In this document: positions 1-64,000 of the stretch, piece by piece
How positions within the stretch are numbered: the stretch's first letter is position 1
Layout of the letters: each line of letters opens with the position of its first letter
From: an uncultured bacterium
Lineage (GTDB): Bacteria; Patescibacteriota; Minisyncoccia; UBA6257; 2-01-FULL-56-20
Direction of reading: 5' to 3'
Assembly (NCBI GenBank): GCA_963696395.1
Contig: CAVOJZ010000002.1
Span: forward strand, 656,344-720,343
DNA length: 64,000 nt
Notes under the pieces: model-generated
Databases searched by the model: none
What the model was told of the DNA's origin: nothing
The model's input: the letters and a program-made list of their open reading frames with translations, nothing else
Made by a program: the position numbers and the translations under genes

Positions 1-240
1 GGCACCCGCGTATACGGATTTATCGTGCAGGAGCACGAATTATCGGCCGACCTTGCCGATGTCCAGGCAAAGCTTACGAAGGCACAAACCGACGCGGCAT
101 CGCTTCAGGAAGAGTCGCAGTATCTTGCGAACCCGTTGAACCTGGAAAAAGAATTACGCGCACGATTTAATTATAAAAAGCCCGGCGAGACAATGATCAT
201 TATTGTTCCCGAGCAAAGCTCAACTGCGAGTTCCACCTGA
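1..240 (+). CDS. Cell-division protein FtsB/DivIC-like, C-terminal part (5' end outside window)
   Basis: The frame is open from base 1. The coiled-coil C-terminus ends ...NYKKPGETMIIIVPEQ, typical of septum formation initiator proteins. A terminator follows. Confidence 0.45.
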   Translation, partial: GTRVYGFIVQEHELSADLADVQAKLTKAQTDAASLQEESQYLANPLNLEKELRARFNYKKPGETMIIIVPEQSSTASST

Positions 241-244
241 AGAG

Positions 245-280
245 GAAAAAAAGAGGCGTCGTTTTGACGCCTCCGTTTTC
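245..280. terminator. Bidirectional intrinsic terminator (A-tract, gaggcgtc/gacgcctc stem, T-tract)
   Basis: Perfect 8-bp stem with a 5-nt loop, flanked by AAAAAA upstream and TTTTC downstream. It lies between convergent ORFs. Confidence 0.6.
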
Positions 281-314
281 GAGGCTGAGCGCACGACAAC
301 CATAGAGAATTCAC

Positions 315-596
315 TTATGGTGCGACGCTGCTTGGCGGTAGCGATGTAAAGTACCAAATAAAAAGTGCGATGAGCGTGGCAGCGATGGCTATCCAAATCA
401 AAAAGCGGCGCACGGTAATCTGCTCGGGTGCAATGCGCCCCCACCGTCCAGTATTCTCAGCTCTTTTCATGACTGTTTCATCGGGCGAAGAACGTGCTCC
501 AATAATCGCAAGGACGATGCCAAGAGCGCAGGTTACAAGCCCGAGAGCGCTAAAAGCCACATCGCTTCGCACGCCGATAAAAACGAAGATTATCAT
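315..596 (-). CDS. Small hypothetical membrane protein (93 aa, 2-3 predicted TM segments)
   Basis: The ORF has hydrophobic segments. It lies downstream of the tRNA-Gly and the long hairpin on the minus strand, with no competing credible ORF. Confidence 0.35.
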   Translation of the reverse strand: MIIFVFIGVRSDVAFSALGLVTCALGIVLAIIGARSSPDETVMKRAENTGRWGRIAPEQITVRRFLIWIAIAATLIALFIWYFTSLPPSSVAP

Positions 597-793
597 TACG
601 AGAGGCCGACGATGAGTCCAGAAAACAATCCCCGTAAAACGCCAGCGAGATTAAATGTCCTGTCGAACAATGATTGAGTACGACCCTTTGTCATATATTA
701 ATGATAACACAGAGCATGCATCCTCCCATCGGTATGAACGAAAATGTTTCCCCTCCGACCCACCCCTCTGTTCCATTCCCTTATCGGAACCAT

Positions 794-913
794 CTTTCTC
801 TTTCTTGTATTCCTTTTTGAGGACTCTCGGAAGCACGTAGGTGCTGAGAGGTGAGGTGCGTGCGCAGCAGCGCACGACACCGTGCCTCAAAAAGGAATAC
901 AAGAAAGAGAAAG
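794..913. repeat. Perfect 29-bp inverted repeat (794-822 / 885-913) enclosing a 62-nt, internally hairpin-rich spacer; abuts the tRNA-Gly 3' end
   Basis: ctttctctttcttgtattcctttttgagg is exactly reverse-complementary to cctcaaaaaggaatacaagaaagagaaag. The spacer contains nested stems (gcac/gtgc, gtgcg/cgcac, cacg/cgtg). Confidence 0.8.
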
Positions 914-987
914 TGGAGCGGGTAACGGGAATCGAACCCGTATCTCAACCTTGGGAAGGTCGCGTTCTACCACTGAACCATACCCGC
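914..987 (-). tRNA. tRNA-Gly (anticodon CCC), CCA encoded
   Basis: The reverse complement GCGGGTATGGTTCAGTGGTAGAACGCGACCTTCCCAAGGTTGAGATACGGGTTCGATTCCCGTTACCCGCTCCA folds as a cloverleaf: acceptor GCGGGTA/TACCCGC, anticodon loop TTCCCAA, T-loop GGTTCGATTCC. Confidence 0.85.
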
Positions 988-1339
988 GCGAAAACACCGC
1001 GCAGAAAAATAGTACCTTAATCTTTTTTCTTCAGCAAACTGAGGCAGAAAAATGCGGCGGCTATCATGACGACGGTGGGGCCGGGGTCGAGTCCGTACGC
1101 GTGAGCGATGAGGAATCCACCGGTCAGGCAATAAGTGCCCGTTGAAATTGTCCACCCGAGTCTATCGTTTGTTTAATAACGTACCAACGCGCCGGACTGT
1201 ACAGAATGGGTTGCATTTATAACGAATTTGTGGTAAAAATGCGCCAGTAGGTCTGTTTTTAATTGCACCTTAACAAAAGATTTTTTGGGCTCTTTTACAT
1301 TTTTACTAAAGAGTCGCAAAAAATAAATATAAGATTTTT

Positions 1340-4300
1340 ATGGTTAGTTCAAAACGAAAGATAGCCGCGGTGGGTGTGCTTGCGGTAGGGTTTTTCCTCG
1401 CAGGCGCCATCCTCCGTACGGCGTACGCGGATTCAAGTTCCAGCACGGCAATCTCGAGTTCTTCATTTGCTTCGAGCGAAAGCTACGGATCGAATGCCAC
1501 CTCGAGCGCAACGGCAACTTCAAGCGTTGACGGAAGCTCGGTCTCGGCTTCGGCCTCGAGCGAGAGCGGCAACGATCAAGGACCGGAGTGCGATTGCGGC
1601 GATGGACACGAGCACTCCTGCGCACACCTTAAAGTCTACGTGAATGTCGTGAATGCCGGAGGCGGCACAGCGACGTCATCCGACTTTACGGTTGATGTGA
1701 CCGGGAACAATCCCGATCCGTCTCAATTTCAAGGATCAGCAGCCGGGACCAAAGTGCAACTCGGAAATGGAACGTATAACGCGACGGAGCCGTCTCCGCT
1801 CGTAAATTATTCGGCTTCATATTCCAACGATTGTTCAGGCATCATGGCGAACGGTGATTCGAAAGACTGCAATATCACCGACACCTACGTTCCGTCTTCT
1901 CCCGTTGCTGATATATCGGTTACCAAAGTGGTTGATAATTCGAAACCGAGCGAAGGGGACTTCGTGCATTACACAATAACGGCGACCGACCTCGGCCCGG
2001 CAACTTCAACAGGAGTTGTCGCGTCGGACACGCTGCCTGCAGGAGTCACTTTTGTGAGCGACACCGCATCGCAAGGATCGTACGATCCTGCGACAGGCTT
2101 GTGGAATGTGGGAACGCTTTCGGCGAACTCTTCGGCATCGGTTCAGATCACCGCTACGGTAAATGCCGGGACAGCCGGCGAGACGATCACGAATACCGTG
2201 ACGATCGGTGAATCGTCAACCGAGATCGATCCGGTAACGAGCAACAACACTGCAAGTGCATCGATTACAGTCCAAGGTTGTGGCTGCAACGGCGCGCACA
2301 TCAGGGTGGTTGTGGATGTTATCGGCGGCACAGCGACGTCATCCGACTTTACGGTTGATGTGACCGGAAATAATCCGATCCCTTCACAGTTCCAGGGTTC
2401 CTTGGTTGGAACCGATGTTGCTCTTGGCGCAGGTGCGTATAACGTGACGGAGCCAGCTCCGTTGCCAAACTATACGGCTACCTATGCGAAGGCATGTTCC
2501 GGAACTATTCAGAATGGCGATGATAAGCGTTGTGTCATAACTGACACGTATGCATCATTGCCCTTGGCTGATATTGAAGTCGGGAAGACCGTTGATAATG
2601 CGAATCCGAATGTCGGTGACCCGATCCAATACACGATCACGGCAACCGATCTCGGACCAGCGACATCAACAGGAGTTGTCGCGTCGGATACGTTGCCCTC
2701 GGGAGTCACATATGTGAGCAACACTGCTTCACAGGGATCGTATGATCCTGCGAGCGGTTTGTGGAATGTGGGAACACTTTCCGCAAGCTCGTCGGCATCG
2801 CTCGTCATCAATGTGACGGTTAACGCCGGAACAGCCGGTACGACGATCACAAATACCGCAACGATCGGCGAATCAGCCAGTGAAACCGATCCGAACCCTG
2901 CCAACAATTCTTCGTCAGTCAGCATCCTGGTCCAGGGTGGCGGCGGCGGAGGTAGTACGGCTGACATCGGCATCCTGAAGACGGTCAGCAATGCGAATCC
3001 GGCACCCAACACCACCATCAATTACACTTTGACGGCAATGGCAGCGGGTCCGGCGACTTCGACAGGAGTCGTGGCAACGGATACGTTGCCTGCGGGAGTC
3101 ACGTTTGTTTCCGCAACATCATCCGAAGGTACTTATTCAAGCTCTACGGGAAGTTGGCAGATCGGCGATATGTCGGTCAGCTCTACCGCTCAGCTTGTGA
3201 TAACGGCTTCGGTTGATGCAGCTTCAGCGGGACAGACGATCACGAACACCGCAACGATCGGGGAATCAGCCAGTGAAACCGATCCGAATCCTGCCAACAA
3301 TTCTTCGTCAGTCCAGATTAACGTCCAGGGCGGCGGAGGTGGAGGCAGTACGGCTGACATCCAGATTGAGAAAACCGTTGACAATGCAAATCCGGCGCCG
3401 GGCGCAACCGTGACGTACACGATTGCCGTAACCGACAACGGACCGGACGCGTCTCAAATCGTTGATGCGCAAGACGTTTTGCCGACCGGTCTCAGCATCA
3501 TTTCCGCAACCACGTCACAGGGAACGTTCACCGATGGTGGCACCCTCGACTGGAACATCGGAACGGTTGCTCCGAACGCAACGGCAACGTTGGTTCTCGT
3601 GACTTCCGTCGGTTCCAATACAGCGGGACAGACGATCACGAACACTGCAACGGTAACGCAGTTGAGTTCCATCAACGATCCGAACCTTGCCAACAATTCT
3701 TCGTCAGTCAGCATCCTGGTCCAGGGTGGTGGCGGAGGGGGAGGTGGTGGCGGTGGTGGCGGCGGAACGCCGACCGCGGAAATTGCGATTGCAAAATCCG
3801 TGGACAATGCGAATCCGAGCGTGGGAGCCACGATCCATTACGGTGTCACGGTTTCCGCACTTGGCCCTTCGGCATCGTTGGGAGTTAATGCAACGGATAC
3901 GTTGCCTGCCGGACTCACGTTTGTTTCCGCAACCACATCGGCCGGAATCTATAACGCGAGCTCGGGTTCCTGGAGTCTCGGGACGATCGTTAATGGGACG
4001 CATGCAACGCTTACCATTACCGCTCTTGTCACGGGCACGCCCGGGGAAACAATCACGAACACGGCGACCGTTGGCGAATCGAATGCGGTGAACGATCCGA
4101 ACACGCAGAATAATACTGCGAGTGTATCGCTTACCGTTGCCGGCGGAAGCAGTGGTGGCGGCGGAGGCGGTGGCGGGGAAGTGCTTGGAACAAGCACGAG
4201 CACCGGCCAGGTCCTCGGCGCCAGCTGCGGATTGTATCTGAATGAGTACATTCACCCGATCCGCAAGAACTTGAACGATCCGATGGAGGTGGAAAAACTG

Positions 4301-4543
4301 CAAACGTTCCTGAACCAGAATCTCGGGTTGGACCTTCCGGTCACCGGGTACTATGGTTCAAAGACGATTGCCGCAGTTGACCAGTTCCAGGTGAAATACC
4401 ACTCGGAAGTTCTCGCACCATGGTTACACTTCGGTCTTCCGACCGAATTCACACCAACGGATTACGTGTACAAGACGACGCAGCGCTGGATCAACCTGAT
4501 CATGTGCCCGCCGTTGAATCTCGCAATCCCGCAATTGCCTTAG
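1340..4543 (+). CDS. Cell-surface protein: signal peptide, 2 long tandem units plus 4 further DUF11/CARDB-like repeats separated by poly-Gly linkers, C-terminal peptidoglycan-binding-like domain
   Basis: N-terminal hydrophobic signal. Repeated motif ...TITATDLGPATSTGVVASDTLPAGVTFVS...DPNPANNSSS (conserved repeat domain, DUF11 type). GGGGGG linkers. C-terminus L..DPMEVEKLQTFLNQNLG...TGYYGSKTIAAVDQFQ resembles PG_binding_1. Confidence 0.8.
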   Translation: MVSSKRKIAAVGVLAVGFFLAGAILRTAYADSSSSTAISSSSFASSESYGSNATSSATATSSVDGSSVSASASSESGNDQGPECDCGDGHEHSCAHLKVYVNVVNAGGGTATSSDFTVDVTGNNPDPSQFQGSAAGTKVQLGNGTYNATEPSPLVNYSASYSNDCSGIMANGDSKDCNITDTYVPSSPVADISVTKVVDNSKPSEGDFVHYTITATDLGPATSTGVVASDTLPAGVTFVSDTASQGSYDPATGLWNVGTLSANSSASVQITATVNAGTAGETITNTVTIGESSTEIDPVTSNNTASASITVQGCGCNGAHIRVVVDVIGGTATSSDFTVDVTGNNPIPSQFQGSLVGTDVALGAGAYNVTEPAPLPNYTATYAKACSGTIQNGDDKRCVITDTYASLPLADIEVGKTVDNANPNVGDPIQYTITATDLGPATSTGVVASDTLPSGVTYVSNTASQGSYDPASGLWNVGTLSASSSASLVINVTVNAGTAGTTITNTATIGESASETDPNPANNSSSVSILVQGGGGGGSTADIGILKTVSNANPAPNTTINYTLTAMAAGPATSTGVVATDTLPAGVTFVSATSSEGTYSSSTGSWQIGDMSVSSTAQLVITASVDAASAGQTITNTATIGESASETDPNPANNSSSVQINVQGGGGGGSTADIQIEKTVDNANPAPGATVTYTIAVTDNGPDASQIVDAQDVLPTGLSIISATTSQGTFTDGGTLDWNIGTVAPNATATLVLVTSVGSNTAGQTITNTATVTQLSSINDPNLANNSSSVSILVQGGGGGGGGGGGGGGTPTAEIAIAKSVDNANPSVGATIHYGVTVSALGPSASLGVNATDTLPAGLTFVSATTSAGIYNASSGSWSLGTIVNGTHATLTITALVTGTPGETITNTATVGESNAVNDPNTQNNTASVSLTVAGGSSGGGGGGGGEVLGTSTSTGQVLGASCGLYLNEYIHPIRKNLNDPMEVEKLQTFLNQNLGLDLPVTGYYGSKTIAAVDQFQVKYHSEVLAPWLHFGLPTEFTPTDYVYKTTQRWINLIMCPPLNLAIPQLP

Positions 4544-4562
4544 AGGCCTCTTCGGCAATGCA

Positions 4563-4600
4563 AAAACAAAAACCCCGATCATGACGGGGTTTTTGTTTTT
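4563..4600. terminator. Intrinsic terminator (ccccg/cgggg stem, T-tract; A-tract upstream)
   Basis: aaaaaccccgatcatgacggggtttttgttttt. Confidence 0.7.
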
Positions 4601-4646
4601 GTGCGGATAGTAAATTGATATACTGAAGATGCCGTTCAATTGATCC

Positions 4647-7600
4647 ATGAGGTATTCGTATAAATTTTTTTTTATCACAACCGTTGCACTCTGTGGGGTT
4701 TTTATTATCAATCCAACCGCGAAAGCCGCCCTTTGGAGTGGGATCGTTGATCCTTCGAGAGCGGTTGATTGGAGCCAGGCGGGAGCCACGATTTCGATAA
4801 CCCGAACACAATGCTTCACAACGCAGTGCAATGTGGTTTCAAATGGGACCACCGTTACCGCGGCCTCGATCAACGCGGCACTTGCTTCAGCGCCCGCAAA
4901 CACTTACGTGCTCATTCCCGCCGGATCGTTCACGATGTCGGCCGGACTCAACTTCGATAACAAGAGCAATATAACATTGAGAGGTGCGGGGTCTAACGGC
5001 ACATTTTTGACATTTACCGGTTCTGGCAATGCAGGGAATTGCAACGGAAATGATGTGTGTGCTTCGAGTGCCGACACGAATTATTGGGGCGGTCCATCAA
5101 ACATAGCGACATGGAGTGGCACAAACGGCATGAACGGAAGCTATAGCAAGGGCGCCACATCGATAATATTAAATTCAGTTAACAATCTTTCTGTCGGGAT
5201 GCCGGTGGTACTTGATCAAATTGACGATCAAGCTGATAATGGCGGTCTTTATGTTGGATGTGAATACGGAAGTAGCAACAGCGGTGGAGATGTCTCGACC
5301 GCCTGTTACCCGGGCGGTTATCCAAGCGGCTTCCAGCGTGGCGAAGGTTCACTTTCCACCATCCGTGGCCAACAGCAGATTGTGAACGTCACGAGTATTT
5401 CAGGTTCCGGTCCGTACAACGTGGGAATCTCGCCCGGTATTTATGCGGACAATTTTAAAACGAGCCATTCGCCTGGCGCATGGTGGGCGACCAGTCCGAT
5501 ATATAATGATGCCGTTGAAAATATTTCACTCGATCATACGAATGGCGGAGACGGTATCGACTTCTTTAATTGCACCGGTTGCTGGGTTAAAGGTGTTCGT
5601 GGCGTTCGTGCAAGTGTCACGGGTACCGGATGGGCGAACGTCACGCTTTCGCTTTGCAACCACTGTACCGTGCGGGATTCATATTTCTATGGTTATGACG
5701 GAGATTCATACGGGATAGCGGTTGATCTTGCGAGCGACGTGCTGATTGAAAACAATATAACGCAACGGCCAGAGGTAGTATCATTCTTTAATTCGGATTG
5801 CGAGGGGTGTGTAGCCGATTACAACTTTGGCACCAATGATGTGTTCACGAATTCTTCCAATTGGCTTTCCCAAAGCAGCTACTATCATAGTGTCGATTTA
5901 TTCAGTCTTCTTGAAGGGAATATCGGATCGGGGATTTATGCGGACAGCTTTCACGGAACAAAGGGGTTGAATACGCAGTTCCGGAATCGCTTCGACGGAA
6001 GGGAGGAAAACAATGGAAACGCCACTTACTCTGGAACCGTAGCGTTGCGTCTTAATCCTGGTGCGCGTTACAACAACGCGATCGGAAACATTCTTGGCAC
6101 GCCAGGATATCACACGGTATACGAAAGCACCCCTGCGAGTTACGGTAGTCTTTACAATTCAGTTATTGACGCTGGCGCATACGGAGAAACCGGCACGATG
6201 GATGCTTTGGTTGCCCCGACTTCGATGTTTTGGGGAAACTGGGATGTCGTTTCGAATGCGAGCCGCTGGTGTGGTAATGCTTCCGACCCGGGATGGTCAA
6301 CGACGTGCGCAAGCGTTTCCGAAGTGCCAACGGGGCTGAGTAACTATGCGAACGCCGTTCCACTCACTACGACACTGCCTCCATCTTTTATCTATTCAGC
6401 GAAGCCTTCGTGGTGGCCGGCGAACAAAGCTTGGCCTCCAATTGGACCTGACGTTTCCGGCGGAAATGTAGGGCAATGCTCGGGAGGAATCTACGACAGT
6501 TCCGAGGCGATTTCTTCGGCGGAATGTTCGGGCGGGAGTTTTTCTCCTGTTGCGGGCGGGATGGTGAACAGCATCCCGGCGATGGATTGTTACTTCAATA
6601 TCATGGGAGGAGTTCCAAACGGAACCGGAAACGCCTTGTCGTTTGATCCCTCTCTCTGTTATGCCAGCGGAGGAGGCGGAGACACTCAACCCCCAACGGT
6701 TTCTATCACCAACCCAATAAATGGAGCAACAGTTTCGTCTACGGTTATTATCAGCGCGAATGCCTCCGATAACGTAGCAGTAGCTTCTGTTCAGTTTTTT
6801 GTGGATGGGGCCGCAATTGGCACGGATGGAGCGCCTCCTTATACATTTTCATGGGATTCAACGTCTGTTTCGAATGGAACCCATACGATCACAGCTAAAG
6901 CGACCGATACGTCTGGCAACGCTGCGTCTGCGTCAATCACTGTTACCGTGATGAATATCGGCAACGGTGGGGGAGGATTGGGACAAGTAATACAGACTTG
7001 CGGCAACCAGGCGTACGCAAATAAAAATGTTGCTTGCACGTTCGGAAATGCCATCCAGGCTGGAAACGTTATCGTAGTATACGGGTCGGGGAGTATCGGC
7101 TCTTCTACTGGATCGATTTCTGGGTGTGGGCTCACGTGGACCTATCTCAAGCAGGACGCCGCCACTGGATATGTCTCTGCTTACGCCCCTGTGACAAATA
7201 CGAGCGGTTGCACATTAACGATGAGCGAGAGCAACAGTCCAAGCGATGAATCATATGTGAACGCCATTGAAGTTTCGGGGATTACAACAACGGTGGACGG
7301 AAATTCTTATTCCTACAACACGAATCCCGGTCAATCGTCATATGCGACACCAGACATTATTACTACGTCTGGCAATGACTTCGTAATCGGTTCTTGGCTC
7401 GTCCTTTCGAATAATCAATATGGGAGTCCAACGGTTAACTCTCCTTTTGCTCCGTTGTCATTTTCAGCCGGGAATAATGGGCTTATCACATACGACAATC
7501 AATCCACGCCTGGATCAATATTCGCAACAATTAATACAAACAATTATAGCAACCAAGGATTGCAAACCGTCGCATTCAAAACTTCCGGCTCCGGCGGCGG

Positions 7601-8585
7601 TGGCGACACCCAGGCCCCCACGGTCTCCATCACCGCTCCCTCTTCCGGCTCCACCGTCTCAAGCACCATCTCCGTCCAGGCCTCAGCCTCAGATAATGTA
7701 GGGGTCACCGAAGTCCAGTTCCTCCTCGATGGATCAGTTTCCGCCACCGATCTCTCTTCCCCCTACACCTGGAGCTGGAACACGGCATCATCAAGCAATG
7801 GCCCCCATACCCTCAGTGCCAAAGCCTACGATGCCGCAGGGAACGTGGGTACCGCAACGAATGTCGGTATTACCGTGGCAAATACCTCAGGCACCGAGAC
7901 TTCCACCCCCAGCATTGCTTCCTTCTCCGCCAACCCCGGCACGATAGCCGGAGGACAGGCATCCACCCTCTCCTGGGTCGTATCCGGGAATCCTGCTCCT
8001 ACAATCGGCATCACTCCCGGCATCGGTCAGGTGAGTGGATCATCCGTATCCGTCTCTCCCTCAGAAACCACGGCATATACCCTCACGGCACAAAACAGTC
8101 TCGGAATCGCAACCGCACAAACGACCGTGACGGTAGAGACGAGTGGCGGCGGAGGAGGTGGTGGATCTGGAGGAGGCGGCGGAGGAGGAGGCGGCGGAGG
8201 CTCCGGCTCCGGCTCAGGTAGTAGTTCTGGCTCTGGCTCTGGCTCTTCTTCAGATTCTTCCCCCTCTGCTCTCCAGGCTCTTCTCCAATCCCTCTTGGCA
8301 GAGCTTGAGTCCTTGATCAACGAGCTCAACACCCAGCTTGTAGCCAGCTTTACCCGAAATCTCACGATCGGATCATCAGGACAAGACGTCAAAAACCTCC
8401 AGATCTTCCTGAATGACAACGGCTACACCGTATCCCTATCAGGAGCCGGATCTCCCGGACATGAAGGGACTACCTTTGGGGCAAAAACGGCACAGGCACT
8501 CATGAAATTCCAGGCGAAGCATCAACTCAAAGCCACCGGTTTCTTTGGACCGGCAACGAGGGCATTTATGGAGGGGAAGTGGTGA
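4647..8585 (+). CDS. Giant surface protein paralog (1312 aa): signal peptide, right-handed beta-helix (pectate-lyase-like) domain, Ig-like (Big) domains, Gly/Ser linker, C-terminal PG-binding module
   Basis: Signal peptide MRYSYKFFFITTVALCGVF. Beta-helix-like region with repeated G/N-rich turns. Two DTQ(A/P)PTVSIT...Ig-like domains. GGGGGSGGGG...SGSGS linker. C-terminus LNDNGY...GHEGTTFGAKTAQALMKFQ. Confidence 0.8.
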   Translation: MRYSYKFFFITTVALCGVFIINPTAKAALWSGIVDPSRAVDWSQAGATISITRTQCFTTQCNVVSNGTTVTAASINAALASAPANTYVLIPAGSFTMSAGLNFDNKSNITLRGAGSNGTFLTFTGSGNAGNCNGNDVCASSADTNYWGGPSNIATWSGTNGMNGSYSKGATSIILNSVNNLSVGMPVVLDQIDDQADNGGLYVGCEYGSSNSGGDVSTACYPGGYPSGFQRGEGSLSTIRGQQQIVNVTSISGSGPYNVGISPGIYADNFKTSHSPGAWWATSPIYNDAVENISLDHTNGGDGIDFFNCTGCWVKGVRGVRASVTGTGWANVTLSLCNHCTVRDSYFYGYDGDSYGIAVDLASDVLIENNITQRPEVVSFFNSDCEGCVADYNFGTNDVFTNSSNWLSQSSYYHSVDLFSLLEGNIGSGIYADSFHGTKGLNTQFRNRFDGREENNGNATYSGTVALRLNPGARYNNAIGNILGTPGYHTVYESTPASYGSLYNSVIDAGAYGETGTMDALVAPTSMFWGNWDVVSNASRWCGNASDPGWSTTCASVSEVPTGLSNYANAVPLTTTLPPSFIYSAKPSWWPANKAWPPIGPDVSGGNVGQCSGGIYDSSEAISSAECSGGSFSPVAGGMVNSIPAMDCYFNIMGGVPNGTGNALSFDPSLCYASGGGGDTQPPTVSITNPINGATVSSTVIISANASDNVAVASVQFFVDGAAIGTDGAPPYTFSWDSTSVSNGTHTITAKATDTSGNAASASITVTVMNIGNGGGGLGQVIQTCGNQAYANKNVACTFGNAIQAGNVIVVYGSGSIGSSTGSISGCGLTWTYLKQDAATGYVSAYAPVTNTSGCTLTMSESNSPSDESYVNAIEVSGITTTVDGNSYSYNTNPGQSSYATPDIITTSGNDFVIGSWLVLSNNQYGSPTVNSPFAPLSFSAGNNGLITYDNQSTPGSIFATINTNNYSNQGLQTVAFKTSGSGGGGDTQAPTVSITAPSSGSTVSSTISVQASASDNVGVTEVQFLLDGSVSATDLSSPYTWSWNTASSSNGPHTLSAKAYDAAGNVGTATNVGITVANTSGTETSTPSIASFSANPGTIAGGQASTLSWVVSGNPAPTIGITPGIGQVSGSSVSVSPSETTAYTLTAQNSLGIATAQTTVTVETSGGGGGGGSGGGGGGGGGGGSGSGSGSSSGSGSGSSSDSSPSALQALLQSLLAELESLINELNTQLVASFTRNLTIGSSGQDVKNLQIFLNDNGYTVSLSGAGSPGHEGTTFGAKTAQALMKFQAKHQLKATGFFGPATRAFMEGKW

Positions 8586-8632
8586 GGGAAAATGATTTGC
8601 AATTTTAACCGGTACATGATATAATATTTTTA

Positions 8633-9673
8633 ATGAAAAAGCGGTTAAAAAAGTACCTAATTCCCCATAAGGAGAACGATTATAAACCGCATTTGCTTCG
8701 CCCGAAATTTGTGGCGTTGGTTTGTCTCGTTGTTATCGTCGCTGAATCCGCGCTTCTTTTAGGGTCGCACTATCTTGTGCCCCGATCGAAGTTGTTCGGC
8801 ATTATCGTGACGAACGCATTGATCGATGAGACCAACGAGAGCAGGACGGCAAACAACCTGCCGACGCTCCACGAAAATTCATTGCTCGACGCGGCTGCGC
8901 AGGAAAAAGCCAACGATATGGCGACGAATAATTATTTTGCGCATACAAGCCCAACGGGACTCACGCCGTGGTATTGGTTCAACCAGGTCGGCTATAACTT
9001 TGCCTACGCGGGCGAAAATCTTGCCGTGAATTTTTCCGACTCGCAGGACGTGACAAACGCATGGATGAATTCGCCGGAGCATCGCGCGAATATTTTGGAT
9101 GCCAATTATAGCGACATCGGGATGGCCGCCGCGCAGGGAACCTTCCAGGGCCATCCGGCGACGTATGTCGTCGAGCTTTTCGGATCGCTTGCGCCCACGC
9201 CGGTCGCCGTGAATTCGATTCCGGGAATCGCATCGGCACAGGCGGCTCCGAAGCCTGTTGCTCCGGCCGCTCCGGCCGCAAAGCCAAAGCCAGCTTCCAA
9301 ACCGGCCCCGGCCGTCGCAAAGCCGACGTCGAGCCAGGTCTCCATTTCCATGCAGGACATCGCGACGCAAACTCCTTCGGCTACCGCGCATGCAACGAGT
9401 GTCGTGCTTGGTTTCGTTTCTTCGGATAATAATGGACCGGCGATTCGGCAGACAAACGCCATTCAGGAGGCGCTTTCGGATCCGAAGACGCTTGCCAACG
9501 ACTTTTATCTTTTCTTAATGATTCTTTTTACCGTCGCCCTTGTGCTTAATGTCTTCATTAATATCCGCATGCAATATCCCAAGCTCATTTTCGGGGGTTT
9601 GCTTGTCATCGTTGTTGCCGGGCTCGCGATACTCCTCAACCAGAGCGCCTTGGTTCACGCGGCAATCCTCTAA
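8633..9673 (+). CDS. CAP/SCP (cysteine-rich secretory protein family) domain protein with N- and C-terminal TM segments and an Ala/Pro/Lys-rich linker
   Basis: Motifs ...YFAHTSPTG...NAWMNSPEHRANIL are typical of the CAP superfamily. The start may be leaderless: TGATATAAT lies 7 nt upstream of the ATG. Confidence 0.65.
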   Translation: MKKRLKKYLIPHKENDYKPHLLRPKFVALVCLVVIVAESALLLGSHYLVPRSKLFGIIVTNALIDETNESRTANNLPTLHENSLLDAAAQEKANDMATNNYFAHTSPTGLTPWYWFNQVGYNFAYAGENLAVNFSDSQDVTNAWMNSPEHRANILDANYSDIGMAAAQGTFQGHPATYVVELFGSLAPTPVAVNSIPGIASAQAAPKPVAPAAPAAKPKPASKPAPAVAKPTSSQVSISMQDIATQTPSATAHATSVVLGFVSSDNNGPAIRQTNAIQEALSDPKTLANDFYLFLMILFTVALVLNVFINIRMQYPKLIFGGLLVIVVAGLAILLNQSALVHAAIL

Positions 9674-9714
9674 AAATTGCGAAGCACCCTCCGAAGGCAT
9701 AGAATGGTAAGCAA

Positions 9715-11418
9715 ATGCCTTCTTCGACGACAGAACTCATAAAGAGCAAGCTCGACGTTGTTGATTTTCTGCGCGGCTATTTAACGCTCACGCCGGCCGG
9801 CAGGAACTTTAAGGCGCTGTGCCCGTTCCATCACGAAAAATCGCCTTCCTTTATGGTATCGCCCGACCGGCAGTCGTGGCATTGTTTTGGCTGCAGTTTA
9901 GGCGGCGACATTTTCACTTTTATTATGCGGTATGAAAATTTGGAATTCGGTGAAGCCATGCGGATGCTTGCCGAGAAAGCCGGCGTGGAGTTGCGCCATG
10001 AGAATCCCGCAGAGTACCGCTATAGCGGATTGCTCTACGACCTGAATGAGCAGGCGAAAAATTATTATCGCAAAGCGCTCGCCGCTGCACCTGTGGCAAA
10101 AAAATATTTGGATGAGCGTGGATTAAAACCGGAGACGATTGAAACGTTTGAAATCGGCTGGGCCCCGAACGAGCCCGAAGGCCTTTCAATGTTCCTGCTT
10201 AATTCCGGCAACGCGCCGCAGGACCTTATCCAGGCCGGCCTCTCTATTAAAACCGAGCGGGGATTGATGCTCGATCGGTTCCGCGGGCGCATCATGTTCC
10301 CGATTCACAATCATCTTGGCAAGGTGGTCGGATTTACGGGACGCATCCTGCCCCAGCTCGACCGCGGCGATATGGGCAAATATGTAAACAGCCCCGAAAC
10401 CGCGATTTTCCAAAAATCAAAACTGCTCTACGGTTTTTGGAAAAGCAAAGATTCCATCCGTGAGGCGAAGACCGCAGTCCTCATGGAAGGGCAGATGGAT
10501 TTTTTAATGAGTTACCAATCGGGGCTTACGAATGTCGTTGCGAGTTCCGGAACGGCGCTCACGGGCGACCATCTGCGCGTTATTCATCGGCTCGCCGAAG
10601 AAATCGTTTTGTGTTTCGACAGTGATGTTGCCGGAGCCGACGCGGCGGAACGGGCGATTGACCTTGCCGAAGCGAACGATTTCAGCGTGAAGATTGCAAC
10701 ATTCAAAGATTTTAAAGATGCCGCCGACGCGGCGAAAGCCGATCCTGAAAATGTGAAGAAAACGATTTCCGCCGCAGTGCAGGCGCCGTTATTTTATTTT
10801 GCAAAATATTTGCCCGAAGACGTTGCGGAGCTCAAGACGCGCGAAGGCCTCCACAAACTTCGGGCCGTACTTGGCAAGCTGAAGATCATTGCAAGCCCCG
10901 TCGAACGCGGCTTTTGGTTCGCCGATCTTGCAAGGCGCACCGGCATCAACGAAAGGACGCTTCAGGAGGAAGCCGAAAAAGCTGCGGTTATGGGAATCCC
11001 CGTGAACGCCCGGAAAGAAGAGGAAGTTGCCAAGCGCCAGATTTCGCGCCAGGATCGGTTGTGCGAACAGCTGCTCGTTGCGGCATTTGCAAAAAATAAT
11101 TTTGATCTCATCGAAGATTGCGTGCCCTATTTTAAGCCGGCGCAGAAAGAGGTGTATCGCATCCTAAAGGACGGCAAGAAGCGGAGCGAGGATCCATCGC
11201 TTGATGAAGTGGTCGGGCTTGTGGTCCTCGGTGCATCAAGCGAAATGAGCGACGAGGAAATCGCCGCGCTCAAGGCTGAGCTTGCGAAAGAGTATTATAA
11301 AGACCGCCGACAGATCCTCGCGATGGCCATCAAAAATGCCGAAGCCAAGGGAAACGAGCCGGAGTTAAAAGCCGCTCTCATGGAACTGAACGACCTGCCA
11401 TTCACTCCTGAAGGGTAG
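9715..11418 (+). CDS. dnaG: DNA primase
   Basis: CHC2 zinc finger CPFHHEKSPSFMVSPDRQSWHCFGCSLGGDIFTF, TOPRIM region, and operon position before rpoD. Confidence 0.9.
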   Translation: MPSSTTELIKSKLDVVDFLRGYLTLTPAGRNFKALCPFHHEKSPSFMVSPDRQSWHCFGCSLGGDIFTFIMRYENLEFGEAMRMLAEKAGVELRHENPAEYRYSGLLYDLNEQAKNYYRKALAAAPVAKKYLDERGLKPETIETFEIGWAPNEPEGLSMFLLNSGNAPQDLIQAGLSIKTERGLMLDRFRGRIMFPIHNHLGKVVGFTGRILPQLDRGDMGKYVNSPETAIFQKSKLLYGFWKSKDSIREAKTAVLMEGQMDFLMSYQSGLTNVVASSGTALTGDHLRVIHRLAEEIVLCFDSDVAGADAAERAIDLAEANDFSVKIATFKDFKDAADAAKADPENVKKTISAAVQAPLFYFAKYLPEDVAELKTREGLHKLRAVLGKLKIIASPVERGFWFADLARRTGINERTLQEEAEKAAVMGIPVNARKEEEVAKRQISRQDRLCEQLLVAAFAKNNFDLIEDCVPYFKPAQKEVYRILKDGKKRSEDPSLDEVVGLVVLGASSEMSDEEIAALKAELAKEYYKDRRQILAMAIKNAEAKGNEPELKAALMELNDLPFTPEG

Positions 11419-11451
11419 GTATACTTGCGTTTTTGTAAGAAATAAAGAATA

Positions 11452-12702
11452 ATGAGGTATCAATTAATGTCCCCGAAAGCGCGCAAAGCGAAGGCCAAAC
11501 GTTCTCCTCGCATGAATCGAAAAACTTTGAAAAAGAAGTCGGGTAAAGTCCGCGTAAAAAAAGTTGCGCGGGTTAAGGCTGCAAAGAAGAAGGTAAAGCC
11601 GCTTTCGAAGCTCGATAAAAGCATCAAAGTTCATGCCGGGGAAATCAATGAGCTCATTGAACGCGGCCGCCCGCGCGGCTTCGTGACCGACAACGAGATC
11701 CTCTATTATTTCCCGAAGATCGAAGACAACGTCGGCCTCCTGGATGAAATTTATGACCGTCTCGAAAAGGCGGGTATTAAGGTTATCGAAACGAGCGCCC
11801 TCATCGATTTTTCCAAGGACGACGACAGTCGGAACATGGACGACTCCATGGCATTCGAAGGCGATGTGCCCGACGCCGTACAGATGTACTTAAAAGAGAT
11901 TGGTAAAACGCCGCTCCTCTCAAAAGACGAAGAGCGAGAGCTCGCGAAGCGTGCCGAGAAAGGCGATGAAGAAGCGCGCCAGCGTTTGATGAAGGCTAAC
12001 CTTCGTCTCGTGGTTTCGATTGCGAAGCGATATGTAAACCGAACGCCGCATCTTTCAATTCTCGATTTAATTCAGGAAGGGAACATCGGCCTTTCGCGTG
12101 CCGTCGAAAAATTCGACTACCGCCGCGGTTTCAAGTTTTCAACATACGCCACGTGGTGGATCAGGCAGGCGATCACGCGTGCCCTGGCGGACCAGTCGCG
12201 CACAGTGCGCATCCCGGTGCACATGGTGGAAACCATTTCAAAGTATACGCAGGTCCGCCGTCAGCTCATCCAGGAACTCGGTCGCGACCCGCTCGCAGAA
12301 GAGCTTGCCGCCGAGATGGGTATTGATGTTGATAAGGTGCGCCACATCCAAAAGATTTCACAGGAGGTGTTGTCTATTGAAACGCCGATCGGCGACGAAG
12401 AGGATTCAACCCTGTCCGATTTTATTCCCGACGAAAAGAACGCAACGCCATCCCAGCTCACGGCCCGTGCCATGCTTCGCGACCTCATTAAAGAGATCAT
12501 GATTGACCTCACCGAGCGCGAACAGCAGATTTTGAAAATGCGCTTTGGCCTCGATGACGGCATCAGCCATACGCTCGAAGAAGTAGGCAAAGCATTTGGC
12601 GTCACGCGCGAACGTATCCGCCAGATCGAAGCAAAGGCGCTCGAGAAAATTCGCGAACACGGTAAAGCGGCAGCGCTCGAAGGTTTTGAGAATCTGGCAT
12701 AG
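11452..12702 (+). CDS. rpoD: RNA polymerase sigma-70 factor
   Basis: Regions 1.2 through 4 are present ([16 protein letters not shown]...[14 protein letters not shown]...[20 protein letters not shown]), and it follows dnaG. Confidence 0.9.
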
Positions 12703-12748
12703 CACGTGGATAAAAAAATCTGCCGCGCCAGTTGGTAGCTTGGCAGAT

Positions 12749-12988
12749 TTAGGCTTGCGGAAGGCGGGGGACGATTTTGCGGGACTTCACAAAATCCCTA
12801 TCCAGGACCTCGAAAAGCAATTCCCAGAAAGCCACCTCTCTTTTGCATGTTCCACATGTTTTGACATGCTCTCCGATAGATTTTGACAGTTCCGGAGGCA
12901 GCCGCTTGGTGGCATAGTCTATCAGAAAATCTTCGAGCGCCGCACACGAACTGTAGTCGTCGCGGCATTCCATCGGGTCTTCGGACAT
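12749..12988 (-). CDS. Small zinc-finger protein, zf-HC2 anti-sigma-factor-like (79 aa, no TM)
   Basis: H-x3-C-x2-C motif (EHVKTCGTCKRE) plus an N-terminal Cys pair. It is convergent with rpoD. Confidence 0.35.
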   Translation of the reverse strand: MSEDPMECRDDYSSCAALEDFLIDYATKRLPPELSKSIGEHVKTCGTCKREVAFWELLFEVLDRDFVKSRKIVPRLPQA

Positions 12989-13088
12989 CGGATCCTCCTT
13001 GTGCTTCCCTTGTTGTACACCGCTATGGCATTTGAGTCAATTGGAAAAAACCCGGTACCTCGCGTAGTATAAATAGTGATAAATTATC

Positions 13089-14891
13089 ATGTCTTCAGAA
13101 GAGATCCGAAAAAAATTCCTCGAATTTTTCGCCAGCTACGGCCATGCGGTCGTGCCGTCCTCGTCTTTGATCCCCGACGATCCGTCGGTGCTTTTGACGA
13201 CCGCCGGCATGCAGCAGTTCAAAAAATATTATACCGGCGAATTGAACGCGCTTGCGGATTTTAAAGATAACAAGGGAAAGCCGACCCTGAGTACGGCCTC
13301 GGTGCAGAAATCATTCCGGACATCGGACATTGATGAAGTGGGGGATGAAACCCACCTCACTTTCTTTGAGATGCTCGGAAATTTTTCGTTTGGCGGATAT
13401 TGGAAAGAAGAAGCAATCAGATACGCCTACGAATTTATCACAAGCCCAAAGTGGATGGGGCTTGAAATTTCATATGTGACCGTATTCCAAGGTTCGGACG
13501 TTGTCCCGAAGGACGAGGAATCAAAGTATATTTGGAAATCGCTCGATCCGAACCTCATTATTAAAGAGGAGGGTATGGAAGATGTTTTTTGGGGACCAAC
13601 CGGAACGTCCGGTCCGTGCGGGCCGACGACCGAGATTTATTGCAAAAATGCAGCTGGTAAAGACGTGGAAATTTGGAATATCGTCTTCAATGAATTTTTG
13701 TGCAGCGGGTCACGGGAAGAACTGCTTTCCGGTACGGCAAAACTTACGCCCCTCAAAACAAAAGGCATCGATACAGGTATGGGCCTCGAGCGGCTTGCGA
13801 TGATTGCGCAAAAAAAGAAAAATATTTTCGAAACGGATTTGTTTGAGCCCCTTATCACGAGGATTCCAGATCGCTATACGGGGAAAGATGGAATAATGCA
13901 ATTACAGCAGCAGAGGGTTTTCGCCGATCACGTCAGAGCAATTTCATTTTTAATTTCTGATGGAATCCAGCCATCCAATAAGGGCGCCGGCTATGTACTG
14001 AGAAGGCTTATGAGGCGGCTCATGGCCTATGAAGAGATGTATAAGATATCGCCCGATGTTTTTGCTTCACTTGTCGCCGAAACGGTAGATAGATATGGAA
14101 GTTTTTATAACGGGCTAAATAATAGCCTGGACACTATTAACACGACTACGTATGAAGAGCGGAAAAAGTTCAAAGAAACACTCGGACGCGGGATGAAAGA
14201 AATGAGTAAGATGCCAGCAGTTACTTCGAGTGATGCTTTCATGCTCTATCAAACATATGGCATGCCTTTTGAGGTAATAAAGGAGCTCGACCCCCATAAA
14301 TCAAAAAATCTCACGCGTGCCGATTTCGATGCCGAATTCAAGAAGCACCAGGAGCTTTCCCGCGCCGGAGCCGAAAAGAAGTTTGGCGGACACGGGCTCA
14401 TCCTCGACACGGGAGAATTGAAAGCCGCCAATCAGGAGGAATTAAATAAAGTTTTGCAGCTCCACACTTCCACGCATCTGCTCCAGCAGGCGCTTCGGGA
14501 GGTGCTTGGTCCGGATGTGCACCAGGCCGGATCGGACATTACCCCCGAGCGGACGCGATTCGATTTTTCATTCGAGCGCAAGCTGACGTCCGAGGAAATC
14601 AGGAAAGTTGAGGATTTGGTTAACGAAAAGATAAAAGAAGACCTGCCGATGCAATTCAAAGAAATGCCGAAAGATGAAGCGGAAAAAATCGGCGCGCTGC
14701 ATTTCTTTAAAGAGCGATACCCTGATCCGGTTAAGGTTTATTTTGTCGGGAAAGATCTGAAAAGCGCATGGAGTAAAGAATTCTGCGGCGGCCCGCACGT
14801 GACACGCACGGGGGAAATCGGGCATTTTAAGATTGCGAAAGAGGAGGCGGTGGGTGCCGGTGTCCGCCGCATCCGTGGGATCGTGGAGTAG
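13089..14891 (+). CDS. alaS: Alanine--tRNA ligase, compact form (catalytic + editing domains, lacks C-Ala domain)
   Basis: N-terminus FFASYGHAVVPSSSLIPDDPSVLLTTAGMQQF. Catalytic motif 3 region GPCGPTTEIY...IDTGMGLERLA. Editing motifs HTSTHLL...CGGPHV. Only 600 aa. Confidence 0.8.
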   Translation: MSSEEIRKKFLEFFASYGHAVVPSSSLIPDDPSVLLTTAGMQQFKKYYTGELNALADFKDNKGKPTLSTASVQKSFRTSDIDEVGDETHLTFFEMLGNFSFGGYWKEEAIRYAYEFITSPKWMGLEISYVTVFQGSDVVPKDEESKYIWKSLDPNLIIKEEGMEDVFWGPTGTSGPCGPTTEIYCKNAAGKDVEIWNIVFNEFLCSGSREELLSGTAKLTPLKTKGIDTGMGLERLAMIAQKKKNIFETDLFEPLITRIPDRYTGKDGIMQLQQQRVFADHVRAISFLISDGIQPSNKGAGYVLRRLMRRLMAYEEMYKISPDVFASLVAETVDRYGSFYNGLNNSLDTINTTTYEERKKFKETLGRGMKEMSKMPAVTSSDAFMLYQTYGMPFEVIKELDPHKSKNLTRADFDAEFKKHQELSRAGAEKKFGGHGLILDTGELKAANQEELNKVLQLHTSTHLLQQALREVLGPDVHQAGSDITPERTRFDFSFERKLTSEEIRKVEDLVNEKIKEDLPMQFKEMPKDEAEKIGALHFFKERYPDPVKVYFVGKDLKSAWSKEFCGGPHVTRTGEIGHFKIAKEEAVGAGVRRIRGIVE

Positions 14892-14925
14892 GCTCCGGCG
14901 GATTTTAATGTGTTAGAATTGGAGA

Positions 14926-16083
14926 GTGAAGAAGGAAAAATTCCTCATCCTTGAGATACTGCCCAGCGGTGCGAATGGATTATTTTTGACCGTGCGCGAA
15001 GACCGCACGATCGAACTCGAAAAATTTGTCGGCAATATCAACCTGAAGAAATTTTTGCGGACGCCCCTGCGGCGCGTTACGCAAAAAGCGTGGGAAGGGG
15101 AATACCTTTTTAAATCGCATCGCAAAGTGATTGCGACCGCCGACTCCAAGCTTGCAACCACGATACCTCTGCCGCTCGACCTTCCGAGGGAACGAGCCGA
15201 TGTAAAATTTGAAATAACCCTCCCTGAACTTGAAAACCTCATCGCGCAGGCGATGGGGAAAATTTTTAACCAGTGCCGGAGCGAAGCGGCAAAGCGGCTG
15301 AATATCCATGAGCTCGATACCATTCTTGTCGGCGCCAAAGCGAGGAACTTTAAGGTTGACGGAAAGTCGGTGGTGAACCCTGCGGGCTTCACCGGAAAAA
15401 AGATATCGCTCGTGCTCGAGATGCGGTTCACGACCCGGGCGATGTTTGAAGACCTCAAACCTTTCTTTAATGCCCCCGACGATTTCTTTTTCACCGAGGG
15501 GCCACAAACCAGGCTCTTTTCGATAGCCCGGACACGGAAATTGCCGCTCAATCTTATCATCGCCGAAGAAGGCGACGCGGCGGTGTATGTTTTGCAGGAT
15601 ACAAAAGACGGCCACCCCGTGCTCTATCGCGAGAAACTTGGTTGGGATTTTCACAATCTTATCCGTAATATCGCGACCGAACTGCACGTGAGCACGAGCG
15701 TCGCCCATGATTTATATGAACAATATCGGGCCCGGACGATGTCAGAATCGGCGGCGCGGGCTTTCAAGAAGATTCTTGATCCCGCGGTCGACGATTTTTT
15801 TGAGGCTCTGGCGAAGAAAAACATACGCGGATTTGTATATATAGATGCGGATCATGATCTGCCGTTTGAGCTCCCGCACCGGGTGCATGGCGCGACGGTT
15901 GAAGCGATGCCGATCGGGGAGATACTCGAAGCTTTGGATTTTCCCCGGGAGGCCGCCGACAGCCGCCTGTCGCAGAGAATTCTTTCGCGGCACCTCCTGC
16001 CGTTTCTCGAAGCTTATTTCGATAAGAGCAACTCCGACATCAACCAAAAACTGCGGCGGCGCCTGCATTGGCTCTTAAACTAG
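14926..16083 (+). CDS. Hypothetical protein (385 aa), possibly actin-fold FtsA/PilM-like
   Basis: Long ORF in the operon orientation between alaS and infA. The N-terminus LILEILPSGANGLFLTV resembles an FtsA/PilM start. No firm motif. Confidence 0.35.
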   Translation: MKKEKFLILEILPSGANGLFLTVREDRTIELEKFVGNINLKKFLRTPLRRVTQKAWEGEYLFKSHRKVIATADSKLATTIPLPLDLPRERADVKFEITLPELENLIAQAMGKIFNQCRSEAAKRLNIHELDTILVGAKARNFKVDGKSVVNPAGFTGKKISLVLEMRFTTRAMFEDLKPFFNAPDDFFFTEGPQTRLFSIARTRKLPLNLIIAEEGDAAVYVLQDTKDGHPVLYREKLGWDFHNLIRNIATELHVSTSVAHDLYEQYRARTMSESAARAFKKILDPAVDDFFEALAKKNIRGFVYIDADHDLPFELPHRVHGATVEAMPIGEILEALDFPREAADSRLSQRILSRHLLPFLEAYFDKSNSDINQKLRRRLHWLLN

Positions 16084-16101
16084 TGTGTTATAATTTTATA
16101 G

Positions 16102-17793
16102 ATGAAAAAAATCGTTGTTGATAAATCAGAAGATATCGCCGAAGTCATCGACCGCATTTTGGGTGAATCGGATGATGACATCACGCTCGTAATCCCCAAA
16201 AGTTCCGCACTCGGTAAATCGGTGCGGAATTTCAATCTTTTGAAGCGCGAAATGGAAAGCGCGGACAAGACGATCGTCATTGAATCGGTTGACGACACCA
16301 TCCTCGCTTTTGCAAAACAGGCGGGCGTCGAAGCAAGCCATCCGCTATGGAAGAGCGTTCGGGGCAGCGGCGGTTTTTCCGATATAGTACCCAAGAGCGA
16401 AGCCGTGAGCGAAGAAGCAGACGAAGAGCCCGTAAAGAAACCGTCGCGCTCAAAGAAAACCGAATCGGAACCGATCAAGCTGAAGATTCACGAAGAAGAG
16501 GTAGTTGAGGCGAGTGTCACATCCGATGAGGGCGAAACCAAAGAAGAGATCGCCGCGGAGACTTCGATCGAGCAAAACCGTTTTTTCAAAAAGACTTCGT
16601 TCGAGCGTGCAGAAAGCGACGATGAAGACGATGACGAGGATAATAGAAGCCGCATCCCCGCGAAAGCATGGTGGACTATCGTCGCGATTCTTGCTGCCGT
16701 GGGCATCGTTGTCTACGTCCTCACGGTTTTCTGGAATCGGGCCGATATAACCATCGACTTTAAACAGACACCGTGGACCTATCAGAGCAATTTCGTAGCC
16801 GACAAATCAGTTTCGGCGATCGACGCCGTGAACAACACCATTCCGGCGCAGATTTTCACATCAAACAAGAACATAACCGAAACCTTCGCCGCTTCATCGT
16901 TCCAAAATGTTTCACAGAAAGCGCAGGGGATCATAACCATTTATAACGCGTACAATTCTTCGCCGCAGGAGCTCGTGGCAACCACGCGCTTCGTAACGCC
17001 GGACGGAAAAATATTCCGGCTCACAAACACGATAACCGTGCCGGGAGCCAAAGTGGTGAACGGGCAGATAACGCCTTCCACGATCGACGCTCCGATCGTA
17101 GCTGACCAGCCCGGTCCGGATTATAACGTCGGTCCCGTCGCGCATCTTTCCGTCCCCGGATTCCAAAAAGACGCCGCGCGGTACAACGGCTTCTACGGAT
17201 CTATTGCCAGCTCAACTTCGGGTGGCTACATTGGCAAGAAAGCGGTTCCAACAGCGGCTGACATAACCGCTGCGAAGGCTTCGACGACGGCCATCCTGCA
17301 GGCCGGGCTTGCGAGCGGATTCACAACTACCTACCCAGGCAATTTCAAGATTTTGGACGGCGCAACAACCTATCAGATTTCAAAAATGATAGTCAGCACG
17401 ACAACGGACGCCAACGGAAACTTCACGGTCTTCGGCCAGGCGACGATGGAGGCAATCGGGTTCGACGAGGGAGCATTAAAAAATTATTTACTATCGCTTG
17501 CGCAAACAGAGGAAAGCAATTCGGTTTTTTCCTCTCTGAATATCGATTACGCGAGCGTTCAGGCGAATTTCACGGCGGGTCAGGTTAAATTCTCGCTCAC
17601 CGGCCAGGGCGAGCTTGAACCGGCATTTTCACCGACCGAATTCACCGCAAGTATCATCGGTAAAAGTATCGCCGACGCCCGTAGTACCATCCTTGGATTG
17701 CCGAATTTATCCGATGGCAAGATCTCCGTTTGGCCGCTCTGGCTCTGGAGTATCCCCTCGGACCCCAATAAAGTGCACGTTACCGCCCATTAG
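16102..17793 (+). CDS. Hypothetical membrane protein (563 aa; cytoplasmic acidic N-domain, one TM, large extracytoplasmic domain)
   Basis: TM segment WWTIVAILAAVGIVVYVLTVFW. Long ORF co-oriented with its neighbours. Confidence 0.5.
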   Translation: MKKIVVDKSEDIAEVIDRILGESDDDITLVIPKSSALGKSVRNFNLLKREMESADKTIVIESVDDTILAFAKQAGVEASHPLWKSVRGSGGFSDIVPKSEAVSEEADEEPVKKPSRSKKTESEPIKLKIHEEEVVEASVTSDEGETKEEIAAETSIEQNRFFKKTSFERAESDDEDDDEDNRSRIPAKAWWTIVAILAAVGIVVYVLTVFWNRADITIDFKQTPWTYQSNFVADKSVSAIDAVNNTIPAQIFTSNKNITETFAASSFQNVSQKAQGIITIYNAYNSSPQELVATTRFVTPDGKIFRLTNTITVPGAKVVNGQITPSTIDAPIVADQPGPDYNVGPVAHLSVPGFQKDAARYNGFYGSIASSTSGGYIGKKAVPTAADITAAKASTTAILQAGLASGFTTTYPGNFKILDGATTYQISKMIVSTTTDANGNFTVFGQATMEAIGFDEGALKNYLLSLAQTEESNSVFSSLNIDYASVQANFTAGQVKFSLTGQGELEPAFSPTEFTASIIGKSIADARSTILGLPNLSDGKISVWPLWLWSIPSDPNKVHVTAH

Positions 17794-17878
17794 TTGACAA
17801 AAAACGGGGGTTCGGCTTATAATCTCCTTACCGCATCAAATCGCCTTATTCGCACTTAATGAACGAGCAACTCAGCTA

Positions 17879-18088
17879 ATGGAGAAAGAAGCGGCGAAAG
17901 GAGGTCGGGTGATCGAGGCCCTGCCGGGCTTGATGTTTCGGGTCACAATGAATGAAACGGGAACGGAGATTCTCGCTCATTTGGCGGGTAAAATGAAGAT
18001 CAACAACATTCGAGTTTTGCCCGGCGACCAGGTACTCGTGGAACTTTCCCCGGACGGTGCGCGGGGAAGAATCGTTCGTCGGTTGTAA
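17879..18088 (+). CDS. infA: Translation initiation factor IF-1
   Basis: S1-like fold sequence [61 protein letters not shown]. Confidence 0.9.
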
Positions 18089-18104
18089 GCCATGATTCAC
18101 TATT

Positions 18105-18218
18105 ATGAAAGTACGAAGCTCCATCAAAAAGATGTGTGCCAGCTGCCAAATCGTCAAACGAAAGGGCAAGCTTTACGTACGCTGTAAAAATCCCAAACAT
18201 AAACAACGGCAAGGATAA
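18105..18218 (+). CDS. rpmJ: 50S ribosomal protein L36
   Basis: [37 protein letters not shown] (37 aa). It is below the ORF-track length cutoff and was found by reading the sequence. Confidence 0.9.
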
Positions 18219-18224
18219 GAAACC

Positions 18225-18608
18225 ATGCGTATCTTCGGCGTAAACATTCCTGACAATAAGAGAATTGAAGTGGCGCTCACCTATCTTTATGGCGTCGGCG
18301 ATTCCGTGAGCAAGAAAGCGCTCACAGCCGCGAAAGTTGATTTCGATAAACGGGCGAAGGATCTCACTGCCGATGAAATTTTGCATATCCAGAACTTCCT
18401 CGAAAAAAGTTTTCCGGTGGAAGGAGAGTTGCGCCAGCTCATCAAGCGCAACATTAATAGACTGAAAGAGCTGCAGACGTATCGGGGCATGCGCCATGCG
18501 CGGCGCCTTCCGGTGCGCGGCCAGCGGACCCGGACCAATTCACGCACGGTGCGCGGCAACGTCCGCAAGACGGCGGGCAGCGGCAAACGGAAAGTTGACC
18601 TCAAATAA
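18225..18608 (+). CDS. rpsM: 30S ribosomal protein S13
   Basis: MRIFGVNIPDNKRIEVALTYLYGVG... Confidence 0.9.
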   Translation: MRIFGVNIPDNKRIEVALTYLYGVGDSVSKKALTAAKVDFDKRAKDLTADEILHIQNFLEKSFPVEGELRQLIKRNINRLKELQTYRGMRHARRLPVRGQRTRTNSRTVRGNVRKTAGSGKRKVDLK

Positions 18609-18614
18609 ATAACC

Positions 18615-19073
18615 ATGGGAAAGAAAAAAGTCACAACTCAATCAGGGGATGCACCGGCGAAAGACGCGAAGGCCGTAGAAACGGCGGCTGCAAAGCCGGC
18701 GGTTTCGGCTGGCCGCAAGTCGCGCCGCGTCCAGGAAGGCAAAGTGTACGTGAACGCCTCCTATAACAACACCGTTGTGACGGTCACCGATACCACGGGC
18801 AACGTTCTCGCCTGGGCTTCGGCCGGTTCGCTCGGATTCGGCGGCCCAAAGAAAGCCACGCCATTTGCGTCATCCAAGGTGATCGCCGCGATTGCGGAGA
18901 AATTGCAAAATAACGGCCCGCAGGATATCGTTGTTATCGTAAAAGGCATCGGCAGCGGCCGCGATTCGGCGATCCGCTCGCTCATCAACCACGGTTTCAA
19001 CATTCTCTCTATTAAAGACCAGACACCGATTCCCCATAACGGCCCGCGACCGCCGAAAGTCCGCCGCGTTTAA
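18615..19073 (+). CDS. rpsK: 30S ribosomal protein S11
   Basis: ...GKVYVNASYNNTVVTVTDTTGNVLAWASAGSLGFGGPKKATPFAS... Confidence 0.9.
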   Translation: MGKKKVTTQSGDAPAKDAKAVETAAAKPAVSAGRKSRRVQEGKVYVNASYNNTVVTVTDTTGNVLAWASAGSLGFGGPKKATPFASSKVIAAIAEKLQNNGPQDIVVIVKGIGSGRDSAIRSLINHGFNILSIKDQTPIPHNGPRPPKVRRV

Positions 19074-19087
19074 CCTATTTTATTATC

Positions 19088-19705
19088 ATGCACGGACCTA
19101 AAGAAAAACGAGAACGAGCATTGGGCGTACGCCTTGGTTTGAAGGGCGACCGTGCCATGTCTCCAAAATCATCGGTCGTACGCAAGCCCTATAAGCCGGG
19201 CGTACATGGTCCGCGCTCACGACAGCGCGCGCTTTCCGAATTCGGCCTTCAGCTCCGCGAGAAGAGCAAGTTCAAGATCAGCTACGGCGTGAACGACGGC
19301 AACCTGAAACGGTTGTTCGAAAAGGCGCAGATTGCAAAAGGCGCGACCGGAGCGAAGATGCTCGAGTTTTTGGAACGCCGTCTCGACAACGTTGTCTTCC
19401 AGCTCGGCTTCACGGTTTCCCGTGCCGCCGCCCGCCAGCTCGTTGTTCAGGGACACATCGCCGTAAATAAAAAGAATGTGAAATCACCGGGCTACGAAGT
19501 GCGCAAGGGTGACATAATCGCCATCCGCAAAACATCGCTCGCAAAAGCCGGCCTTGGCAAGCGCAAAGAATTTCTCATGAAATATGAAGCCCCATCCTGG
19601 CTTCGGGTCGATGCCGAGAAAATGGAAGGGGAAGTGCTTTCGCTCCCAACGGATACCAACCCGCCTTTCGAAATCAATTTATTGGTCGAATCATTCTCTA
19701 AATAA
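19088..19705 (+). CDS. rpsD: 30S ribosomal protein S4
   Basis: Has the S4 domain (LERRLDNVVFQLGFTVSRAAARQLVVQGHIAVNKKNV) and sits at the expected operon position. Confidence 0.85.
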   Translation: MHGPKEKRERALGVRLGLKGDRAMSPKSSVVRKPYKPGVHGPRSRQRALSEFGLQLREKSKFKISYGVNDGNLKRLFEKAQIAKGATGAKMLEFLERRLDNVVFQLGFTVSRAAARQLVVQGHIAVNKKNVKSPGYEVRKGDIIAIRKTSLAKAGLGKRKEFLMKYEAPSWLRVDAEKMEGEVLSLPTDTNPPFEINLLVESFSK

Positions 19706-19723
19706 TTATTAAAAATTTATATC

Positions 19724-20491
19724 ATGGAATTTGCCCACGTCAGCTCAAGTGTTTCCATAAAAACCGTTTCCGAGGATGCGCACAACGGCGTATTCGAGAT
19801 CGAAGGATTATATAAAGGCTACGGTCAGACCGTCGGCACCGCACTCCGCCGGGCTCTTTTGTCATCGCTCCCGGGCGCAGCCGTTACCGAAATCAAGATC
19901 AAGAATGTCCCGCACGAGTTTTCAACCCTGCCGGGTCTAAAAGAGGACATTGTCGAATTGATGCTCAACTTTAAGCGTCTTCGTTTTCGTTTGCACGTGG
20001 ATGAGCCGCAGGTGCTTGCGTTGAAGTCAAAAGGAGAAGGCGTTGTCACCGGGGGAGATATCGAGCTCAACTCCAGCGTTGAGATCATCAACCCGGAGGA
20101 AGTCCTCGGTACGCTCACCGCAAAAGATGCCGACCTCGACATAGAAGTGAAAGTGGAACGCGGCCTCGGCTATGTTCCGGTTGAAGCCCGCAAGACGGAA
20201 GGCCGCCTTCCAATCGGGACGATCGCCATTGATGCGGACTTTTCGCCGATCCGCGCGGTCAATTTCACCATCGAAGATATGCGCGTTGGCGACCGGACCG
20301 ACTACAACCGTCTTCACCTCGATATTAAAACCGACGGCTCGATCAGCCCGTCGTCCGCACTTCACAAGGCCACAAACATTTTGAAGGATCACTTCGAGAA
20401 GGTTTCCGTGGTGGAGGTAAAAGAATTCGACGCTCCGAAAGCCGAAGGTTCCGCGAAACCGAAAAAGAAAGCGGCAAAGAAAGAAGCATAA
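19724..20491 (+). CDS. rpoA: DNA-directed RNA polymerase alpha subunit, short form (NTD only, Lys-rich tail, no alpha-CTD)
   Basis: Alpha NTD motifs (GYGQTVGTALRRALLSSLPGAAVTEIKI). It ends at 255 aa with KAEGSAKPKKKAAKKEA, about 75 aa shorter than typical RpoA. Confidence 0.85.
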   Translation: MEFAHVSSSVSIKTVSEDAHNGVFEIEGLYKGYGQTVGTALRRALLSSLPGAAVTEIKIKNVPHEFSTLPGLKEDIVELMLNFKRLRFRLHVDEPQVLALKSKGEGVVTGGDIELNSSVEIINPEEVLGTLTAKDADLDIEVKVERGLGYVPVEARKTEGRLPIGTIAIDADFSPIRAVNFTIEDMRVGDRTDYNRLHLDIKTDGSISPSSALHKATNILKDHFEKVSVVEVKEFDAPKAEGSAKPKKKAAKKEA

Positions 20492-20506
20492 AATAACCAC
20501 GAAGCC

Positions 20507-20860
20507 ATGCGTCACGGAAAAGCAGGTAAAAAATTCAGTCGGTTGCGCGGTGCGCGGATTTCATTCCTGCGCAATTTGAGCAACGATTTGATCCGCACGG
20601 GCAAAATTGAAACCACCGAGGCGCGCGCGAAAGCGATCCGCCCGGCGGTTGAGAAGCTCGTCACCTTTGCCAAAAAGCAGACGCTCGCTTCGCGCCGCAT
20701 CATCGTGAGCCGCGTGCATAATCAGAAGATTGCTGATAAGCTGTACATCGAGCTTGGACCACGGTATGCCGACCGAAAGGGAGGCTATCTCCGCATCACA
20801 AAGCTTGGCAAGAGCCGCAAGCGTGACGGAGCGGGGCTCGCCCGCATAGAATTTGTCTAA
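20507..20860 (+). CDS. rplQ: 50S ribosomal protein L17
   Basis: MRHGKAGKKFSRLRGARISFLRNLSNDLIRTGKIETTEARAKAIRP... Confidence 0.9.
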   Translation: MRHGKAGKKFSRLRGARISFLRNLSNDLIRTGKIETTEARAKAIRPAVEKLVTFAKKQTLASRRIIVSRVHNQKIADKLYIELGPRYADRKGGYLRITKLGKSRKRDGAGLARIEFV

Positions 20861-20864
20861 TTAT

Positions 20865-21221
20865 ATGGCTATGGATTATCACATTGATGCAAAAAATAAA
20901 GTGTTGGGACGCGTCGCGACTGAAATCTCGCTGATTTTGCAAGGCAAGAAATCGGCTGCGTATGCCCGCAACCGCGTTGCCGAAGACAAGGTTTATGTAA
21001 AAAATGTTGCCGGCATTATCGTCACCGGAAAGAAGACAACCGACAAGGTTTACCGCCAGCACACCGGTTACGTGGGCCACGTGAAGGAAAAGACATTTGA
21101 AGAGGCGATGACGAAAGATCCAAAGTGGGTTTTGCGCCACGCGGTTCGCAAAATGCTTCCGCAAAATTTTCTCACCCAGAAGCGCATCAAGAATTTAATA
21201 TTCGTTGAATCAGAGAAATAA
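20865..21221 (+). CDS. rplM: 50S ribosomal protein L13 (the ORF-track start at 20853 is TTG; ATG at 20865 preferred)
   Basis: ...DYHIDAKNKVLGRVATEISLILQGKKSAAY... Confidence 0.85.
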   Translation: MAMDYHIDAKNKVLGRVATEISLILQGKKSAAYARNRVAEDKVYVKNVAGIIVTGKKTTDKVYRQHTGYVGHVKEKTFEEAMTKDPKWVLRHAVRKMLPQNFLTQKRIKNLIFVESEK

Positions 21222-21222
21222 C

Positions 21223-21660
21223 ATGGCAACCACACCAATAACAAAACATCCCGCGCCGGCACATGCCCACAAGCCCGGCCGCTACACCGAAGCTGTCGGC
21301 CGCCGCAAAACGGCGATCGCCCGCGTCCGCTTGATGAAAGGGGACGGCAAGGTGACAGTGAATGGCAAGGAGCTCAAGCATTATTTTGTCCTTTCGCGCC
21401 ACGCCATTGCGGCGCGCTCTCCGCTCGATCAGCTCAAGCTTGTTGACTTCGATGTGACCGCGCATGTTTCCGGTGGTGGCATTCATGCCCAGGCCGAAGC
21501 CATTCGCCTCGGACTCTCCCGCGCGATCGTTCTCAAAGATCCCGAATGGAAACCGCGCCTCCGCGCGATCGGTTTCATGACCCGCGATTCCCGCATGGTT
21601 GAGCGCAAAAAGTACGGCAAGAAGAAAGCCCGACGCAGTCCCCAGTGGGCGAAAAGGTAA
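21223..21660 (+). CDS. rpsI: 30S ribosomal protein S9 (ATG at 21223 immediately after the rplM stop; track start 21205 overlaps rplM)
   Basis: ...GRRKTAIARVRLMKGDGKVTVNGK...SGGGIHAQAEAIRLGLSRAI...RDSRMVERKKYGKKKARRSPQWAKR. Confidence 0.85.
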   Translation: MATTPITKHPAPAHAHKPGRYTEAVGRRKTAIARVRLMKGDGKVTVNGKELKHYFVLSRHAIAARSPLDQLKLVDFDVTAHVSGGGIHAQAEAIRLGLSRAIVLKDPEWKPRLRAIGFMTRDSRMVERKKYGKKKARRSPQWAKR

Positions 21661-21680
21661 AGATACAGAAATTGCACATG

Positions 21681-21790
21681 CAAAAACACCCCAGAGAATA
21701 TCTGGGGTGTAGTGTATGTGTTCAGAAAATGAATTGATGATTTTTTGTCGCCTTGTGTTCGGAAAATGAATAGAGAACTTTTCCGCCATC
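21681..21790. repeat. Copy 1 of a ~100-nt repeated intergenic element: 9-bp hairpin (acaccccag/ctggggtgt), which acts as a minus-strand terminator, followed by two direct repeats GTGTTC(A/G)GAAAATGAAT
   Basis: About 80% identical to 40208-40310. On the minus strand the hairpin is followed by TTTTTG. Confidence 0.6.
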
Positions 21791-21867
21791 TATGAGCGGA
21801 TCGTGCGGCAGGCGCGCGCATAGAAAAACGGGACCCTTTTCAGAGTCCCGCTGGTAAAAACGAATCA

Positions 21868-22725
21868 TCAGCGTGAGGCGAAGAAAGGATGGAGATCGGT
21901 TATCTCCAGCATCCCTTCTGGATAGAGGCCAACCAAGTCCAATGTTTCTTGGTCAATGCCCTTCCCCGTTTCATATTCGAGCGTCATTGTCGATGGCAGT
22001 TCGGCCAATTTCCGATGCTGTACCACCTCGACAAGTCGAGCTTCGAGGGCACGTTTGCCACCATCTTGGATGGTAGTCGCCGGATCAGCGCTCGCGTTGG
22101 CAACTCGGAGGATCGTTTGTTTGTCATTCACTTTGAACATGAATCTCATAGCGATCGACCCTTGCACCTTGATGCCGTCTGCGGTAATTGCCGTTGCGGT
22201 AGTCTTCACGTTGTAACCGTTTCTGAACGTCTTGATCGTTTGCACAAACGGTACACCAATGGCGGTATCAGACTTGATCGCTGGTTTCGATCCAATTACC
22301 CAAATGTCCGCCGTACCCTTCGCAGTGAAGATGAAAGCGGAAGCGAACAGGGGCAAAGAGATGGCAACGAATTGGAGCAGGTCGCCAACGGGCATCGGTG
22401 AATCATCTTCCGACGACAAACGATAGGAAGGTTTGGGGAGATAGGTCCGACGGGCAGTGTCTCGGTCAACTCCGTGACGCAGCCAAGCCCAGAGAAACTG
22501 GAAGCGCTCCTTGATCCGAAACACATACCAGCAACCCACAAGGATAAATAGGATCACTGAGCCAAGAGCTCCCAGAAGCACGACAGGGTTCTGTGTGTGA
22601 ATACCAGCGATGACTGAGAAAAGCACCATCGTCGAGAGAATCAGTTTGACGAGCAACCGGACAGTGAAACGCTTTGCTACTTCGGTTGCCGCCCTTGAAA
22701 TCGTTGGTGTCGTAACTGTGGGCAT
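21868..22725 (-). CDS. Membrane protein, SPFH/band-7-like (285 aa)
   Basis: Two N-terminal TM segments, then a region with weak SPFH-like character. It is longer and more coherent than the overlapping plus-strand ORFs. The repeat-element hairpin downstream could terminate it. Confidence 0.4.
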   Translation of the reverse strand: MPTVTTPTISRAATEVAKRFTVRLLVKLILSTMVLFSVIAGIHTQNPVVLLGALGSVILFILVGCWYVFRIKERFQFLWAWLRHGVDRDTARRTYLPKPSYRLSSEDDSPMPVGDLLQFVAISLPLFASAFIFTAKGTADIWVIGSKPAIKSDTAIGVPFVQTIKTFRNGYNVKTTATAITADGIKVQGSIAMRFMFKVNDKQTILRVANASADPATTIQDGGKRALEARLVEVVQHRKLAELPSTMTLEYETGKGIDQETLDLVGLYPEGMLEITDLHPFFASR

Positions 22726-22773
22726 AGCGCCCTCCTTTGCGAAATTTGATCCGATAAGATCTGCGGACTACCT

Positions 22774-23833
22774 GAATTCTAGTTTGAATCGCAACGACCA
22801 TTGAACACCTCTCGTGGAGTGAGATAGCCGAGCCGTTTTCTCGGACGGTCATTGAGCAGTCGGACGACTCGGTCGATATCGGATTGTTTCACGATAGCAA
22901 AATCCATACCTTTTGGAAAGAATTGCCGGAGCAGGCCGTTCCAATTCTCATTCGATCCGCGTTCCCAAGAGTGATAGGGCGTCGCGCGGTAGACGGTAAT
23001 ATCAATATCTTTTTCAAGCAAACGATCGTAATCGCCGAACTCAGGACCGTTGTCACGTGTCATGGTGTGCCGCTTTTTCTTCGGGATCTTTTTGAACCGA
23101 TCGCGCGTGATCGCATGTACGTTCTCCGCAGTGACTTTTTCGACTTTGTCCGCCGCACCAAAACCACTCGCCCGATCGACGTGGGTGAGCATCCGTTGCT
23201 TTTTGGTGCGGTCAAGAATCGTATCGCCTTCCCAGTCGCCGATTCGCCTGCGCTCCTCAACCACCGGTGGGCGTTCTTCGATTCGCCTGATTTTCAATGC
23301 GTTCCGCTTGGCTTTCCTCGTGTTCGTGCCACGCCTCCTGCGCCACTTTCCCTTTTGATACCGCAGATATTTTTTGAGGTCCGACCGGTCGCGGTATACG
23401 AACTGGTAAATCGTCTCATGGGAGACGACGGTGTGTTTCGTCATTCGCTGCAAACGTCCCGCGATCTGTTCGGGCGACCAATAGTGCTTGAGTTTTCGCA
23501 TGACATGGCGGCGGAGCGTTCGATCATGCTTCAATTTCTGCGACGGTTCTTTGGCAGCAAACCTTCGGTATTGTGTCTTGTGATGGGCGCTGCCGCCGCG
23601 ATATACGCCGTCATCATCACGGTTCCTCCTGATCTCCCGACTGATTGTACCCGGACTCTTGCCAAGCCGGTCCGCGATCCATGACTGTGTTTTGCCCACC
23701 AAGAGCAGGTGGGCTAGCGCGACACGGTCGTCGCGCGTAAAATGCGAGTGCGACATCTCCGTTATGTGGGTTTTTGGTATTCGACGTACCGATATTCTCA
23801 CCCGCGGAGATGTTGCATTTCAAGATTGAATTC
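22774..23833 (-). mobile_element. IS30-family insertion sequence (~1.06 kb) with imperfect terminal inverted repeats sharing a GAATTC core
   Basis: Contains the IS30-type transposase gene. Left end tgaattctagtttgaatcgcaacg and right end (reverse complement) cgaattcaatcttgaaatgcaaca share about 18 of 26 positions. The transposase stop codon lies inside the terminal repeat. Confidence 0.7.
22779..23801 (-). CDS. IS30-family DDE transposase (likely ATG start at 23756, MSHSHF...; the track start at 23801 is GTG)
   Basis: HTH ...SWIADRLGKSPGTISREIRRN. C-terminus ...ERGSNENWNGLLRQFFPKGMDF...LNDRPRKRLGYLTPREVF matches the IS30 transposase C-terminal signature (GTNENTNGLIRQYFPK...NNRPRK). Confidence 0.85.
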   Translation of the reverse strand: MRISVRRIPKTHITEMSHSHFTRDDRVALAHLLLVGKTQSWIADRLGKSPGTISREIRRNRDDDGVYRGGSAHHKTQYRRFAAKEPSQKLKHDRTLRRHVMRKLKHYWSPEQIAGRLQRMTKHTVVSHETIYQFVYRDRSDLKKYLRYQKGKWRRRRGTNTRKAKRNALKIRRIEERPPVVEERRRIGDWEGDTILDRTKKQRMLTHVDRASGFGAADKVEKVTAENVHAITRDRFKKIPKKKRHTMTRDNGPEFGDYDRLLEKDIDITVYRATPYHSWERGSNENWNGLLRQFFPKGMDFAIVKQSDIDRVVRLLNDRPRKRLGYLTPREVFNGRCDSN

Positions 23834-23948
23834 GCGCCCTCTACAATGACGTTTTGCGCAAGCAATTGCCCAAAAAAGAAAAGGGAGAGGAAGAGAAGCC
23901 AAAAGCTGAATCCACAACGCAAGCGACCACATAAGAACGTGGTCAACT

Positions 23949-23978
23949 CCGCCGGACTTCTCGTCCGGCGGTTTCTTT
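23949..23978 (+). terminator. Orphan intrinsic terminator (ccgccggac/gtccggcgg stem + TTTCTTT)
   Basis: Perfect 9-bp stem with a U-tract on the plus strand and no upstream plus-strand gene. It may be a remnant or an insulator between the IS and the R-M operon. Confidence 0.5.
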
Positions 23979-24117
23979 ATGTTGGTGGATAACCAAACGT
24001 ATTTTGTGTCTCGCACTGCCTTGGATGAGGGGGCCTTGTGAGGACAAAACGGGGTTGTGTACGTCCCCCTTGATGGAAATGGCAAGAGGGAAAACGTCGA
24101 CAATTCTCGGCTAGACG

Positions 24118-24140
24118 CCGCTTAACGAGCGGTTTTTTTT
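24118..24140 (+). terminator. Orphan intrinsic terminator (ccgct/agcgg stem + T8)
   Basis: ccgcttaacgagcggtttttttt. Confidence 0.5.
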
Positions 24141-24389
24141 GTGATACATTGAAGTCACAACTGAATAGAAGTCGCCTAAACCTGTCAGAAATGGCGGGCA
24201 TGGCGCAAAGTCCGGTTAGACATAAAGAACCCATCATGTGGGATTGTCTAACCGGCCATATCGGGAAACCGATATGGAGGGCCAAAAACCCTCGCCTACG
24301 TGGTGGGCTTTTTATTAAAAAAGTTTTCTGCGTGGCGAGCTATATATCTTCAAGCCGGACGGAAGATATGGACGGAATCAGCCACGGTT

Positions 24390-26486
24390 ATGCCAAAAGA
24401 ACTACAAACGCAACTTTCCGATAACGAAAGACGAGACGTGATAAAGTATTTGGAAGCAGGGAAACCGCTTCCGGAAAAATATCGTTTTTTACTATTCAGT
24501 GAGGCTCAAGAGGTAGAGCTTCTTTGGAACGGTAAGACCAATGAGGTTACGAATGTCGTATTGCCGTTCCAAGTAATAGAGCAGATAGACGAACCAAGAA
24601 GCGATAAAAAGATTGGGCTGCAGGATTCTCTTTTCGATACTTCAGGCAGGCAGATAACGGGCTGGACGAATAAGCTGATCTGGGGCGATAACAAGCTTAT
24701 TCTTTCATCGCTCAATAATGGACCATTGCGAAAAGAAATAGAGGCGAATGGGGGCTTGAAATTGATTTACATCGATCCACCATTCGACGTTGGTGCCGAT
24801 TTTTCTATGGATATTAAAATCGGTGATGGCGATGATGAAGAAAGTTTTACAAAAAAACCATCAGTGATAGAAGAAATCGCTTATCGCGACACGTGGGGCA
24901 AGGGCGCTGACAGTTTTATTGCGATGGTGTATGAACGGTTAAAATTGATGCACGCCTTGTTAGCTGAAGACGGCAGTTTGTATGTTCATTGTGATTATCG
25001 TGTTAGTGGATATATGAGATTGGCTCTTGACGAAGTGTTTGGAAAAGATAACTTTAGAAATGAAATTGTATGGGGTTATAGGACGGGTGGTATCTCTAAG
25101 GAGTTTTTTGCTCGCAAACACGACATTGTGTTTTTCTATGCAAAGAATGCCGAGAAAGTAAAATTTAATACTCAATTTTATAAATCCTTCCAACAGAAAA
25201 AATATAATTTTAAAGGAGTTGAGGATTTATGGGATGAAGAAAAAGAGCAGTGGTACCATAACTCAGTTTGTCGGGACGTCTGGGAAGATGTGTTCCCAAT
25301 AGGAACCGAGAATAGCGAGCGCCTTGATTATCCGACACAAAAGCCAGTTGCGCTTCTCGACCGAATAATTAAAGCATCCTCAAATGAGGGCGACCTCATC
25401 GCCGATTTCTTCTGTGGTTCCGGGACAACACTTGCTGTTGCAGAAAAACTCGGTAGGAAATGGATTGGTTCCGATCTTGGAAAATTTGGCATTCATACGT
25501 CGCGCAAACGATTAGTCGGGACGCAGAGAGAACTCAAAAGGGAAGGCAAGAATTTTCGCGCCTTCGAGATTTTGAATGTCGGCAGATATGAAAGGGATAA
25601 TTTTCTCAAGTTGAATAACGATTTGCGTGCGGAGGAAAAAGCTAAGCAAGCAGAAAGAAAAGAGAAAGAATTCGTGCAACTAATCATTTCTGCATATAAA
25701 GCTGAACCAGTGGGGTCTTTTAAGACCCTGGTCGGGAAGAAACGCGATAGATTGGTTGCAGTTGGGCCAATCAATGCCCCGGTTTCCGAACGACTCGTTC
25801 AGCAGATCGTTGAGGAATGCGAGAAAATGAAGATAACTAAAGTGGACGTTCTGGGATTTGATTGGGAGATGGGCTTTGATCGACATGAATTCAGGGGGAG
25901 CGGCATTGATATCGCCTTTAAAGTAATTCCGAGAGAAGTGTTTGATAAGAAGGCAGTGGAAAAAGGCCAAGTCAAGTTTTACGATGTGGCATTCATTGAA
26001 GCGGAGCCGGTTATTAAAGGCAACGCCAACAATAAAGAACTTTCCATTGCACTTACAGATTTTTCCGTTTTTTATAACCAAGATGATTCCGGTGAGGTGG
26101 AGGAAGCCCTTCGACCTGGCGGCGTAAAAATTATCGTAGAAAATGGGCAGGTAGTGAAAATGTCAAAAGACAAAGCGACCGAACTCATTGAAAAGGAGAT
26201 ACTGACGAAGAAGTGGAGTGATTGGATTGACTATTGGGCAGTTGATTTTGATTTTTCGAGCCGAAAGGAGATTGTCAAAGTAATGGAAGGGGGCAAAGAG
26301 AATGAGGTCTGGACGGGGGATTACATTTTTGATAACGAATGGCAAAGCTTCCGGACAAAGAAGAACAGGAACCTTGAATTGACCTCCGCGCCCAAGGTAG
26401 TGCGAAAGGGGACGTATAAAGTCGCGGTTAAAGTCGTAGACATTTTCGGGAACGATACGACAAAGGTAATCGAGGTAAAAATATAA
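24390..26486 (+). CDS. mod: Type III restriction-modification DNA methyltransferase (Mod; beta-class N6A/N4C MTase); alternative GTG start at 24300
   Basis: ...[13 protein letters not shown]...[14 protein letters not shown] (motif IV DPPF) precedes motif [26 protein letters not shown]. The length and a C-terminal target-recognition-like region fit Mod. It is immediately followed by res. Confidence 0.8.
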
Positions 26487-26487
26487 T

Positions 26488-29181
26488 ATGGCCCTACCTA
26501 AAGATTTTCCCAAAGATCCCTATGCCATATTAGATCCGAGCATTCGATGGTTTCCTGCCGATGAAGATTTGCGCGAAAAAGGGTACGACAAACTTCTGCC
26601 TCCACTTGTCGCTGAATTACGCAAGAGAGTAAAGAAGTGGCGAGACGATCACTATGAAGGTGCAAGTGAAACCTCGCGAGCGCTTTTGAACTGGTGGTTT
26701 AATGAGGATCATATTTTGTACGACGAATATGGCGCATCGTCTCAGTTTAGATATTATTTTGCCCAAAGGGAGGCGTTAGAGACGGTTATCTGGTTATATG
26801 AGGTCGCAAAGGTCAAAGATAAGTACGACCTCATTCGATATAATTCGACCGGCGTGCTGAGTGCGGGGATGTTCACTGAAGACTGGTTGCGTTTTGTAAT
26901 CAAGATGGCAACGGGGTCGGGCAAAACCAAGGTGATGAGCCTTGTGGTGGCATGGGCATATTTCCATAAAAAATACGAATCAGATTCCAAATTGGCAAAG
27001 AATTTTCTCTTAATAACTCCTAATGTCATCGTCTTCGAAAGAATAAAGAACGATTTTGAGGGGTTGAAGATATTCTTTAGCGATCCCGTGTTACCGGAAA
27101 ATGGATATGAGGGTCAAAACTGGCAGGATGATTTTCAGATGACGCTTCACTTACAAGACGACTTGCGGAACGTCTCTGAAACGGGAAACATATTTCTAAC
27201 GAATATCCACCGAGTATATGAAAATGACGTAAGGGAAGCGAGTCCGGACGACGAGGATGCTTCTGCGTATTTCTTGGGCGAGAAGCCTGTTACGAAAACA
27301 AACGATTCTACGGTCGATTTAGGGATGATCGTCAGAGATATCGATGAGCTGATTGTCATCAACGATGAAGCGCATCATATACACGATGAAAAGATGGCGT
27401 GGTTCAAGTCGATTTTGGATATCGATAACAAATTGAAGCAAAAGGGGTCGGGTTTGGCTTTGCAGCTGGACGTGACAGCAACGCCAAAGAAAAGTGACGG
27501 GTCTATTTTTGTGCAAACCATTTCCGACTATCCACTTGTCGAAGCCATATACCAGAGAATCGTAAAAAATCCCGTTGTGCCGGATGCGGCGAGTAGGGGA
27601 AAACTGAAAGAAAATCAAAGTGCTTTGTTCAGTGAAAAATACAGGGATTACATAAACCTTGGCATTGAAGAATGGCGAAAAACGTACGAGACGCTCAAGC
27701 CCATGGGCAAGAAATCAATTCTTTTCATCATGACCGATGACACGAAGAACTGCGATGAGGTTGCTGAATATATCGAAACGAGCTACGCAGACTTGAAAGG
27801 GGCCGTCTTAACTATTCATACCAATAAGAGCGGTGAAATCTCGGAGAATGTTACCGGCAAGAACAAGGATGAATTGGATTTGCTGAGGAAACAGGCGAAC
27901 GATATAGATAGCTTGGAAAGCCGGTTTAAAGTAATCGTGTCGGTTATGATGCTCAAAGAAGGATGGGATGTCAAAAACGTCACCACAATCGTCGGGCTGA
28001 GGCCGTTTGCGGCAGATTCAAAGATATTGCCCGAACAAACCCTGGGGCGGGGTCTCCGAAGGATGTTCTTCGGCAGGGATGACGTTGAAGAATATGTGAG
28101 CGTCGTAGGCACACCGATGTTTATGGATTTCGTCGAATCCATCAAGGGCGAAGGTGTGATCCTTGAAAGGAAAGCGATGGGGAGTGGGTCAAAACCGATT
28201 ACGCCGATGGTCGTTGAAGTGGACAGGGAGAATCCCAAGAAAGATATTGAAAAGTTGGACATTGAAATACCGGTGATGTCTCCCAGGATACAAAGGGAGT
28301 ACAAGAATTTGGCGGAGTTAGATGTTTCCACTTTTGGGAATAAGAAGGTTAAAGTGAAAACTTTCTCCGAAGAGGAGAAAAGAGAAATAGTGTTCAAAGA
28401 CGTCGTCGATGAAAAGACGCATCATACGACCATATTGACCGGGGATATCGAGCCGGATTATCAAAGCGTTATCGGTTTTTTTGCTCAATCGGTGATGAGG
28501 GACCTTCGGCTGTTCGGCTGCTACGATATTTTATTCGGCAAGGTGAAGGAATTCGTGCAGCATCACCTGTTTGATAAGCCGGTGGATTTGTCGGATCTGA
28601 ATGTCTTGAGGAATTTATCGGAGATCGAATACATACGACTAATCAAAGAGTCCTTCAAAAAAGCCATCAACGAACTCACGGTGCAGGATAAAGGCGATGC
28701 CGAAATCAAGAACTATATTAAAATCAGTGAAGCGCGGCCATTCGTCGTCAATGATAAGTCCTACTTAATCCCTAAAAAATCAGTTTTCAATAGGATTGTC
28801 GGCGACAGCGATTTTGAACTCGTCTTCTCGGAGTTTATCGATAGGTGCGACGACATCATTTCTTTCTCAAAGAATTTTCAAAATAAGGAGACGAATGCTT
28901 TGAGGATTGAATATAAAAATTCGGAAGGTGTCATCGCTATGTACTATCCCGATTTCTTCGTTAAGAAAGATGATCGGACGGTCTATATTATTGAGACCAA
29001 GGGGAGAGAGGAGGAAGACGATAAATTGAAATTTGAACGATTACAAAAATGGTGCGAAGATGTTAATGAGAGACAGAGCAGAATGATGTATAAAGCTTTA
29101 TATATTAAGCAGGAGGAGTGGCAAAAAGAACGACTCAAGAATTTCGATGAGGTTATAAGGATGTTTGATAAAGAAAAATAG
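26488..29181 (+). CDS. res: Type III restriction enzyme Res subunit (SF2 helicase + C-terminal PD-(D/E)xK nuclease)
   Basis: Walker A IKMATGSGKTKVMS, DEAH-like VINDEAHHI, helicase motifs, and C-terminal YYPDFFV...IIETKG. The ATG is 1 nt after the mod stop, indicating translational coupling. Confidence 0.8.
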   Translation: MALPKDFPKDPYAILDPSIRWFPADEDLREKGYDKLLPPLVAELRKRVKKWRDDHYEGASETSRALLNWWFNEDHILYDEYGASSQFRYYFAQREALETVIWLYEVAKVKDKYDLIRYNSTGVLSAGMFTEDWLRFVIKMATGSGKTKVMSLVVAWAYFHKKYESDSKLAKNFLLITPNVIVFERIKNDFEGLKIFFSDPVLPENGYEGQNWQDDFQMTLHLQDDLRNVSETGNIFLTNIHRVYENDVREASPDDEDASAYFLGEKPVTKTNDSTVDLGMIVRDIDELIVINDEAHHIHDEKMAWFKSILDIDNKLKQKGSGLALQLDVTATPKKSDGSIFVQTISDYPLVEAIYQRIVKNPVVPDAASRGKLKENQSALFSEKYRDYINLGIEEWRKTYETLKPMGKKSILFIMTDDTKNCDEVAEYIETSYADLKGAVLTIHTNKSGEISENVTGKNKDELDLLRKQANDIDSLESRFKVIVSVMMLKEGWDVKNVTTIVGLRPFAADSKILPEQTLGRGLRRMFFGRDDVEEYVSVVGTPMFMDFVESIKGEGVILERKAMGSGSKPITPMVVEVDRENPKKDIEKLDIEIPVMSPRIQREYKNLAELDVSTFGNKKVKVKTFSEEEKREIVFKDVVDEKTHHTTILTGDIEPDYQSVIGFFAQSVMRDLRLFGCYDILFGKVKEFVQHHLFDKPVDLSDLNVLRNLSEIEYIRLIKESFKKAINELTVQDKGDAEIKNYIKISEARPFVVNDKSYLIPKKSVFNRIVGDSDFELVFSEFIDRCDDIISFSKNFQNKETNALRIEYKNSEGVIAMYYPDFFVKKDDRTVYIIETKGREEEDDKLKFERLQKWCEDVNERQSRMMYKALYIKQEEWQKERLKNFDEVIRMFDKEK

Positions 29182-29556
29182 ATGGACACGATCCACCTCG
29201 TCCATAATGGTTTCAAAGAGCCAACGAAGGAAGCCGCTGATTTGAAGGACGAGCTTAAGAAACGCGGTGTTAAGGTTTACGTGGAACTCAACGACGGATA
29301 TAAACATGTCGATCTGGCACTTCCCGATGCAAAGCTCAACGTTGAAGTGGATGGTGTTCACCACCTTACTAACCCGAAACAGATCGTAACAGACCTCAGT
29401 CGTGGATATTATTCGAACAAGTTAGGATATAGCACTATGCATATCCCAAACGAGATGATTCGTCTGCACCTAAAAGAAATAGCGGACGCGCTCGCCGAGG
29501 CATCGAAGATGCTCGAACAGAAGATACGAATTCACCTCACTGGGGACGATAAATAA
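29182..29556 (+). CDS. DUF559/Vsr-like endonuclease-fold protein (124 aa)
   Basis: VEVDGVHHL motif. The start abuts the res stop codon, so it is co-operonic with the R-M genes. Confidence 0.5.
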   Translation: MDTIHLVHNGFKEPTKEAADLKDELKKRGVKVYVELNDGYKHVDLALPDAKLNVEVDGVHHLTNPKQIVTDLSRGYYSNKLGYSTMHIPNEMIRLHLKEIADALAEASKMLEQKIRIHLTGDDK

Positions 29557-29567
29557 CAAAAGTTGCC

Positions 29568-29705
29568 ATGAACGCTTTCGTCAAATTAATAATAGGATTA
29601 GCGGCACTGATATTTATAACGTTTATGACGATGGCTTTCGGCATGGGCGGGTTCTTCTTTACACTCGGACTTTTTGCCGTAGTAGTGTGGGCTTTTGCGA
29701 AATAG
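29568..29705 (+). CDS. Small hydrophobic membrane protein (45 aa)
   Basis: MNAFVKLIIGLAALIFITFMTMAFGMGGFFFTLGLFAVVVWAFAK. It is not in the ORF track because it is under 60 aa. Confidence 0.3.
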   Translation: MNAFVKLIIGLAALIFITFMTMAFGMGGFFFTLGLFAVVVWAFAK

Positions 29706-29745
29706 CTGCGCATAATCAATCCATGGAGACAAGCAACCGAAAAAA

Positions 29746-29970
29746 ATGATCTCGCAAGAAGCATTGGAAGAATTTAAGGCAATCTATAAAAACCAGTTCG
29801 GCATCGAGCTATCGGACCAAGATGCCCTAGAAAAGGCCACGAAACTTCTCACGCTGATGAAGGCCGTTTATAAGCCCATAACAAAAGAGCAATACGATAC
29901 GGTCGAGAAGCGGCGCAAAGAGTTAGATAATGGGGCATGCGTGGGAAAGCCACGTATGAGGAGATGCTGA
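29746..29970 (+). CDS. Hypothetical small helical protein (74 aa)
   Basis: ORF only; co-oriented with its neighbours. Confidence 0.3.
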   Translation: MISQEALEEFKAIYKNQFGIELSDQDALEKATKLLTLMKAVYKPITKEQYDTVEKRRKELDNGACVGKPRMRRC

Positions 29971-29979
29971 TTTTAGGGC

Positions 29980-30195
29980 ATGAGCAGGAAAGCTGCTGAT
30001 GGAGGAGAATTGATTTTGTATAATGAAGGCATGAAAGAGAGAAGGGTTGTTGAGTTGCTCCATCATTTTTATTGCAAGAAGTGTAAGAAGTGGTGGTCGA
30101 TAGGTGATGCGCCGACAAACAGGCACGTCTGGTTTTGCCCATGGTGCGGAAGGGAAAATAATTACCGGCTCAAAAAAAGCAGGGCGAAGCGCTAA
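29980..30195 (+). CDS. Small zinc-ribbon protein, copy 1 (conserved 54-aa core MKERRVVELLHHFYCKKCKKWWSIGDAPTNRHVWFCPWCGRENNYRLKKSRAKR begins at ATG 30031)
   Basis: CxxC-x16-CxxC ribbon with a basic C-terminus. The core is about 90% nt-identical to 55905-56080. The conserved block starts at ttgtataatgaaggcATG, where TATAAT sits 6 nt before the ATG. Confidence 0.55.
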   Translation: MSRKAADGGELILYNEGMKERRVVELLHHFYCKKCKKWWSIGDAPTNRHVWFCPWCGRENNYRLKKSRAKR

Positions 30196-30320
30196 CCTCG
30201 CGCTTTCGACCTGGGATAGCAAAGATTTTAGCTCAACAAAGGTTGGGCTATTTTCTTAGTACCTTTATCCCCGCCTCTTCATTTTGCCCCCGGAACAAGG
30301 TAGAATAAAGGGTAAGACTC
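30177..30320 (+). repeat. Intergenic module copy: hairpin 1 (gaagcgc/gcgcttt), terminator hairpin (agctcaac/gttgggct + ATTTTCTT, 30230-30258), promoter-like segment with C5 tract, 5' leader
   Basis: Shared with 34540-34704, 51050-51131, 56081-56119 and, in part, 40160-40200, 44905-44965 and 57035-57113. Confidence 0.7.
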
Positions 30321-33300
30321 ATGGCAGGCAACCTTTATAAGAAATCCCTCTATATATTGATAGCTCTCGGGCTCATCTGTTTTGGGATGCAGGTGAAACT
30401 GGCGGAGGCGGTGATCTTTCAGGTTGAGGTTGCGAGCTCGACGGGAAACGCAGTCAATTCTAGTGCGACTACGAGTTTCGCTACCTCGACAACGGCAGGA
30501 GAGTTTATCGTTGTTCATGTGAGCCCGACGCTTGTGAATGGCAGTACCGGTACTAGTACGGTCACTGACAATAAAGGCGATGTTTATACCGAGCTGTGGG
30601 CCGTCCATCAGAATTTTAACTATAACAACGAGCTCTTCTACCTCGCCGATGCCCCGCAAGGAGTGACAACGATCAGTGTCACGTTCCCTACTGGAGTGAC
30701 CAGTGGGGGTGTCATTGCTGCCCATTACACGGGAGTGGTAACCGCGAATCCACTAGACGTCTATTCTGCACCCCCTACTGGCGGTGGTTATTCACTCACT
30801 CCGTGGTCGAGTGGTGCGGTTACAACGAGCTATGCAAACGAGCTTCTAATAGGAACCGACTTCGCCCTTGAGGACGCTGGCAGCTGTACCATCGCGCCAA
30901 GTGGCAGTTGGACGCAGGATGCGAGTATGGGCGACAGTAACGGATTCGACGGTCATAACGGCGATGCAATGTCTTACGCCCATCAAATAGTCTCTACCGT
31001 TCAGACAAACATTCAGAACACAGGGATCAATCCCATCGGAACCTGCTACAACTATCCCGGCATCGCAACGTTCAAAGGTTTAGCTGCCACTACATCCACT
31101 CCCTCCGTCGCCTGGGTTACTCCGACTCAGAACGCTACCGTCTCCTCTACGATTACGCTCACGGCATCATCCACCGACGAGATTGCCGTCGCAAACGTTG
31201 CTTTCTACGAATCTCCCTCCGGTGCGAACTTCGCAAGCAGCACGCTTATCGGATCGACCTCCACCGCCTCAGGGACCCTCTACTCCATACCTTGGAACAC
31301 AAAAAACGTATCAAACGGTTCAACCACCCTCTGGGCTTTAAGTACGGACACCTCAAATAACACATCCACCGCATCGACTACGGTGAATGTAGAAAATGTG
31401 CCCACCATCAATTCCTTCTCCGCTTCTGCCACCATCGTCCTCTCCGCAGGAACATCAACGTTGAGTTGGAACGTCACGAAAGCAAGTTCCGTCGCCATCA
31501 CCCCAGGAAGCTTCTCGACCAGCACCCTCATCGGAGCGACTACCGTGAATCCCACTTCAACAACGGTTTATACCCTCACCACAGCGAACAGCAATGGCAC
31601 GAGCACCGCATCAACTACGGTGACCGTCGACTCCGCCCCTCCCACGACCCCCACCGGCCTCACCGCAACATCAACGTCCTCCACGGCCGTCGAGCTCTCT
31701 TGGGCATCCTCAACCGACAGTGGCGGTCCTGGTCTCGCCGGATACAACATCTTCAGATGTATCGGATCATGTACCCCAGGTGCGCCCGCGATCGCTACTT
31801 CTTCCGGCGCTTCCTATGGCGACACCGGACTTAGCGCTTCCACCACCTACACCTATGCCGTCTCGGCCTATGACACACTGGGACTCACCTCCGCCACTTC
31901 GACTACGGCAAGCGCAACAACCCAAGTAGGCCGCACCTTTTATATCGCTGCGAATGGCAATGACTCCAGCAACGGCACCTCAACATCAACGCCCTGGGCA
32001 CATGCTCCTGGCATGCCCAACTGCACGTCGATCTGCGCTTCGACCACTCCTCAGCCAGGCGACCGATATATTTTCAGGGGCGGGGATACGTGGCATTTCG
32101 GAAATAGTAGTGCCACGCCTTATGTCGGCGGAACATGGAATTGGAGTTGGAGTGGGACGTCTACGAATTGTGATACTTCTGACGCACCGTCGCCCGTGAG
32201 AACCTCGTGCATTTATATTGGTGTCAACAAAACTTGGTATTCGGGAAGTTCGTGGGCGCGTCCCATTATGAATGGCGACAATCCAACAAGCACGACCGCA
32301 GTAGCGAGTTGCTTATACGGAAACGTAGGCCCTCAGAATCAGTTCTTGCTTGTAGACAATGAAGCATTTGCGTGGTTCGACAGTTTTGAGTGGACTGGTA
32401 TGTGTCACAGCACGCCTTCCTCTGCGGGTAATAACTACGGAAATAATTACGATCTCTACATCGCAGACCCCGGTGGGTCAAGTGAAATCACTCAAAATAT
32501 TTTCTCAAATAATTATTTCCATGGATGGACCCATGTCCCGTTGTCTTGTTCTGACGCGAGCGGAGAACCAGTTGGGCAATGTTTTTCTGACTCTGCGATC
32601 TCTGGTGGTCTTATGACCACGTTCGGGCCGGGAAATATATGCGACGGCTGGGATTCTGATCCGTCAGATGTGGGTTGTATATTGTTCGCTCCTGGTTATC
32701 TCGTATACGATAATGTGTTTGCAAATATGGCGCAGATTGTGGTAAACGCCTATCACGATTGGCACGACAATCTTTGGTTTAACTACTATCCAACCGACGA
32801 CGGGGTAGCTCATGGCAATTCGTTTGAGTCGAACGTCGATGCTCCGCAGCACGATGAAGATGGGTATTATCAGCCCAACGTACCCTTCAACGTTTTCTAC
32901 GATAATATTTTAGGGAACAATGCGAGCGGCACCGGAGGCGATGTGAAGCTTTGGTTTACGCCAAACAATACTGCCGCCGAATATTACTTCAATAATATTG
33001 TTTATGACCAGGGAAGTGGGAACAATTGGGACATTGATACTTCGCAAGGCGGCGCGGCGGGACAGTTTATGTTTAATAACACGCTTGATGTGCCCAATGC
33101 CGGATCGCTAAACTGCACATCGCATTTAACCGTAACCGGAAATCACGAGGTCGTTGATGGGGGGTCGGCCTTTGCGAACGGTTCTTGCTCAATTTCGAAC
33201 GAGATCCAAATGACCCATGCAACTGCAGTGGCGCAAGCTTATATGGCAACCGGAAGAGGCACGAGTGGATCGAACAACAACACAACCTGTGCAAATAGCT

Positions 33301-34508
33301 CGACTCCGTGTGCGCCAACCGCATCGAGCAATGCCACCGTTGGAGCCGGAGCTAATTTGCAGAATTATTGCACCACCCTTCTTGGATCGGGTGACGGTGA
33401 AATTGTCCGAGCAGGAAGTGCTTGCGAATCCGGGACAACTGATGCTTGTGCCTACAACGCAGTCAACCACACGGTCTCATGCCCGGCGTTTACGCCGATC
33501 GCCCGCCCAATCTCCACGGCCTGGGACGCCGGCGCCTATGAATATCAGAATACATCAGGCACTCCTCCCACCATCTCCTCTTTCTCCTCCTCTCCTCTCT
33601 ACACCCAGCCAAGCGCCACCTCAACCCTCTCCTGGAACATCACGAACGCAAGTTCTGCTCTGATTGTTAACCTAACCACAGGTATACCCCTTCCGACAGG
33701 AACCGTCCTTGTCTATCCCACGTCTACCACCACCTACATCCTCTCTGCCTCAAACCCCAATGGCACCTCCACCGCAGCAACAACCATTACCGTGCAAAGC
33801 ATCCCTCCCTCAGTACCCCAGAATCTCTCGGCAGATCCCGTATCCACCTCGGAAATTGATCTCTCCTGGACGGCAAGCACAAGCACGATCCCCATATCCG
33901 GCTATGGCATATTTGAAAACAGCGTGCAGATCGCAACGACCTCGGCTACCAGTTACCAGAACACCGGTCTCTCAGAAGACACCACCTACACCTATGCGGT
34001 AGATGCCTTTGATGCCGCAGGGAATGTATCAGGACAAAGCTCATCCACAAGCGCAACCACGGAAACCCAGCAATCTGGAGGGGGCGGAGGTGGCGGCGGT
34101 GGCGGGGGAGGTGGAGGTGGTGGTTGCTACTACAACTGCAGCTATGGAGGTTCTTCCTTCACAAGCACCGCCTCAGGCACGAATGGGACCGGAAGCTCTT
34201 CTCTCCTTGCAACACTTCTCGCGGAGCTTGAAACCTTGATCAAAGTATTGAATACCCAATTAGTCACGTCTTTCACACGAAACCTCACCCTGGGGAGCCG
34301 GGGAGCTGACGTAGAAAACCTCCAGATCTTCCTCAATGACAATGGCTACCCCATAGCACAGACGGGAGCAGGATCCCTCGGACATGAATCAATCTACTTT
34401 GGGACCAAGACGGCACAGGCTCTGGCCAAATGGCAGAAGGCCAACGGACTTCCGGCTACCGGTTACTTTGGGGGACTGACGAGGAGATTACTCAACAAGC
34501 TGTATTAG
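30321..34508 (+). CDS. Giant surface protein paralog (1395 aa): signal peptide, Ig-like and FN3 domains, beta-helix domain, Ig-like/FN3, poly-Gly, C-terminal PG-binding module
   Basis: Signal peptide LYKKSLYILIALGLICFGMQ. FN3-like PTTPTGLTATSTSSTAVELSWASSTDSGG. Beta-helix region FYIAANGNDSSNGTSTSTPWAHAPGMPNCTS shared with the 41049 gene. C-terminus LNDNGYPIAQTGAGSLGHESIYFGTKTAQALAKWQ. Confidence 0.8.
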   Translation: MAGNLYKKSLYILIALGLICFGMQVKLAEAVIFQVEVASSTGNAVNSSATTSFATSTTAGEFIVVHVSPTLVNGSTGTSTVTDNKGDVYTELWAVHQNFNYNNELFYLADAPQGVTTISVTFPTGVTSGGVIAAHYTGVVTANPLDVYSAPPTGGGYSLTPWSSGAVTTSYANELLIGTDFALEDAGSCTIAPSGSWTQDASMGDSNGFDGHNGDAMSYAHQIVSTVQTNIQNTGINPIGTCYNYPGIATFKGLAATTSTPSVAWVTPTQNATVSSTITLTASSTDEIAVANVAFYESPSGANFASSTLIGSTSTASGTLYSIPWNTKNVSNGSTTLWALSTDTSNNTSTASTTVNVENVPTINSFSASATIVLSAGTSTLSWNVTKASSVAITPGSFSTSTLIGATTVNPTSTTVYTLTTANSNGTSTASTTVTVDSAPPTTPTGLTATSTSSTAVELSWASSTDSGGPGLAGYNIFRCIGSCTPGAPAIATSSGASYGDTGLSASTTYTYAVSAYDTLGLTSATSTTASATTQVGRTFYIAANGNDSSNGTSTSTPWAHAPGMPNCTSICASTTPQPGDRYIFRGGDTWHFGNSSATPYVGGTWNWSWSGTSTNCDTSDAPSPVRTSCIYIGVNKTWYSGSSWARPIMNGDNPTSTTAVASCLYGNVGPQNQFLLVDNEAFAWFDSFEWTGMCHSTPSSAGNNYGNNYDLYIADPGGSSEITQNIFSNNYFHGWTHVPLSCSDASGEPVGQCFSDSAISGGLMTTFGPGNICDGWDSDPSDVGCILFAPGYLVYDNVFANMAQIVVNAYHDWHDNLWFNYYPTDDGVAHGNSFESNVDAPQHDEDGYYQPNVPFNVFYDNILGNNASGTGGDVKLWFTPNNTAAEYYFNNIVYDQGSGNNWDIDTSQGGAAGQFMFNNTLDVPNAGSLNCTSHLTVTGNHEVVDGGSAFANGSCSISNEIQMTHATAVAQAYMATGRGTSGSNNNTTCANSSTPCAPTASSNATVGAGANLQNYCTTLLGSGDGEIVRAGSACESGTTDACAYNAVNHTVSCPAFTPIARPISTAWDAGAYEYQNTSGTPPTISSFSSSPLYTQPSATSTLSWNITNASSALIVNLTTGIPLPTGTVLVYPTSTTTYILSASNPNGTSTAATTITVQSIPPSVPQNLSADPVSTSEIDLSWTASTSTIPISGYGIFENSVQIATTSATSYQNTGLSEDTTYTYAVDAFDAAGNVSGQSSSTSATTETQQSGGGGGGGGGGGGGGGGCYYNCSYGGSSFTSTASGTNGTGSSSLLATLLAELETLIKVLNTQLVTSFTRNLTLGSRGADVENLQIFLNDNGYPIAQTGAGSLGHESIYFGTKTAQALAKWQKANGLPATGYFGGLTRRLLNKLY

Positions 34509-34539
34509 AAGAGAGGACAAAAAGAAATTTCCTAAAGTC

Positions 34540-34704
34540 CATCATGCACCGGAGCATTGCAGTGGGCGAAGCGCTAACCTGACGCTTCGGACCTGGTATA
34601 ACAAAGATTTTAGCTCGACAAAGGTTGAGCTATTTTCTTATATACTTATCCCCACCTCCTCATTTTGCCCCCCCCAGAACACGGTAAACTGATAAGTAAG
34701 CTCT
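34540..34704 (+). repeat. Intergenic module copy: hairpin 1 (cgaagcg/cgcttcg), terminator hairpin 34611-34639, promoter-like segment with poly-C8 (~34667-34674), leader
   Basis: See 30177-30320. There is no intact zinc-ribbon gene upstream; only its 3' tail (gggcgaagcgctaa) remains. Confidence 0.7.
34667..34674 (+). promoter_or_regulatory. Poly-C8 homopolymer in the putative -35/-10 spacer (TTTTGC-C8-AGAACACGG-TAAACT) upstream of the 34705 gene
   Basis: Homopolymeric tract between -35-like and -10-like hexamers about 30 nt upstream of the ATG. Coordinates +/-1. Confidence 0.4.
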
Positions 34705-37700
34705 ATGATAGGCACCCTTCATAAGAAATCCCTCTATATATTGATAGCCCTTGGGCTGTTCTGTTTTTTTGGCTTTATTCCTCAGGTTCATGCTGCTCCA
34801 GCCGTTGTGCAAAGCTGCAATGATATGGAATATACCGCCAAGGCGACGTGCACATTGCCGGGCAACATGGGGCCAAACCATACGATTATTGCTACGGCAT
34901 ATTCATCAGCCGCTAGTGATACGTTTTCAATCACAGGATGCGGGGGTAGTTGGAACAACCTTTATGCCTATAACGCGGCAAACTTTTCATGGAATGTCTG
35001 GACGACGACATCAACGAATGGCCTATCGTGCACCGCTTCGACAACGCTTAACCCCAATAACAACTATAACTTTCTTGATCTCATGGAAGTTTCGGGTGTC
35101 GGAGCGTCCGACGTAGCTCCCGCGGTCAATAATCCTTCCTATTGTTCAAGCTGTTCCAGTGCGCCGATAACAACCGCGACCAATGGCGACCTTGTCCTTC
35201 TTTTGAATTTCGACCCGAGTACTTATGAAGCCTATAGCAACTTCACTAACAGTTTTTCGATTTTTGCGCAGGGAACTTCAACGGTGCACGGTCAAGGTAC
35301 CGGATCCTATGCCATATCAAATCTTTTGCAATCTCTCGCGGGAAATATTTCAAGTACATGGACTGCTTCAGTGGCGTCGTCATATGAGGACAGCCTCATC
35401 ATGGCGTTCAAGCCGGGTCAGTCTTTTCCTGCAATCTCTTCCTTCTCCGCTTCCCCCTCGGAAGTCCTTCCCGGAGGAACATCGACACTAAGCTGGAATG
35501 TTTCCAACGCCTCTTCGGTCGCTATCACCCCAGGTTCTTTCAGTACGAGCACGCTCATCGCATCTACGACGGTAAATCCCACCTCGACGACGATGTATAC
35601 TCTGATCGCCACGAACAGCAACGGGACGAGTACAGCGACGACGACGGTGAGTATCGATTCATCGACTCCAACCACGCCGACCAATCTTGTCGCAACCTCT
35701 CTCTCTGCCTCGCAAATATCCCTCGCCTGGACTTCGTCCACGGATAGCGGGGGGTCGGGCATCGCCGACTACAACATCTTTAGGTGTCTGGGATCCTGTA
35801 CTCCCACCACGACAGTCGCCACTTCATCAGGTGCTTCCTATATCGACAGCAACCTCACTGCCTCAACGACCTACACCTATGCTGTCCAGGCCGTGAACGG
35901 CGTAGGAACCCTAAGCGCTACAAGTACAAGCGTGAGTACGATGACGCAGGCGAGTGGCGGCACCGACCCATGGGCTGGCATCATTGCGCCCTCCCGGGCC
36001 ATGAATTGGAAGGAAGAGGCTGGCCTTACCCAAACATTTCCTGATGGCGAAACAACGCTGAATGCGTGGACTCCGCCAACCCGAGCAACCGTTTGCGCCA
36101 CCGTAGCGCCAGAAGGGACGGCAGCATCGCCAGTCGCCTTTGCCAGTTCGAACCTCGAGATAGCCGAGGCGTCCTGCCCCGCAGGCGAAGTGGTGCAGCT
36201 TGAAACTGGGAGCTACTACTACAGTACCAATCCCCAGATCGCTTCGATTTCCTACCCAAACACCATCAATAACATAACGGTGCGCGGCGCGGGCGCAGAT
36301 CAGACTAAAATCTATGCGCCGGGCTTTGGTCTCACAGGTAGTGATGTGTACGCTTCTGAGGCGTACAGCAATGCATGGTCGGGACCGTATGCTCAGGGCT
36401 CGCTCACCACCACCTTTTCCGGTCTCTCAGTAGGTGACTTGCTTAACTTATCCCAATGTGCCACCGGGTTTAGTGGGTCAAACCCGTGTACGAATCCAAC
36501 GAACTCAGAGATCGATAATGGTGGAGAGTTTGTTACCAGTCTGGATAATCCTTGGTATCACATAAATGGAACCAACGTTCAGGGAGGGCAGCTCGAGTTC
36601 CAGGTCGTACGGGTCAACTCAATAGTAGGCTCAACGGTGACGTTTTCTGACCCGGTGCAACCCGACAATTTTTCCAGCGCAGAAACACCGTCTTTTGAGC
36701 GCATATATTCTGGGACTAATGGGGTTCCGAATGGTATTGGTCTTGAGGATTTATCTCTTGATGCGACCTTCGATTCTGGAACCGGAGGACTCGGTATAAC
36801 ATTCTGCTACGACTGCTGGGTTAAAGGCGTAAGACTCATCACCACAACTCAAAACTACAACGGCGACGTAGGTGTGGACGGCTCAGATCATGTATTGATA
36901 GCGAATAACTATTTCTCCTTCGGGAACTCCGGCAATTATGGGATCTCGATTGGGAGTTCAGATGGCGTAAGTAACGCTCTCGTGCTAAATAATATCGTTA
37001 CTGGTTCCGGTTTTATCAGCGGTGACGGAGCAACGGGGGTGGTAATTGCTGATAATTATGTGGCACCGTCCGAGCTTGACGAGATTGATTCGCATAGCCC
37101 CTGGAGGGATTATACGCTGGTCGAAGGCAATGTCGCTTGTTCATACGAAGACGATCCCGACCATGGTGGTGCGGCCGATTTCACGACGTTGTTCAGAAAT
37201 CGTCTTGGCACGAATCAGACCTGCCTATCTGCAGCGTCAACAATCAGCGAGGGGGCTGGGAGTCGGTACACTAATATTGTTGACAACGTTTTGGGATTGC
37301 CGGGTTTTACCACAGCCTATCAAGACTTTGATTATTCGGCGAGTAGTCCGGCTGTATATCAATTTGGTGCCAATGCAGTAACTGGTAGCGCAGGTATTCC
37401 CTGGGACCCTCTGAGTTTAAATACATCATTCCGGTGGGGTAATTGGGATGACGTAAACGGCGGCGTACAGGAGAATGACTCTGAAGTACCTAGCTCACTG
37501 GATGCAGCAGTAGGCTATCAGCAGGCACTCAGTGGTAGCAGCACAACGTGGTCGGGAACCCTCGCTCATCTTCCGGGGATTTCGCCGGATAGCGCCGTGT
37601 ATGTTCCGGCAACAGTCACGAGTTCCCCCCAGCTTTTCGCATTTGATAACGGCTCGGGTACATTGACATACAACGGTACGGGAACCATCAATTATTCCAC

Positions 37701-40116
37701 GGGAGCAGTGTCGGTCACTTTCCCGGATTCAGTGCCGAGCGGCGACGCCGTTTATGTCAACTATCTCCAGCAAACATCAACGACAAGCCCATATCAAAAC
37801 CCGATCCCGAGTGGTCCGTTCCCACCAAGTTTCTTCATTCCGATCTCAGCACATCCAAACGGCGGCACTGGTTTGTCCTGGTGGGGAGCCTGCACTGGAT
37901 GGAGCGGTACCACCTTCCACTCGACATGTGCGTCAACATACAGGCCGCCTTGGCCCGCAATCGGAGGAGATGTGACCGGTGCCTCAGATGTGACGGGGCA
38001 TGCGTATAACATACCAGCGCAAGAATCCTATGCGGAATTGTCGGATGATCTGAACTATGGGACGGCATACACCGTTACTGGCGCGAATTGGAATAATGGC
38101 ATCGCGACCATCACGATTTCAGGCTCATTCAATGCGGGTGAGTATGGGCCGTATGGAGAGGTAACGATCACTGGGATTTCACCATCAGCTTACGACTGCA
38201 CGGATTGCGCGATCACAAGCAACAGCTCGGGGCAGATTAGCTATCAATTGGCAAGCAATCCAGGCACATTTGTTTCGGGAGGCAGCGCGAAGTGGCCGAT
38301 AATCAAGCAATTCAACGAGGACATCTACCAGGCCGATCCGAGTTCTTCCTCCACCCCCACCATCTCCTCTTTCTCCTCCTCTCCCTCTTCCATCACCCTC
38401 GGTTCATCCTCTGTCTTGTCCTGGAATGTCTCAAATGCATCTTCTGTCCTTCTCACAGGCAACAACCTCAATCTTTCAACCAGCACCGCTTCAGGAACAG
38501 TCTCCGTCACTCCGAATGCCACAGGAACCCTCATCTATACCCTTGCCGCCAACAACTCGAATGGAACCTCGACCGCAACGACAAGCATCATGGTAGCCGC
38601 GGGGAATACCACGTCTTCTCCTCCCCAGAATCTCTCGGCAACCCCCCACAACGCCTCGGTCTCTCTCTCCTGGCAAGCTCCTTCCTCCAACGGAGGATCA
38701 CCTCTCACGGAATATCTTGTGTATGACCGGTTCACGGGATCAAGCACCTTTGCCTTGTATGCAACAACGTCTCCCAGTCAAACAACGTCAACCGTCACTT
38801 CCCTCACGAATGGAACCAGCTATGACTTCGAGATCATCGCCCAAAACAGCGTAGGGACTTCAACCCCCAGCACTATTGCATCCAGTACCCCGTATACCGT
38901 CCCCGGAGCTCCGACCGGTGTCTCTGCCACCGCAGGCAATGCCGAAGCAACCATTTCGTTCACCGCTCCAGGATCCAACGGGGGATCAAGCATCCTCTTC
39001 TATACTGCCACCTCGAACCCGGGGAACATCCAAGCCTCATCCACCGCCTCTCCCATCTCGGTATCCGGTCTCACGAATGGTCAAAGCTACACCTTTGTCG
39101 TCACGGCTACCAATCTTGCGGGAACGGGTGCTTCTTCCTCTCCCTCAGGGAGCGTGACCCCCTCGGGAAATGCACCTCTCATCAATTCATTCTCCGCAAG
39201 TCCCCAATATACAGAACCCAGCGTCACCTCAACGCTCTCCTGGAATGTGAGCAATGCCTCTTCCGTGAGTATCACCCCAGGAGGATTCTCTACCTCAACC
39301 CTCATCGGCTCCTGGAATGTCGCTCCCACCTCGACGACGACATATACCCTTACGGCTTCATCCAATGGGAACGGCACGAGTACCGCCCAAACAACGATTA
39401 CCGTCCAAAGCATCCCTCCCTCAGTACCCCAGAATCTCTCCGCAGATCCCGTATCCACCTCAGAAATTGATCTTTCCTGGTCAGCAAGCACAAGCACGAT
39501 CCCCATATCCGGATATGGCGTATTTGAAAACAGCATACAGATTGCAACGACATCAAATACCTCATACCAAAACACCGGTCTCAATCAAGACACCACCTAC
39601 ACCTATGCGGTCGACGCTATTGATGCCGCAGGGAATGTATCAGGACAAAGTTCATCCACCTCGGCAACCACGGAAACCCAGCAATCCGGGGGAGGTGGCG
39701 GCGGCGGAGGCGGAGGCGGCGGTGGTGGTGGTTGCTACTACAACTGCAGTTATGGAGGTTCTTCCTCCACAAGCACACCCTCAAGCACAGGATCAGGAAG
39801 CTCATCTTCTCTCCTTGCAACCCTTCTCGCAGAACTGGAAGCCCTGATCAAAGCAATGAATACCCAATTAGTCACGTCTTTCACACGAAACCTCACCATT
39901 GGATCACGAGGAACCGATGTCCAAAACCTCCAGATCTTCCTGAATGACAATGGCTACCCGATCGCAAGCTCAGGAGCAGGATCAATCGGCAAAGAATCCA
40001 CCTACTTTGGCGCAAAGACACAAGAAGCCTTGGCCAAATGGCAGAAGGCAAACCATCTTCCTGCTACCGGATACTTTGGGGGACTGACGCGGGGGGAGAT
40101 GAACAAGCTGTATTAG
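34705..40116 (+). CDS. Giant surface protein paralog (1803 aa): signal peptide, N-terminal domain shared with the 57114 gene, Ig-like/FN3, large beta-helix domain, several Ig-like/FN3 domains, poly-Gly, C-terminal PG-binding module
   Basis: LHKKSLYILIALGLFCFFG signal. Beta-helix segment similar to the 57114 gene (APSRA..W...). Three FN3-like PPQNLSA...SWQAP domains. C-terminus LNDNGYPIASSGAGSIGKESTYFGAKTQEALAKWQ. Confidence 0.8.
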   Translation: MIGTLHKKSLYILIALGLFCFFGFIPQVHAAPAVVQSCNDMEYTAKATCTLPGNMGPNHTIIATAYSSAASDTFSITGCGGSWNNLYAYNAANFSWNVWTTTSTNGLSCTASTTLNPNNNYNFLDLMEVSGVGASDVAPAVNNPSYCSSCSSAPITTATNGDLVLLLNFDPSTYEAYSNFTNSFSIFAQGTSTVHGQGTGSYAISNLLQSLAGNISSTWTASVASSYEDSLIMAFKPGQSFPAISSFSASPSEVLPGGTSTLSWNVSNASSVAITPGSFSTSTLIASTTVNPTSTTMYTLIATNSNGTSTATTTVSIDSSTPTTPTNLVATSLSASQISLAWTSSTDSGGSGIADYNIFRCLGSCTPTTTVATSSGASYIDSNLTASTTYTYAVQAVNGVGTLSATSTSVSTMTQASGGTDPWAGIIAPSRAMNWKEEAGLTQTFPDGETTLNAWTPPTRATVCATVAPEGTAASPVAFASSNLEIAEASCPAGEVVQLETGSYYYSTNPQIASISYPNTINNITVRGAGADQTKIYAPGFGLTGSDVYASEAYSNAWSGPYAQGSLTTTFSGLSVGDLLNLSQCATGFSGSNPCTNPTNSEIDNGGEFVTSLDNPWYHINGTNVQGGQLEFQVVRVNSIVGSTVTFSDPVQPDNFSSAETPSFERIYSGTNGVPNGIGLEDLSLDATFDSGTGGLGITFCYDCWVKGVRLITTTQNYNGDVGVDGSDHVLIANNYFSFGNSGNYGISIGSSDGVSNALVLNNIVTGSGFISGDGATGVVIADNYVAPSELDEIDSHSPWRDYTLVEGNVACSYEDDPDHGGAADFTTLFRNRLGTNQTCLSAASTISEGAGSRYTNIVDNVLGLPGFTTAYQDFDYSASSPAVYQFGANAVTGSAGIPWDPLSLNTSFRWGNWDDVNGGVQENDSEVPSSLDAAVGYQQALSGSSTTWSGTLAHLPGISPDSAVYVPATVTSSPQLFAFDNGSGTLTYNGTGTINYSTGAVSVTFPDSVPSGDAVYVNYLQQTSTTSPYQNPIPSGPFPPSFFIPISAHPNGGTGLSWWGACTGWSGTTFHSTCASTYRPPWPAIGGDVTGASDVTGHAYNIPAQESYAELSDDLNYGTAYTVTGANWNNGIATITISGSFNAGEYGPYGEVTITGISPSAYDCTDCAITSNSSGQISYQLASNPGTFVSGGSAKWPIIKQFNEDIYQADPSSSSTPTISSFSSSPSSITLGSSSVLSWNVSNASSVLLTGNNLNLSTSTASGTVSVTPNATGTLIYTLAANNSNGTSTATTSIMVAAGNTTSSPPQNLSATPHNASVSLSWQAPSSNGGSPLTEYLVYDRFTGSSTFALYATTSPSQTTSTVTSLTNGTSYDFEIIAQNSVGTSTPSTIASSTPYTVPGAPTGVSATAGNAEATISFTAPGSNGGSSILFYTATSNPGNIQASSTASPISVSGLTNGQSYTFVVTATNLAGTGASSSPSGSVTPSGNAPLINSFSASPQYTEPSVTSTLSWNVSNASSVSITPGGFSTSTLIGSWNVAPTSTTTYTLTASSNGNGTSTAQTTITVQSIPPSVPQNLSADPVSTSEIDLSWSASTSTIPISGYGVFENSIQIATTSNTSYQNTGLNQDTTYTYAVDAIDAAGNVSGQSSSTSATTETQQSGGGGGGGGGGGGGGGCYYNCSYGGSSSTSTPSSTGSGSSSSLLATLLAELEALIKAMNTQLVTSFTRNLTIGSRGTDVQNLQIFLNDNGYPIASSGAGSIGKESTYFGAKTQEALAKWQKANHLPATGYFGGLTRGEMNKLY

Positions 40117-40207
40117 AAGGAGGCAGCAAAAAAGAAATTTCCTAAAGTCCACCGTGAACCAGGGCATTGCAGTGGGCGAAGCGGTGAGCGTTCAGGAATT
40201 GGATATA

Positions 40208-40310
40208 CGAAAACACCCCAGAGAAAATCTGGGGTGTTTGCTATGTGTTCAGAAATCGAATACGTCTTTTTCTTGTCGTGATGTATTCAGAAAATGGACA
40301 TGCGAATATT
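40208..40310. repeat. Copy 2 of the ~100-nt hairpin + direct-repeat element
   Basis: aaaacaccccagagaaaatctggggtgt...tatgtgttcagaaatcgaat...tcttgtcg...gtattcagaaaatgga aligns with 21681-21790. Confidence 0.6.
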
Positions 40311-40343
40311 GAGCAATGAACCTCAACGAGATAGAATTAACGT

Positions 40344-40877
40344 ATGGCAAATAACTCGGCTTTTATCGACAGCAACAATCTTTATAAGGCGATGGAAACA
40401 CTCGGCTGGAAATTGGACAATGCAAAATTTCGAACGTTTCTCTCGGATAAGTATGACGTTCAGAAAGCATATCTCTGCATCGGATACATTCCGCAAAATC
40501 AGGCGATGTACACCCGCCTCCAGCAACAAGGATTCATTCTTATTTTTAAGCCAGTCCTGACTCTGAAAGACGGCACGACCAAAGGCAATTGTGATGCTGA
40601 CCTCGTATTGAGGGCAATGGTAGAATATCCGAATTATGATAAGGCAGTCATCGTGACCGGAGACGGAGATTATTATTCTCTGGTCGATTATTTGAAATCG
40701 CAAAATAAGTTGGAGCAATTGCTGATCCCAGATGAAAACCGGTATTCAGCGTTGCTTAAAAAGGTTAACAATGAGCACCTGAAATATATTTCTTTTATAA
40801 GTAGGATGCGGAATAGAATGGAGTATTTCCCCAAAAGCCCTAAAAATGAAAAGGGCCCCAGAAGGACGGAACCTTAA
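40344..40877 (+). CDS. NYN-domain (LabA-like) predicted RNase
   Basis: FIDSNNLY...GNCDADLVLRAM...AVIVTGDGDYYSLVDYL are the conserved acidic residues and layout of PF01936. Confidence 0.7.
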   Translation: MANNSAFIDSNNLYKAMETLGWKLDNAKFRTFLSDKYDVQKAYLCIGYIPQNQAMYTRLQQQGFILIFKPVLTLKDGTTKGNCDADLVLRAMVEYPNYDKAVIVTGDGDYYSLVDYLKSQNKLEQLLIPDENRYSALLKKVNNEHLKYISFISRMRNRMEYFPKSPKNEKGPRRTEP

Positions 40878-40979
40878 GGGAGCCTTTTCGTGGTGATACC
40901 TTACTATACTACAAAATTGCTGTCAAAAGTCAACGGGTGGCCCGCGTACCGCAGTGCACGAAGGGATAAGATCAAGATC

Positions 40980-41048
40980 TGCCGCGTTATCCCCACCTCC
41001 TCATTTTGCCCCCCCCAGAACACGGTAAACTGATAAGTAAGACACTAC
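40980..41048 (+). repeat. Promoter/leader part of the intergenic module (identical to 34645-34704) including poly-C8 (~41009-41016)
   Basis: ttatccccacctcctcattttgccccccccagaacacggtaaactgataagtaag is repeated verbatim. Confidence 0.7.
41009..41016 (+). promoter_or_regulatory. Poly-C8 homopolymer in the putative promoter spacer upstream of the 41049 gene
   Basis: Same context as 34667-34674. Confidence 0.4.
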
Positions 41049-44000
41049 ATGGTTGGCTGTCGCAGATATAAAAAGTTCTTCTATATATTGATCGTCCTTG
41101 GGGTGGTCTTGTTTGGGATGCAGGGGAGGCAGGCAGGTGCGGCAATAAGTCGCGTGCAGTTCCGGACTGGCGAAGTCACGAGTGCCTCTAGTTCGTTCTC
41201 GTTGACCGTGGCCGTTTCTTCTACGCAGGTAGGGGATTTGGAAACTTTGTATGTCCAGACAGGGTTAAGTCCATCCAATATCATAGGGGTCCAGGACTCT
41301 TATGGCGACAACTTGAACCGGATTCTCTGCTTTACAACAACCTATAGTACCCCGAACTGTCTTTACTACTATCCTAGTGTTCCCCTCAACGTCACTTCTG
41401 TCACGATTACGGCAACGGGGACTCCCGGGAGTATCGTTGCCGGATTCGCCGAGTATTCTGGTATCGCGACATCAAGCCCCTTAGACGCGACAAGTTCGTT
41501 CGTGTATAACCCCGCCACGACTACGGTGTGGACAAGCGGCATTGCAACTACCACGCAGGCTGGTGAATTGTTTATCGGAGCAGCCGTGGACACAGATAAC
41601 AACTATACATTGACTCCGAATTCTCCCTGGAATAATGTCGGCGGAGGCACGATTGAACACGGACACGGAGCCGCCGATCTTTACCTGGATTATTTCCCCA
41701 CCGGAAATGATAGTGGATATGTCTCAACGGGAACATTGTCCCAAGCGGATCAGGTCGGTGCAGCCATAGCCTCGTTCAAAGCTACTCCTGCCGCTCCCAC
41801 AATTGCGTCTTTTTCCGCAAGCCCTACTCTTGTCAGTTCCGGCGCTTCGACTCTCAGCTGGAATGTAAGCAATGCTTCTTCGGTGGCTATCACTCCAGGA
41901 AACTTCAGTACGAGCACCCTGGTTGGTTCCACAGTTGTGGCCCCTACTTCAACCGTTGTATATACCTTGACCGCTGCAAACGCCATCGGAACGAGCACAG
42001 CGACAACGACGGTGAATTTCGACGATACCCCTCCCACCACTCCAACGAGTGTCATTATCACATCAGTCATGACGTCCACCATCTCGTTTTCATGGGCTAG
42101 TTCCACAGATCCAATAGTTGCTTCCGATACGACCTCTGGCGTTGGTGGGTATGACATTTATCGCAATGCGATCTTTGTCGCTTCGACGACCGCATCCTCA
42201 ACCACTTTTTCTGATACAGGCCTTACGGCCAGTACCACGTACACATACAACATCGCTGCATTCGATAATGCTGGCAATATAAGTGCCACGTCGACAGGTG
42301 TTCAAGGAACCACTCAGTCAAATACTCATGTTTTCTACATCGCCGCGGACGGGAACGATGCCAATCCGGGCACTTCAAAATCCGCCCCGTGGCTTCATGC
42401 TCCCGGTATGCCGAATTGCACTGGGACGTGTGCGGCATACACGCCTCAGCCGGGAGATCGGTTTATCTTCCGCGGAGGGGATACGTGGCATACGGCGAAC
42501 TCATCCGCAGCAGACGGGAATACGAATGCGTATACAGGGTACGGTCCCGATCCCATCGATAATCGCGCCACAAGTTCATGGAACTGGGATTGGAGCGGAT
42601 CGTCTACGACGTGTTCCTGGGTCGCTTGGCCGAATAGTGGCCTCCCAACCAATGATTCTGGGTGTATTTATATCGGAGTAGATAAATCCTGGTACAGTGG
42701 TGCCAATTGGACGAGGCCTGCATTCGATCTTGATAATCCGCTCAGCGCGTCATTTGTTTCCAGTTGCGCATACGACGAAACCAACGCGTTTCACGGAATT
42801 GACCTTGGGCAGTTCTACGGATATCCCGATGATGCGGTCCGCGGGATCATCTTTGATGGGTTTAATTTCTATGGGTACTGCAATTCTGCTCCACCTCTAC
42901 CAGGAGTTTCTTACGTAAATATTGTGGGGACCTATGTCGGAGTCATCAATTCTTACTTTCATGGATGGACGGAGACGGATAATCCTCAGCCGAACGGGCA
43001 AGCCCCCGAAGATCAATCACCGGCGGTCATAGATCATTACACGGATGCGATAGTTCCTAATGGTGCTACGCACAATGCGATCGCTTTCGACGTATTTGAC
43101 GGATCCGATGGTTACTGTCCAGGTCCCTCCGGCTATTGTTTGGGAGGGGGTCTAGGATTAGACTACGACGTTTCCCACAGTGTGTTTCGATACATGTCCA
43201 ATGGCATTGGCGGCCAAAATCAGAATGATGCTTACATACACGATAACCTGATCGAAAACTTGTATGAGAGTTTCGATCCGGCGGCACATGGCTCGGTTAT
43301 CGAACAGAATGGCAATGACCTTGCGCAACCGATGCAGTGGTACAACAATATCGTGCGAAATAATTCTATCGGAGAAACAGTGGCTCCGGACATAACAAAC
43401 AGTTCGACGTTGTATTATTTCAACAATGTGATGTTTAACAATGGCAATCCTACCAATTGCATGGAGTTTTCTTCCGGGAATAGCTCGTCCACCGATGACC
43501 AATCCTATCTTACTAATGACACCTTCGACGCACCTTGTAGTATACGATTAAATGCGGGAGGTAACGGTCCTCAGTATAAGGGGACGATCTATTTCCAGAA
43601 TAACCATGTGATCGGAACTGGAGCCACGTCAACTATGGCTTGGGTTGGTACACCGCCCTCGGGCATCACCATTACGGATAATGGCAACGAAGTTTTCCAA
43701 ACAGAATCAGCTGCCAACGCACAGGGATATGCGTCAAACACTAACTATGCCCCGACTTCAGAAACCGGAGCAACCGTTGGTGCGGGCGCGAACCTGACGA
43801 GTAACTGCTCAACATATTCATCAGATTCCGCGCTCTGTAGCGGCACGACCGCGGTTTCGTATGATGCTGCGGATTATGTCGCGCTTGCGGCAACATCTAC
43901 TGCTTCGCGCCCTTCGTCTGGCCCATGGGATTCGGGTGCCTACGAATATAGCCTGCCTCCTCCCGTGATATCTTCTTTCTCCGCTGCTCCTCTCTATGTT

Positions 44001-44897
44001 CAACCAAATGTTACATCGACCCTCAGTTGGAATGTGAGCAATGCCTCTTCCGTGAGTATCACCCCAGGAGGATTCTCCACCTCAACCCTCATCGGCTCCT
44101 GGAATGTAGCTCCCACCTCAACGACCACATATACCTTGACTGCTTCATCGAACGGCAATGGTACGAGTACCGCTCAGACGACGATTACCGTGCAAAGCAT
44201 CCCTCCTTCTATTCCACAGAACCTCTCAGCAACCCCCGTCTCTCCCTCAGAGATTGACCTCTCCTGGTCTGCCTCCACAAGCACCATCCCTGTAGCCGGA
44301 TACGATATCTATCAAAACAGCGTGAAGATCGCCACGACCTCCAATACGAGCTACGCCAACACTGGTCTTGCGCAAGCTACTACCTACACGTATACCGTGG
44401 ATGCTTTTGATGCTGCAGGGAATGTCTCCCCGCAGAGTTCTTCTACCTCAGCAACCACGGAAACCGAGCAATCTGGTGGTGGTGGAGGAGGAGGTGGCGG
44501 CGGGGGCGGGGGCGGGGGAGGCGGATATTACTACGAGCCTCCTGCGACGACCACAGCGTCAAGCACTCCAGGAACGGCAAGTGAGTCGTCACTCCTTGCC
44601 ACGCTTCTCGCGGAACTTGAAGCCCTCATCAAAGAACTCAATACCCAGCTCGTAGCATCCTTCACGAGAAACCTTACCATTGGATCACGGGGGACGGATG
44701 TCCAAAACCTCCAGGTCTTCCTGAATGACAACGGGTATCAGATAGCACCATCTGGCGTCGGATCTCTCGGACATGAGTCCACCTACTTTGGCTCAAAGAC
44801 CGCACAAGCCCTTGCCAAATGGCAGAAGGCGAATGGTCTTCCAAGTTCAGGCTACTTTGGGGCATTGACACGAGCGCTGCTCAACAAACTATATTAG
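41049..44897 (+). CDS. Giant surface protein paralog (1282 aa): signal peptide, Ig-like, FN3, beta-helix domain (shared type with the 30321 gene), Ig-like/FN3, poly-Gly, PG-binding module
   Basis: RYKKFFYILIVLGVVLFGMQ signal. FYIAADGNDANPGTSKSAPWLHAPGMPNCTG. C-terminus LNDNGYQIAPSGVGSLGHESTYFGSKTAQALAKWQ. Confidence 0.8.
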   Translation: MVGCRRYKKFFYILIVLGVVLFGMQGRQAGAAISRVQFRTGEVTSASSSFSLTVAVSSTQVGDLETLYVQTGLSPSNIIGVQDSYGDNLNRILCFTTTYSTPNCLYYYPSVPLNVTSVTITATGTPGSIVAGFAEYSGIATSSPLDATSSFVYNPATTTVWTSGIATTTQAGELFIGAAVDTDNNYTLTPNSPWNNVGGGTIEHGHGAADLYLDYFPTGNDSGYVSTGTLSQADQVGAAIASFKATPAAPTIASFSASPTLVSSGASTLSWNVSNASSVAITPGNFSTSTLVGSTVVAPTSTVVYTLTAANAIGTSTATTTVNFDDTPPTTPTSVIITSVMTSTISFSWASSTDPIVASDTTSGVGGYDIYRNAIFVASTTASSTTFSDTGLTASTTYTYNIAAFDNAGNISATSTGVQGTTQSNTHVFYIAADGNDANPGTSKSAPWLHAPGMPNCTGTCAAYTPQPGDRFIFRGGDTWHTANSSAADGNTNAYTGYGPDPIDNRATSSWNWDWSGSSTTCSWVAWPNSGLPTNDSGCIYIGVDKSWYSGANWTRPAFDLDNPLSASFVSSCAYDETNAFHGIDLGQFYGYPDDAVRGIIFDGFNFYGYCNSAPPLPGVSYVNIVGTYVGVINSYFHGWTETDNPQPNGQAPEDQSPAVIDHYTDAIVPNGATHNAIAFDVFDGSDGYCPGPSGYCLGGGLGLDYDVSHSVFRYMSNGIGGQNQNDAYIHDNLIENLYESFDPAAHGSVIEQNGNDLAQPMQWYNNIVRNNSIGETVAPDITNSSTLYYFNNVMFNNGNPTNCMEFSSGNSSSTDDQSYLTNDTFDAPCSIRLNAGGNGPQYKGTIYFQNNHVIGTGATSTMAWVGTPPSGITITDNGNEVFQTESAANAQGYASNTNYAPTSETGATVGAGANLTSNCSTYSSDSALCSGTTAVSYDAADYVALAATSTASRPSSGPWDSGAYEYSLPPPVISSFSAAPLYVQPNVTSTLSWNVSNASSVSITPGGFSTSTLIGSWNVAPTSTTTYTLTASSNGNGTSTAQTTITVQSIPPSIPQNLSATPVSPSEIDLSWSASTSTIPVAGYDIYQNSVKIATTSNTSYANTGLAQATTYTYTVDAFDAAGNVSPQSSSTSATTETEQSGGGGGGGGGGGGGGGGGYYYEPPATTTASSTPGTASESSLLATLLAELEALIKELNTQLVASFTRNLTIGSRGTDVQNLQVFLNDNGYQIAPSGVGSLGHESTYFGSKTAQALAKWQKANGLPSSGYFGALTRALLNKLY

Positions 44898-45096
44898 AGG
44901 AGAGGGCGAGAAGAAACTTCCGTGGGCGAAGTGTTAAAGCAGCACTTTCGTCCCAGTATTTCACTGAAAATGCTCTTGCTAAGTCAAGGGCATTTTGGGT
45001 TTTTAAAGAGCGGAGGGGAGAGGGTAAGAAGCTGGCGGGCAGGTATTTTGAAACTTTTTTCCCGTCTGGGTAGTACCTATAGATAAGAACATCGCT

Positions 45097-45684
45097 ATGC
45101 GAAAGAACTTTCTGGTGCTGTCGCTGTTTGCTGCCTCTATTTCAATGGCTCTTACCGCAGGGGTGGCGTTTGCGCAGTCAAACGGCGGCTACGGGGGAGC
45201 GGGCAGGGGCCAGTTTTCCGGCGTCTTCGGACAGGTAACTGCCATTAATGGGACAAGTATCACTATCAATGACACTCGCAATAGCACGACGTATACCGTT
45301 GATGCATCCAACGCGACCGTAGCAAAGAACGGCGCGGCAGGTTCCATTTCCGACATTGCCGTGGGCGATACTATCGTGGTTCAGGGTACGATGAGCGGCG
45401 ACTCCGTTACGGCAACGAGCATCATGGATGGGTTCGGCGGGCACGGCGGCTACCCGGGTGGGCATGGTTCAAGTACGCGACCATTTAACGCGAGCGGCAC
45501 GTATGGCCGTCCGTCCGGTACGCCGCCCTTCGCAAGCGGCACCTTCCTGGGCCACGATAATAACTTTCCTTCCTCAACACAAAATCCTGCACCTTCTTCG
45601 ACCCCGAACGTCATGGTGAACCAAGGATTTTTCGGCTCCATCATGGGCTTCTTCGCGAATATCTTCAGCTTCTTCAAGCTGTAA
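45097..45684 (+). CDS. Secreted Gly-rich protein, DUF5666-like (195 aa)
   Basis: Signal peptide MRKNFLVLSLFAASISMALTAGVAFA. Segment VTAINGTSITINDTRNSTTYTV...GDTIVVQGTMSGDSVTATSI. Confidence 0.45.
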   Translation: MRKNFLVLSLFAASISMALTAGVAFAQSNGGYGGAGRGQFSGVFGQVTAINGTSITINDTRNSTTYTVDASNATVAKNGAAGSISDIAVGDTIVVQGTMSGDSVTATSIMDGFGGHGGYPGGHGSSTRPFNASGTYGRPSGTPPFASGTFLGHDNNFPSSTQNPAPSSTPNVMVNQGFFGSIMGFFANIFSFFKL

Positions 45685-45715
45685 GAGTTTCGGCGTTGGA
45701 GAAAGGTCGAATCTT

Positions 45716-46066
45716 TTGAATATATATATTATGGAAGACCAATCAAATAATCAGCAGCATCCTGAAGGCTGCAAGTGCTGGAAGTGCCAGGGAGGACAGA
45801 TGGACTGTGGCTACTGCCGGAAGCATAACCCGTGGTACCATTTGGCTCGTTGGGCGCTTGCCATTCTTGTCATTGTCGTCGTGTTTTGGTTCGGCCTGTT
45901 CATCGGACGCTTGGAAGGACAGCTTGGCGGCGGACGAACGATGATGCGTCATTCATACTCCGGCGGCTACGGCCATGCGTATCCTATGATGCAGGGAGGT
46001 TACGGCAGCATGGGCACCCATTCGCAGGCGACCCAGTCCGCTCCGTCGGCAACGTCGAACCAGTAA
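45716..46066 (+). CDS. Cys-rich zinc-binding N-domain + single TM + Gly/Met/Tyr-rich tail protein (TTG start with GGAGAAAGG 8 nt upstream; alternative ATG at 45731)
   Basis: CKCWKCQGGQMDCGYCRKH, then WALAILVIVVVFWFGLFIG. The architecture is anti-sigma-factor-like. Confidence 0.4.
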   Translation: MNIYIMEDQSNNQQHPEGCKCWKCQGGQMDCGYCRKHNPWYHLARWALAILVIVVVFWFGLFIGRLEGQLGGGRTMMRHSYSGGYGHAYPMMQGGYGSMGTHSQATQSAPSATSNQ

Positions 46067-46149
46067 AGTTATCAAAGGAAGAAAATTCCTCAACGGGAAT
46101 TGCGTATAGTATTTACGCAAAGGTCGTGAGGGAAACAAATAACAACTAC

Positions 46150-47019
46150 ATGAAAAACAAACTTACCATTTTTGGAATCGTAGGGACGGCGGCCGGACTT
46201 CTTGCCCTTGCCTCGCTTGCGAGCGCCCAGGTGGCTCCTCTTGAGGTGACCTGCAACGCGGCAGTGTCCAACAACACTATCACGTGGACGGCAACCGCAC
46301 AGAATGGCGTTGCGCCCTACACCTATCTTTGGTCGGGCGACTCAAGCGTCGCGGGTAGCACAAGCACATCAATTGCGGCGACCTATCAGGCGAACGGGAC
46401 CTACGCCGCAGCCGTCACGGCGACCGACAGCTCTTCAAGCGTCGCAACCGCAAACTGCTCGGGGGTCATCAACTATTTTGTCGGGACGTCTCCGACGACG
46501 ACCGCTTCAAGCACGCCGACGCACGAGCAGGTCAACCTGCCTGCGGAGCTTCAGGTCGGGACGAACGGCAGTTTCCTCGCGCATGACCTTATCGTGCAAA
46601 GCGTAAGCGGCAATTCGTTCACGGGAACGGTGTGGGGAGTGACTTACACGGTGAACGTCGCGGCGTCCACGAATGGAAGTGTTCCGCAGTTCTACCTCCG
46701 CGGAGGCAATAGCGGCGGCTCATTCAATGTATCCGAGCTTCAGGACGGCGACCAGCTTGGGGTTTCCGGCTCCGTCGTCTCCAGTTCTCCGCTTGTTGTC
46801 AATGCGACAGTTGTCCGAGATTATAGTATTACCACGGCGCGTCCCATGGGACGGGGCGACTTTGGCAATATATCCTTCGGCAACGGCTCATTCGGGCAGG
46901 GCAACGGAAACAACAACGCAAGCTCCGGGAACGGCAATGCGCAGGGGCGGCTCAATCAGTTGCTCCAGCAGCTGCAAGGTTTGCAGAACATGTTCAGAAA
47001 TCGGTTCGGTGGAAGATAA
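46150..47019 (+). CDS. Secreted protein with Ig-like/PKD-like region (290 aa)
   Basis: The ATG at 46150 gives signal peptide MKNKLTIFGIVGTAAGLLALASLASA. The ORF-track start at 45832 lacks a credible start. Confidence 0.5.
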   Translation: MKNKLTIFGIVGTAAGLLALASLASAQVAPLEVTCNAAVSNNTITWTATAQNGVAPYTYLWSGDSSVAGSTSTSIAATYQANGTYAAAVTATDSSSSVATANCSGVINYFVGTSPTTTASSTPTHEQVNLPAELQVGTNGSFLAHDLIVQSVSGNSFTGTVWGVTYTVNVAASTNGSVPQFYLRGGNSGGSFNVSELQDGDQLGVSGSVVSSSPLVVNATVVRDYSITTARPMGRGDFGNISFGNGSFGQGNGNNNASSGNGNAQGRLNQLLQQLQGLQNMFRNRFGGR

Positions 47020-47191
47020 GTTGGAAAAAATATTTAAAGCAGCCCCTTCGCGTGGCTGTTTTAAATTGTTTGTGCGACACGATGGAGTCTGCGCGTCTCA
47101 ATATTGTCCCCTCATGATCTGTCTGGCGAGAAAGCGAACTATCCCTCACGTATCGGCATGATCCCCACGCAAGAGAGTATAATGAAAGCAT

Positions 47192-47980
47192 ATGATTCAG
47201 GTCGATAGCCTCGTGAAACAATATGGAGAGATCACCGCCGTCGACCATGTTTCGTTCGAGGTTGCCGACGGAGAGGTGTTTGCGTTTCTCGGTCCCAACG
47301 GCGCAGGAAAAACGACAACGGTGAAGATGTTGACGACCTTGCTTCATCCGACCTCGGGCACGATCCGGCTGAACGGCATTGACCCCGTGAGCGAACCGGA
47401 AGCGGCACGACGAACCTTCGGTATCGTGTTCCAGGATCCGAGTATCGACGATGATCTTACGGCGTGGGAAAACATGGATTTGCACGGTGTGCTGTATGAC
47501 GTGCCTGACGGGGAGCGATGGAAACGAAGCGAGGCCCTTCTTAAAGAAGTGGATCTTTGGGATCGCAAGAATAGTCCGGTCAAAGAGTTTTCCGGCGGTA
47601 TGAAACGGCGCCTGGAGATTGCGCGATCCCTCCTTCATGATCCCAAGATCCTATTCCTCGACGAGCCGACCGTCGGACTTGATCCCCAGACGAGGAACCT
47701 TATGTGGGACCGCATACAGGAGCTCAATAAGGCGGAAAAGATGACGATCTTTCTCACTACCCATTACATGGAGGAAGCGGACAGGATGGCGACGCGCATT
47801 GCTATTATTGACCACGGCAAAATTATCGAAACAGGAACCTCGGAAGAGCTGAAGAAAAAAACGAACACGCAATATCTGGAAGACGCCTTTCTTGCACTCA
47901 CGGGTAAAAGCATTCGAGAGGAAGATGCAGGGGGTACCGCGCATACGAAGCAAATGGGTCGGATGTTTGGACGGAGATAG
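47192..47980 (+). CDS. ABC transporter ATP-binding protein (ABC-2 exporter family)
   Basis: Walker A LGPNGAGKTT, signature FSGGMKRR, Walker B ILFLDEPT. Confidence 0.85.
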   Translation: MIQVDSLVKQYGEITAVDHVSFEVADGEVFAFLGPNGAGKTTTVKMLTTLLHPTSGTIRLNGIDPVSEPEAARRTFGIVFQDPSIDDDLTAWENMDLHGVLYDVPDGERWKRSEALLKEVDLWDRKNSPVKEFSGGMKRRLEIARSLLHDPKILFLDEPTVGLDPQTRNLMWDRIQELNKAEKMTIFLTTHYMEEADRMATRIAIIDHGKIIETGTSEELKKKTNTQYLEDAFLALTGKSIREEDAGGTAHTKQMGRMFGRR

Positions 47981-47989
47981 TGCAACACC

Positions 47990-48739
47990 ATGAAAAAGAT
48001 CTATTATCTTTGGCTCCGGCAAGTGAAGAAGTATCTGCGTTCAGGCCCGCGGCTCGTCGGCCTGCTTGCCCAGCCCATCATATTCCTCGTTATGTTCGGT
48101 TACGGTTTTGGTAATGTGTTTGCGGCAGGAGGAGGGAATTATCTCGACTATCTCGCGCCGGGCATTGTCGGCATGAGTATTATTTTCACCTCTATTTTTT
48201 CCGGCCTCGAGGTAATTTGGGATCGTCAGTTTGGCTTCCTTAAAGAAACGCTTGTGGCGCCCATGTCGCGCGCGGATGTTATGATAGGCCGTACGCTCGG
48301 AGCCGCGACCGCCGCCACCATACAGGGCTGCGTGGTGCTCATTATTTCATTCTTTTTTGGCTTCAGTCCGACGACCTGGGGCGGGCTCATTCCCGCAGTT
48401 TTTCTCATGTTTCTCATCTCTCTCGTGTTTTCTTCGATCGGTATGGTAATAGGGTCGCTTATCGACGACATGCAGGCATTCCCGCTCATCGTAAATTTCC
48501 TCATCATGCCACTCTTCTTCATCTCCGGAGCACTCTTTCCACTCCAGGGACTTCCGACGTGGCTTACCGACATCGCGCGCGTGGATCCTTTGACCTACGG
48601 TATTGATGGCCTGCGAATAGTTCTATCGGACATTGGTCATCACGACTTAAGTTTGGGCACGGACACATTTGTCCTCATGGTGATGGCACTCGCGTTTATC
48701 TGGTTGGGGAGCTACTTCTTCGAAAATATCAAAGCGTAG
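47990..48739 (+). CDS. ABC-2 type transporter permease
   Basis: Six predicted TM helices. It directly follows the ATPase. Confidence 0.7.
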   Translation: MKKIYYLWLRQVKKYLRSGPRLVGLLAQPIIFLVMFGYGFGNVFAAGGGNYLDYLAPGIVGMSIIFTSIFSGLEVIWDRQFGFLKETLVAPMSRADVMIGRTLGAATAATIQGCVVLIISFFFGFSPTTWGGLIPAVFLMFLISLVFSSIGMVIGSLIDDMQAFPLIVNFLIMPLFFISGALFPLQGLPTWLTDIARVDPLTYGIDGLRIVLSDIGHHDLSLGTDTFVLMVMALAFIWLGSYFFENIKA

Positions 48740-48779
48740 GATATAATTATCAGGAAAAGTTTTATATCCATATTTATCA

Positions 48780-50324
48780 ATGAAACGTTTCCTCGCTGTA
48801 CACATGAAAGCGGTTGCGTGGACGATGGTAGGGCTCATTGCAATAGGTGCTGTTTGGTACATTGTCGTAAACCGCGAGCCCATTCTCGGAACCTATATGG
48901 TGAGCAGTGGCAGTGTGGCGGGTTCGCTCAATGAGCCGGGAATCGTGACGGTTCAGAATGACGCGAGTCTTGCATTCCAGGAGTCCGGGCAGATTGCGCA
49001 CGTGTACGTACGTGAGGGCGATGCCGTCACCGCGGGTGAGGTACTTGCCGATCTTAACCTTTCCACCCTGCGAACAGGAGTCGCGCAAGCGAGCGCCGCG
49101 CTCGCAGCCGCGCAAGCAAAGCTCGCGGAATTGCAAACCGGCGCCACGACGCAACAGATCGCGGTGTCTCAGACCGCGCTTAATTCGGCGCAACAGGCGA
49201 TTGCGAACACGTATACCTCTATCCCAAATACCGCGAATGACGCATACGCCAAAGCGAACGACGCGGTGCGGAACCAACTCGCTCCGTTCTTCGCGAACGC
49301 CGAGCAGGATAATCCTCAGCTTACGTTCCAGATTACCGACGCAAACCTCCTTAACAGCCTCCAGAGTTCCAGGCTTGCCGCGAGCACAGAATTAAATGCT
49401 TGGCAGACGGAACTTGCGAGTACGACCGTTAACGCTTCAGACGCCACTCTCGACGGAGTTCTTGCAGATGCCGCGAAGCATCTCGGCGTGATTCAGAATC
49501 TCATGCAGCTTGTAAACGTGGCGCTCACAGAAGAAACCGGACTGAATGCCACTACGCTTGCGACATACAAGACCATGGCAACAATGGCGACAACCGAAAT
49601 CAATGAAGCTATTACGGAAGTGACCGGCGCGCAGCAGGCGATAGCTTCCGAAAATGCCGCGATCGCCCAGGCGCAGGCGGGCCTTGCTCTCACAACGGCG
49701 AGTTCGACGCCGCAAGAAATCGACGCCCAAGAAGCGACCGTTGCCCAGGCACAGGCCGCAGCGTCTGCGGCACAACTGGCGCTCGATAACGGTGCGCTCA
49801 CTGCGCCATTTTCGGGAACGGTGCAAAATCTCACTGCGCAGGTGGGACAGGTGGTTTCGCCTTCCGCACCTGTGGCGCAGGTAGTAAGTAATGGCGATTT
49901 TACCATCCAGGCGTATGTATCCGAACTCGATGTCGCGAAGGTAGCGGTAGGAGACAGCGCAAGCGTGACACTTGATGCGTTCGGTAATGGAACGGCTTTC
50001 CCCGCAACGGTGACTGCAATTGATAGCGCGCAAACTGCCGTGAACGGGGTGCCGTCCTATCTCGTCACGCTTCATTTTATAAACGCCGAGCCACAAGTAA
50101 CAGCAGGCATGACGGGGAACGTGAATATCGTTCTAACAGAGGCGAGTAATACCATTGCGATTCCTAGCCGTCTTATTCTGAATGATGGCAATCAGGATTT
50201 CGTACTTCTTAAGAAGGGTTCTGCCATCGTGCGGCAGCCCGTGCAGATCGGCATTGTAGGTGGCGATGGCATGACGGAGATCGAGTCGGGCCTCACGAAC
50301 GGCGACACGCTTGCGAATTACTAA
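48780..50324 (+). CDS. Membrane-fusion (HlyD/RND-adaptor family) protein with long coiled-coil
   Basis: N-terminal TM, biotinyl/lipoyl-like beta hairpin (...VREGDAVTAGEVLADL...LTAPFSGTV...), long Ala/Gln-rich coiled coil, C-terminal beta-barrel. Confidence 0.6.
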   Translation: MKRFLAVHMKAVAWTMVGLIAIGAVWYIVVNREPILGTYMVSSGSVAGSLNEPGIVTVQNDASLAFQESGQIAHVYVREGDAVTAGEVLADLNLSTLRTGVAQASAALAAAQAKLAELQTGATTQQIAVSQTALNSAQQAIANTYTSIPNTANDAYAKANDAVRNQLAPFFANAEQDNPQLTFQITDANLLNSLQSSRLAASTELNAWQTELASTTVNASDATLDGVLADAAKHLGVIQNLMQLVNVALTEETGLNATTLATYKTMATMATTEINEAITEVTGAQQAIASENAAIAQAQAGLALTTASSTPQEIDAQEATVAQAQAAASAAQLALDNGALTAPFSGTVQNLTAQVGQVVSPSAPVAQVVSNGDFTIQAYVSELDVAKVAVGDSASVTLDAFGNGTAFPATVTAIDSAQTAVNGVPSYLVTLHFINAEPQVTAGMTGNVNIVLTEASNTIAIPSRLILNDGNQDFVLLKKGSAIVRQPVQIGIVGGDGMTEIESGLTNGDTLANY

Positions 50325-50970
50325 TATGAATGAGGATATAACCACCAATCAGCAAAGGGCAAGACAAAATAGGCGAACCGTGATATGGGCGATTGTCGCG
50401 GCCCTTGCGATCGTGATCGGCGCATACTGGTACGTAGCGGCACAAACCGTCTATATCGATCTTTCGCAAGTGCAGGCACCCATTATCAGTCTTGCGCCAT
50501 CAATTTCCGGACAGCTTCAGGCAGTGTTCGTCAACGTGGGGAGTGCGGTGACCCCAAACCAACCCGTGGCGCGCGTCGGCGGTCAAATCGTTGAAGCACA
50601 AACCACCGGAGAAATAGTCTCGGTTGATGAAAATATCGGAGAATATGAGAATGCCATGACCGGCCAGGGTGCGGTTGCCACTATGATTGAACCGACTCAA
50701 CTTCGCGTCGTCGGCGAGATCGATGAAGATAAGGGCCTTTCGGCGATTAAAGTAGGCGATGTGGCGAAGTTTACCGTAGATGCATTCGGCTCGAAAGAAT
50801 ATTATGGCGTGGTGGACGAGATCGGTCAAATTTCCGCATCGAGTGTCACATCCAACGTCTTCGATCAGCGCCCAACGAACCGCTTTGATGTTTACGTTCG
50901 CTTTGATCCGTCACGCTATCCTGAACTTAAAGATGGCATGTCGGCACGAATTTGGGTATATACCCATTAG
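50311..50970 (+). CDS. Short HlyD-family membrane-fusion-like protein
   Basis: N-terminal TM and a beta-hairpin/barrel region (GQLQAVFVNVGSAVTPNQPVARV). It overlaps the upstream gene's stop. Confidence 0.45.
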   Translation: MRITNMNEDITTNQQRARQNRRTVIWAIVAALAIVIGAYWYVAAQTVYIDLSQVQAPIISLAPSISGQLQAVFVNVGSAVTPNQPVARVGGQIVEAQTTGEIVSVDENIGEYENAMTGQGAVATMIEPTQLRVVGEIDEDKGLSAIKVGDVAKFTVDAFGSKEYYGVVDEIGQISASSVTSNVFDQRPTNRFDVYVRFDPSRYPELKDGMSARIWVYTH

Positions 50971-51049
50971 AGTCATATCGGACCATCCCGGTTTCTGTGA
51001 AAACGCGGCCTTATCATTTATCTCCAAAGTCATATTGATCCATAGGGTT

Positions 51050-51131
51050 CTAGTGGGCGAAGCACTAAGCTGGCGCTTTGGACCTGGGATAGCAAAGATT
51101 CTAGCTCAACAAAGGTTGGGCTATTTTCTTA
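51050..51131 (+). repeat. Intergenic module copy (hairpin 1 degenerate; terminator hairpin 51103-51131 intact), then a unique leader
   Basis: agcaaagattctagctcaacaaaggttgggctattttctta. Confidence 0.65.
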
Positions 51132-51171
51132 TGGATCGAGAACAAACAAAGCAAAGTGGTAAAATGAAACA

Positions 51172-54100
51172 ATGGGCAAACGATTTTCTGGGCGGCGTCA
51201 CCTCTCCGTTATCTCGGTAATCATCGTTTGTGTTTCTGCTCTTGGCGGTTTAGGAATCGTGACTCACATTGCCCACGCTGATATCACGAGCAACTTATTG
51301 GCATATTGGAAGTTTGATGATGGCAGTGGCACGATCGCCGCCGACAGCTCCGGTAATGGCTATACGGGAACGTTATATAACAATCCAACGTGGACCACGG
51401 GCGAGATCAATGGAGCGCTTTCCTTTAATGGGGCCAACCAGTACGTTCAGACCGGAAACAATCTGACGATTGGCGGCACCAATTTTACCGTGAGTGCATG
51501 GATCAAAGGAACAAATACCGTGATCTCACAGAGAGCAAGCGGAGCGGGTACCGCTCAATGGATCGTAGACATAGGGAACACCGTGAGCTTCTACAGCGAT
51601 AAAAATCCCTGGCTTTCCGGTACTATTCATCTTGTTTCGGGCCAATGGAACCAGGTTGTTGTCGTGGGAACCGCGACCAGTACTCAAATATATGTGAACG
51701 ACGTCCTCGACGTGACGGGTCCTCCTGCGTTTGACGCTTCCTCGCATCAAACCCCAACTAACAATGTTGTGATCGGCTATTCGTCGGGCACCGGCACATA
51801 CTTTTCCGGTGCGATCGACGACGTCCGCATCTATAATCGAACCCTCTTCGCGACGGACATCGCCCAGCTTTATTCTTACAACGGGGGATCGGTCGTCCCT
51901 CCTTCCGCGCCCGTCAATCTGGCCGCGACCGGCGTGACGTCGTCAACGGTCAGTTTATCTTGGAGCGCGAGCGTAGCCGGAACGTATCCGATCGCCGGAT
52001 ATAAAATATATCGGGGAGGACTGCAGGTTGGGACGACGTCGGCCACTTCGTACACCGACTCCGGCCTCCAGGCATCAACCACATATTCATATGGCGTCGC
52101 GGCCTATGATTCGCAAGGGGACATTTCGAACGAGTCGAATGTGGTGACGGTAACGACTTTGCAAGCGGACGGGGGAGGCGGCAGCAATATCGTCACGGCG
52201 GCATCGTGCAATCAAAGCGATGTCCAGGCGGCGCTCAGCGTTGTATCACCCGGCGGCACGGTAGTGATACCGGCCGGGACCTGCACATGGAATGTTGCAG
52301 TCACGGTCGGCACGTCGACGTGGCAGGGTTCCAACCAGATTTTCACCGGCCAGTCGGTTACGCTTCAGGGCGCGGGGATAGACCAGACGACGATCATAGA
52401 CAACACCGACAAGACTGGTCAGAACCCGAGCGTGATCCCGAACGCTCTGTGGATCGCCACCGATGCGTCGCATTCGGTGCGGCTCACGCAAATGACGTTC
52501 ACCGGTTCCGCGACGCCCGATCCGAACAACAAAGCCATGGTTTCCGTGAATGGTTCGGGCATCATTTGGCGCATCGACCACGTGCATTTCATTCCCGATC
52601 GCGATGCCGCTATCGCCGTCAATAATACGGTCCCAGGAGGCCTCATTGACCACAATTCATTCAATCCGACCGGTTGGTATGTCAGTTTATATGTTTTCAA
52701 TGGGGGGAGCCCATTCGGAGATCAATCATGGACCCAGCCAGCCAATTTTGGATCATCAAATTTCACTTTCATTGAAGATAACACCTTTTCTGCAAGCTCG
52801 TCGGTCTTTGGCATCGATGGATGGAGCGGCGAACGAGTCGTGATACGCCATAACACATTCATTAATATGAATTACGGCGATCATGGCACCGAAACGCCGG
52901 GGCGGTTACGCGGCGCTCGAGCTCTCGAGATATATGACAACAATACAACGTTCAACGTCCAACCGGTTGGGAGATTGGTCGATATCAGGTCTGGAACCAG
53001 CTTGATCTATAACAATACGTTCACACTCAACGGGCCATCATGGTGGGCGACCAATATCGGAAGTTACCAAAACTATCGCGACTTCGGCGTCGATATGCGG
53101 GAGTATTTCGGTCAATGCGACGGAACCGCCGGTTTTGATATGAATGACGGTGTGACATACGATGCGGGAACGGCTTCGGCGGCGAGCGTGATAAGTGGCA
53201 ATACGAGCGTGACGACATTTTCAGGAAAGAATTGGACATCCAATCAATGGGTCGGATATTCGATTTTCGATACCGCTACCGCCGGTCAATATCCTCCAGA
53301 CGGCGTGAGCTCGATCATTCTCTCGAATACCACAAACACGATCACGGCGTATTATGACACCACCCATGGGCCAGGATTGACGTTCAATGCCGGAGATGGC
53401 TTCCAGATTCTTCGGGCGACGACATGTTTGGACCAGGTCGGCCGTGGGGCGGGTAATCTCATTTCTGGTTGGCCGGCGACACCTGTCGCGTGGCCGAATC
53501 AGGCACCCGAGCCGTCGTATACCTGGAACAATACTTTGGATGGCTCGACATCCGACCTCATAAGCGAATCTCCGCATGTTGTCGAAGGAAGGGATTTTTT
53601 CAATGAAGTGCAGATGCCGGGGTATATCGCTTTCACTTATCCATTCCCTCTCGATTCAAACGGTTTCCCGAATCCGTCCGGTGGTTCCGGCGGTGGAGAC
53701 ACTCAAGCCCCAACGATATCAATCACTTCCCCCGCGAACAATGCTACGGTTTCCTCGACTATCTCTGTCCAGGCCACTGCCTCAGACAATGTCGGCGTGA
53801 CCGAAGTCCAGTTCCTCCTCGATGGCTCGGTCATCGCCACCGACCTTGCTTCCCCCTACACCTGGAGCTGGAACACAGCATCGTCTACCAATGGATCCCA
53901 TACCCTCTCTGCCAAAGCCTACGATGCCGCAGGGAACGTGGGTACCGCAACGAATGTCGGTATTACCGTGGCAAATACCTCAGGCACTGAGACTTCCACC
54001 CCAAGCATTGCTTCCTTCTCCGCCAACCCCGGCACCATTACTCAAGGACAGGCATCCACCCTCTCCTGGGTCGTATCCGGGAATCCGACCCCTACGATTG

Positions 54101-54651
54101 GCATCACCCCCAATATCGGTCAGGTAAGTGGTTCATCCGTATCCGTAACTCCAAACGAAACCACGGCATATACCCTCACAGCACAAAACAATCTGGGGAT
54201 CGCAACCGCACAAACGACCGTGACGGTAGAGACGAGTGGCGGCGGAGGAGGTGGTGGTTACTCCGGAGGCGGAACCGGCTCAGGTAGTAGTTCTGGCTCT
54301 GGCTCTGGCTCTTCTTCAGATTCTTCCCCCTCTGCTCTCCAGGCTCTTCTCCAATCCCTCTTGGCAGAGCTTGAGTCCTTGATCAACGAGCTCAACACCC
54401 AGCTCGTAGCCAGCTTTACCCGAAACCTCACGATTGGGAATTCGGGAGCGGACGCCAAAAACCTCCAGATCTTCCTCAATGACAACGGCTACACCGTATC
54501 CCTATCAGGAGCTGGATCCCTCGGACATGAATCAACCTACTTTGGCGCAAAGACACAAGAAGCCTTGGCCAAGTGGCAGAAGGCTAATCATCTTCCTGCT
54601 ACCGGATTCTTTGGAGGACTGACGCGGGGGGAGATGGAGAAGCTGTACTAG
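51172..54651 (+). CDS. Giant surface protein paralog (1159 aa): signal/TM, LamG (concanavalin-like lectin) domain, FN3, beta-helix domain, Ig-like (Big) domain, Gly/Ser linker, PG-binding module
   Basis: LamG_3-type motif LLAYWKFDDGSGTIAADSSGNGYTGTL...GALSFNGANQYV...DDVRIYNRTL. The 3' ~1 kb is nearly identical to 7600-8585. Confidence 0.8.
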   Translation: MGKRFSGRRHLSVISVIIVCVSALGGLGIVTHIAHADITSNLLAYWKFDDGSGTIAADSSGNGYTGTLYNNPTWTTGEINGALSFNGANQYVQTGNNLTIGGTNFTVSAWIKGTNTVISQRASGAGTAQWIVDIGNTVSFYSDKNPWLSGTIHLVSGQWNQVVVVGTATSTQIYVNDVLDVTGPPAFDASSHQTPTNNVVIGYSSGTGTYFSGAIDDVRIYNRTLFATDIAQLYSYNGGSVVPPSAPVNLAATGVTSSTVSLSWSASVAGTYPIAGYKIYRGGLQVGTTSATSYTDSGLQASTTYSYGVAAYDSQGDISNESNVVTVTTLQADGGGGSNIVTAASCNQSDVQAALSVVSPGGTVVIPAGTCTWNVAVTVGTSTWQGSNQIFTGQSVTLQGAGIDQTTIIDNTDKTGQNPSVIPNALWIATDASHSVRLTQMTFTGSATPDPNNKAMVSVNGSGIIWRIDHVHFIPDRDAAIAVNNTVPGGLIDHNSFNPTGWYVSLYVFNGGSPFGDQSWTQPANFGSSNFTFIEDNTFSASSSVFGIDGWSGERVVIRHNTFINMNYGDHGTETPGRLRGARALEIYDNNTTFNVQPVGRLVDIRSGTSLIYNNTFTLNGPSWWATNIGSYQNYRDFGVDMREYFGQCDGTAGFDMNDGVTYDAGTASAASVISGNTSVTTFSGKNWTSNQWVGYSIFDTATAGQYPPDGVSSIILSNTTNTITAYYDTTHGPGLTFNAGDGFQILRATTCLDQVGRGAGNLISGWPATPVAWPNQAPEPSYTWNNTLDGSTSDLISESPHVVEGRDFFNEVQMPGYIAFTYPFPLDSNGFPNPSGGSGGGDTQAPTISITSPANNATVSSTISVQATASDNVGVTEVQFLLDGSVIATDLASPYTWSWNTASSTNGSHTLSAKAYDAAGNVGTATNVGITVANTSGTETSTPSIASFSANPGTITQGQASTLSWVVSGNPTPTIGITPNIGQVSGSSVSVTPNETTAYTLTAQNNLGIATAQTTVTVETSGGGGGGGYSGGGTGSGSSSGSGSGSSSDSSPSALQALLQSLLAELESLINELNTQLVASFTRNLTIGNSGADAKNLQIFLNDNGYTVSLSGAGSLGHESTYFGAKTQEALAKWQKANHLPATGFFGGLTRGEMEKLY

Positions 54652-54734
54652 AAGGAGGCAGCAAAAAAGAAATTTCCTAAGATTTTTGCCTAAAGTTCAC
54701 CGTGCATTAGGATAGTACAAATGGCCACTCATCA

Positions 54735-55169
54735 ATGAAAAAGGTAGGGAATAAAACCAAAGTTTGCAGCAGGGGACATAAGTACTCGGGCAGTGGATTA
54801 TGCCCGGTTTGCTGGCCGTCGGGGGCTGTGGATGCTTACATCCGTAAGGCGCCAAAGGGAGCACGTTCAAAATTAATGGAAATGCGAAAGACAATACGAT
54901 CGGTCGCGCCAGATGCTCTGGAAGGTATAAGTTATAAGATGCCAGCATTCGACAACGGTCGCATAGCATGGTTCGCTAGTATGAGGGGTTATATCGGGCT
55001 GTATCTCCGCCCGCCGATTATTGAGATCCACAAGAAAAAATTGGCGCGATTTAAAACTACAAAGTCCGCCATCCATTTTCCCTTGGACGAGAAGCTCCCC
55101 ATCGCACTGATTAAAAAACTTATCAGGTCACGCATGAAAACACGGAGCAAATCAGACGCGCGATATTGA
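54735..55169 (+). CDS. DUF1801 (YdhG-like) domain protein with N-terminal Cys4 zinc ribbon
   Basis: CSRGHKYSGSGLCPVC; ...EGISYKMPAFDNGRIAWFASMRGYIGLY... Confidence 0.5.
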   Translation: MKKVGNKTKVCSRGHKYSGSGLCPVCWPSGAVDAYIRKAPKGARSKLMEMRKTIRSVAPDALEGISYKMPAFDNGRIAWFASMRGYIGLYLRPPIIEIHKKKLARFKTTKSAIHFPLDEKLPIALIKKLIRSRMKTRSKSDARY

Positions 55170-55187
55170 GGCAATCCGAAGTCCACC

Positions 55188-55718
55188 ATGAATGAGATCA
55201 AGCTCAATGTATGGAAAACGCTTACCTTGGATCGTTTTGATTCGGTAGATGCGATAGAAAAAGCTCTTACTCGGAAAAACATATCGGTCAGTAAATTTGC
55301 GCTGGAAGTCCTTCAAGGCATTCCGCTTGTGAAGGATCAGCAGAAGATTGAACTCATAAAGATTTCCCCAAGGTATTTGGGCTTCACAGTGAGAGATCAG
55401 GCCCAACGAGAAGTAATATTGGATCGTGCAAAGAAAATAGGGCTTCGACTCGTTCCACCGCAGGTGGGATCGCAGGTTTTACTTGAAGATCCTCAAGCTC
55501 CCAATGAGTGCGTTGAGGAAGGGATGTATATTGGCATGAATCCTGTTTCAACCGCTCGAGGAGAGTCCGGTATATTTGCAATTGAAGGGACGCTGCACGC
55601 TGAATATGACGGCGAAGGTAGGGGTCCCACCATAACGTCAGGCGTGCCCGTACTTTCGGCGAGTAGCGGTCTCGGAATTGGTTATGATCTAGATTCGGAA
55701 TGGATTTTCATGCGGTAA
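55188..55718 (+). CDS. Hypothetical protein (176 aa)
   Basis: ORF only. Confidence 0.3.
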   Translation: MNEIKLNVWKTLTLDRFDSVDAIEKALTRKNISVSKFALEVLQGIPLVKDQQKIELIKISPRYLGFTVRDQAQREVILDRAKKIGLRLVPPQVGSQVLLEDPQAPNECVEEGMYIGMNPVSTARGESGIFAIEGTLHAEYDGEGRGPTITSGVPVLSASSGLGIGYDLDSEWIFMR

Positions 55719-56080
55719 TTCGGCTTAAAGGAGTTTGCACACGGGCACTGCTCAATGCCGTTTCGCTCGCCGGGAACTTAGCAATGGAAAATAAATTTGA
55801 TGAGCAATTCCTCAAGCTCGCCGATGTTTGCTATGCCGACGCACTCAATTCGGCGGTGTACGCCAGGCAGGATGTGCGGCTTTTTTATAGCGGCAGGGCT
55901 TTGTATAATGAAGGCATGAAAGTGAGAAGGGTTGTTGAATTGCTCCATCATTTTTGTTGCAAGAAATGTAAGAAATGGTGGTCGATAGGTGATGCGCCGA
56001 TAAATAAGCACGTCTGGTTTTGCCCGTGGTGCGGAACGGAAAATAATTACCAATCCAAGAATGGAAGCGCGAAGCGGTAA
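55700..56080 (+). CDS. Small zinc-ribbon protein, copy 2 (conserved 54-aa core from ATG 55916: MKVRRVVELLHHFCCKKCKKWWSIGDAPINKHVWFCPWCGTENNYQSKNGSAKR; the in-frame upstream extension is unique to this copy)
   Basis: The core is about 90% nt-identical to 30020-30195 and is followed by the module's terminator hairpin. Confidence 0.5.
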   Translation: MDFHAVIRLKGVCTRALLNAVSLAGNLAMENKFDEQFLKLADVCYADALNSAVYARQDVRLFYSGRALYNEGMKVRRVVELLHHFCCKKCKKWWSIGDAPINKHVWFCPWCGTENNYQSKNGSAKR

Positions 56081-56090
56081 CGAAGATTTT

Positions 56091-56119
56091 AGCTCAACAA
56101 AGGTTGGGCTATTTTCTTG
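56091..56119 (+). terminator. Intrinsic terminator of the intergenic module (agctcaac/gttgggct + ATTTTCTT)
   Basis: 8-bp stem with wobble pairs and a 4-nt loop AAAG. The same hairpin occurs at 30230, 34611 and 51103 with compensatory substitutions. Confidence 0.7.
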
Positions 56120-56467
56120 GTGGAATGTTACAATACAGTCATGAATGAATCGTCGGCGAATTTTTATGAGCAATTGAAACGACAGATGAATGAAGAGCAG
56201 GACTCCAGGGAGAAAGATTTAGCTGAACTACAAAAAGAACTCGATGGTTCACGGCGGACGTTCAACTCAGTCCCAGAAAATCGCAAGCACGAGGCGGTAC
56301 AAAGGATGAAGGTAAAATTAGTGGAGATTGAAATATTGGAAAGACGGATTGAAGCATTCAAGAAAGATCCCTCTACCCGTCCCCTCCCTCTTTCTGAAGA
56401 AGAGGATCTGGCTATAAGAAAAAGGATTAGTGATATGACCGCTGAAGAAGTTTTGGCGGGAAAGTAG
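56117..56467 (+). CDS. Hypothetical coiled-coil protein (116 aa), likely leaderless (TGTTACAAT 6 nt before the ATG)
   Basis: Charged, helical ORF. Confidence 0.4.
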   Translation: MVECYNTVMNESSANFYEQLKRQMNEEQDSREKDLAELQKELDGSRRTFNSVPENRKHEAVQRMKVKLVEIEILERRIEAFKKDPSTRPLPLSEEEDLAIRKRISDMTAEEVLAGK

Positions 56468-56482
56468 CCATATATTAAAGGC

Positions 56483-57028
56483 ATGAACCTCAAAGAATTC
56501 ACCAAGTTCGTAGCGGCCATGCTGATCTCTGAAGCCGCTGGAGTTATCGGCTCGATTTATTCAATTCCAGCTATCACGACGTGGTATGTGGGACTCGCGA
56601 AAGCTCCTCTCGGTCCGCCAAATTATGTATTCGGTCCGGTTTGGATAACGCTCTACGCCCTGATTGGAATTGCACTCTATCTTGTGTGGCGGAATAGTTG
56701 GCATGTAAAGAACCACATTATCGAGGGAGATCGGCGAGCGTGGAATTCCATGTCGAAAAGATTTTGGACCGGAGATTTGCAAAAGCAAAACATTATGGCG
56801 CTCTTTGCGATTCAGTGGATTCTGAACGTGGCATGGTCGGTTATATTTTTCGGCCTGCATCAACCAGGGTGGGCCTTCTTCGAAATTATCGCGCTATGGG
56901 TTTCGATCATTTATCTTATGATCAATTTCTACCGGGTTTCAAAGTCAGCGGCATGGATTTTGGTGCCATATCTGGCATGGGTTAGCTTTGCGGCTTATTT
57001 GAATTGCTTCACCTGGATTAAAAATTAA
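56483..57028 (+). CDS. TspO/MBR (tryptophan-rich sensory protein) family membrane protein
   Basis: ...PPNYVFGPVWITLYALIGIALYLVWRN... Five TM helices and Trp-rich. Confidence 0.7.
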   Translation: MNLKEFTKFVAAMLISEAAGVIGSIYSIPAITTWYVGLAKAPLGPPNYVFGPVWITLYALIGIALYLVWRNSWHVKNHIIEGDRRAWNSMSKRFWTGDLQKQNIMALFAIQWILNVAWSVIFFGLHQPGWAFFEIIALWVSIIYLMINFYRVSKSAAWILVPYLAWVSFAAYLNCFTWIKN

Positions 57029-57034
57029 AGCGGG

Positions 57035-57113
57035 GGCGAAGCGCTAAAACAGCGCTTATCCCCAAGTATTATTTCGCTCTAAAGAGGGTCGGGTAAACTG
57101 ATAGGTAAGCTAT
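57035..57113 (+). repeat. Partial intergenic module (hairpin 1 aagcgct/agcgctt; leader ggtaaactgataggtaag), no poly-C
   Basis: gggcgaagcgctaaaacagcgctt...ggtaaactgataggtaagctatATG. Confidence 0.6.
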
Positions 57114-60100
57114 ATGGTAGGAAAACTTCACAAGAAATCTCTCTATATATTGCTGGTTCTCGGGCTTGTTTGTTTTGGGATGCGGGCAGGATACGCGCAC
57201 GCCGATAACCCAACGATTCTTCAAAGTTGTACAAGCGGACACTATAGCGCAACCGCAACGTGTACTCTTACGAATACATTAACAGCCGGAACGACCCTGG
57301 TTGCGGTTGGCTATAGCGGAGCATCTGGCGCGACGTTGTCAACGTCAGGTTGTGGTCTCACATGGACGAAAGTGTTCAGCGATACCGCCTCCTCTAACTT
57401 TACGTGGGACGTTTGGACTGCGACGTCAACGACTGGAGTGTCATGTTCGCCGAGCCAGACCATTAATGTCGGAAACTACAATTTTTTAAATGTCCTTGAG
57501 GTATCGAACATCGGCGCGTTAAATATTTCTCCTGCCGATGAACACGCGGGGTGTGCGACGTCGTGTCAAAGCGGTTCGGTAATCACTACTGCTCCTGGCG
57601 ATTTGGCGTTGGTTGTGGGATTCGTGCCGGGTCAACAGTTAACCTATAGCAACTTTGCAGGCGGGTATACCGTTTTTCAGCAACAAACCTTTACGACCGA
57701 ATCGGGAGGTCTCGGATCGAATGTCGACGCATACTTGGTGCAGTCCGCCGCGGGATCGGCTTCCACCACCTACGACCTTAGCTCTGGCACCGGCTATGCG
57801 GATTCTATTCTCATTCCCTTCACCCAGACTTCATCACCACCTGCCATTTCCTCATTCACCGCCTATCCTATCTGGGTCCCTTCCGTGGGAACATCCACTC
57901 TTTCGTGGAATATATTGAATGCATCTTCTGTTGCCGTCACTCCGGGAAGTTTTAGTACCAGCACCCTCAATGGTTCGACAACGGTGTATCCCACCTCGAC
58001 GACAATCTTCACGCTCACTGCCACGAATGTCCACGGAACAAGCACGGCGACGAGCACTGTCAATGTTGATTCGTCAACGCCAACCACTCCGACGAACCTC
58101 GTCGCGACCGCTATCGATTTTTCACGGATATCTCTCGCGTGGTCATCGAGCACCGATTCGGGCGGGTCGGGTATCGCTGGCTACAATATTTTCAGATGCA
58201 CGGGATCGTGCACTCCCACAATAAAAATCGCGACCTCGTCGGGAGCTTCATATGCGGACAACAATCTCGCCGCCTCCACCACGTACACCTATATCGTTTC
58301 CGCCTTCAATGGAGCGGGGACTTTTTCCCCCACGAGTGCGGCGATGAGCACAACAACTTCGAACAGTAGCGTGAGCGGTCCGTGGACAAGCATTCTCGCG
58401 CCCAGTCGTGCGACCGATTGGACTCAAGCGGGAATCCCGGGAGGCATTCCCAGTCGTGCAACCGTCTGCGCCACTATTACGTCCGGCGCGTCTACTGCAA
58501 ATATTCAGACCGCGATCAATAACTGTCCTGCGAATCAAGTGGTGCTCTTCGGTGCCGGCACTTTTAATCTTACTGCCTCCATCTATGCCAATAAAGGTAT
58601 CGTGTTGCGCGGGAGCGGTCCGACGAATACGACGATCAATCTCGCGACCGGAACCGACATCTATATGGGTTTGAACGGGACTGGTGGATTAGGAAGCGAA
58701 TTCCCGTCCTCGGCGCTTGGTTCCACCAATTGGACGGGCGGACTTGGACAGGGTAGCACGGTCTTGACTTTAGCCAGCACGTCGGGAATTTCTGCAGGCC
58801 AAAATATCGTGCTGGACCAGGACAATGCGCCATGGGTCAACACGACGGGTATTGCGGGTCCATGCACCTCCGGCAACAGCTGTGGTCGAAACGACGACCC
58901 GTTAGGGTTTAGCGGTTCTTCAAACCGAGCACAGGAAGAAATTGTGCACGTGGTGAGCGTGGACAGTCCCACGCAAATTACCATCGCGGCTCCTGGCGTT
59001 TCATTTGATCACAGTGCCAGTCTGTCTCCGCAAGCCTTCTTCTGGACGTGTAACTCGGCCTGCGTCGGCGGTCCCAATTCACCGGGAAATGTTCAGTACG
59101 CAGGCGTTGAAAATATAAGCATTAATGCTAACTCCAACAACTTTGCGGTGAGCATGCCCTATTGCGATTATTGCTGGGTTAAGAACGTAGCGATAACTAA
59201 CCTTGCCCGCTCGGGAGTATTTTTCTGGTGGGGGTATCGAGACGAAGTGCGCGATAGTTATTTTTCCGCATCAAACACTTCCGGCGCCCCAACGGAATAT
59301 GGAATAGAGGTCGAAAATTCGACATTTACCAAAGTCGAAAATAACATACTGTTTGGCATCACTGCGGATTTGCTTCCGGAGGGCTCGTACGGACTTGTTG
59401 CGGGATACAACTATGCGCTAAACACGGCTCCGGGGGCGGAGTTCAGCAGTTTTGAAACGCACTTGTCTCACAATTTCCTTCAACTCTACGAAGGCAATGT
59501 CGTAGCGGGGATAGGATACGATGACGTTTGGGGATCGTCATCGCAAAATACGGATTTTCGCAATTATGTTTCGGGGAATAGTCCGAATAAGAATAATTAC
59601 CGCTATCCAATCGCCATTGATGCGGAGAACGAGTATATGAATATGGTGGGGAATGTTTTGGGCGATGCCTCATTCCACAGGGTATATGTGTGCGATGAAG
59701 CCGACCCCTATATTAGCGACGATTATATTTATGACTTGGGCTTTTCGGATGGTTGTGGGGCCGGTATCACAGATTCTTATCCGTACGATCCTCTGGTCGA
59801 AAGCAGTTTGATGCGCTGGGGAAATTGGGATCCGGCGACATGGATCGCTAACGGTAATACCAATGGTGTGCGTTATTGCACCGGCGCCGGCGCGGGAAAT
59901 CCCGCATGCACTGTTTCTGAAACAGCGAGTACGGATCCAACGTTCCCCGGCCTCGCAAGTCCAACCACAACACTTCCGAATTCTTTCTATTTAGGCAGCA
60001 AGCCATCATGGTTTAACAACGTGAATGGCGTTACTAATGTGCCATGGCCCACTATCGGTCCTGATGTTAACTGCACCACAAACTGTATCGCTAACGCTGC

Positions 60101-61181
60101 TAGTCACGCCGTCATGATTCCCGCAGAGTTGTGTTATGCGAATACGGCAAAAGATGGAAATGGATTTTTGACAGCATTCGACGCGTCGACATGTTATTCC
60201 GGAGAGTATCTCGTTTCTTCCACTCCTCCCTCGATCGCTTCCTTCTCTGCCGCCCCTCAGTATACAGAACCAAGCGTCACCTCAACCCTCTCCTGGAGTG
60301 TGAGTAACGCCTCTTCCGTCTCCATCTCCCCGGGCAGTTTTTCGACCTCAACCCTCATCGGCTCCGTCACCGTGAATCCCACCTCAACCACGACCTACAC
60401 CCTCACGGCTTCTTCGAATGGCAACGGCACAAGTACCGCCCAGACCACCGTGACCGTGCAAAGCATCCCTCCTTCCGTACCCCAGAATCTCTCCGCAACC
60501 CCGGTCTCTCCCTCCGAGATCGATCTCTCCTGGAGTGCCTCCACAAGTTCCATCCCCGTAGCCGGGTATGGCATCTTCCAAGACAGCGTGGAGATTGCAA
60601 CGACCAGTGCTACCAGTTACCAGAATACCGGGCTCAATCAGGACAGCCTCTACGCATATACCGTGGATGCCTTTGACGCCGCAGGGAATGTCTCCGGACA
60701 AAGCTCATCCACAAGCGCAACCACGGAAACCCAGCAATCCGGCGGCGGTGGTGGTGGAGGCGGTGGAGGCGGCGGAGGTGGAGGCGGCGGAGGTGGAGGC
60801 GGCGGCTACTATATCCCTCCCGCATCAACCTCAACCACAACCGGCACGGGGACCGGAACCAGCGGCAACTCCGCACTTCTCCAAACCCTCCTTACCGAAC
60901 TCCTCTCCCTCGTGAAGCAGCTGAATACCCAGCTTGTCGCAACCTTTACGAGAAATCTCACCGTGGGGTCACGGGGGACGGATGTCCAAAACCTCCAGGT
61001 CTTCCTGAATGACAACGGCTACCCGATATCCGAGACGGGAGCAGGATCTCTCGGACACGAATCAACCTACTTTGGCGCCAAGACGGCACAGGCCCTGGCC
61101 AAGTGGCAGAAGGCAAACGGGATCAAGGGGACCGGATTCTTTGGACCGGCAACAAGGGCATTTATGGAGAAGTTGTATTAG
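57114..61181 (+). CDS. Giant surface protein paralog (1355 aa): signal peptide, N-terminal domain shared with the 34705 gene, Ig-like/FN3, beta-helix domain, Ig-like/FN3, long poly-Gly, PG-binding module
   Basis: LHKKSLYILLVLGLVCFGMR signal. C-terminus LNDNGYPISETGAGSLGHESTYFGAKTAQALAKWQKANG. Confidence 0.8.
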   Translation: MVGKLHKKSLYILLVLGLVCFGMRAGYAHADNPTILQSCTSGHYSATATCTLTNTLTAGTTLVAVGYSGASGATLSTSGCGLTWTKVFSDTASSNFTWDVWTATSTTGVSCSPSQTINVGNYNFLNVLEVSNIGALNISPADEHAGCATSCQSGSVITTAPGDLALVVGFVPGQQLTYSNFAGGYTVFQQQTFTTESGGLGSNVDAYLVQSAAGSASTTYDLSSGTGYADSILIPFTQTSSPPAISSFTAYPIWVPSVGTSTLSWNILNASSVAVTPGSFSTSTLNGSTTVYPTSTTIFTLTATNVHGTSTATSTVNVDSSTPTTPTNLVATAIDFSRISLAWSSSTDSGGSGIAGYNIFRCTGSCTPTIKIATSSGASYADNNLAASTTYTYIVSAFNGAGTFSPTSAAMSTTTSNSSVSGPWTSILAPSRATDWTQAGIPGGIPSRATVCATITSGASTANIQTAINNCPANQVVLFGAGTFNLTASIYANKGIVLRGSGPTNTTINLATGTDIYMGLNGTGGLGSEFPSSALGSTNWTGGLGQGSTVLTLASTSGISAGQNIVLDQDNAPWVNTTGIAGPCTSGNSCGRNDDPLGFSGSSNRAQEEIVHVVSVDSPTQITIAAPGVSFDHSASLSPQAFFWTCNSACVGGPNSPGNVQYAGVENISINANSNNFAVSMPYCDYCWVKNVAITNLARSGVFFWWGYRDEVRDSYFSASNTSGAPTEYGIEVENSTFTKVENNILFGITADLLPEGSYGLVAGYNYALNTAPGAEFSSFETHLSHNFLQLYEGNVVAGIGYDDVWGSSSQNTDFRNYVSGNSPNKNNYRYPIAIDAENEYMNMVGNVLGDASFHRVYVCDEADPYISDDYIYDLGFSDGCGAGITDSYPYDPLVESSLMRWGNWDPATWIANGNTNGVRYCTGAGAGNPACTVSETASTDPTFPGLASPTTTLPNSFYLGSKPSWFNNVNGVTNVPWPTIGPDVNCTTNCIANAASHAVMIPAELCYANTAKDGNGFLTAFDASTCYSGEYLVSSTPPSIASFSAAPQYTEPSVTSTLSWSVSNASSVSISPGSFSTSTLIGSVTVNPTSTTTYTLTASSNGNGTSTAQTTVTVQSIPPSVPQNLSATPVSPSEIDLSWSASTSSIPVAGYGIFQDSVEIATTSATSYQNTGLNQDSLYAYTVDAFDAAGNVSGQSSSTSATTETQQSGGGGGGGGGGGGGGGGGGGGGGYYIPPASTSTTTGTGTGTSGNSALLQTLLTELLSLVKQLNTQLVATFTRNLTVGSRGTDVQNLQVFLNDNGYPISETGAGSLGHESTYFGAKTAQALAKWQKANGIKGTGFFGPATRAFMEKLY

Positions 61182-61245
61182 GAAAGAACGCGGGAAAGAT
61201 TTTGTATAATGTATAAACAGTCGAAAATTAACCAATAATAAACAC

Positions 61246-61644
61246 ATGAACAACAGACCGATACATTTCGAGATTCAGGCTGACGATGCGGAGCGGGCTA
61301 AAAAGTTTTATGAAAATGCATTGGGGTGGAAGATCGACAAATCAACCATGCCGGGCGTTGGTATGGATTATTGGATGGTGATGACAGGGACGGGACCGGG
61401 CATCGACGGTGGTCTTTATAAACGATCCGACAGCCCGCGGAAAGTCACGGCGTTTGATTGCACGATTCAGGTTGAAGACATAGATAAGGTTATCGCCGCC
61501 ATCAAGGCAAACGGCGGCCAGGTGCAGCCTTGGGAAGGAAAAGAAAAATGGGAAATGAAAGGGCTTGGATGGTTTTCCCGGGCGGTAGATCCGGAAGGGA
61601 ATATATTTGGGCTTCTGCAACCCACGGAGTGGCAGGCAAAATAA
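61246..61644 (+). CDS. VOC/glyoxalase-family protein
   Basis: IHFEIQADDAERAKKFYENALGWKI...; size about 130 aa. Confidence 0.6.
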   Translation: MNNRPIHFEIQADDAERAKKFYENALGWKIDKSTMPGVGMDYWMVMTGTGPGIDGGLYKRSDSPRKVTAFDCTIQVEDIDKVIAAIKANGGQVQPWEGKEKWEMKGLGWFSRAVDPEGNIFGLLQPTEWQAK

Positions 61645-61653
61645 GAAATTAAA

Positions 61654-61690
61654 AAAAGAAAAGGCGCATCACATGATGCGCCTTTTTTTG
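61654..61690. terminator. Bidirectional intrinsic terminator (ggcgcatc/gatgcgcc stem, A-tract upstream, T7 downstream)
   Basis: aaaaaaagaaaaggcgcatcacatgatgcgccttttttt. Confidence 0.75.
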
Positions 61691-61823
61691 TTGTGTACGC
61701 GGTCGGATCAGTACTCCGTGCCACCAACCAATAACTGCAAGCAATCCTAACAATGACTCCGCCGCCGCCAGCGTTCTTGCCTTTGGGGCAGCGAATGATT
61801 TTCCGCCAAAACCCAACCAGCTT

Positions 61824-62648
61824 GTGAACGACTATGCTTCGATGTTGTCTTTGGAAGATCGTGCGAAGATTGAGGGTCGCCTTCGACAATACGAAGCACA
61901 AACATCCATTGATCTCACGGTGGTCACTGTGCCGTCGTTGAACGGGATGCCTATCGAGGACTATTCCGTGGAACTTTTCAAGCAATGGGGCATCGGCAAG
62001 AAAGGAAAGGACAACGGGGTTCTCCTGCTTTTTGCTCCCAGCGAAAGAAAGGTAAGGATTGAGGCTGGGTACGGGATTGAACCGTATCTTACCGACGGTG
62101 CCGCTGGAGACATAATTCGAAACAAAATTGTCCCAGCGTATCGCGCCGGAAAGATTGCGGATAGCGTCTCGGGAGGCGTCGAGGGAATCATCGCGCATCT
62201 CGGCGATAAGCCCTACGGAGATCGTGCTTCTCGTAAGCAAGATCAAGACGATAACGCTGTCTTTGTGGCAATAATTGTTCTCGGAACCCTCGTAGTGGGA
62301 GTCGTGATAATCTTATTTTTCGGTTTCAGAAAAAAAGAATCAAAAACCGAGGAAGAGGAAGGTGATTGTAGGCTATGTCCGACTATGACGTTTCCTTCTC
62401 CAACGCAGGAGCGGGGTTCGTCGAGGCGGTCGCCGAGGGTGCATTTGGAACGGGAAAAGGAATCGGAAAGGCATATTGGGGCCTCTCCCTCAGATGAAGA
62501 AACCACGCGTTCGTCTGCATGGGTCAACTCCGATCCCGATCCGACTCCAGATACGACGTCGTCACAACCAGAGCCAGAGTCCCAACCCGAACCCTTTGAG
62601 TTTGGAGGAGGAGCGTCTGGAGGTGCCGGGGCAACAGGAGATTTGTAG
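61824..62648 (+). CDS. TPM-domain (YgcG/TLP18.3-like) protein with C-terminal TM and Gly-rich tail; GTG start, N-terminal signal peptide apparently missing
   Basis: PPKPNQLVNDYASMLSLEDRAKIEGRLRQYEAQTSIDLTVVTV...GVLLLFAPSERKVRIEAGYGIEPYLTD is the TPM signature. Confidence 0.6.
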   Translation: MNDYASMLSLEDRAKIEGRLRQYEAQTSIDLTVVTVPSLNGMPIEDYSVELFKQWGIGKKGKDNGVLLLFAPSERKVRIEAGYGIEPYLTDGAAGDIIRNKIVPAYRAGKIADSVSGGVEGIIAHLGDKPYGDRASRKQDQDDNAVFVAIIVLGTLVVGVVIILFFGFRKKESKTEEEEGDCRLCPTMTFPSPTQERGSSRRSPRVHLEREKESERHIGASPSDEETTRSSAWVNSDPDPTPDTTSSQPEPESQPEPFEFGGGASGGAGATGDL

Positions 62649-62718
62649 AACATTGGCGAGCTTTTTCCCGAAGCTCGCCGTTTTTTTATTTCTTGTGCGG
62701 GTTTGATACAATAGCACC

Positions 62719-62982
62719 ATGGCAGAAAAAATTTGCAGCCATAGGGACCAAATAAGGGACGTCCATCCGAAAGACATTACGGTTTGTGAAGACTGCATCA
62801 AAATCGGGGACACGTGGGTGAATTTAAGGATGTGCCTCATTTGCGGGCACGTCGGTTGTTGTGATAGCTCAAAGAATAAGCACGCGACCAAACATTTTAA
62901 AGCGACCGGCCACCCGATCATGAAATCAGTTTCGCCGGGCGAGGAATTTACGTGGTGCTATGTTGACGCCATGTATCTCTAA
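62719..62982 (+). CDS. zf-UBP-type zinc-finger protein (87 aa)
   Basis: C/H-rich CSHRDQ...CEDC...CLICGHVGCC...HATKHFKATGH. Confidence 0.45.
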   Translation: MAEKICSHRDQIRDVHPKDITVCEDCIKIGDTWVNLRMCLICGHVGCCDSSKNKHATKHFKATGHPIMKSVSPGEEFTWCYVDAMYL

Positions 62983-62993
62983 CCCTGGGGAAG

Positions 62994-63935
62994 TCAGTTG
63001 AAAAACGAAATCAAATACTGGTTGATGTCGCGTTGGCTCATGTTGTAGAAATATTCATCGTTCGAATGAAGGAATGTAGCGAGCGACACACCAACGTATC
63101 GCCAGTGCCAGGGTTCAAATTCGTAATAAATGTTTTGCGGCGGATACGAGAGGATAAATCCAAATTGGTAAGCGTTGCCTACGAGCCATGCATACCCGGT
63201 TGAAGATGCAAACTGAGCACGAAGATTTGCTGCTCCCGGAACCCCAAAGTCCACGGCGGTTCCGAGCTGGTGTTCGGAATATCCCTGGTCGGCCGAAAAC
63301 TGGTTAGCGCCTGAGCCGTAAGTATTTGTGTAGTCGAGTTTTAACGTGCCTTGCTGATAGAATGATCGGTAGGCGGAAATGATTTTCAAAGACACTCCGG
63401 CGCGGTCTGCACTTGCGAGGAGAGCTTCAAGTTTCGGGAGCGCTCCCGAAAGGAAAAGTTGTGGCGTGCTGGAATTAAAAAGATATTGCGTATCGATGGG
63501 GGAAAGCGAAGCGGGCACATAATTGTCGCTCAAAAAATACACCTTCGAATATTTCTCAAGAAGCTGGGGGTCAATGGACGCGAGTGTCTGGAGCGACGTC
63601 ACGGTTCCCGAAAGCTGATTAATCTGCGGCTCTAAAGCCGCATTTTCATTTTGCGCAACAGCAAGCGATTGGCTCGTCGAAGCCAGCTGAACGCTCGTTG
63701 ACGCAAGCGCCTGCGAAAGTTCGTCAACCTGAGATTCAAGGTCGGACATATTTCCTTGCAGGGCGGCATTCGCAGTATTCAATTCGCGATAATAGGTATA
63801 AGCCTTATATGATGCCGCGAGCAAGGCAGCCAGAATGATGATAAAACCGATGGCGAAATAGGCGATACGCTTTGGCTTGCTTGTCATGATGATTAGTATA
63901 CACTGCCCCTTAAACCCTGGACAAAAATGCCACAA
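62994..63935 (-). CDS. Peptidase M15 (VanY-like D-alanyl-D-alanine carboxypeptidase) with N-terminal TM and coiled-coil
   Basis: ...LKIISAYRSFYQQ...SEHQLGTAVDF...EPWHWRYVG matches the M15B zinc-binding motifs. Confidence 0.7.
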   Translation of the reverse strand: MWHFCPGFKGQCILIIMTSKPKRIAYFAIGFIIILAALLAASYKAYTYYRELNTANAALQGNMSDLESQVDELSQALASTSVQLASTSQSLAVAQNENAALEPQINQLSGTVTSLQTLASIDPQLLEKYSKVYFLSDNYVPASLSPIDTQYLFNSSTPQLFLSGALPKLEALLASADRAGVSLKIISAYRSFYQQGTLKLDYTNTYGSGANQFSADQGYSEHQLGTAVDFGVPGAANLRAQFASSTGYAWLVGNAYQFGFILSYPPQNIYYEFEPWHWRYVGVSLATFLHSNDEYFYNMSQRDINQYLISFFN

Positions 63936-64000
63936 ATGTGCCTTATAAAAATCAGTAGACAGGCATTCGGGATTGGCTATACTTTATAAAAGGTCGATAA

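Follow-up and report, generated by a model that had tools for sequence, protein, structure and literature searches.

Copies of the rpsI 3' end at the joints of a surface-protein gene locus in a candidate-phyla-radiation-type genome, and their probable spread by segmental duplication and recombination

In the 64,000 nucleotides of DNA analysed here (hereafter the window), a short element recurs in the intergenic spacers of a locus with giant genes for surface proteins. The question raised by this locus is what the element is derived from and how it came to be repeated. A sequence-only reading had described it as a module consisting of a duplicated zinc-ribbon gene, a covarying hairpin, an intrinsic terminator and a promoter, and had taken the dispersed fragments for pieces of the zinc-ribbon gene. 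The recurrence itself proved to be real. A scan with the 14-nt box GGGCGAAGCGCTAA (up to 2 mismatches) identified seven sites on the + strand between 30 and 57 kb (30182, 34564, 40174, 44924, 51055, 56067 and 57034), which together with the end of rpsI make eight direct repeats in a single orientation across 36 kb. All lie within 21.6-57 kb of the 64 kb; no copy was found in positions 1-21 kb of the window or on its minus strand.

Alignment of the copies revealed a mosaic of four segments: (i) S0, about 55 nt located 3' of a giant-gene stop codon, (ii) S1, the box with a stem-loop, (iii) S2, a terminator, and (iv) S3, a spacer with a C-tract and the hexamer TAGAAT or TAAACT, beyond which lie the ATG and the codons of a conserved signal peptide. 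All four are present only in the spacer between the giant genes G1 and G2 (copy B). The components are as follows.

30180..30213, + strand: copy A, box with stem-loop S1, whose loop opens with the stop codon (box scan, folding)
30229..30257, + strand: S2 terminator hairpin and U-tract of copy A (hairpin scan, folding)
30265..30320, + strand: S3 spacer before G1, with a C5 tract and TAGAAT, a putative promoter/5'UTR (repeat comparison)
34509..34560, + strand: S0, conserved tail after the G1 stop, of which 34546-34560 already aligns to rpsI coding sequence (alignment)
34560..34595, + strand: copy B, box and stem-loop S1 (box scan, folding, alignment to rpsI of sister locus L108)
34611..34639, + strand: S2 terminator of copy B (hairpin scan)
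34646..34704, + strand: S3 spacer before G2, with a C8 tract and TAAACT (repeat comparison)
40117..40320, + strand: S0, box copy C (40171-40187, ending in GCGGTGA), type-2 rpsI flank and terminator (40211-40239), no S1 hairpin (alignment, folding)
40987..41048, + strand: S3 spacer before G3, 55 nt of it identical to the copy at 34646 (repeat comparison)
44898..44996, + strand: shortened S0, copy D box and stem-loop (44923-44955), unrelated terminator (44967-44996) (alignment, folding)
51020..51130, + strand: partial S0, copy E box and stem-loop (51049-51088) and S2 (51102-51130), upstream of G4 (alignment, folding)
54652..54700, + strand: S0 tail after G4, without a box (alignment)
56067-56080, + strand: box copy F at the end of zinc-ribbon gene 2, 3' arm of S1 deleted (alignment, folding)
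56090..56118, + strand: S2 terminator of copy F (hairpin scan)
57032..57113, + strand: copy G, box and stem-loop (57032-57063) immediately 3' of TspO, joined to an incomplete S3 (57092-57113), with the last giant gene next (box scan, folding)

All seven giant open reading frames of the window encode a C-terminal PG_binding_1 domain, and five of them, starting at 30321, 34705, 41049, 51172 and 57114, are fn3-type paralogues. The module occurs only with these five; the two remaining giants (1340 and 4647), outside the fn3 group, are followed by ordinary, unrelated terminators and no box, and a box is also absent downstream of the last giant. Fragments of the module had been placed after five of the seven giants. 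Their recurrence stands, but a box lies directly 3' of a giant gene in three cases (G1, G2 and G3), since the box at 51055 adjoins an HlyD-like gene upstream and that at 57034 adjoins TspO. Ahead of the giant genes, the segment GGTAAACTGATAAGTAAG is found in three copies and one diverged copy. Two further giant paralogues (1956 and 2246 aa) are encoded elsewhere on the same 913,682-bp contig and match G1 at 74% and 71% identity across 22% of its length. In distant loci with giant genes (L102, L104-L106), we detected similarity of the fn3 coding sequence only, with neither the module nor a zinc-ribbon gene.

The source of the box became apparent from the ribosomal-protein genes at the left of the locus. 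Sister loci (n=3; L107/L108 and L111) were identified through the 90% cluster of the window's ribosomal protein S4, and the gene order from dnaG through rpsD-rpoA-rplQ-rplM-rpsI is shared with them at 77-83% nucleotide identity. The relevant features of the window are:

21205..21660, + strand: rpsI (ribosomal protein S9), syntenic with S9 in L107, L108 and L111; its translation ends in ...RRSPQWAKR and the stop
21643-21660, + strand: prototype box CAGTGGGCGAAAAGGTAA, the last 18 nt of rpsI, encoding QWAKR-stop (box match)
21661..21790, + strand: native rpsI 3' flank of type 2, with the terminator AAAACACCCCAGAGAATATCTGGGGTGT and then ATGTGTTCAGAAA, homologous to the rpsI flank of L111 and to the flank of copy C

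The window's rpsI end encodes the same peptide (...PQWAKR-stop) with synonymous differences. In L108, the gene ends in ...CCGGAGTCCGCAGTGGGCGAAGCGCTAGacgAGCGCTTCag, followed by a terminator, and there the exact box is accompanied by the same hairpin with the stop codon embedded in it; an exact 13-mer is located at the rpsI stop in both L108 and L111. Alignment of copy B with the L108 rpsI end, which spans the two hairpin arms and 15 coding bases ahead of the box, matched 37 of 46 columns, with a score of 22.5 against 9.2 +/- 1.4 for shuffled sequences, i.e. about 9 standard deviations higher. The rpsI gene of L111 ends in CAGTGGGCGAAGCGCTGA and its flank is 85% identical to that of copy C, which explains the TGA of this copy; copy C together with about 140 nt of its flank is homologous to the native rpsI flank. 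The homology thus includes coding bases with the stop codon in register, and in copies B, C and E the match to rpsI extends 4 to 17 nt further upstream than the match to the zinc-ribbon gene. Since the box with its hairpin is the native end of rpsI in a sister genome (L108), the repeated fragment is the tail of rpsI and not, as had been supposed, that of the zinc-ribbon gene.

We therefore regard the module as probably consisting of paralogous copies of the rpsI 3' end and 3'UTR, spread by segmental duplication and recombination through the hypervariable array of surface-protein genes on the 3' side of the ribosomal operon. A full copy comprises the final codons (...QWAKR-stop), a stem-loop with the stop codon embedded in it and a Rho-independent terminator. 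The homology between modules is continuous with that of the coding sequence at both ends of the giant genes (3' and 5'), and the identity is the same, approximately 82% (33710-34573 versus 39318-40183, 81.8%; 34564-34767 versus 30182-30383, 82%). Given this continuity, the recurrence of the module needs no selection on RNA structure. We infer the following order of events, as well as all functions at the level of transcripts that are considered below. A lineage-specific array of giant fn3/PG-binding surface-protein genes lies downstream of the ribosomal-protein operon in this candidate-phyla-radiation-type genome. Unequal crossing-over, one of its breakpoints falling within the rpsI tail, would have duplicated this tail together with the stem-loop, the terminator, the spacer and the gene, so that segmental (tandem) duplications carried the conserved ends of the giant genes along with the rpsI tail. 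Recombination among the copies may have produced chimeras such as copy C (S0 on the left, native rpsI flank on the right) and copy A (zinc-ribbon gene on the left, S1-S2-S3-G1 on the right), while insertions (an NYN gene; DUF5666, an ABC transporter and HlyD; DUF1801, zinc-ribbon gene 2 and TspO) and deletions would have broken the unit into the present mosaic. The earlier suggestion that the module delimits duplicated or recombined units agrees with these data, as the box marks the joints of such segments. Two observations count against this explanation in its simplest form. The boxes also bound blocks of unrelated genes (IS30, type III restriction-modification and DUF559; an ABC transporter with HlyD; TspO), and L108 carries a different block between two boxes; such heterogeneity is not predicted by simple tandem duplication. 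Moreover, the 5' arm of S1, GGGCGAAG, is invariant across all non-coding copies, which drift alone would not predict.

The hairpins had been put forward as evidence of a selected RNA, and their folding was confirmed. S1 forms an imperfect stem of 11 to 13 bp in five of the seven copies (A, B, D, E and G), in which folding of the whole segment gave z-scores of -2.5 to -4.8, and its partners are paired in 88.5% of the alignment cells, compared with at most 58% when they are slid. It is absent from copy C. Both zinc-ribbon genes had been said to be followed by the same segment of about 90 nt; S2 does follow both, but after the second gene (copy F) the 3' arm of S1 is missing, which looks like a deletion between two TAAC repeats. 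The proposed covariation did not withstand analysis. The S1 core AAGCGCTT is a palindrome by itself, so the four arm pairs described as different are mostly one word in shifted registers. In S1, copy D carries the sole compensatory double change (C-G to U-A); besides it there are a single wobble change and two broken pairs, and a score as good as the observed one was reached in 170 of 500 shuffles. The RNAalifold covariation term of +0.53 (six copies) lends no support. In S2, where 100% of cells are paired, compensatory pairs are lacking, and the only two changes are one-sided and G-U-compatible (U-G to U-A; A-U to G-U). Rfam contains no match at the module, the best hit at E<=1 being Ysr49 with 18 bits against a cut-off of 95 bits. 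The hairpins are thus real, and selection on their pairing is not demonstrated.

The identification of the second hairpin as a terminator was borne out at the level of sequence. S2 comprises a 9-bp G+C-containing stem, a 4-nt loop and a U-rich tail; the hairpin TAGCTCAACAAAGGTTGGGCTATTTTCTT occurs four times against none expected (at 30229, 34611, 51102 and 56090), the four copies share ATTTTCTT, and those at 30229 and 34611 were found by the terminator scan. Most likely S2 still terminates transcription of the upstream gene, and S1, as an inherited 3'-end stem-loop, possibly stabilises the transcript. Two short-read contigs of ERR11563597, 100% identical to positions 55136-56112 and 56089-59827 of the window, are broken inside the repeated S2, as expected if the repeat confounds assembly.

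The putative promoter fared less well, as the proposed segment (S3) contains no match to the sigma-70 consensus (at least 9 of 12 positions). S3 most likely holds the start signals of the next giant gene. Its C-tract is C5 before G1 (30287-30291) and C8 before G2 (34666-34673) and G3 (41007-41014). If TTCATT/CTCATT and TAGAAT/TAAACT are promoter elements, their spacing changes accordingly from 17 to 20 nt, and the difference in tract length could represent a slipped-strand on/off switch.

Comparison with the sister genomes indicates where the variable DNA is located. Collinearity of the window with L108 is lost inside the box (21653/12589), and that of L108 with L111 in the same box (window 21644-21660; L108 12580-12596; L111 12643-12659). 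Downstream of rpsI the three differ: L108 has another gene block between two boxes (12580 and 13923) right after rpsI, L111 has a gene for a TIG-domain surface protein at this position, and in the window the boxes at 21643 and 30182 bound a block with an IS30-type element, a type III restriction-modification system and DUF559, which is absent from both L108 and L111. These data suggest that the 3' side of rpsI is a hotspot of variable DNA. The block of the window includes:

22779-23801, - strand: IS30-type transposase (HTH_38 and rve; domain search)
29182-29556, + strand: DUF559 endonuclease-like gene, located between rpsI and zinc-ribbon gene 1

These two genes lie on either side of the restriction-modification system. 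The block also contains a full-length Rfam match to the LOOT RNA (RF03000; 24173-24293, + strand, 89.9 bits against a cut-off of 46.4 bits), directly upstream of the type III restriction-modification pair (mod 24300-26486, res 26488-29181). A 285-aa open reading frame beside rpsI encodes a membrane-like protein without a domain match.

Such an arrangement invites another interpretation, in which the rpsI 3' end is an att-like site and the blocks, including those with the surface genes, entered serially by site-specific (Campbell-type) recombination, each event duplicating the gene tail. Eight direct repeats of the 3' end of an essential gene, in one orientation and bounding heterogeneous blocks over 36 kb, would be expected from it, as would the two synteny breaks inside the box, the alternative block of L108 and a post-box flank that differs among sister genomes at rpsI itself. 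However, no tyrosine or serine recombinase was found in the window (no Phage_integrase or Resolvase match among the open reading frames scanned) or beside the boxes of L108 and L111, the IS30-type DDE transposase being the only recombinase-like gene; the paralogous giants show homology of their coding ends from one side of the joints to the other, which duplication would produce; and the extent of the repeat varies among copies. We consider serial integration unlikely, yet the best placed of the alternatives. A related and slightly less likely idea is that the rpsI-tail box with its stem-loop is the site of an unrecognised recombinase of the candidate phyla radiation, which would have inserted, duplicated and swapped the surface, defence and transporter genes of a cassette array and could account for the exchange of flanks even at rpsI.

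A REP- or MITE-like mobile repeat, spreading independently and resembling the rpsI end by chance, is an improbable source of the box and stem-loop. The element is a short imperfect palindrome in intergenic DNA, shows an identical 5' edge in at least four left-hand contexts (zinc-ribbon gene, S0, TspO and rpsI) and is multi-copy in a sister genome too. Against this, all copies in the 64 kb have one orientation and lie in one part of it, neither terminal inverted repeats nor target duplications are present, no RAYT-like gene was found, and the similarity to rpsI reaches beyond the palindrome into the coding sequence on its 5' side.

The zinc-ribbon genes themselves remain to be considered, as on the sequence-only reading the unit derives from this gene, the first hairpin is a selected RNA, and the protein may regulate or mark the cassettes.

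30019..30024, + strand: TATAAT hexamer, 6 nt ahead of the start codon of zinc-ribbon gene 1, with a twin at 55904-55909 (a promoter role is presumed)
30031..30195, + strand: zinc-ribbon gene 1, 54 aa, with AKR-stop within box copy A (open reading frame, family alignment)
55916..56080, + strand: zinc-ribbon gene 2, 54 aa, ending in box copy F (open reading frame, alignment)

That two intact copies exist was confirmed: they are 89% identical over 182 nt from an abrupt start at TTTGTATAATGAAGGCATG, just upstream of TATAAT, and their products share 81% of amino acids and the pattern CxxC-x17-CxxC. The 20 nucleotide differences correspond to a dN/dS of about 0.25, which indicates purifying selection on both. 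The AlphaFold2 model (pLDDT 83) shows a ribbon of four short strands. Homologues elsewhere have unrelated tails, and by sequence the window genes read into a box copy, borrowing from it their last three codons (AKR) and the stop. The perfect TATAAT 6 nt before both ATGs leaves no room for a ribosome-binding site, which suggests leaderless transcripts. Such a promoter is not general in the family (TAnnnT near the ATG in 26 of 66 members against a background of 16%). In public gene calls, zinc-ribbon gene 2 is joined to an upstream in-frame stretch as a 126-aa product (55700-56080); family alignments place the true start at 55916. Look-ups of this 126-aa call and of TspO returned only contigs identical to the window. 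Copies B to E were also read by eye for a small open reading frame with its end at the box; this idea was rejected, as no plausible start codon is present.

Relatives of the protein were not found by a word-index search or by exact look-ups of the 54-aa and 71-aa products, but an exhaustive profile (HMM) search yielded 526 cluster representatives at E<=1e-3 (91 at E<=1e-10), some of them fused to unrelated domains. The family signature, E.L.HF.C..C.KWWSIGDAP…WFCPWCG, lies outside every Pfam, NCBIfam, PHROG and PDB entry searched. The best Pfam/NCBIfam match of the window protein (Zn_ribbon_SprT, 18.2 bits) falls below the gathering cut-off of 28.1 bits, and 40 family members gave sub-threshold matches only; a profile search of the PDB produced nothing better than E 9e-4, to an unrelated protein; PHROGs contained no zinc-ribbon family match above threshold; and GenBank phages had no match to a bacterial-type or phage-type member. 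Foldseek with the AlphaFold2 model retrieved generic zinc ribbons (Tim15/Hep1, RbpA and S27e) at E>=0.4, a lead at most. Our literature search returned nothing on this family.

We then compared 100 loci with relatives of the gene (692 kb), of which 2 came from genomes, 80 from metagenomes and 18 from IMG/VR. Module segments were absent from all of them, and in none of the 100 was a gene of more than 655 aa located directly downstream of the relative, contrary to the expected linkage of the gene with such cassettes in related genomes. Instead, secA is situated directly upstream in 18 loci, NUDIX genes adjoin the relative in 11, GrpE upstream and DnaK downstream flank it in at least two (L009 and L018), and in T4-like viral contigs it follows the gp45 sliding clamp. 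Examples of these neighbours are found at:

L012, 2997-5519
L013, 2875-5322
L009, 3097-5064
L018, 5510-6004
L093, 5319-5999

The protein is thus the product of a widespread, uncharacterised gene of housekeeping context, whose link with the cassettes is local to this genome. A unit founded on the zinc-ribbon gene, for which the ending of both genes in the box followed by S2, the retention of the hairpin in five of seven copies and the single compensatory pair in copy D could be cited, is largely refuted and the least probable of all the readings, as the box is the rpsI tail, covariation is no better than in shuffles, the second gene lacks the 3' arm of S1, and the family occurs elsewhere beside SecA, GrpE/DnaK and NUDIX genes.

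The preferred explanation, duplication of the rpsI tail, concerns a known kind of feature, a duplicated gene tail with its terminator; what is unusual is its presence at every joint and its origin in a ribosomal gene that is essential. In this ultra-small bacterium, eight copies of the tail mark the joints of a surface-protein locus that changes fast, and they show where and how such genomes diversify their cell surface, and the short tag (AGTGGGCGAAGCG with its flanks) is usable for finding the same hotspot in related genomes. The large unannotated zinc-ribbon family (526 clusters), with members beside secA, between grpE and dnaK and in T4-like phage contigs, is worth a study of its own.

Several known systems resemble parts of this locus. 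The zinc-ribbon protein is similar to small stand-alone zinc-ribbon proteins (Pfam DUF5817, DUF7836 and the HVO_2753 type) in its size of about 50 aa, its two CxxC knuckles and the four-strand ribbon of the model, although all matches of the family are below the curated cut-offs. As in Rho-independent terminators with an upstream 3'-end stem-loop, S2 is located directly after genes and S1 just upstream of S2; unlike them, the module is a unit copied 4 to 8 times that carries rpsI coding sequence, and its function here is predicted from sequence. The imperfect hairpin at the 3' end of each block in the same orientation recalls the attC sites of integrons, whereas the R'' (RYYYAAC) and R' (GTTRRRY) boxes are absent on direct reading of the copies, IntI and attI are lacking, rpsI heads the array, and the blocks appear to carry their own start signals. 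Islands that integrate at the ends of tRNA or housekeeping genes leave attL/attR direct repeats of the gene 3' end, and here too direct repeats of an essential gene's final 18 to 30 nt surround variable blocks and synteny breaks there; the differences are that no integrase was found and that many blocks are paralogous with homologous ends, which duplication explains. Finally, the Mycoplasma vlp and vsa loci are tandem multigene families encoding variable surface proteins with conserved 5' regions. Although the organism and the proteins are unrelated and there is no evidence of phase switching in the window, its paralogues likewise share an upstream spacer, a signal peptide and a 3' end around variable middles, with a homopolymer tract (C5 versus C8) in the spacer.

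Follow-up and report, generated by a model that had tools for sequence, protein, structure and literature searches.

Poly-C tracts in the putative promoter cassettes of two neighbouring surface-protein genes of a Paceibacterota chromosome: a plausible contingency locus

Homopolymer tracts in promoters of surface-protein genes

In Mycoplasma hyorhinis, each surface-lipoprotein gene of the vlp family forms its own transcript and bears a poly-A tract in its promoter (PMC10502178, section 5.1.1). The locus that we have analysed, which lies in a 64-kb window (the whole stretch of DNA under study) from another small-genome and probably host-dependent bacterium, resembles vlp in its clustered surface-protein paralogs, in a conserved 5' cassette that combines promoter and signal peptide and has a homopolymer upstream of the -10 element, and apparently in the production of one transcript per gene, which we infer from a terminator situated upstream. 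It departs from vlp in the length of the tract, C8 instead of about A17, which moreover is present in only two of the seven paralogs; its products, unlike the vlp lipoproteins, have no lipobox and would be anchored by a C-terminal peptidoglycan-binding domain. Nor is it known to produce ON/OFF clones or variants in tract length.

A second precedent is provided by fim2 and fim3 of Bordetella pertussis, in which the gain or loss of a few Cs in a promoter C-stretch moves expression from a high to a low level or back (PMC2562373). As is probably the case here, the poly-C tract belongs to the promoter of a gene for a surface structure. The fim tracts, about 13-15 C long, are located between the binding site of the activator BvgA and the -10 element, a layout with which a contact-site role for the conserved block TTATCCCCACCTCCTCATTTTG of our cassette would agree. 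However, the tract is shorter here, the activator that is known in fim is hypothetical here, and switching has been demonstrated in fim. The poly-G tract of porA and the poly-C tract of opc in Neisseria meningitidis lie instead in the spacer between -35 and -10 of genes for outer-surface proteins and exert volume control by way of spacer length (PMC2562373; PMC11868660). Our locus shares with them a G/C homopolymer in the candidate promoter spacer of a surface-protein gene, but those promoters have a recognisable -35 whose spacing passes through 16-18 nt, whereas the best -35-like hexamer found here, TTGCCC, stands at 14 nt. Within CPR bacteria, a Gracilibacteria genome contains a hypervariable repeat gene for a predicted surface protein (PMC6851277), a precedent for localised, repeat-driven variation of surface proteins, even if the repeat is a coding 9-mer array there (PTD repeats) and a putative promoter homopolymer here. 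A search of the literature turned up no account of phase variation through repeats in Patescibacteria/CPR.

Architecture of the cassette and of its putative promoter

The window, which encodes DnaG, RpoD, AlaS, S11, S4 and RpoA and has its closest GTDB relatives by protein among Paceibacterota/Patescibacteria MAGs, belongs to a Paceibacterota (Patescibacteria/CPR) chromosome. Its coding share is 88%, and its sole G/C runs of at least 7 nt are two C8 tracts of the + strand, both intergenic: copy 1 at 34668..34675 and copy 2 at 41009..41016. The first-pass annotation had placed the second exactly and the first one base early (34667-34674); it had also reported an identical sequence upstream of the 34705 and 41049 genes, which turns out to be an exact repeat longer than quoted. 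This 55-nt cassette, TTATCCCCACCTCCTCATTTTGCCCCCCCCAGAACACGGTAAACTGATAAGTAAG, is identical at 55/55 positions between copy 1 (34646..34700, + strand) and copy 2 (40987..41041, + strand), ranks fourth-longest among the exact repeats in the window and ends 5-8 nt short of the ATG of the two genes. Aligned to its paralogs, copy 1 consists of the upstream block TTATCCCCACCTCCTCATTTTG, the C8 tract, AGAACACGG, the -10-like hexamer TAAACT and GATAAGTAAG.

Approximately 30 nt 5' of the copy-1 tract, the terminator scan finds an intrinsic-terminator-like sequence, TAGCTCGAC-AAAG-GTTGAGCTA followed by TTTTCTT (34611..34639, + strand), which folds as a hairpin and recurs at 30229-30257, 51102-51130 and 56090-56118 with changes that preserve the pairs. 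By its structure this hairpin is the predicted end of the transcript of the upstream paralog and, being directly upstream of copy 1, it would force re-initiation within 65 nt. The putative -10 hexamer TAAACT follows on the + strand, at 34685..34690 for the gene whose ATG is at 34705 (a gap of 14 nt) and at 41026..41031 for the gene that begins at 41049 (17 nt); a TAnnnT box, either TAAACT or TAGAAT, stands 14-17 nt ahead of the ATG in four of four paralogs. TAAACT matches the TATAAT consensus at only 4/6 positions. The transcription start of the 34705 gene would lie near 34697-34699. Start-proximal -10 boxes of this kind appear typical of the genome: they precede 10 of the 23 genes with gaps of at least 30 nt, whereas shuffling of the upstream sequences gives 16% (P=0.0017), examples being TATAAT-7-ATG, TAGAAT-6-ATG and TAAAAT-6-ATG.

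The -35 side of the promoter is less clear. The first C of the C8 tract lies 17 nt and the last 10 nt upstream of TAAACT, the sigma-70 consensus scan called no promoter at the C8 sites, and no well-spaced -35 is present in their cassettes, since TTGCCC is separated from TAAACT by 14 nt at C8 and TTTTGC, with a gap of 16 nt, agrees at no more than 2/6 positions. Of the promoter layout originally proposed, the TAAACT box has support, conserved as it is across paralogs, but the -35 elements TTTTGC and TTGCCC are poor or wrongly spaced. The contention that the tract lies in a promoter spacer is nonetheless probably right, given the conserved -10 of the paralogs and the terminator directly upstream, and we regard this position of the C-run as reasonably supported. 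Two other readings of the region were discarded: for an ECF sigma factor with GGAAC as -35, the matching -10 would land on or after the ATG, and the 57114 copy has no GAAC; on the minus strand, GGAGGTG as a Shine-Dalgarno sequence leads into a frame of only 5 codons.

Could the transcript start further upstream, whether transcription runs on from the NYN gene or the gene upstream or begins at a promoter near TATACT (34641-34646), leaving the tract outside the promoter? We consider this improbable, and give as little credit to its corollary that the C-rich stretch CCCCACCTCCTC...C8 belongs to the 5'UTR or to a protein-binding or structural element. Three forms of such an element may be envisaged, with the same low probability: pairing through the anti-SD-like CACCTCCT, a binding site of C-rich sequence, or a recombination-promoting i-motif/G-quadruplex of the opposite strand such as lies upstream of Neisseria pilE. 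CACCTCCT, which has the sequence of the canonical 16S anti-SD core, does sit in the conserved block, the scan finds no + strand terminator between the NYN gene and the 41049 gene, and the opposite strand is G-rich (G8...GGAGG.GGGG) in a family that is mosaic. Against this, a terminator lies directly 5' of copy 1, and the sequence 5' of the block is unrelated between the two copies, so that a shared promoter must be within the block. Neither cassette gene has a Shine-Dalgarno sequence near its ATG, which leaves an anti-SD mimic with nothing to sequester; Rfam gives no match at the cassette, either at the gathering threshold for the whole window or at E<=1 for the spacer; and the 57114 copy, although devoid of the C-rich part, retains -10 and leader. 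As to the G-quadruplex, direct reading of the minus strand GGGGGGGGCAAAATGAGGAGGTGGGG reveals no four-run motif, with at most three runs of G3 or more, one of which follows a loop of 14 nt.

Paralogous cassettes and probable transfer between genes

The cassette preceding the 30321 paralog (30264..30320, + strand) has a C5 run at 30287-30291 and the -10 TAGAAT at 30301-30306. This run had been described as C5 followed by divergent sequence; its length is correct, but the sequence after it, GGAACAAGGTAGAAT compared with AGAACACGGTAAACT, is of equal length and 11/15 identical. The spacer is 3 nt shorter than in the C8 copies, and the entire difference consists of three Cs in the run, which on this alignment is the presumed footprint of past slippage. 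In the 57114 cassette (57056..57113, + strand), arranged as TTATCCCCA...TTTCGC-16 nt-TAAACT with the -10 at 57094-57099, the reported absence of a C tract is borne out: TCTAAAGA stands where the run would be. The distance of 16 nt from TTTYGC to TAAACT is the same as in the C8 copies, even if the spacer sequence is unrelated.

On the + strand, the copy-1 cassette precedes a gene for a secreted protein of 1803 aa (34705..40116) with a signal peptide, four FN3 stretches, a poly-Gly linker and a C-terminal PG_binding_1 domain, whereas copy 2 precedes a gene for a secreted protein of 1282 aa (41049..44897) with a signal peptide, FN3, a poly-Gly linker and PG_binding_1. With their signal peptides, FN3/Ig-like domains and C-terminal PG_binding_1, both products are predicted to be surface proteins, in line with the first-pass annotation. 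The signal peptide of the cassette-gene products is MIGTLHKKSLYILIALGLFCFFGFIPQVHA, followed by AP; in the paralogs it reads LGLFCFF, LGLICFG, LGLVCFG and VVLFGMQ, with an AXA-type cleavage site after, and direct reading of these four signal peptides gave no match to the lipobox [LVI][ASTVI][GAS]C. An NYN-domain gene (40344..40877, + strand) is inserted in the spacer between the two paralogs and leaves a gap of 110 nt to cassette copy 2.

How did two different genes obtain the same cassette? The coding sequences that flank the two identical copies are 61% identical over their first 90 nt and unrelated past the signal peptide; the N-terminal domains pair 34705 with 57114 and 41049 with 30321, and those of 34705 and 41049 are unrelated to each other. 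A cassette conserved at 55/55 positions beside diverged coding sequences, with a crossed pairing of N-termini, would result from conversion between non-orthologous genes, and the pattern points to a cassette recently copied or converted between adjacent genes, which would explain the two identical C8 tracts. These tracts derive from one duplication.

Run length and the possible control of expression

The reading that we favour, with a probability of about one half, is that C8, a mutable homopolymer, forms part of the spacer in a promoter cassette of sigma-70 type that is otherwise ordinary and serves surface-protein genes. This small cassette, one of a promoter family of four members (30321, 34705, 41049 and 57114), would drive short-leader transcripts with a 5'UTR of approximately 7-10 nt and no Shine-Dalgarno sequence, the products of which would be secreted, peptidoglycan-anchored FN3/Ig-like proteins. 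The length of the run would fix the distance between the upstream block TTATCCCCACCTCCTCATTTTG, which RNA polymerase or an activator would contact, and the -10, and slippage would alter it on an evolutionary time scale, from C5 to C8 or vice versa. The C-run could also work as a slippage-driven expression switch. Taken together, the two neighbouring surface-gene cassettes would contain a real promoter cassette and constitute a plausible, if unproven, contingency locus.

A true contingency switch goes further, for it postulates frequent changes in the C-run that shift the spacing and helical phase of the upstream block or TTGCCC relative to the -10. We hold this view only tentatively, and somewhat on the unlikely side, as well as its extension that expression of each of the two surface genes would rise, fall or cease independently of the other among subpopulations. 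The tract does lie inside the putative promoter spacer, the indel between paralogs is restricted to the run, and the genes that it would control encode surface proteins of a mosaic, recombining family. Moreover, TTGCCC attains a 17-nt spacing at C11, hence length matters in principle, and TTGnnn-17-TAnnnT promoters are present in the genome at 8633, 9715 and 40344. The precedents of Bordetella fim, Neisseria porA and Mycoplasma hyorhinis vlp (PMC2562373, PMC10502178, PMC11868660) point in the same direction. Conversely, both copies have the same length, the run is carried by only two of seven paralogs, and 57114 holds its spacing without any repeat. G/C tracts of about 8 or more are reckoned hypermutable in phasome surveys, a length that C8 reaches marginally at both loci; the fim tracts are longer, and C8 stands in the lowest part of the range of known promoter switches and right at the threshold for candidate loci.

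Homopolymer statistics bear on the switch in both ways. Two G/C runs of at least 8 nt, stemming from a single duplication, are observed against 0.5-1.9 expected per 64-kb window in Markov simulations, and C7 has 4 matches in the window against 9.5 in dinucleotide shuffles; hence G/C homopolymers are not over-represented above chance within the 64 kb. Yet the longest G/C runs are both intergenic despite the high coding share, and a T9 run occurs within the signal-peptide codons of the 4647 gene, another surface-protein paralog, so that the three longest gene-associated homopolymers (two C8 and T9) all lie at 5' ends of surface-protein paralogs. Such clustering fits the theme of contingency loci better than pure chance.

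The tract length might instead be an assembly or polishing artefact, or the tract a chance, functionless homopolymer of miscalled length. Homopolymers are the main error class in long-read assemblies. We deem this explanation very improbable, in view of the two separately assembled copies that both read C8 and of an independent Logan contig from ERR11563597. The latter, reached through the DUF559 protein, is identical to positions 23807-30251 of the window at 6445/6445 nt, including a T8 run; it stops inside a repeat, 36 nt short of the C5 run.

A broader and rather doubtful proposition, to which we assign less weight than to the switch itself, is that environmental CPR episymbionts possess a small 'phasome', in which a portable cassette with a slippage-prone C-run, gene conversion and coding runs vary the displayed proteins. 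The coding runs would be T9 in the signal peptide here and, in relatives, G8 read in frame within the poly-Gly linkers, and a clonal population would thus vary the wall-anchored, adhesin-like proteins shown to hosts or phages. If true, the CPR would have its first described contingency system based on simple repeats. Surface proteins of episymbionts are thought to mediate host attachment; were the run to switch, phase variation would be extended beyond host-associated pathogens to environmental episymbionts of ultra-small size, and tract length in reads would serve as a simple marker for following the expression state of surface proteins in metagenomes. Without switching, narrower results would be left, namely short-leader or leaderless promoters in the genome and a 55-nt promoter cassette mobile among surface-protein paralogs independently of coding regions.

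An exact DNA pattern scan in genome, metagenome and viral contig collections gave no match to the cassette, and exact-protein look-ups for the NYN (with two start codons), 45097 and 41049 proteins returned no identical record. Protein-guided retrieval with the conserved C-terminal domain as query produced 7 loci from GTDB and 10 from JGI; they are 41-69% identical, and neither the cassette nor a tandem array is present in any of them. A chimeric query of the four N-termini found no identical fragments, its best match being P0238 at 52%. No homopolymer tract is present in the few surface-gene promoters of relatives that the analysis covered (P0238 and P0147; distant relatives L028 and L029), which speaks against the switch. 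In its favour, homologous genes of relatives have in-frame G8/C8 runs, the G8 in poly-Gly linkers. The top matches of the full 34705 protein, P0121 and P0126, are on a contig of 913,682 bp, and the best NYN homologue is 88% identical, in unrelated contexts. L028 and L029 also have GGTAAGAT/GGTACACT upstream of the homologous genes, in favour of the start-proximal -10.

The C8 tracts and their genes

The window is bacterial chromosome and encodes DnaG, RpoD, a short AlaS, S11, S4, RpoA, an ABC/HlyD export set and one tRNA-Gly, together with seven large paralogs in which a poly-Gly linker leads to a PG_binding_1 domain at the C-terminus; the nearest GTDB genomes with that domain are MAGs of Paceibacterota/Patescibacteria, about 0.83 Mb in size. 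The paralogs starting at 34705 and 41049 (1803 and 1282 aa) were rightly called surface-protein genes, since both products carry a Sec-type signal peptide, FN3/Ig-like domains and a C-terminal peptidoglycan-binding anchor.

Direct reading of the region places the C8 tract of 41049 at 41009-41016, as first annotated, and the uninterrupted tract of 34705 at 34668-34675, one base later than annotated. A pattern search of both strands over the whole window finds no other G/C run of at least 7, and both tracts are intergenic in a window that is about 88% coding; the homopolymer census of the window ranks seven 6-mers next among G/C runs, each within coding sequence. The identical sequence reported before the two genes is present and longer than quoted, an exact 55-nt repeat (34646-34700 and 40987-41041) that ranks fourth by length among the exact repeats of the window. 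Also as described, paralog 30321 has a C5 run (30287-30291) and paralog 57114 lacks the tract, with TCTAAAGA standing in its position. In Markov simulations of first to third order, 0.5-1.9 G/C runs of at least 8 are expected per 64 kb, against 2 observed, while C7 matches number 4 versus 9.5 in dinucleotide shuffles, the shuffles being higher. The tract count does not exceed chance expectation, and the two tracts are descendants of one duplication.

Probable terminator, -10 box and spacer

Downstream of the stop codon of the 30321 gene (34508) lie, in order, a conserved 3' segment, hairpin 1 (GCGAAGCGC...GCGCTTCG), hairpin 2, the 55-nt block and the ATG of 34705. Hairpin 2 with its T-rich tail (TAGCTCGAC-AAAG-GTTGAGCTA then TTTTCTT; 34611-34639) is terminator-like by scan and folds as predicted; given a terminator at 34639, transcription of 34705 must re-start within 65 nt. 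The two-hairpin cassette, with the consensus GCGAAGCGC..GCGCTTCG, then TAGCTCRAC-AAAG-GTTGRGCTA-TTTTCTT, repeats with pair-preserving substitutions at 30182-30260, 34564-34642, 51055-51133 and 56078-56121, and hairpin 1 stands alone at about 57033-57060, so that there are four to five sites, all intergenic. Since the promoter block is absent at 51055-51133 and 56078-56121, terminator and block are separable units. A 182-nt repeat, 89% identical, has one copy (55900-56081) inside an ORF (55700-56080) and a non-coding one (30015-30196) upstream of the 30321 cassette, the latter probably a gene remnant.

Among the major ORFs of the window, all of whose upstream regions were listed, many have a good -10 box just 6-9 nt ahead of the start codon, without a Shine-Dalgarno sequence: TATAAT-7-ATG at 8633, TAGAAT-9-ATG at 9715, TAGAAT-6-GTG at 14926, TATAAT-7-ATG at 16102, TAGAAT-6-ATG at 40344, TATAAT-8-ATG at 47192 and TAAAAT-6-ATG at 51172. 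A start-proximal box, defined as TAnnnT with at least 4/6 matches to TATAAT and ending 5-16 nt before the start, occurs in 10 of the 23 genes with an upstream gap of at least 30 nt, versus 16% for shuffled upstream regions and 7% for random positions (binomial P=0.0017); it would thus seem usual for mRNAs of this organism to be leaderless or to have a very short leader. A start-proximal box is present in each of the four paralogs that bear the cassette: TAAACT lies 14 nt before the ATG in 34705 (34685-34690) and 57114 and 17 nt before it in 41049 (41026-41031), and TAGAAT 14 nt before it in 30321. Distant homologues have GGTAAGAT (locus L028) and GGTACACT (locus L029) upstream of their starts. 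Because the box is shared by the four paralogs and follows the pattern of other genes in the window, we take TAAACT as the probable -10, as annotated; C8 would then occupy the half of the spacer farther from the -10, at roughly -29 to -22.

The proposed -35 (TTTTGC/TTGCCC) is a weak element of this assignment: TTGCCC (4/6) has a spacing of 14 nt to the -10, no hexamer placed at 16-18 nt shares more than 2/6 positions with TTGACA, and a consensus promoter scan calls no promoter at the C8 cassette. Other promoters of the window (8633, 9715, 40344) have TTGnnn at 17 nt from the -10. When the paralogs are aligned on the -10, TTTTGC stands 16 nt from it in both C8 copies and 13 nt in 30321, and TTTCGC 16 nt in 57114. 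The segment taken up by the run varies freely in sequence (TCTAAAGA in 57114) and is of constant length in 3/4 copies, as a promoter spacer would be. The cassette is real, and the placement of C8 in a probable promoter spacer has reasonable support. The 3-nt shortfall of 30321 falls wholly in the C-run, its flanking 15 nt being equal in length to, and 11/15 identical with, those of the C8 copies; with the difference so confined, C5 versus C8 reads as the mark left by slippage over evolutionary time.

We favour, with a probability of about one half, an ordinary and evolutionarily mutable promoter spacer. These surface-gene promoters might be -35-independent and depend on the upstream block, which is conserved (20/22 positions identical in 30321 and 34705); alternatively, C8 might be a sub-optimal length, TTGCCC being brought into register near C11; either way, tract length would be relevant in principle.

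Slippage and other readings of the run

The switch proposed in the first-pass annotation, true slippage, is in our judgement a rather doubtful alternative: the layout works like that of promoter-located homopolymer switches, but homopolymers are not enriched in the window and a length of C8 is marginal. The putative placement of a homopolymer in the promoter would be the likeness to the Bordetella fim poly-C and Neisseria porA tracts (PMC2562373). The closest layout would be that of Mycoplasma hyorhinis vlp, with a homopolymer in the promoter of each clustered surface-protein gene (PMC10502178; review PMC11868660), although the 34705 and 41049 products, unlike vlp-type lipoproteins, are not lipoproteins. 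Literature searches gave no report of repeat-mediated phase variation in Patescibacteria/CPR, the nearest precedent being a Gracilibacteria surface protein with a hypervariable repeat in its coding sequence (PMC6851277); if confirmed, the switch would be a known kind of system in an unusual lineage.

In a search for tract-length variants, exact pattern scans of GTDB species genomes, JGI metagenomes and IMG/VR returned no cassette copy, protein-guided retrieval gave relatives of at most 69% identity, none with the cassette, and no identical fragment of the surface genes emerged from homologue searches. P0121 and P0126, the most similar paralog-like proteins (80-84% over parts), are both on one 913,682-bp contig. 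Look-ups of exact products of flanking genes had one match, a Logan contig (run ERR11563597) that is identical to window 23807-30251 (6445/6445) and breaks off inside a 36-nt repeat, shortly before reaching the C5 run; the organism is therefore present in that run, and the homopolymer calls of the window, including T8, are reproducible. Readings of the tract as a 5'UTR or structural element, or as an artefact, jointly take the remaining probability.

Rfam has no family matching the spacer. The 55-nt block contains CACCTCCT, the anti-SD core, but the start codons have no nearby SD that it could mask, and 57114 is without that part. On the minus strand (G8...GGAGG.GGGG) the four-run G-quadruplex motif is lacking, and an ECF-type promoter with GGAAC as -35 was rejected on its geometry.

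The longest homopolymer of the window is T9 (4665-4673), encoding FFF at signal-peptide codons 7-9 of the surface paralog 4647-8585, where a one-base slip would frameshift the gene near its start. Homologues from related Paceibacterota MAGs have in-frame G8 in poly-Gly linkers, just ahead of the peptidoglycan-binding domain, a slip in which would detach the wall anchor. In-frame G8/C8 runs of homologues lie at L001 2914-2921, L002 191-198 and 242-249, L006 2641-2648 and L028 7001-7008, one of them being C8 (TPPS); the poly-Gly linkers of the window have no runs above 6.

Copying of the cassette and modularity of the family

Outside the 37-aa signal peptide the products of 34705 and 41049 cannot be aligned, and their coding sequences are 61% identical in the first 90 nt and at background level further on, versus 55/55 for the promoter block. 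This disparity implies a recent copying or conversion of the cassette between these neighbours, independently of the genes. The N-terminal domain of 34705 pairs with 57114 (43% identity, E=1e-67) and that of 41049 with 30321 (33%, E=1e-22), giving two types (compared at 34705-35454, 57114-57863, 41049-41798 and 30321-31070). Promoter cassettes and C-terminal parts group differently, and the paralogs have dispersed blocks of 41-130 nt exactly in common (e.g., 8209-8338 = 54275-54404), which indicates a modular family with frequent segmental gene conversion.

An inserted NYN-gene cassette (40332-40933; gene 40344-40877) occupies part of the inter-paralog spacer, preceded by a replacement terminator (40211-40239), and the left edge of identity (40987) follows this insert by 53 nt. 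The DNA of the NYN cassette is 76-80% identical to NYN genes in unrelated contexts of other Patescibacteria (L008-L016), the similarity extending about 56 nt past the stop; such similarity across different neighbourhoods suggests a mobile or frequently transferred unit.

Elsewhere, a full-length LOOT RNA (RF03000, 89.9 bits; 24173-24293, plus strand) lies 6 nt upstream of an N6_N4 DNA methylase gene that starts with GTG and is followed by a ResIII helicase/restriction subunit and a DUF559 endonuclease-like gene (block 24300-29556). This block forms an island of low GC content (0.44 vs 0.52) and high GC skew; to its left, on the minus strand, is an IS30-like transposase (22779-23801).
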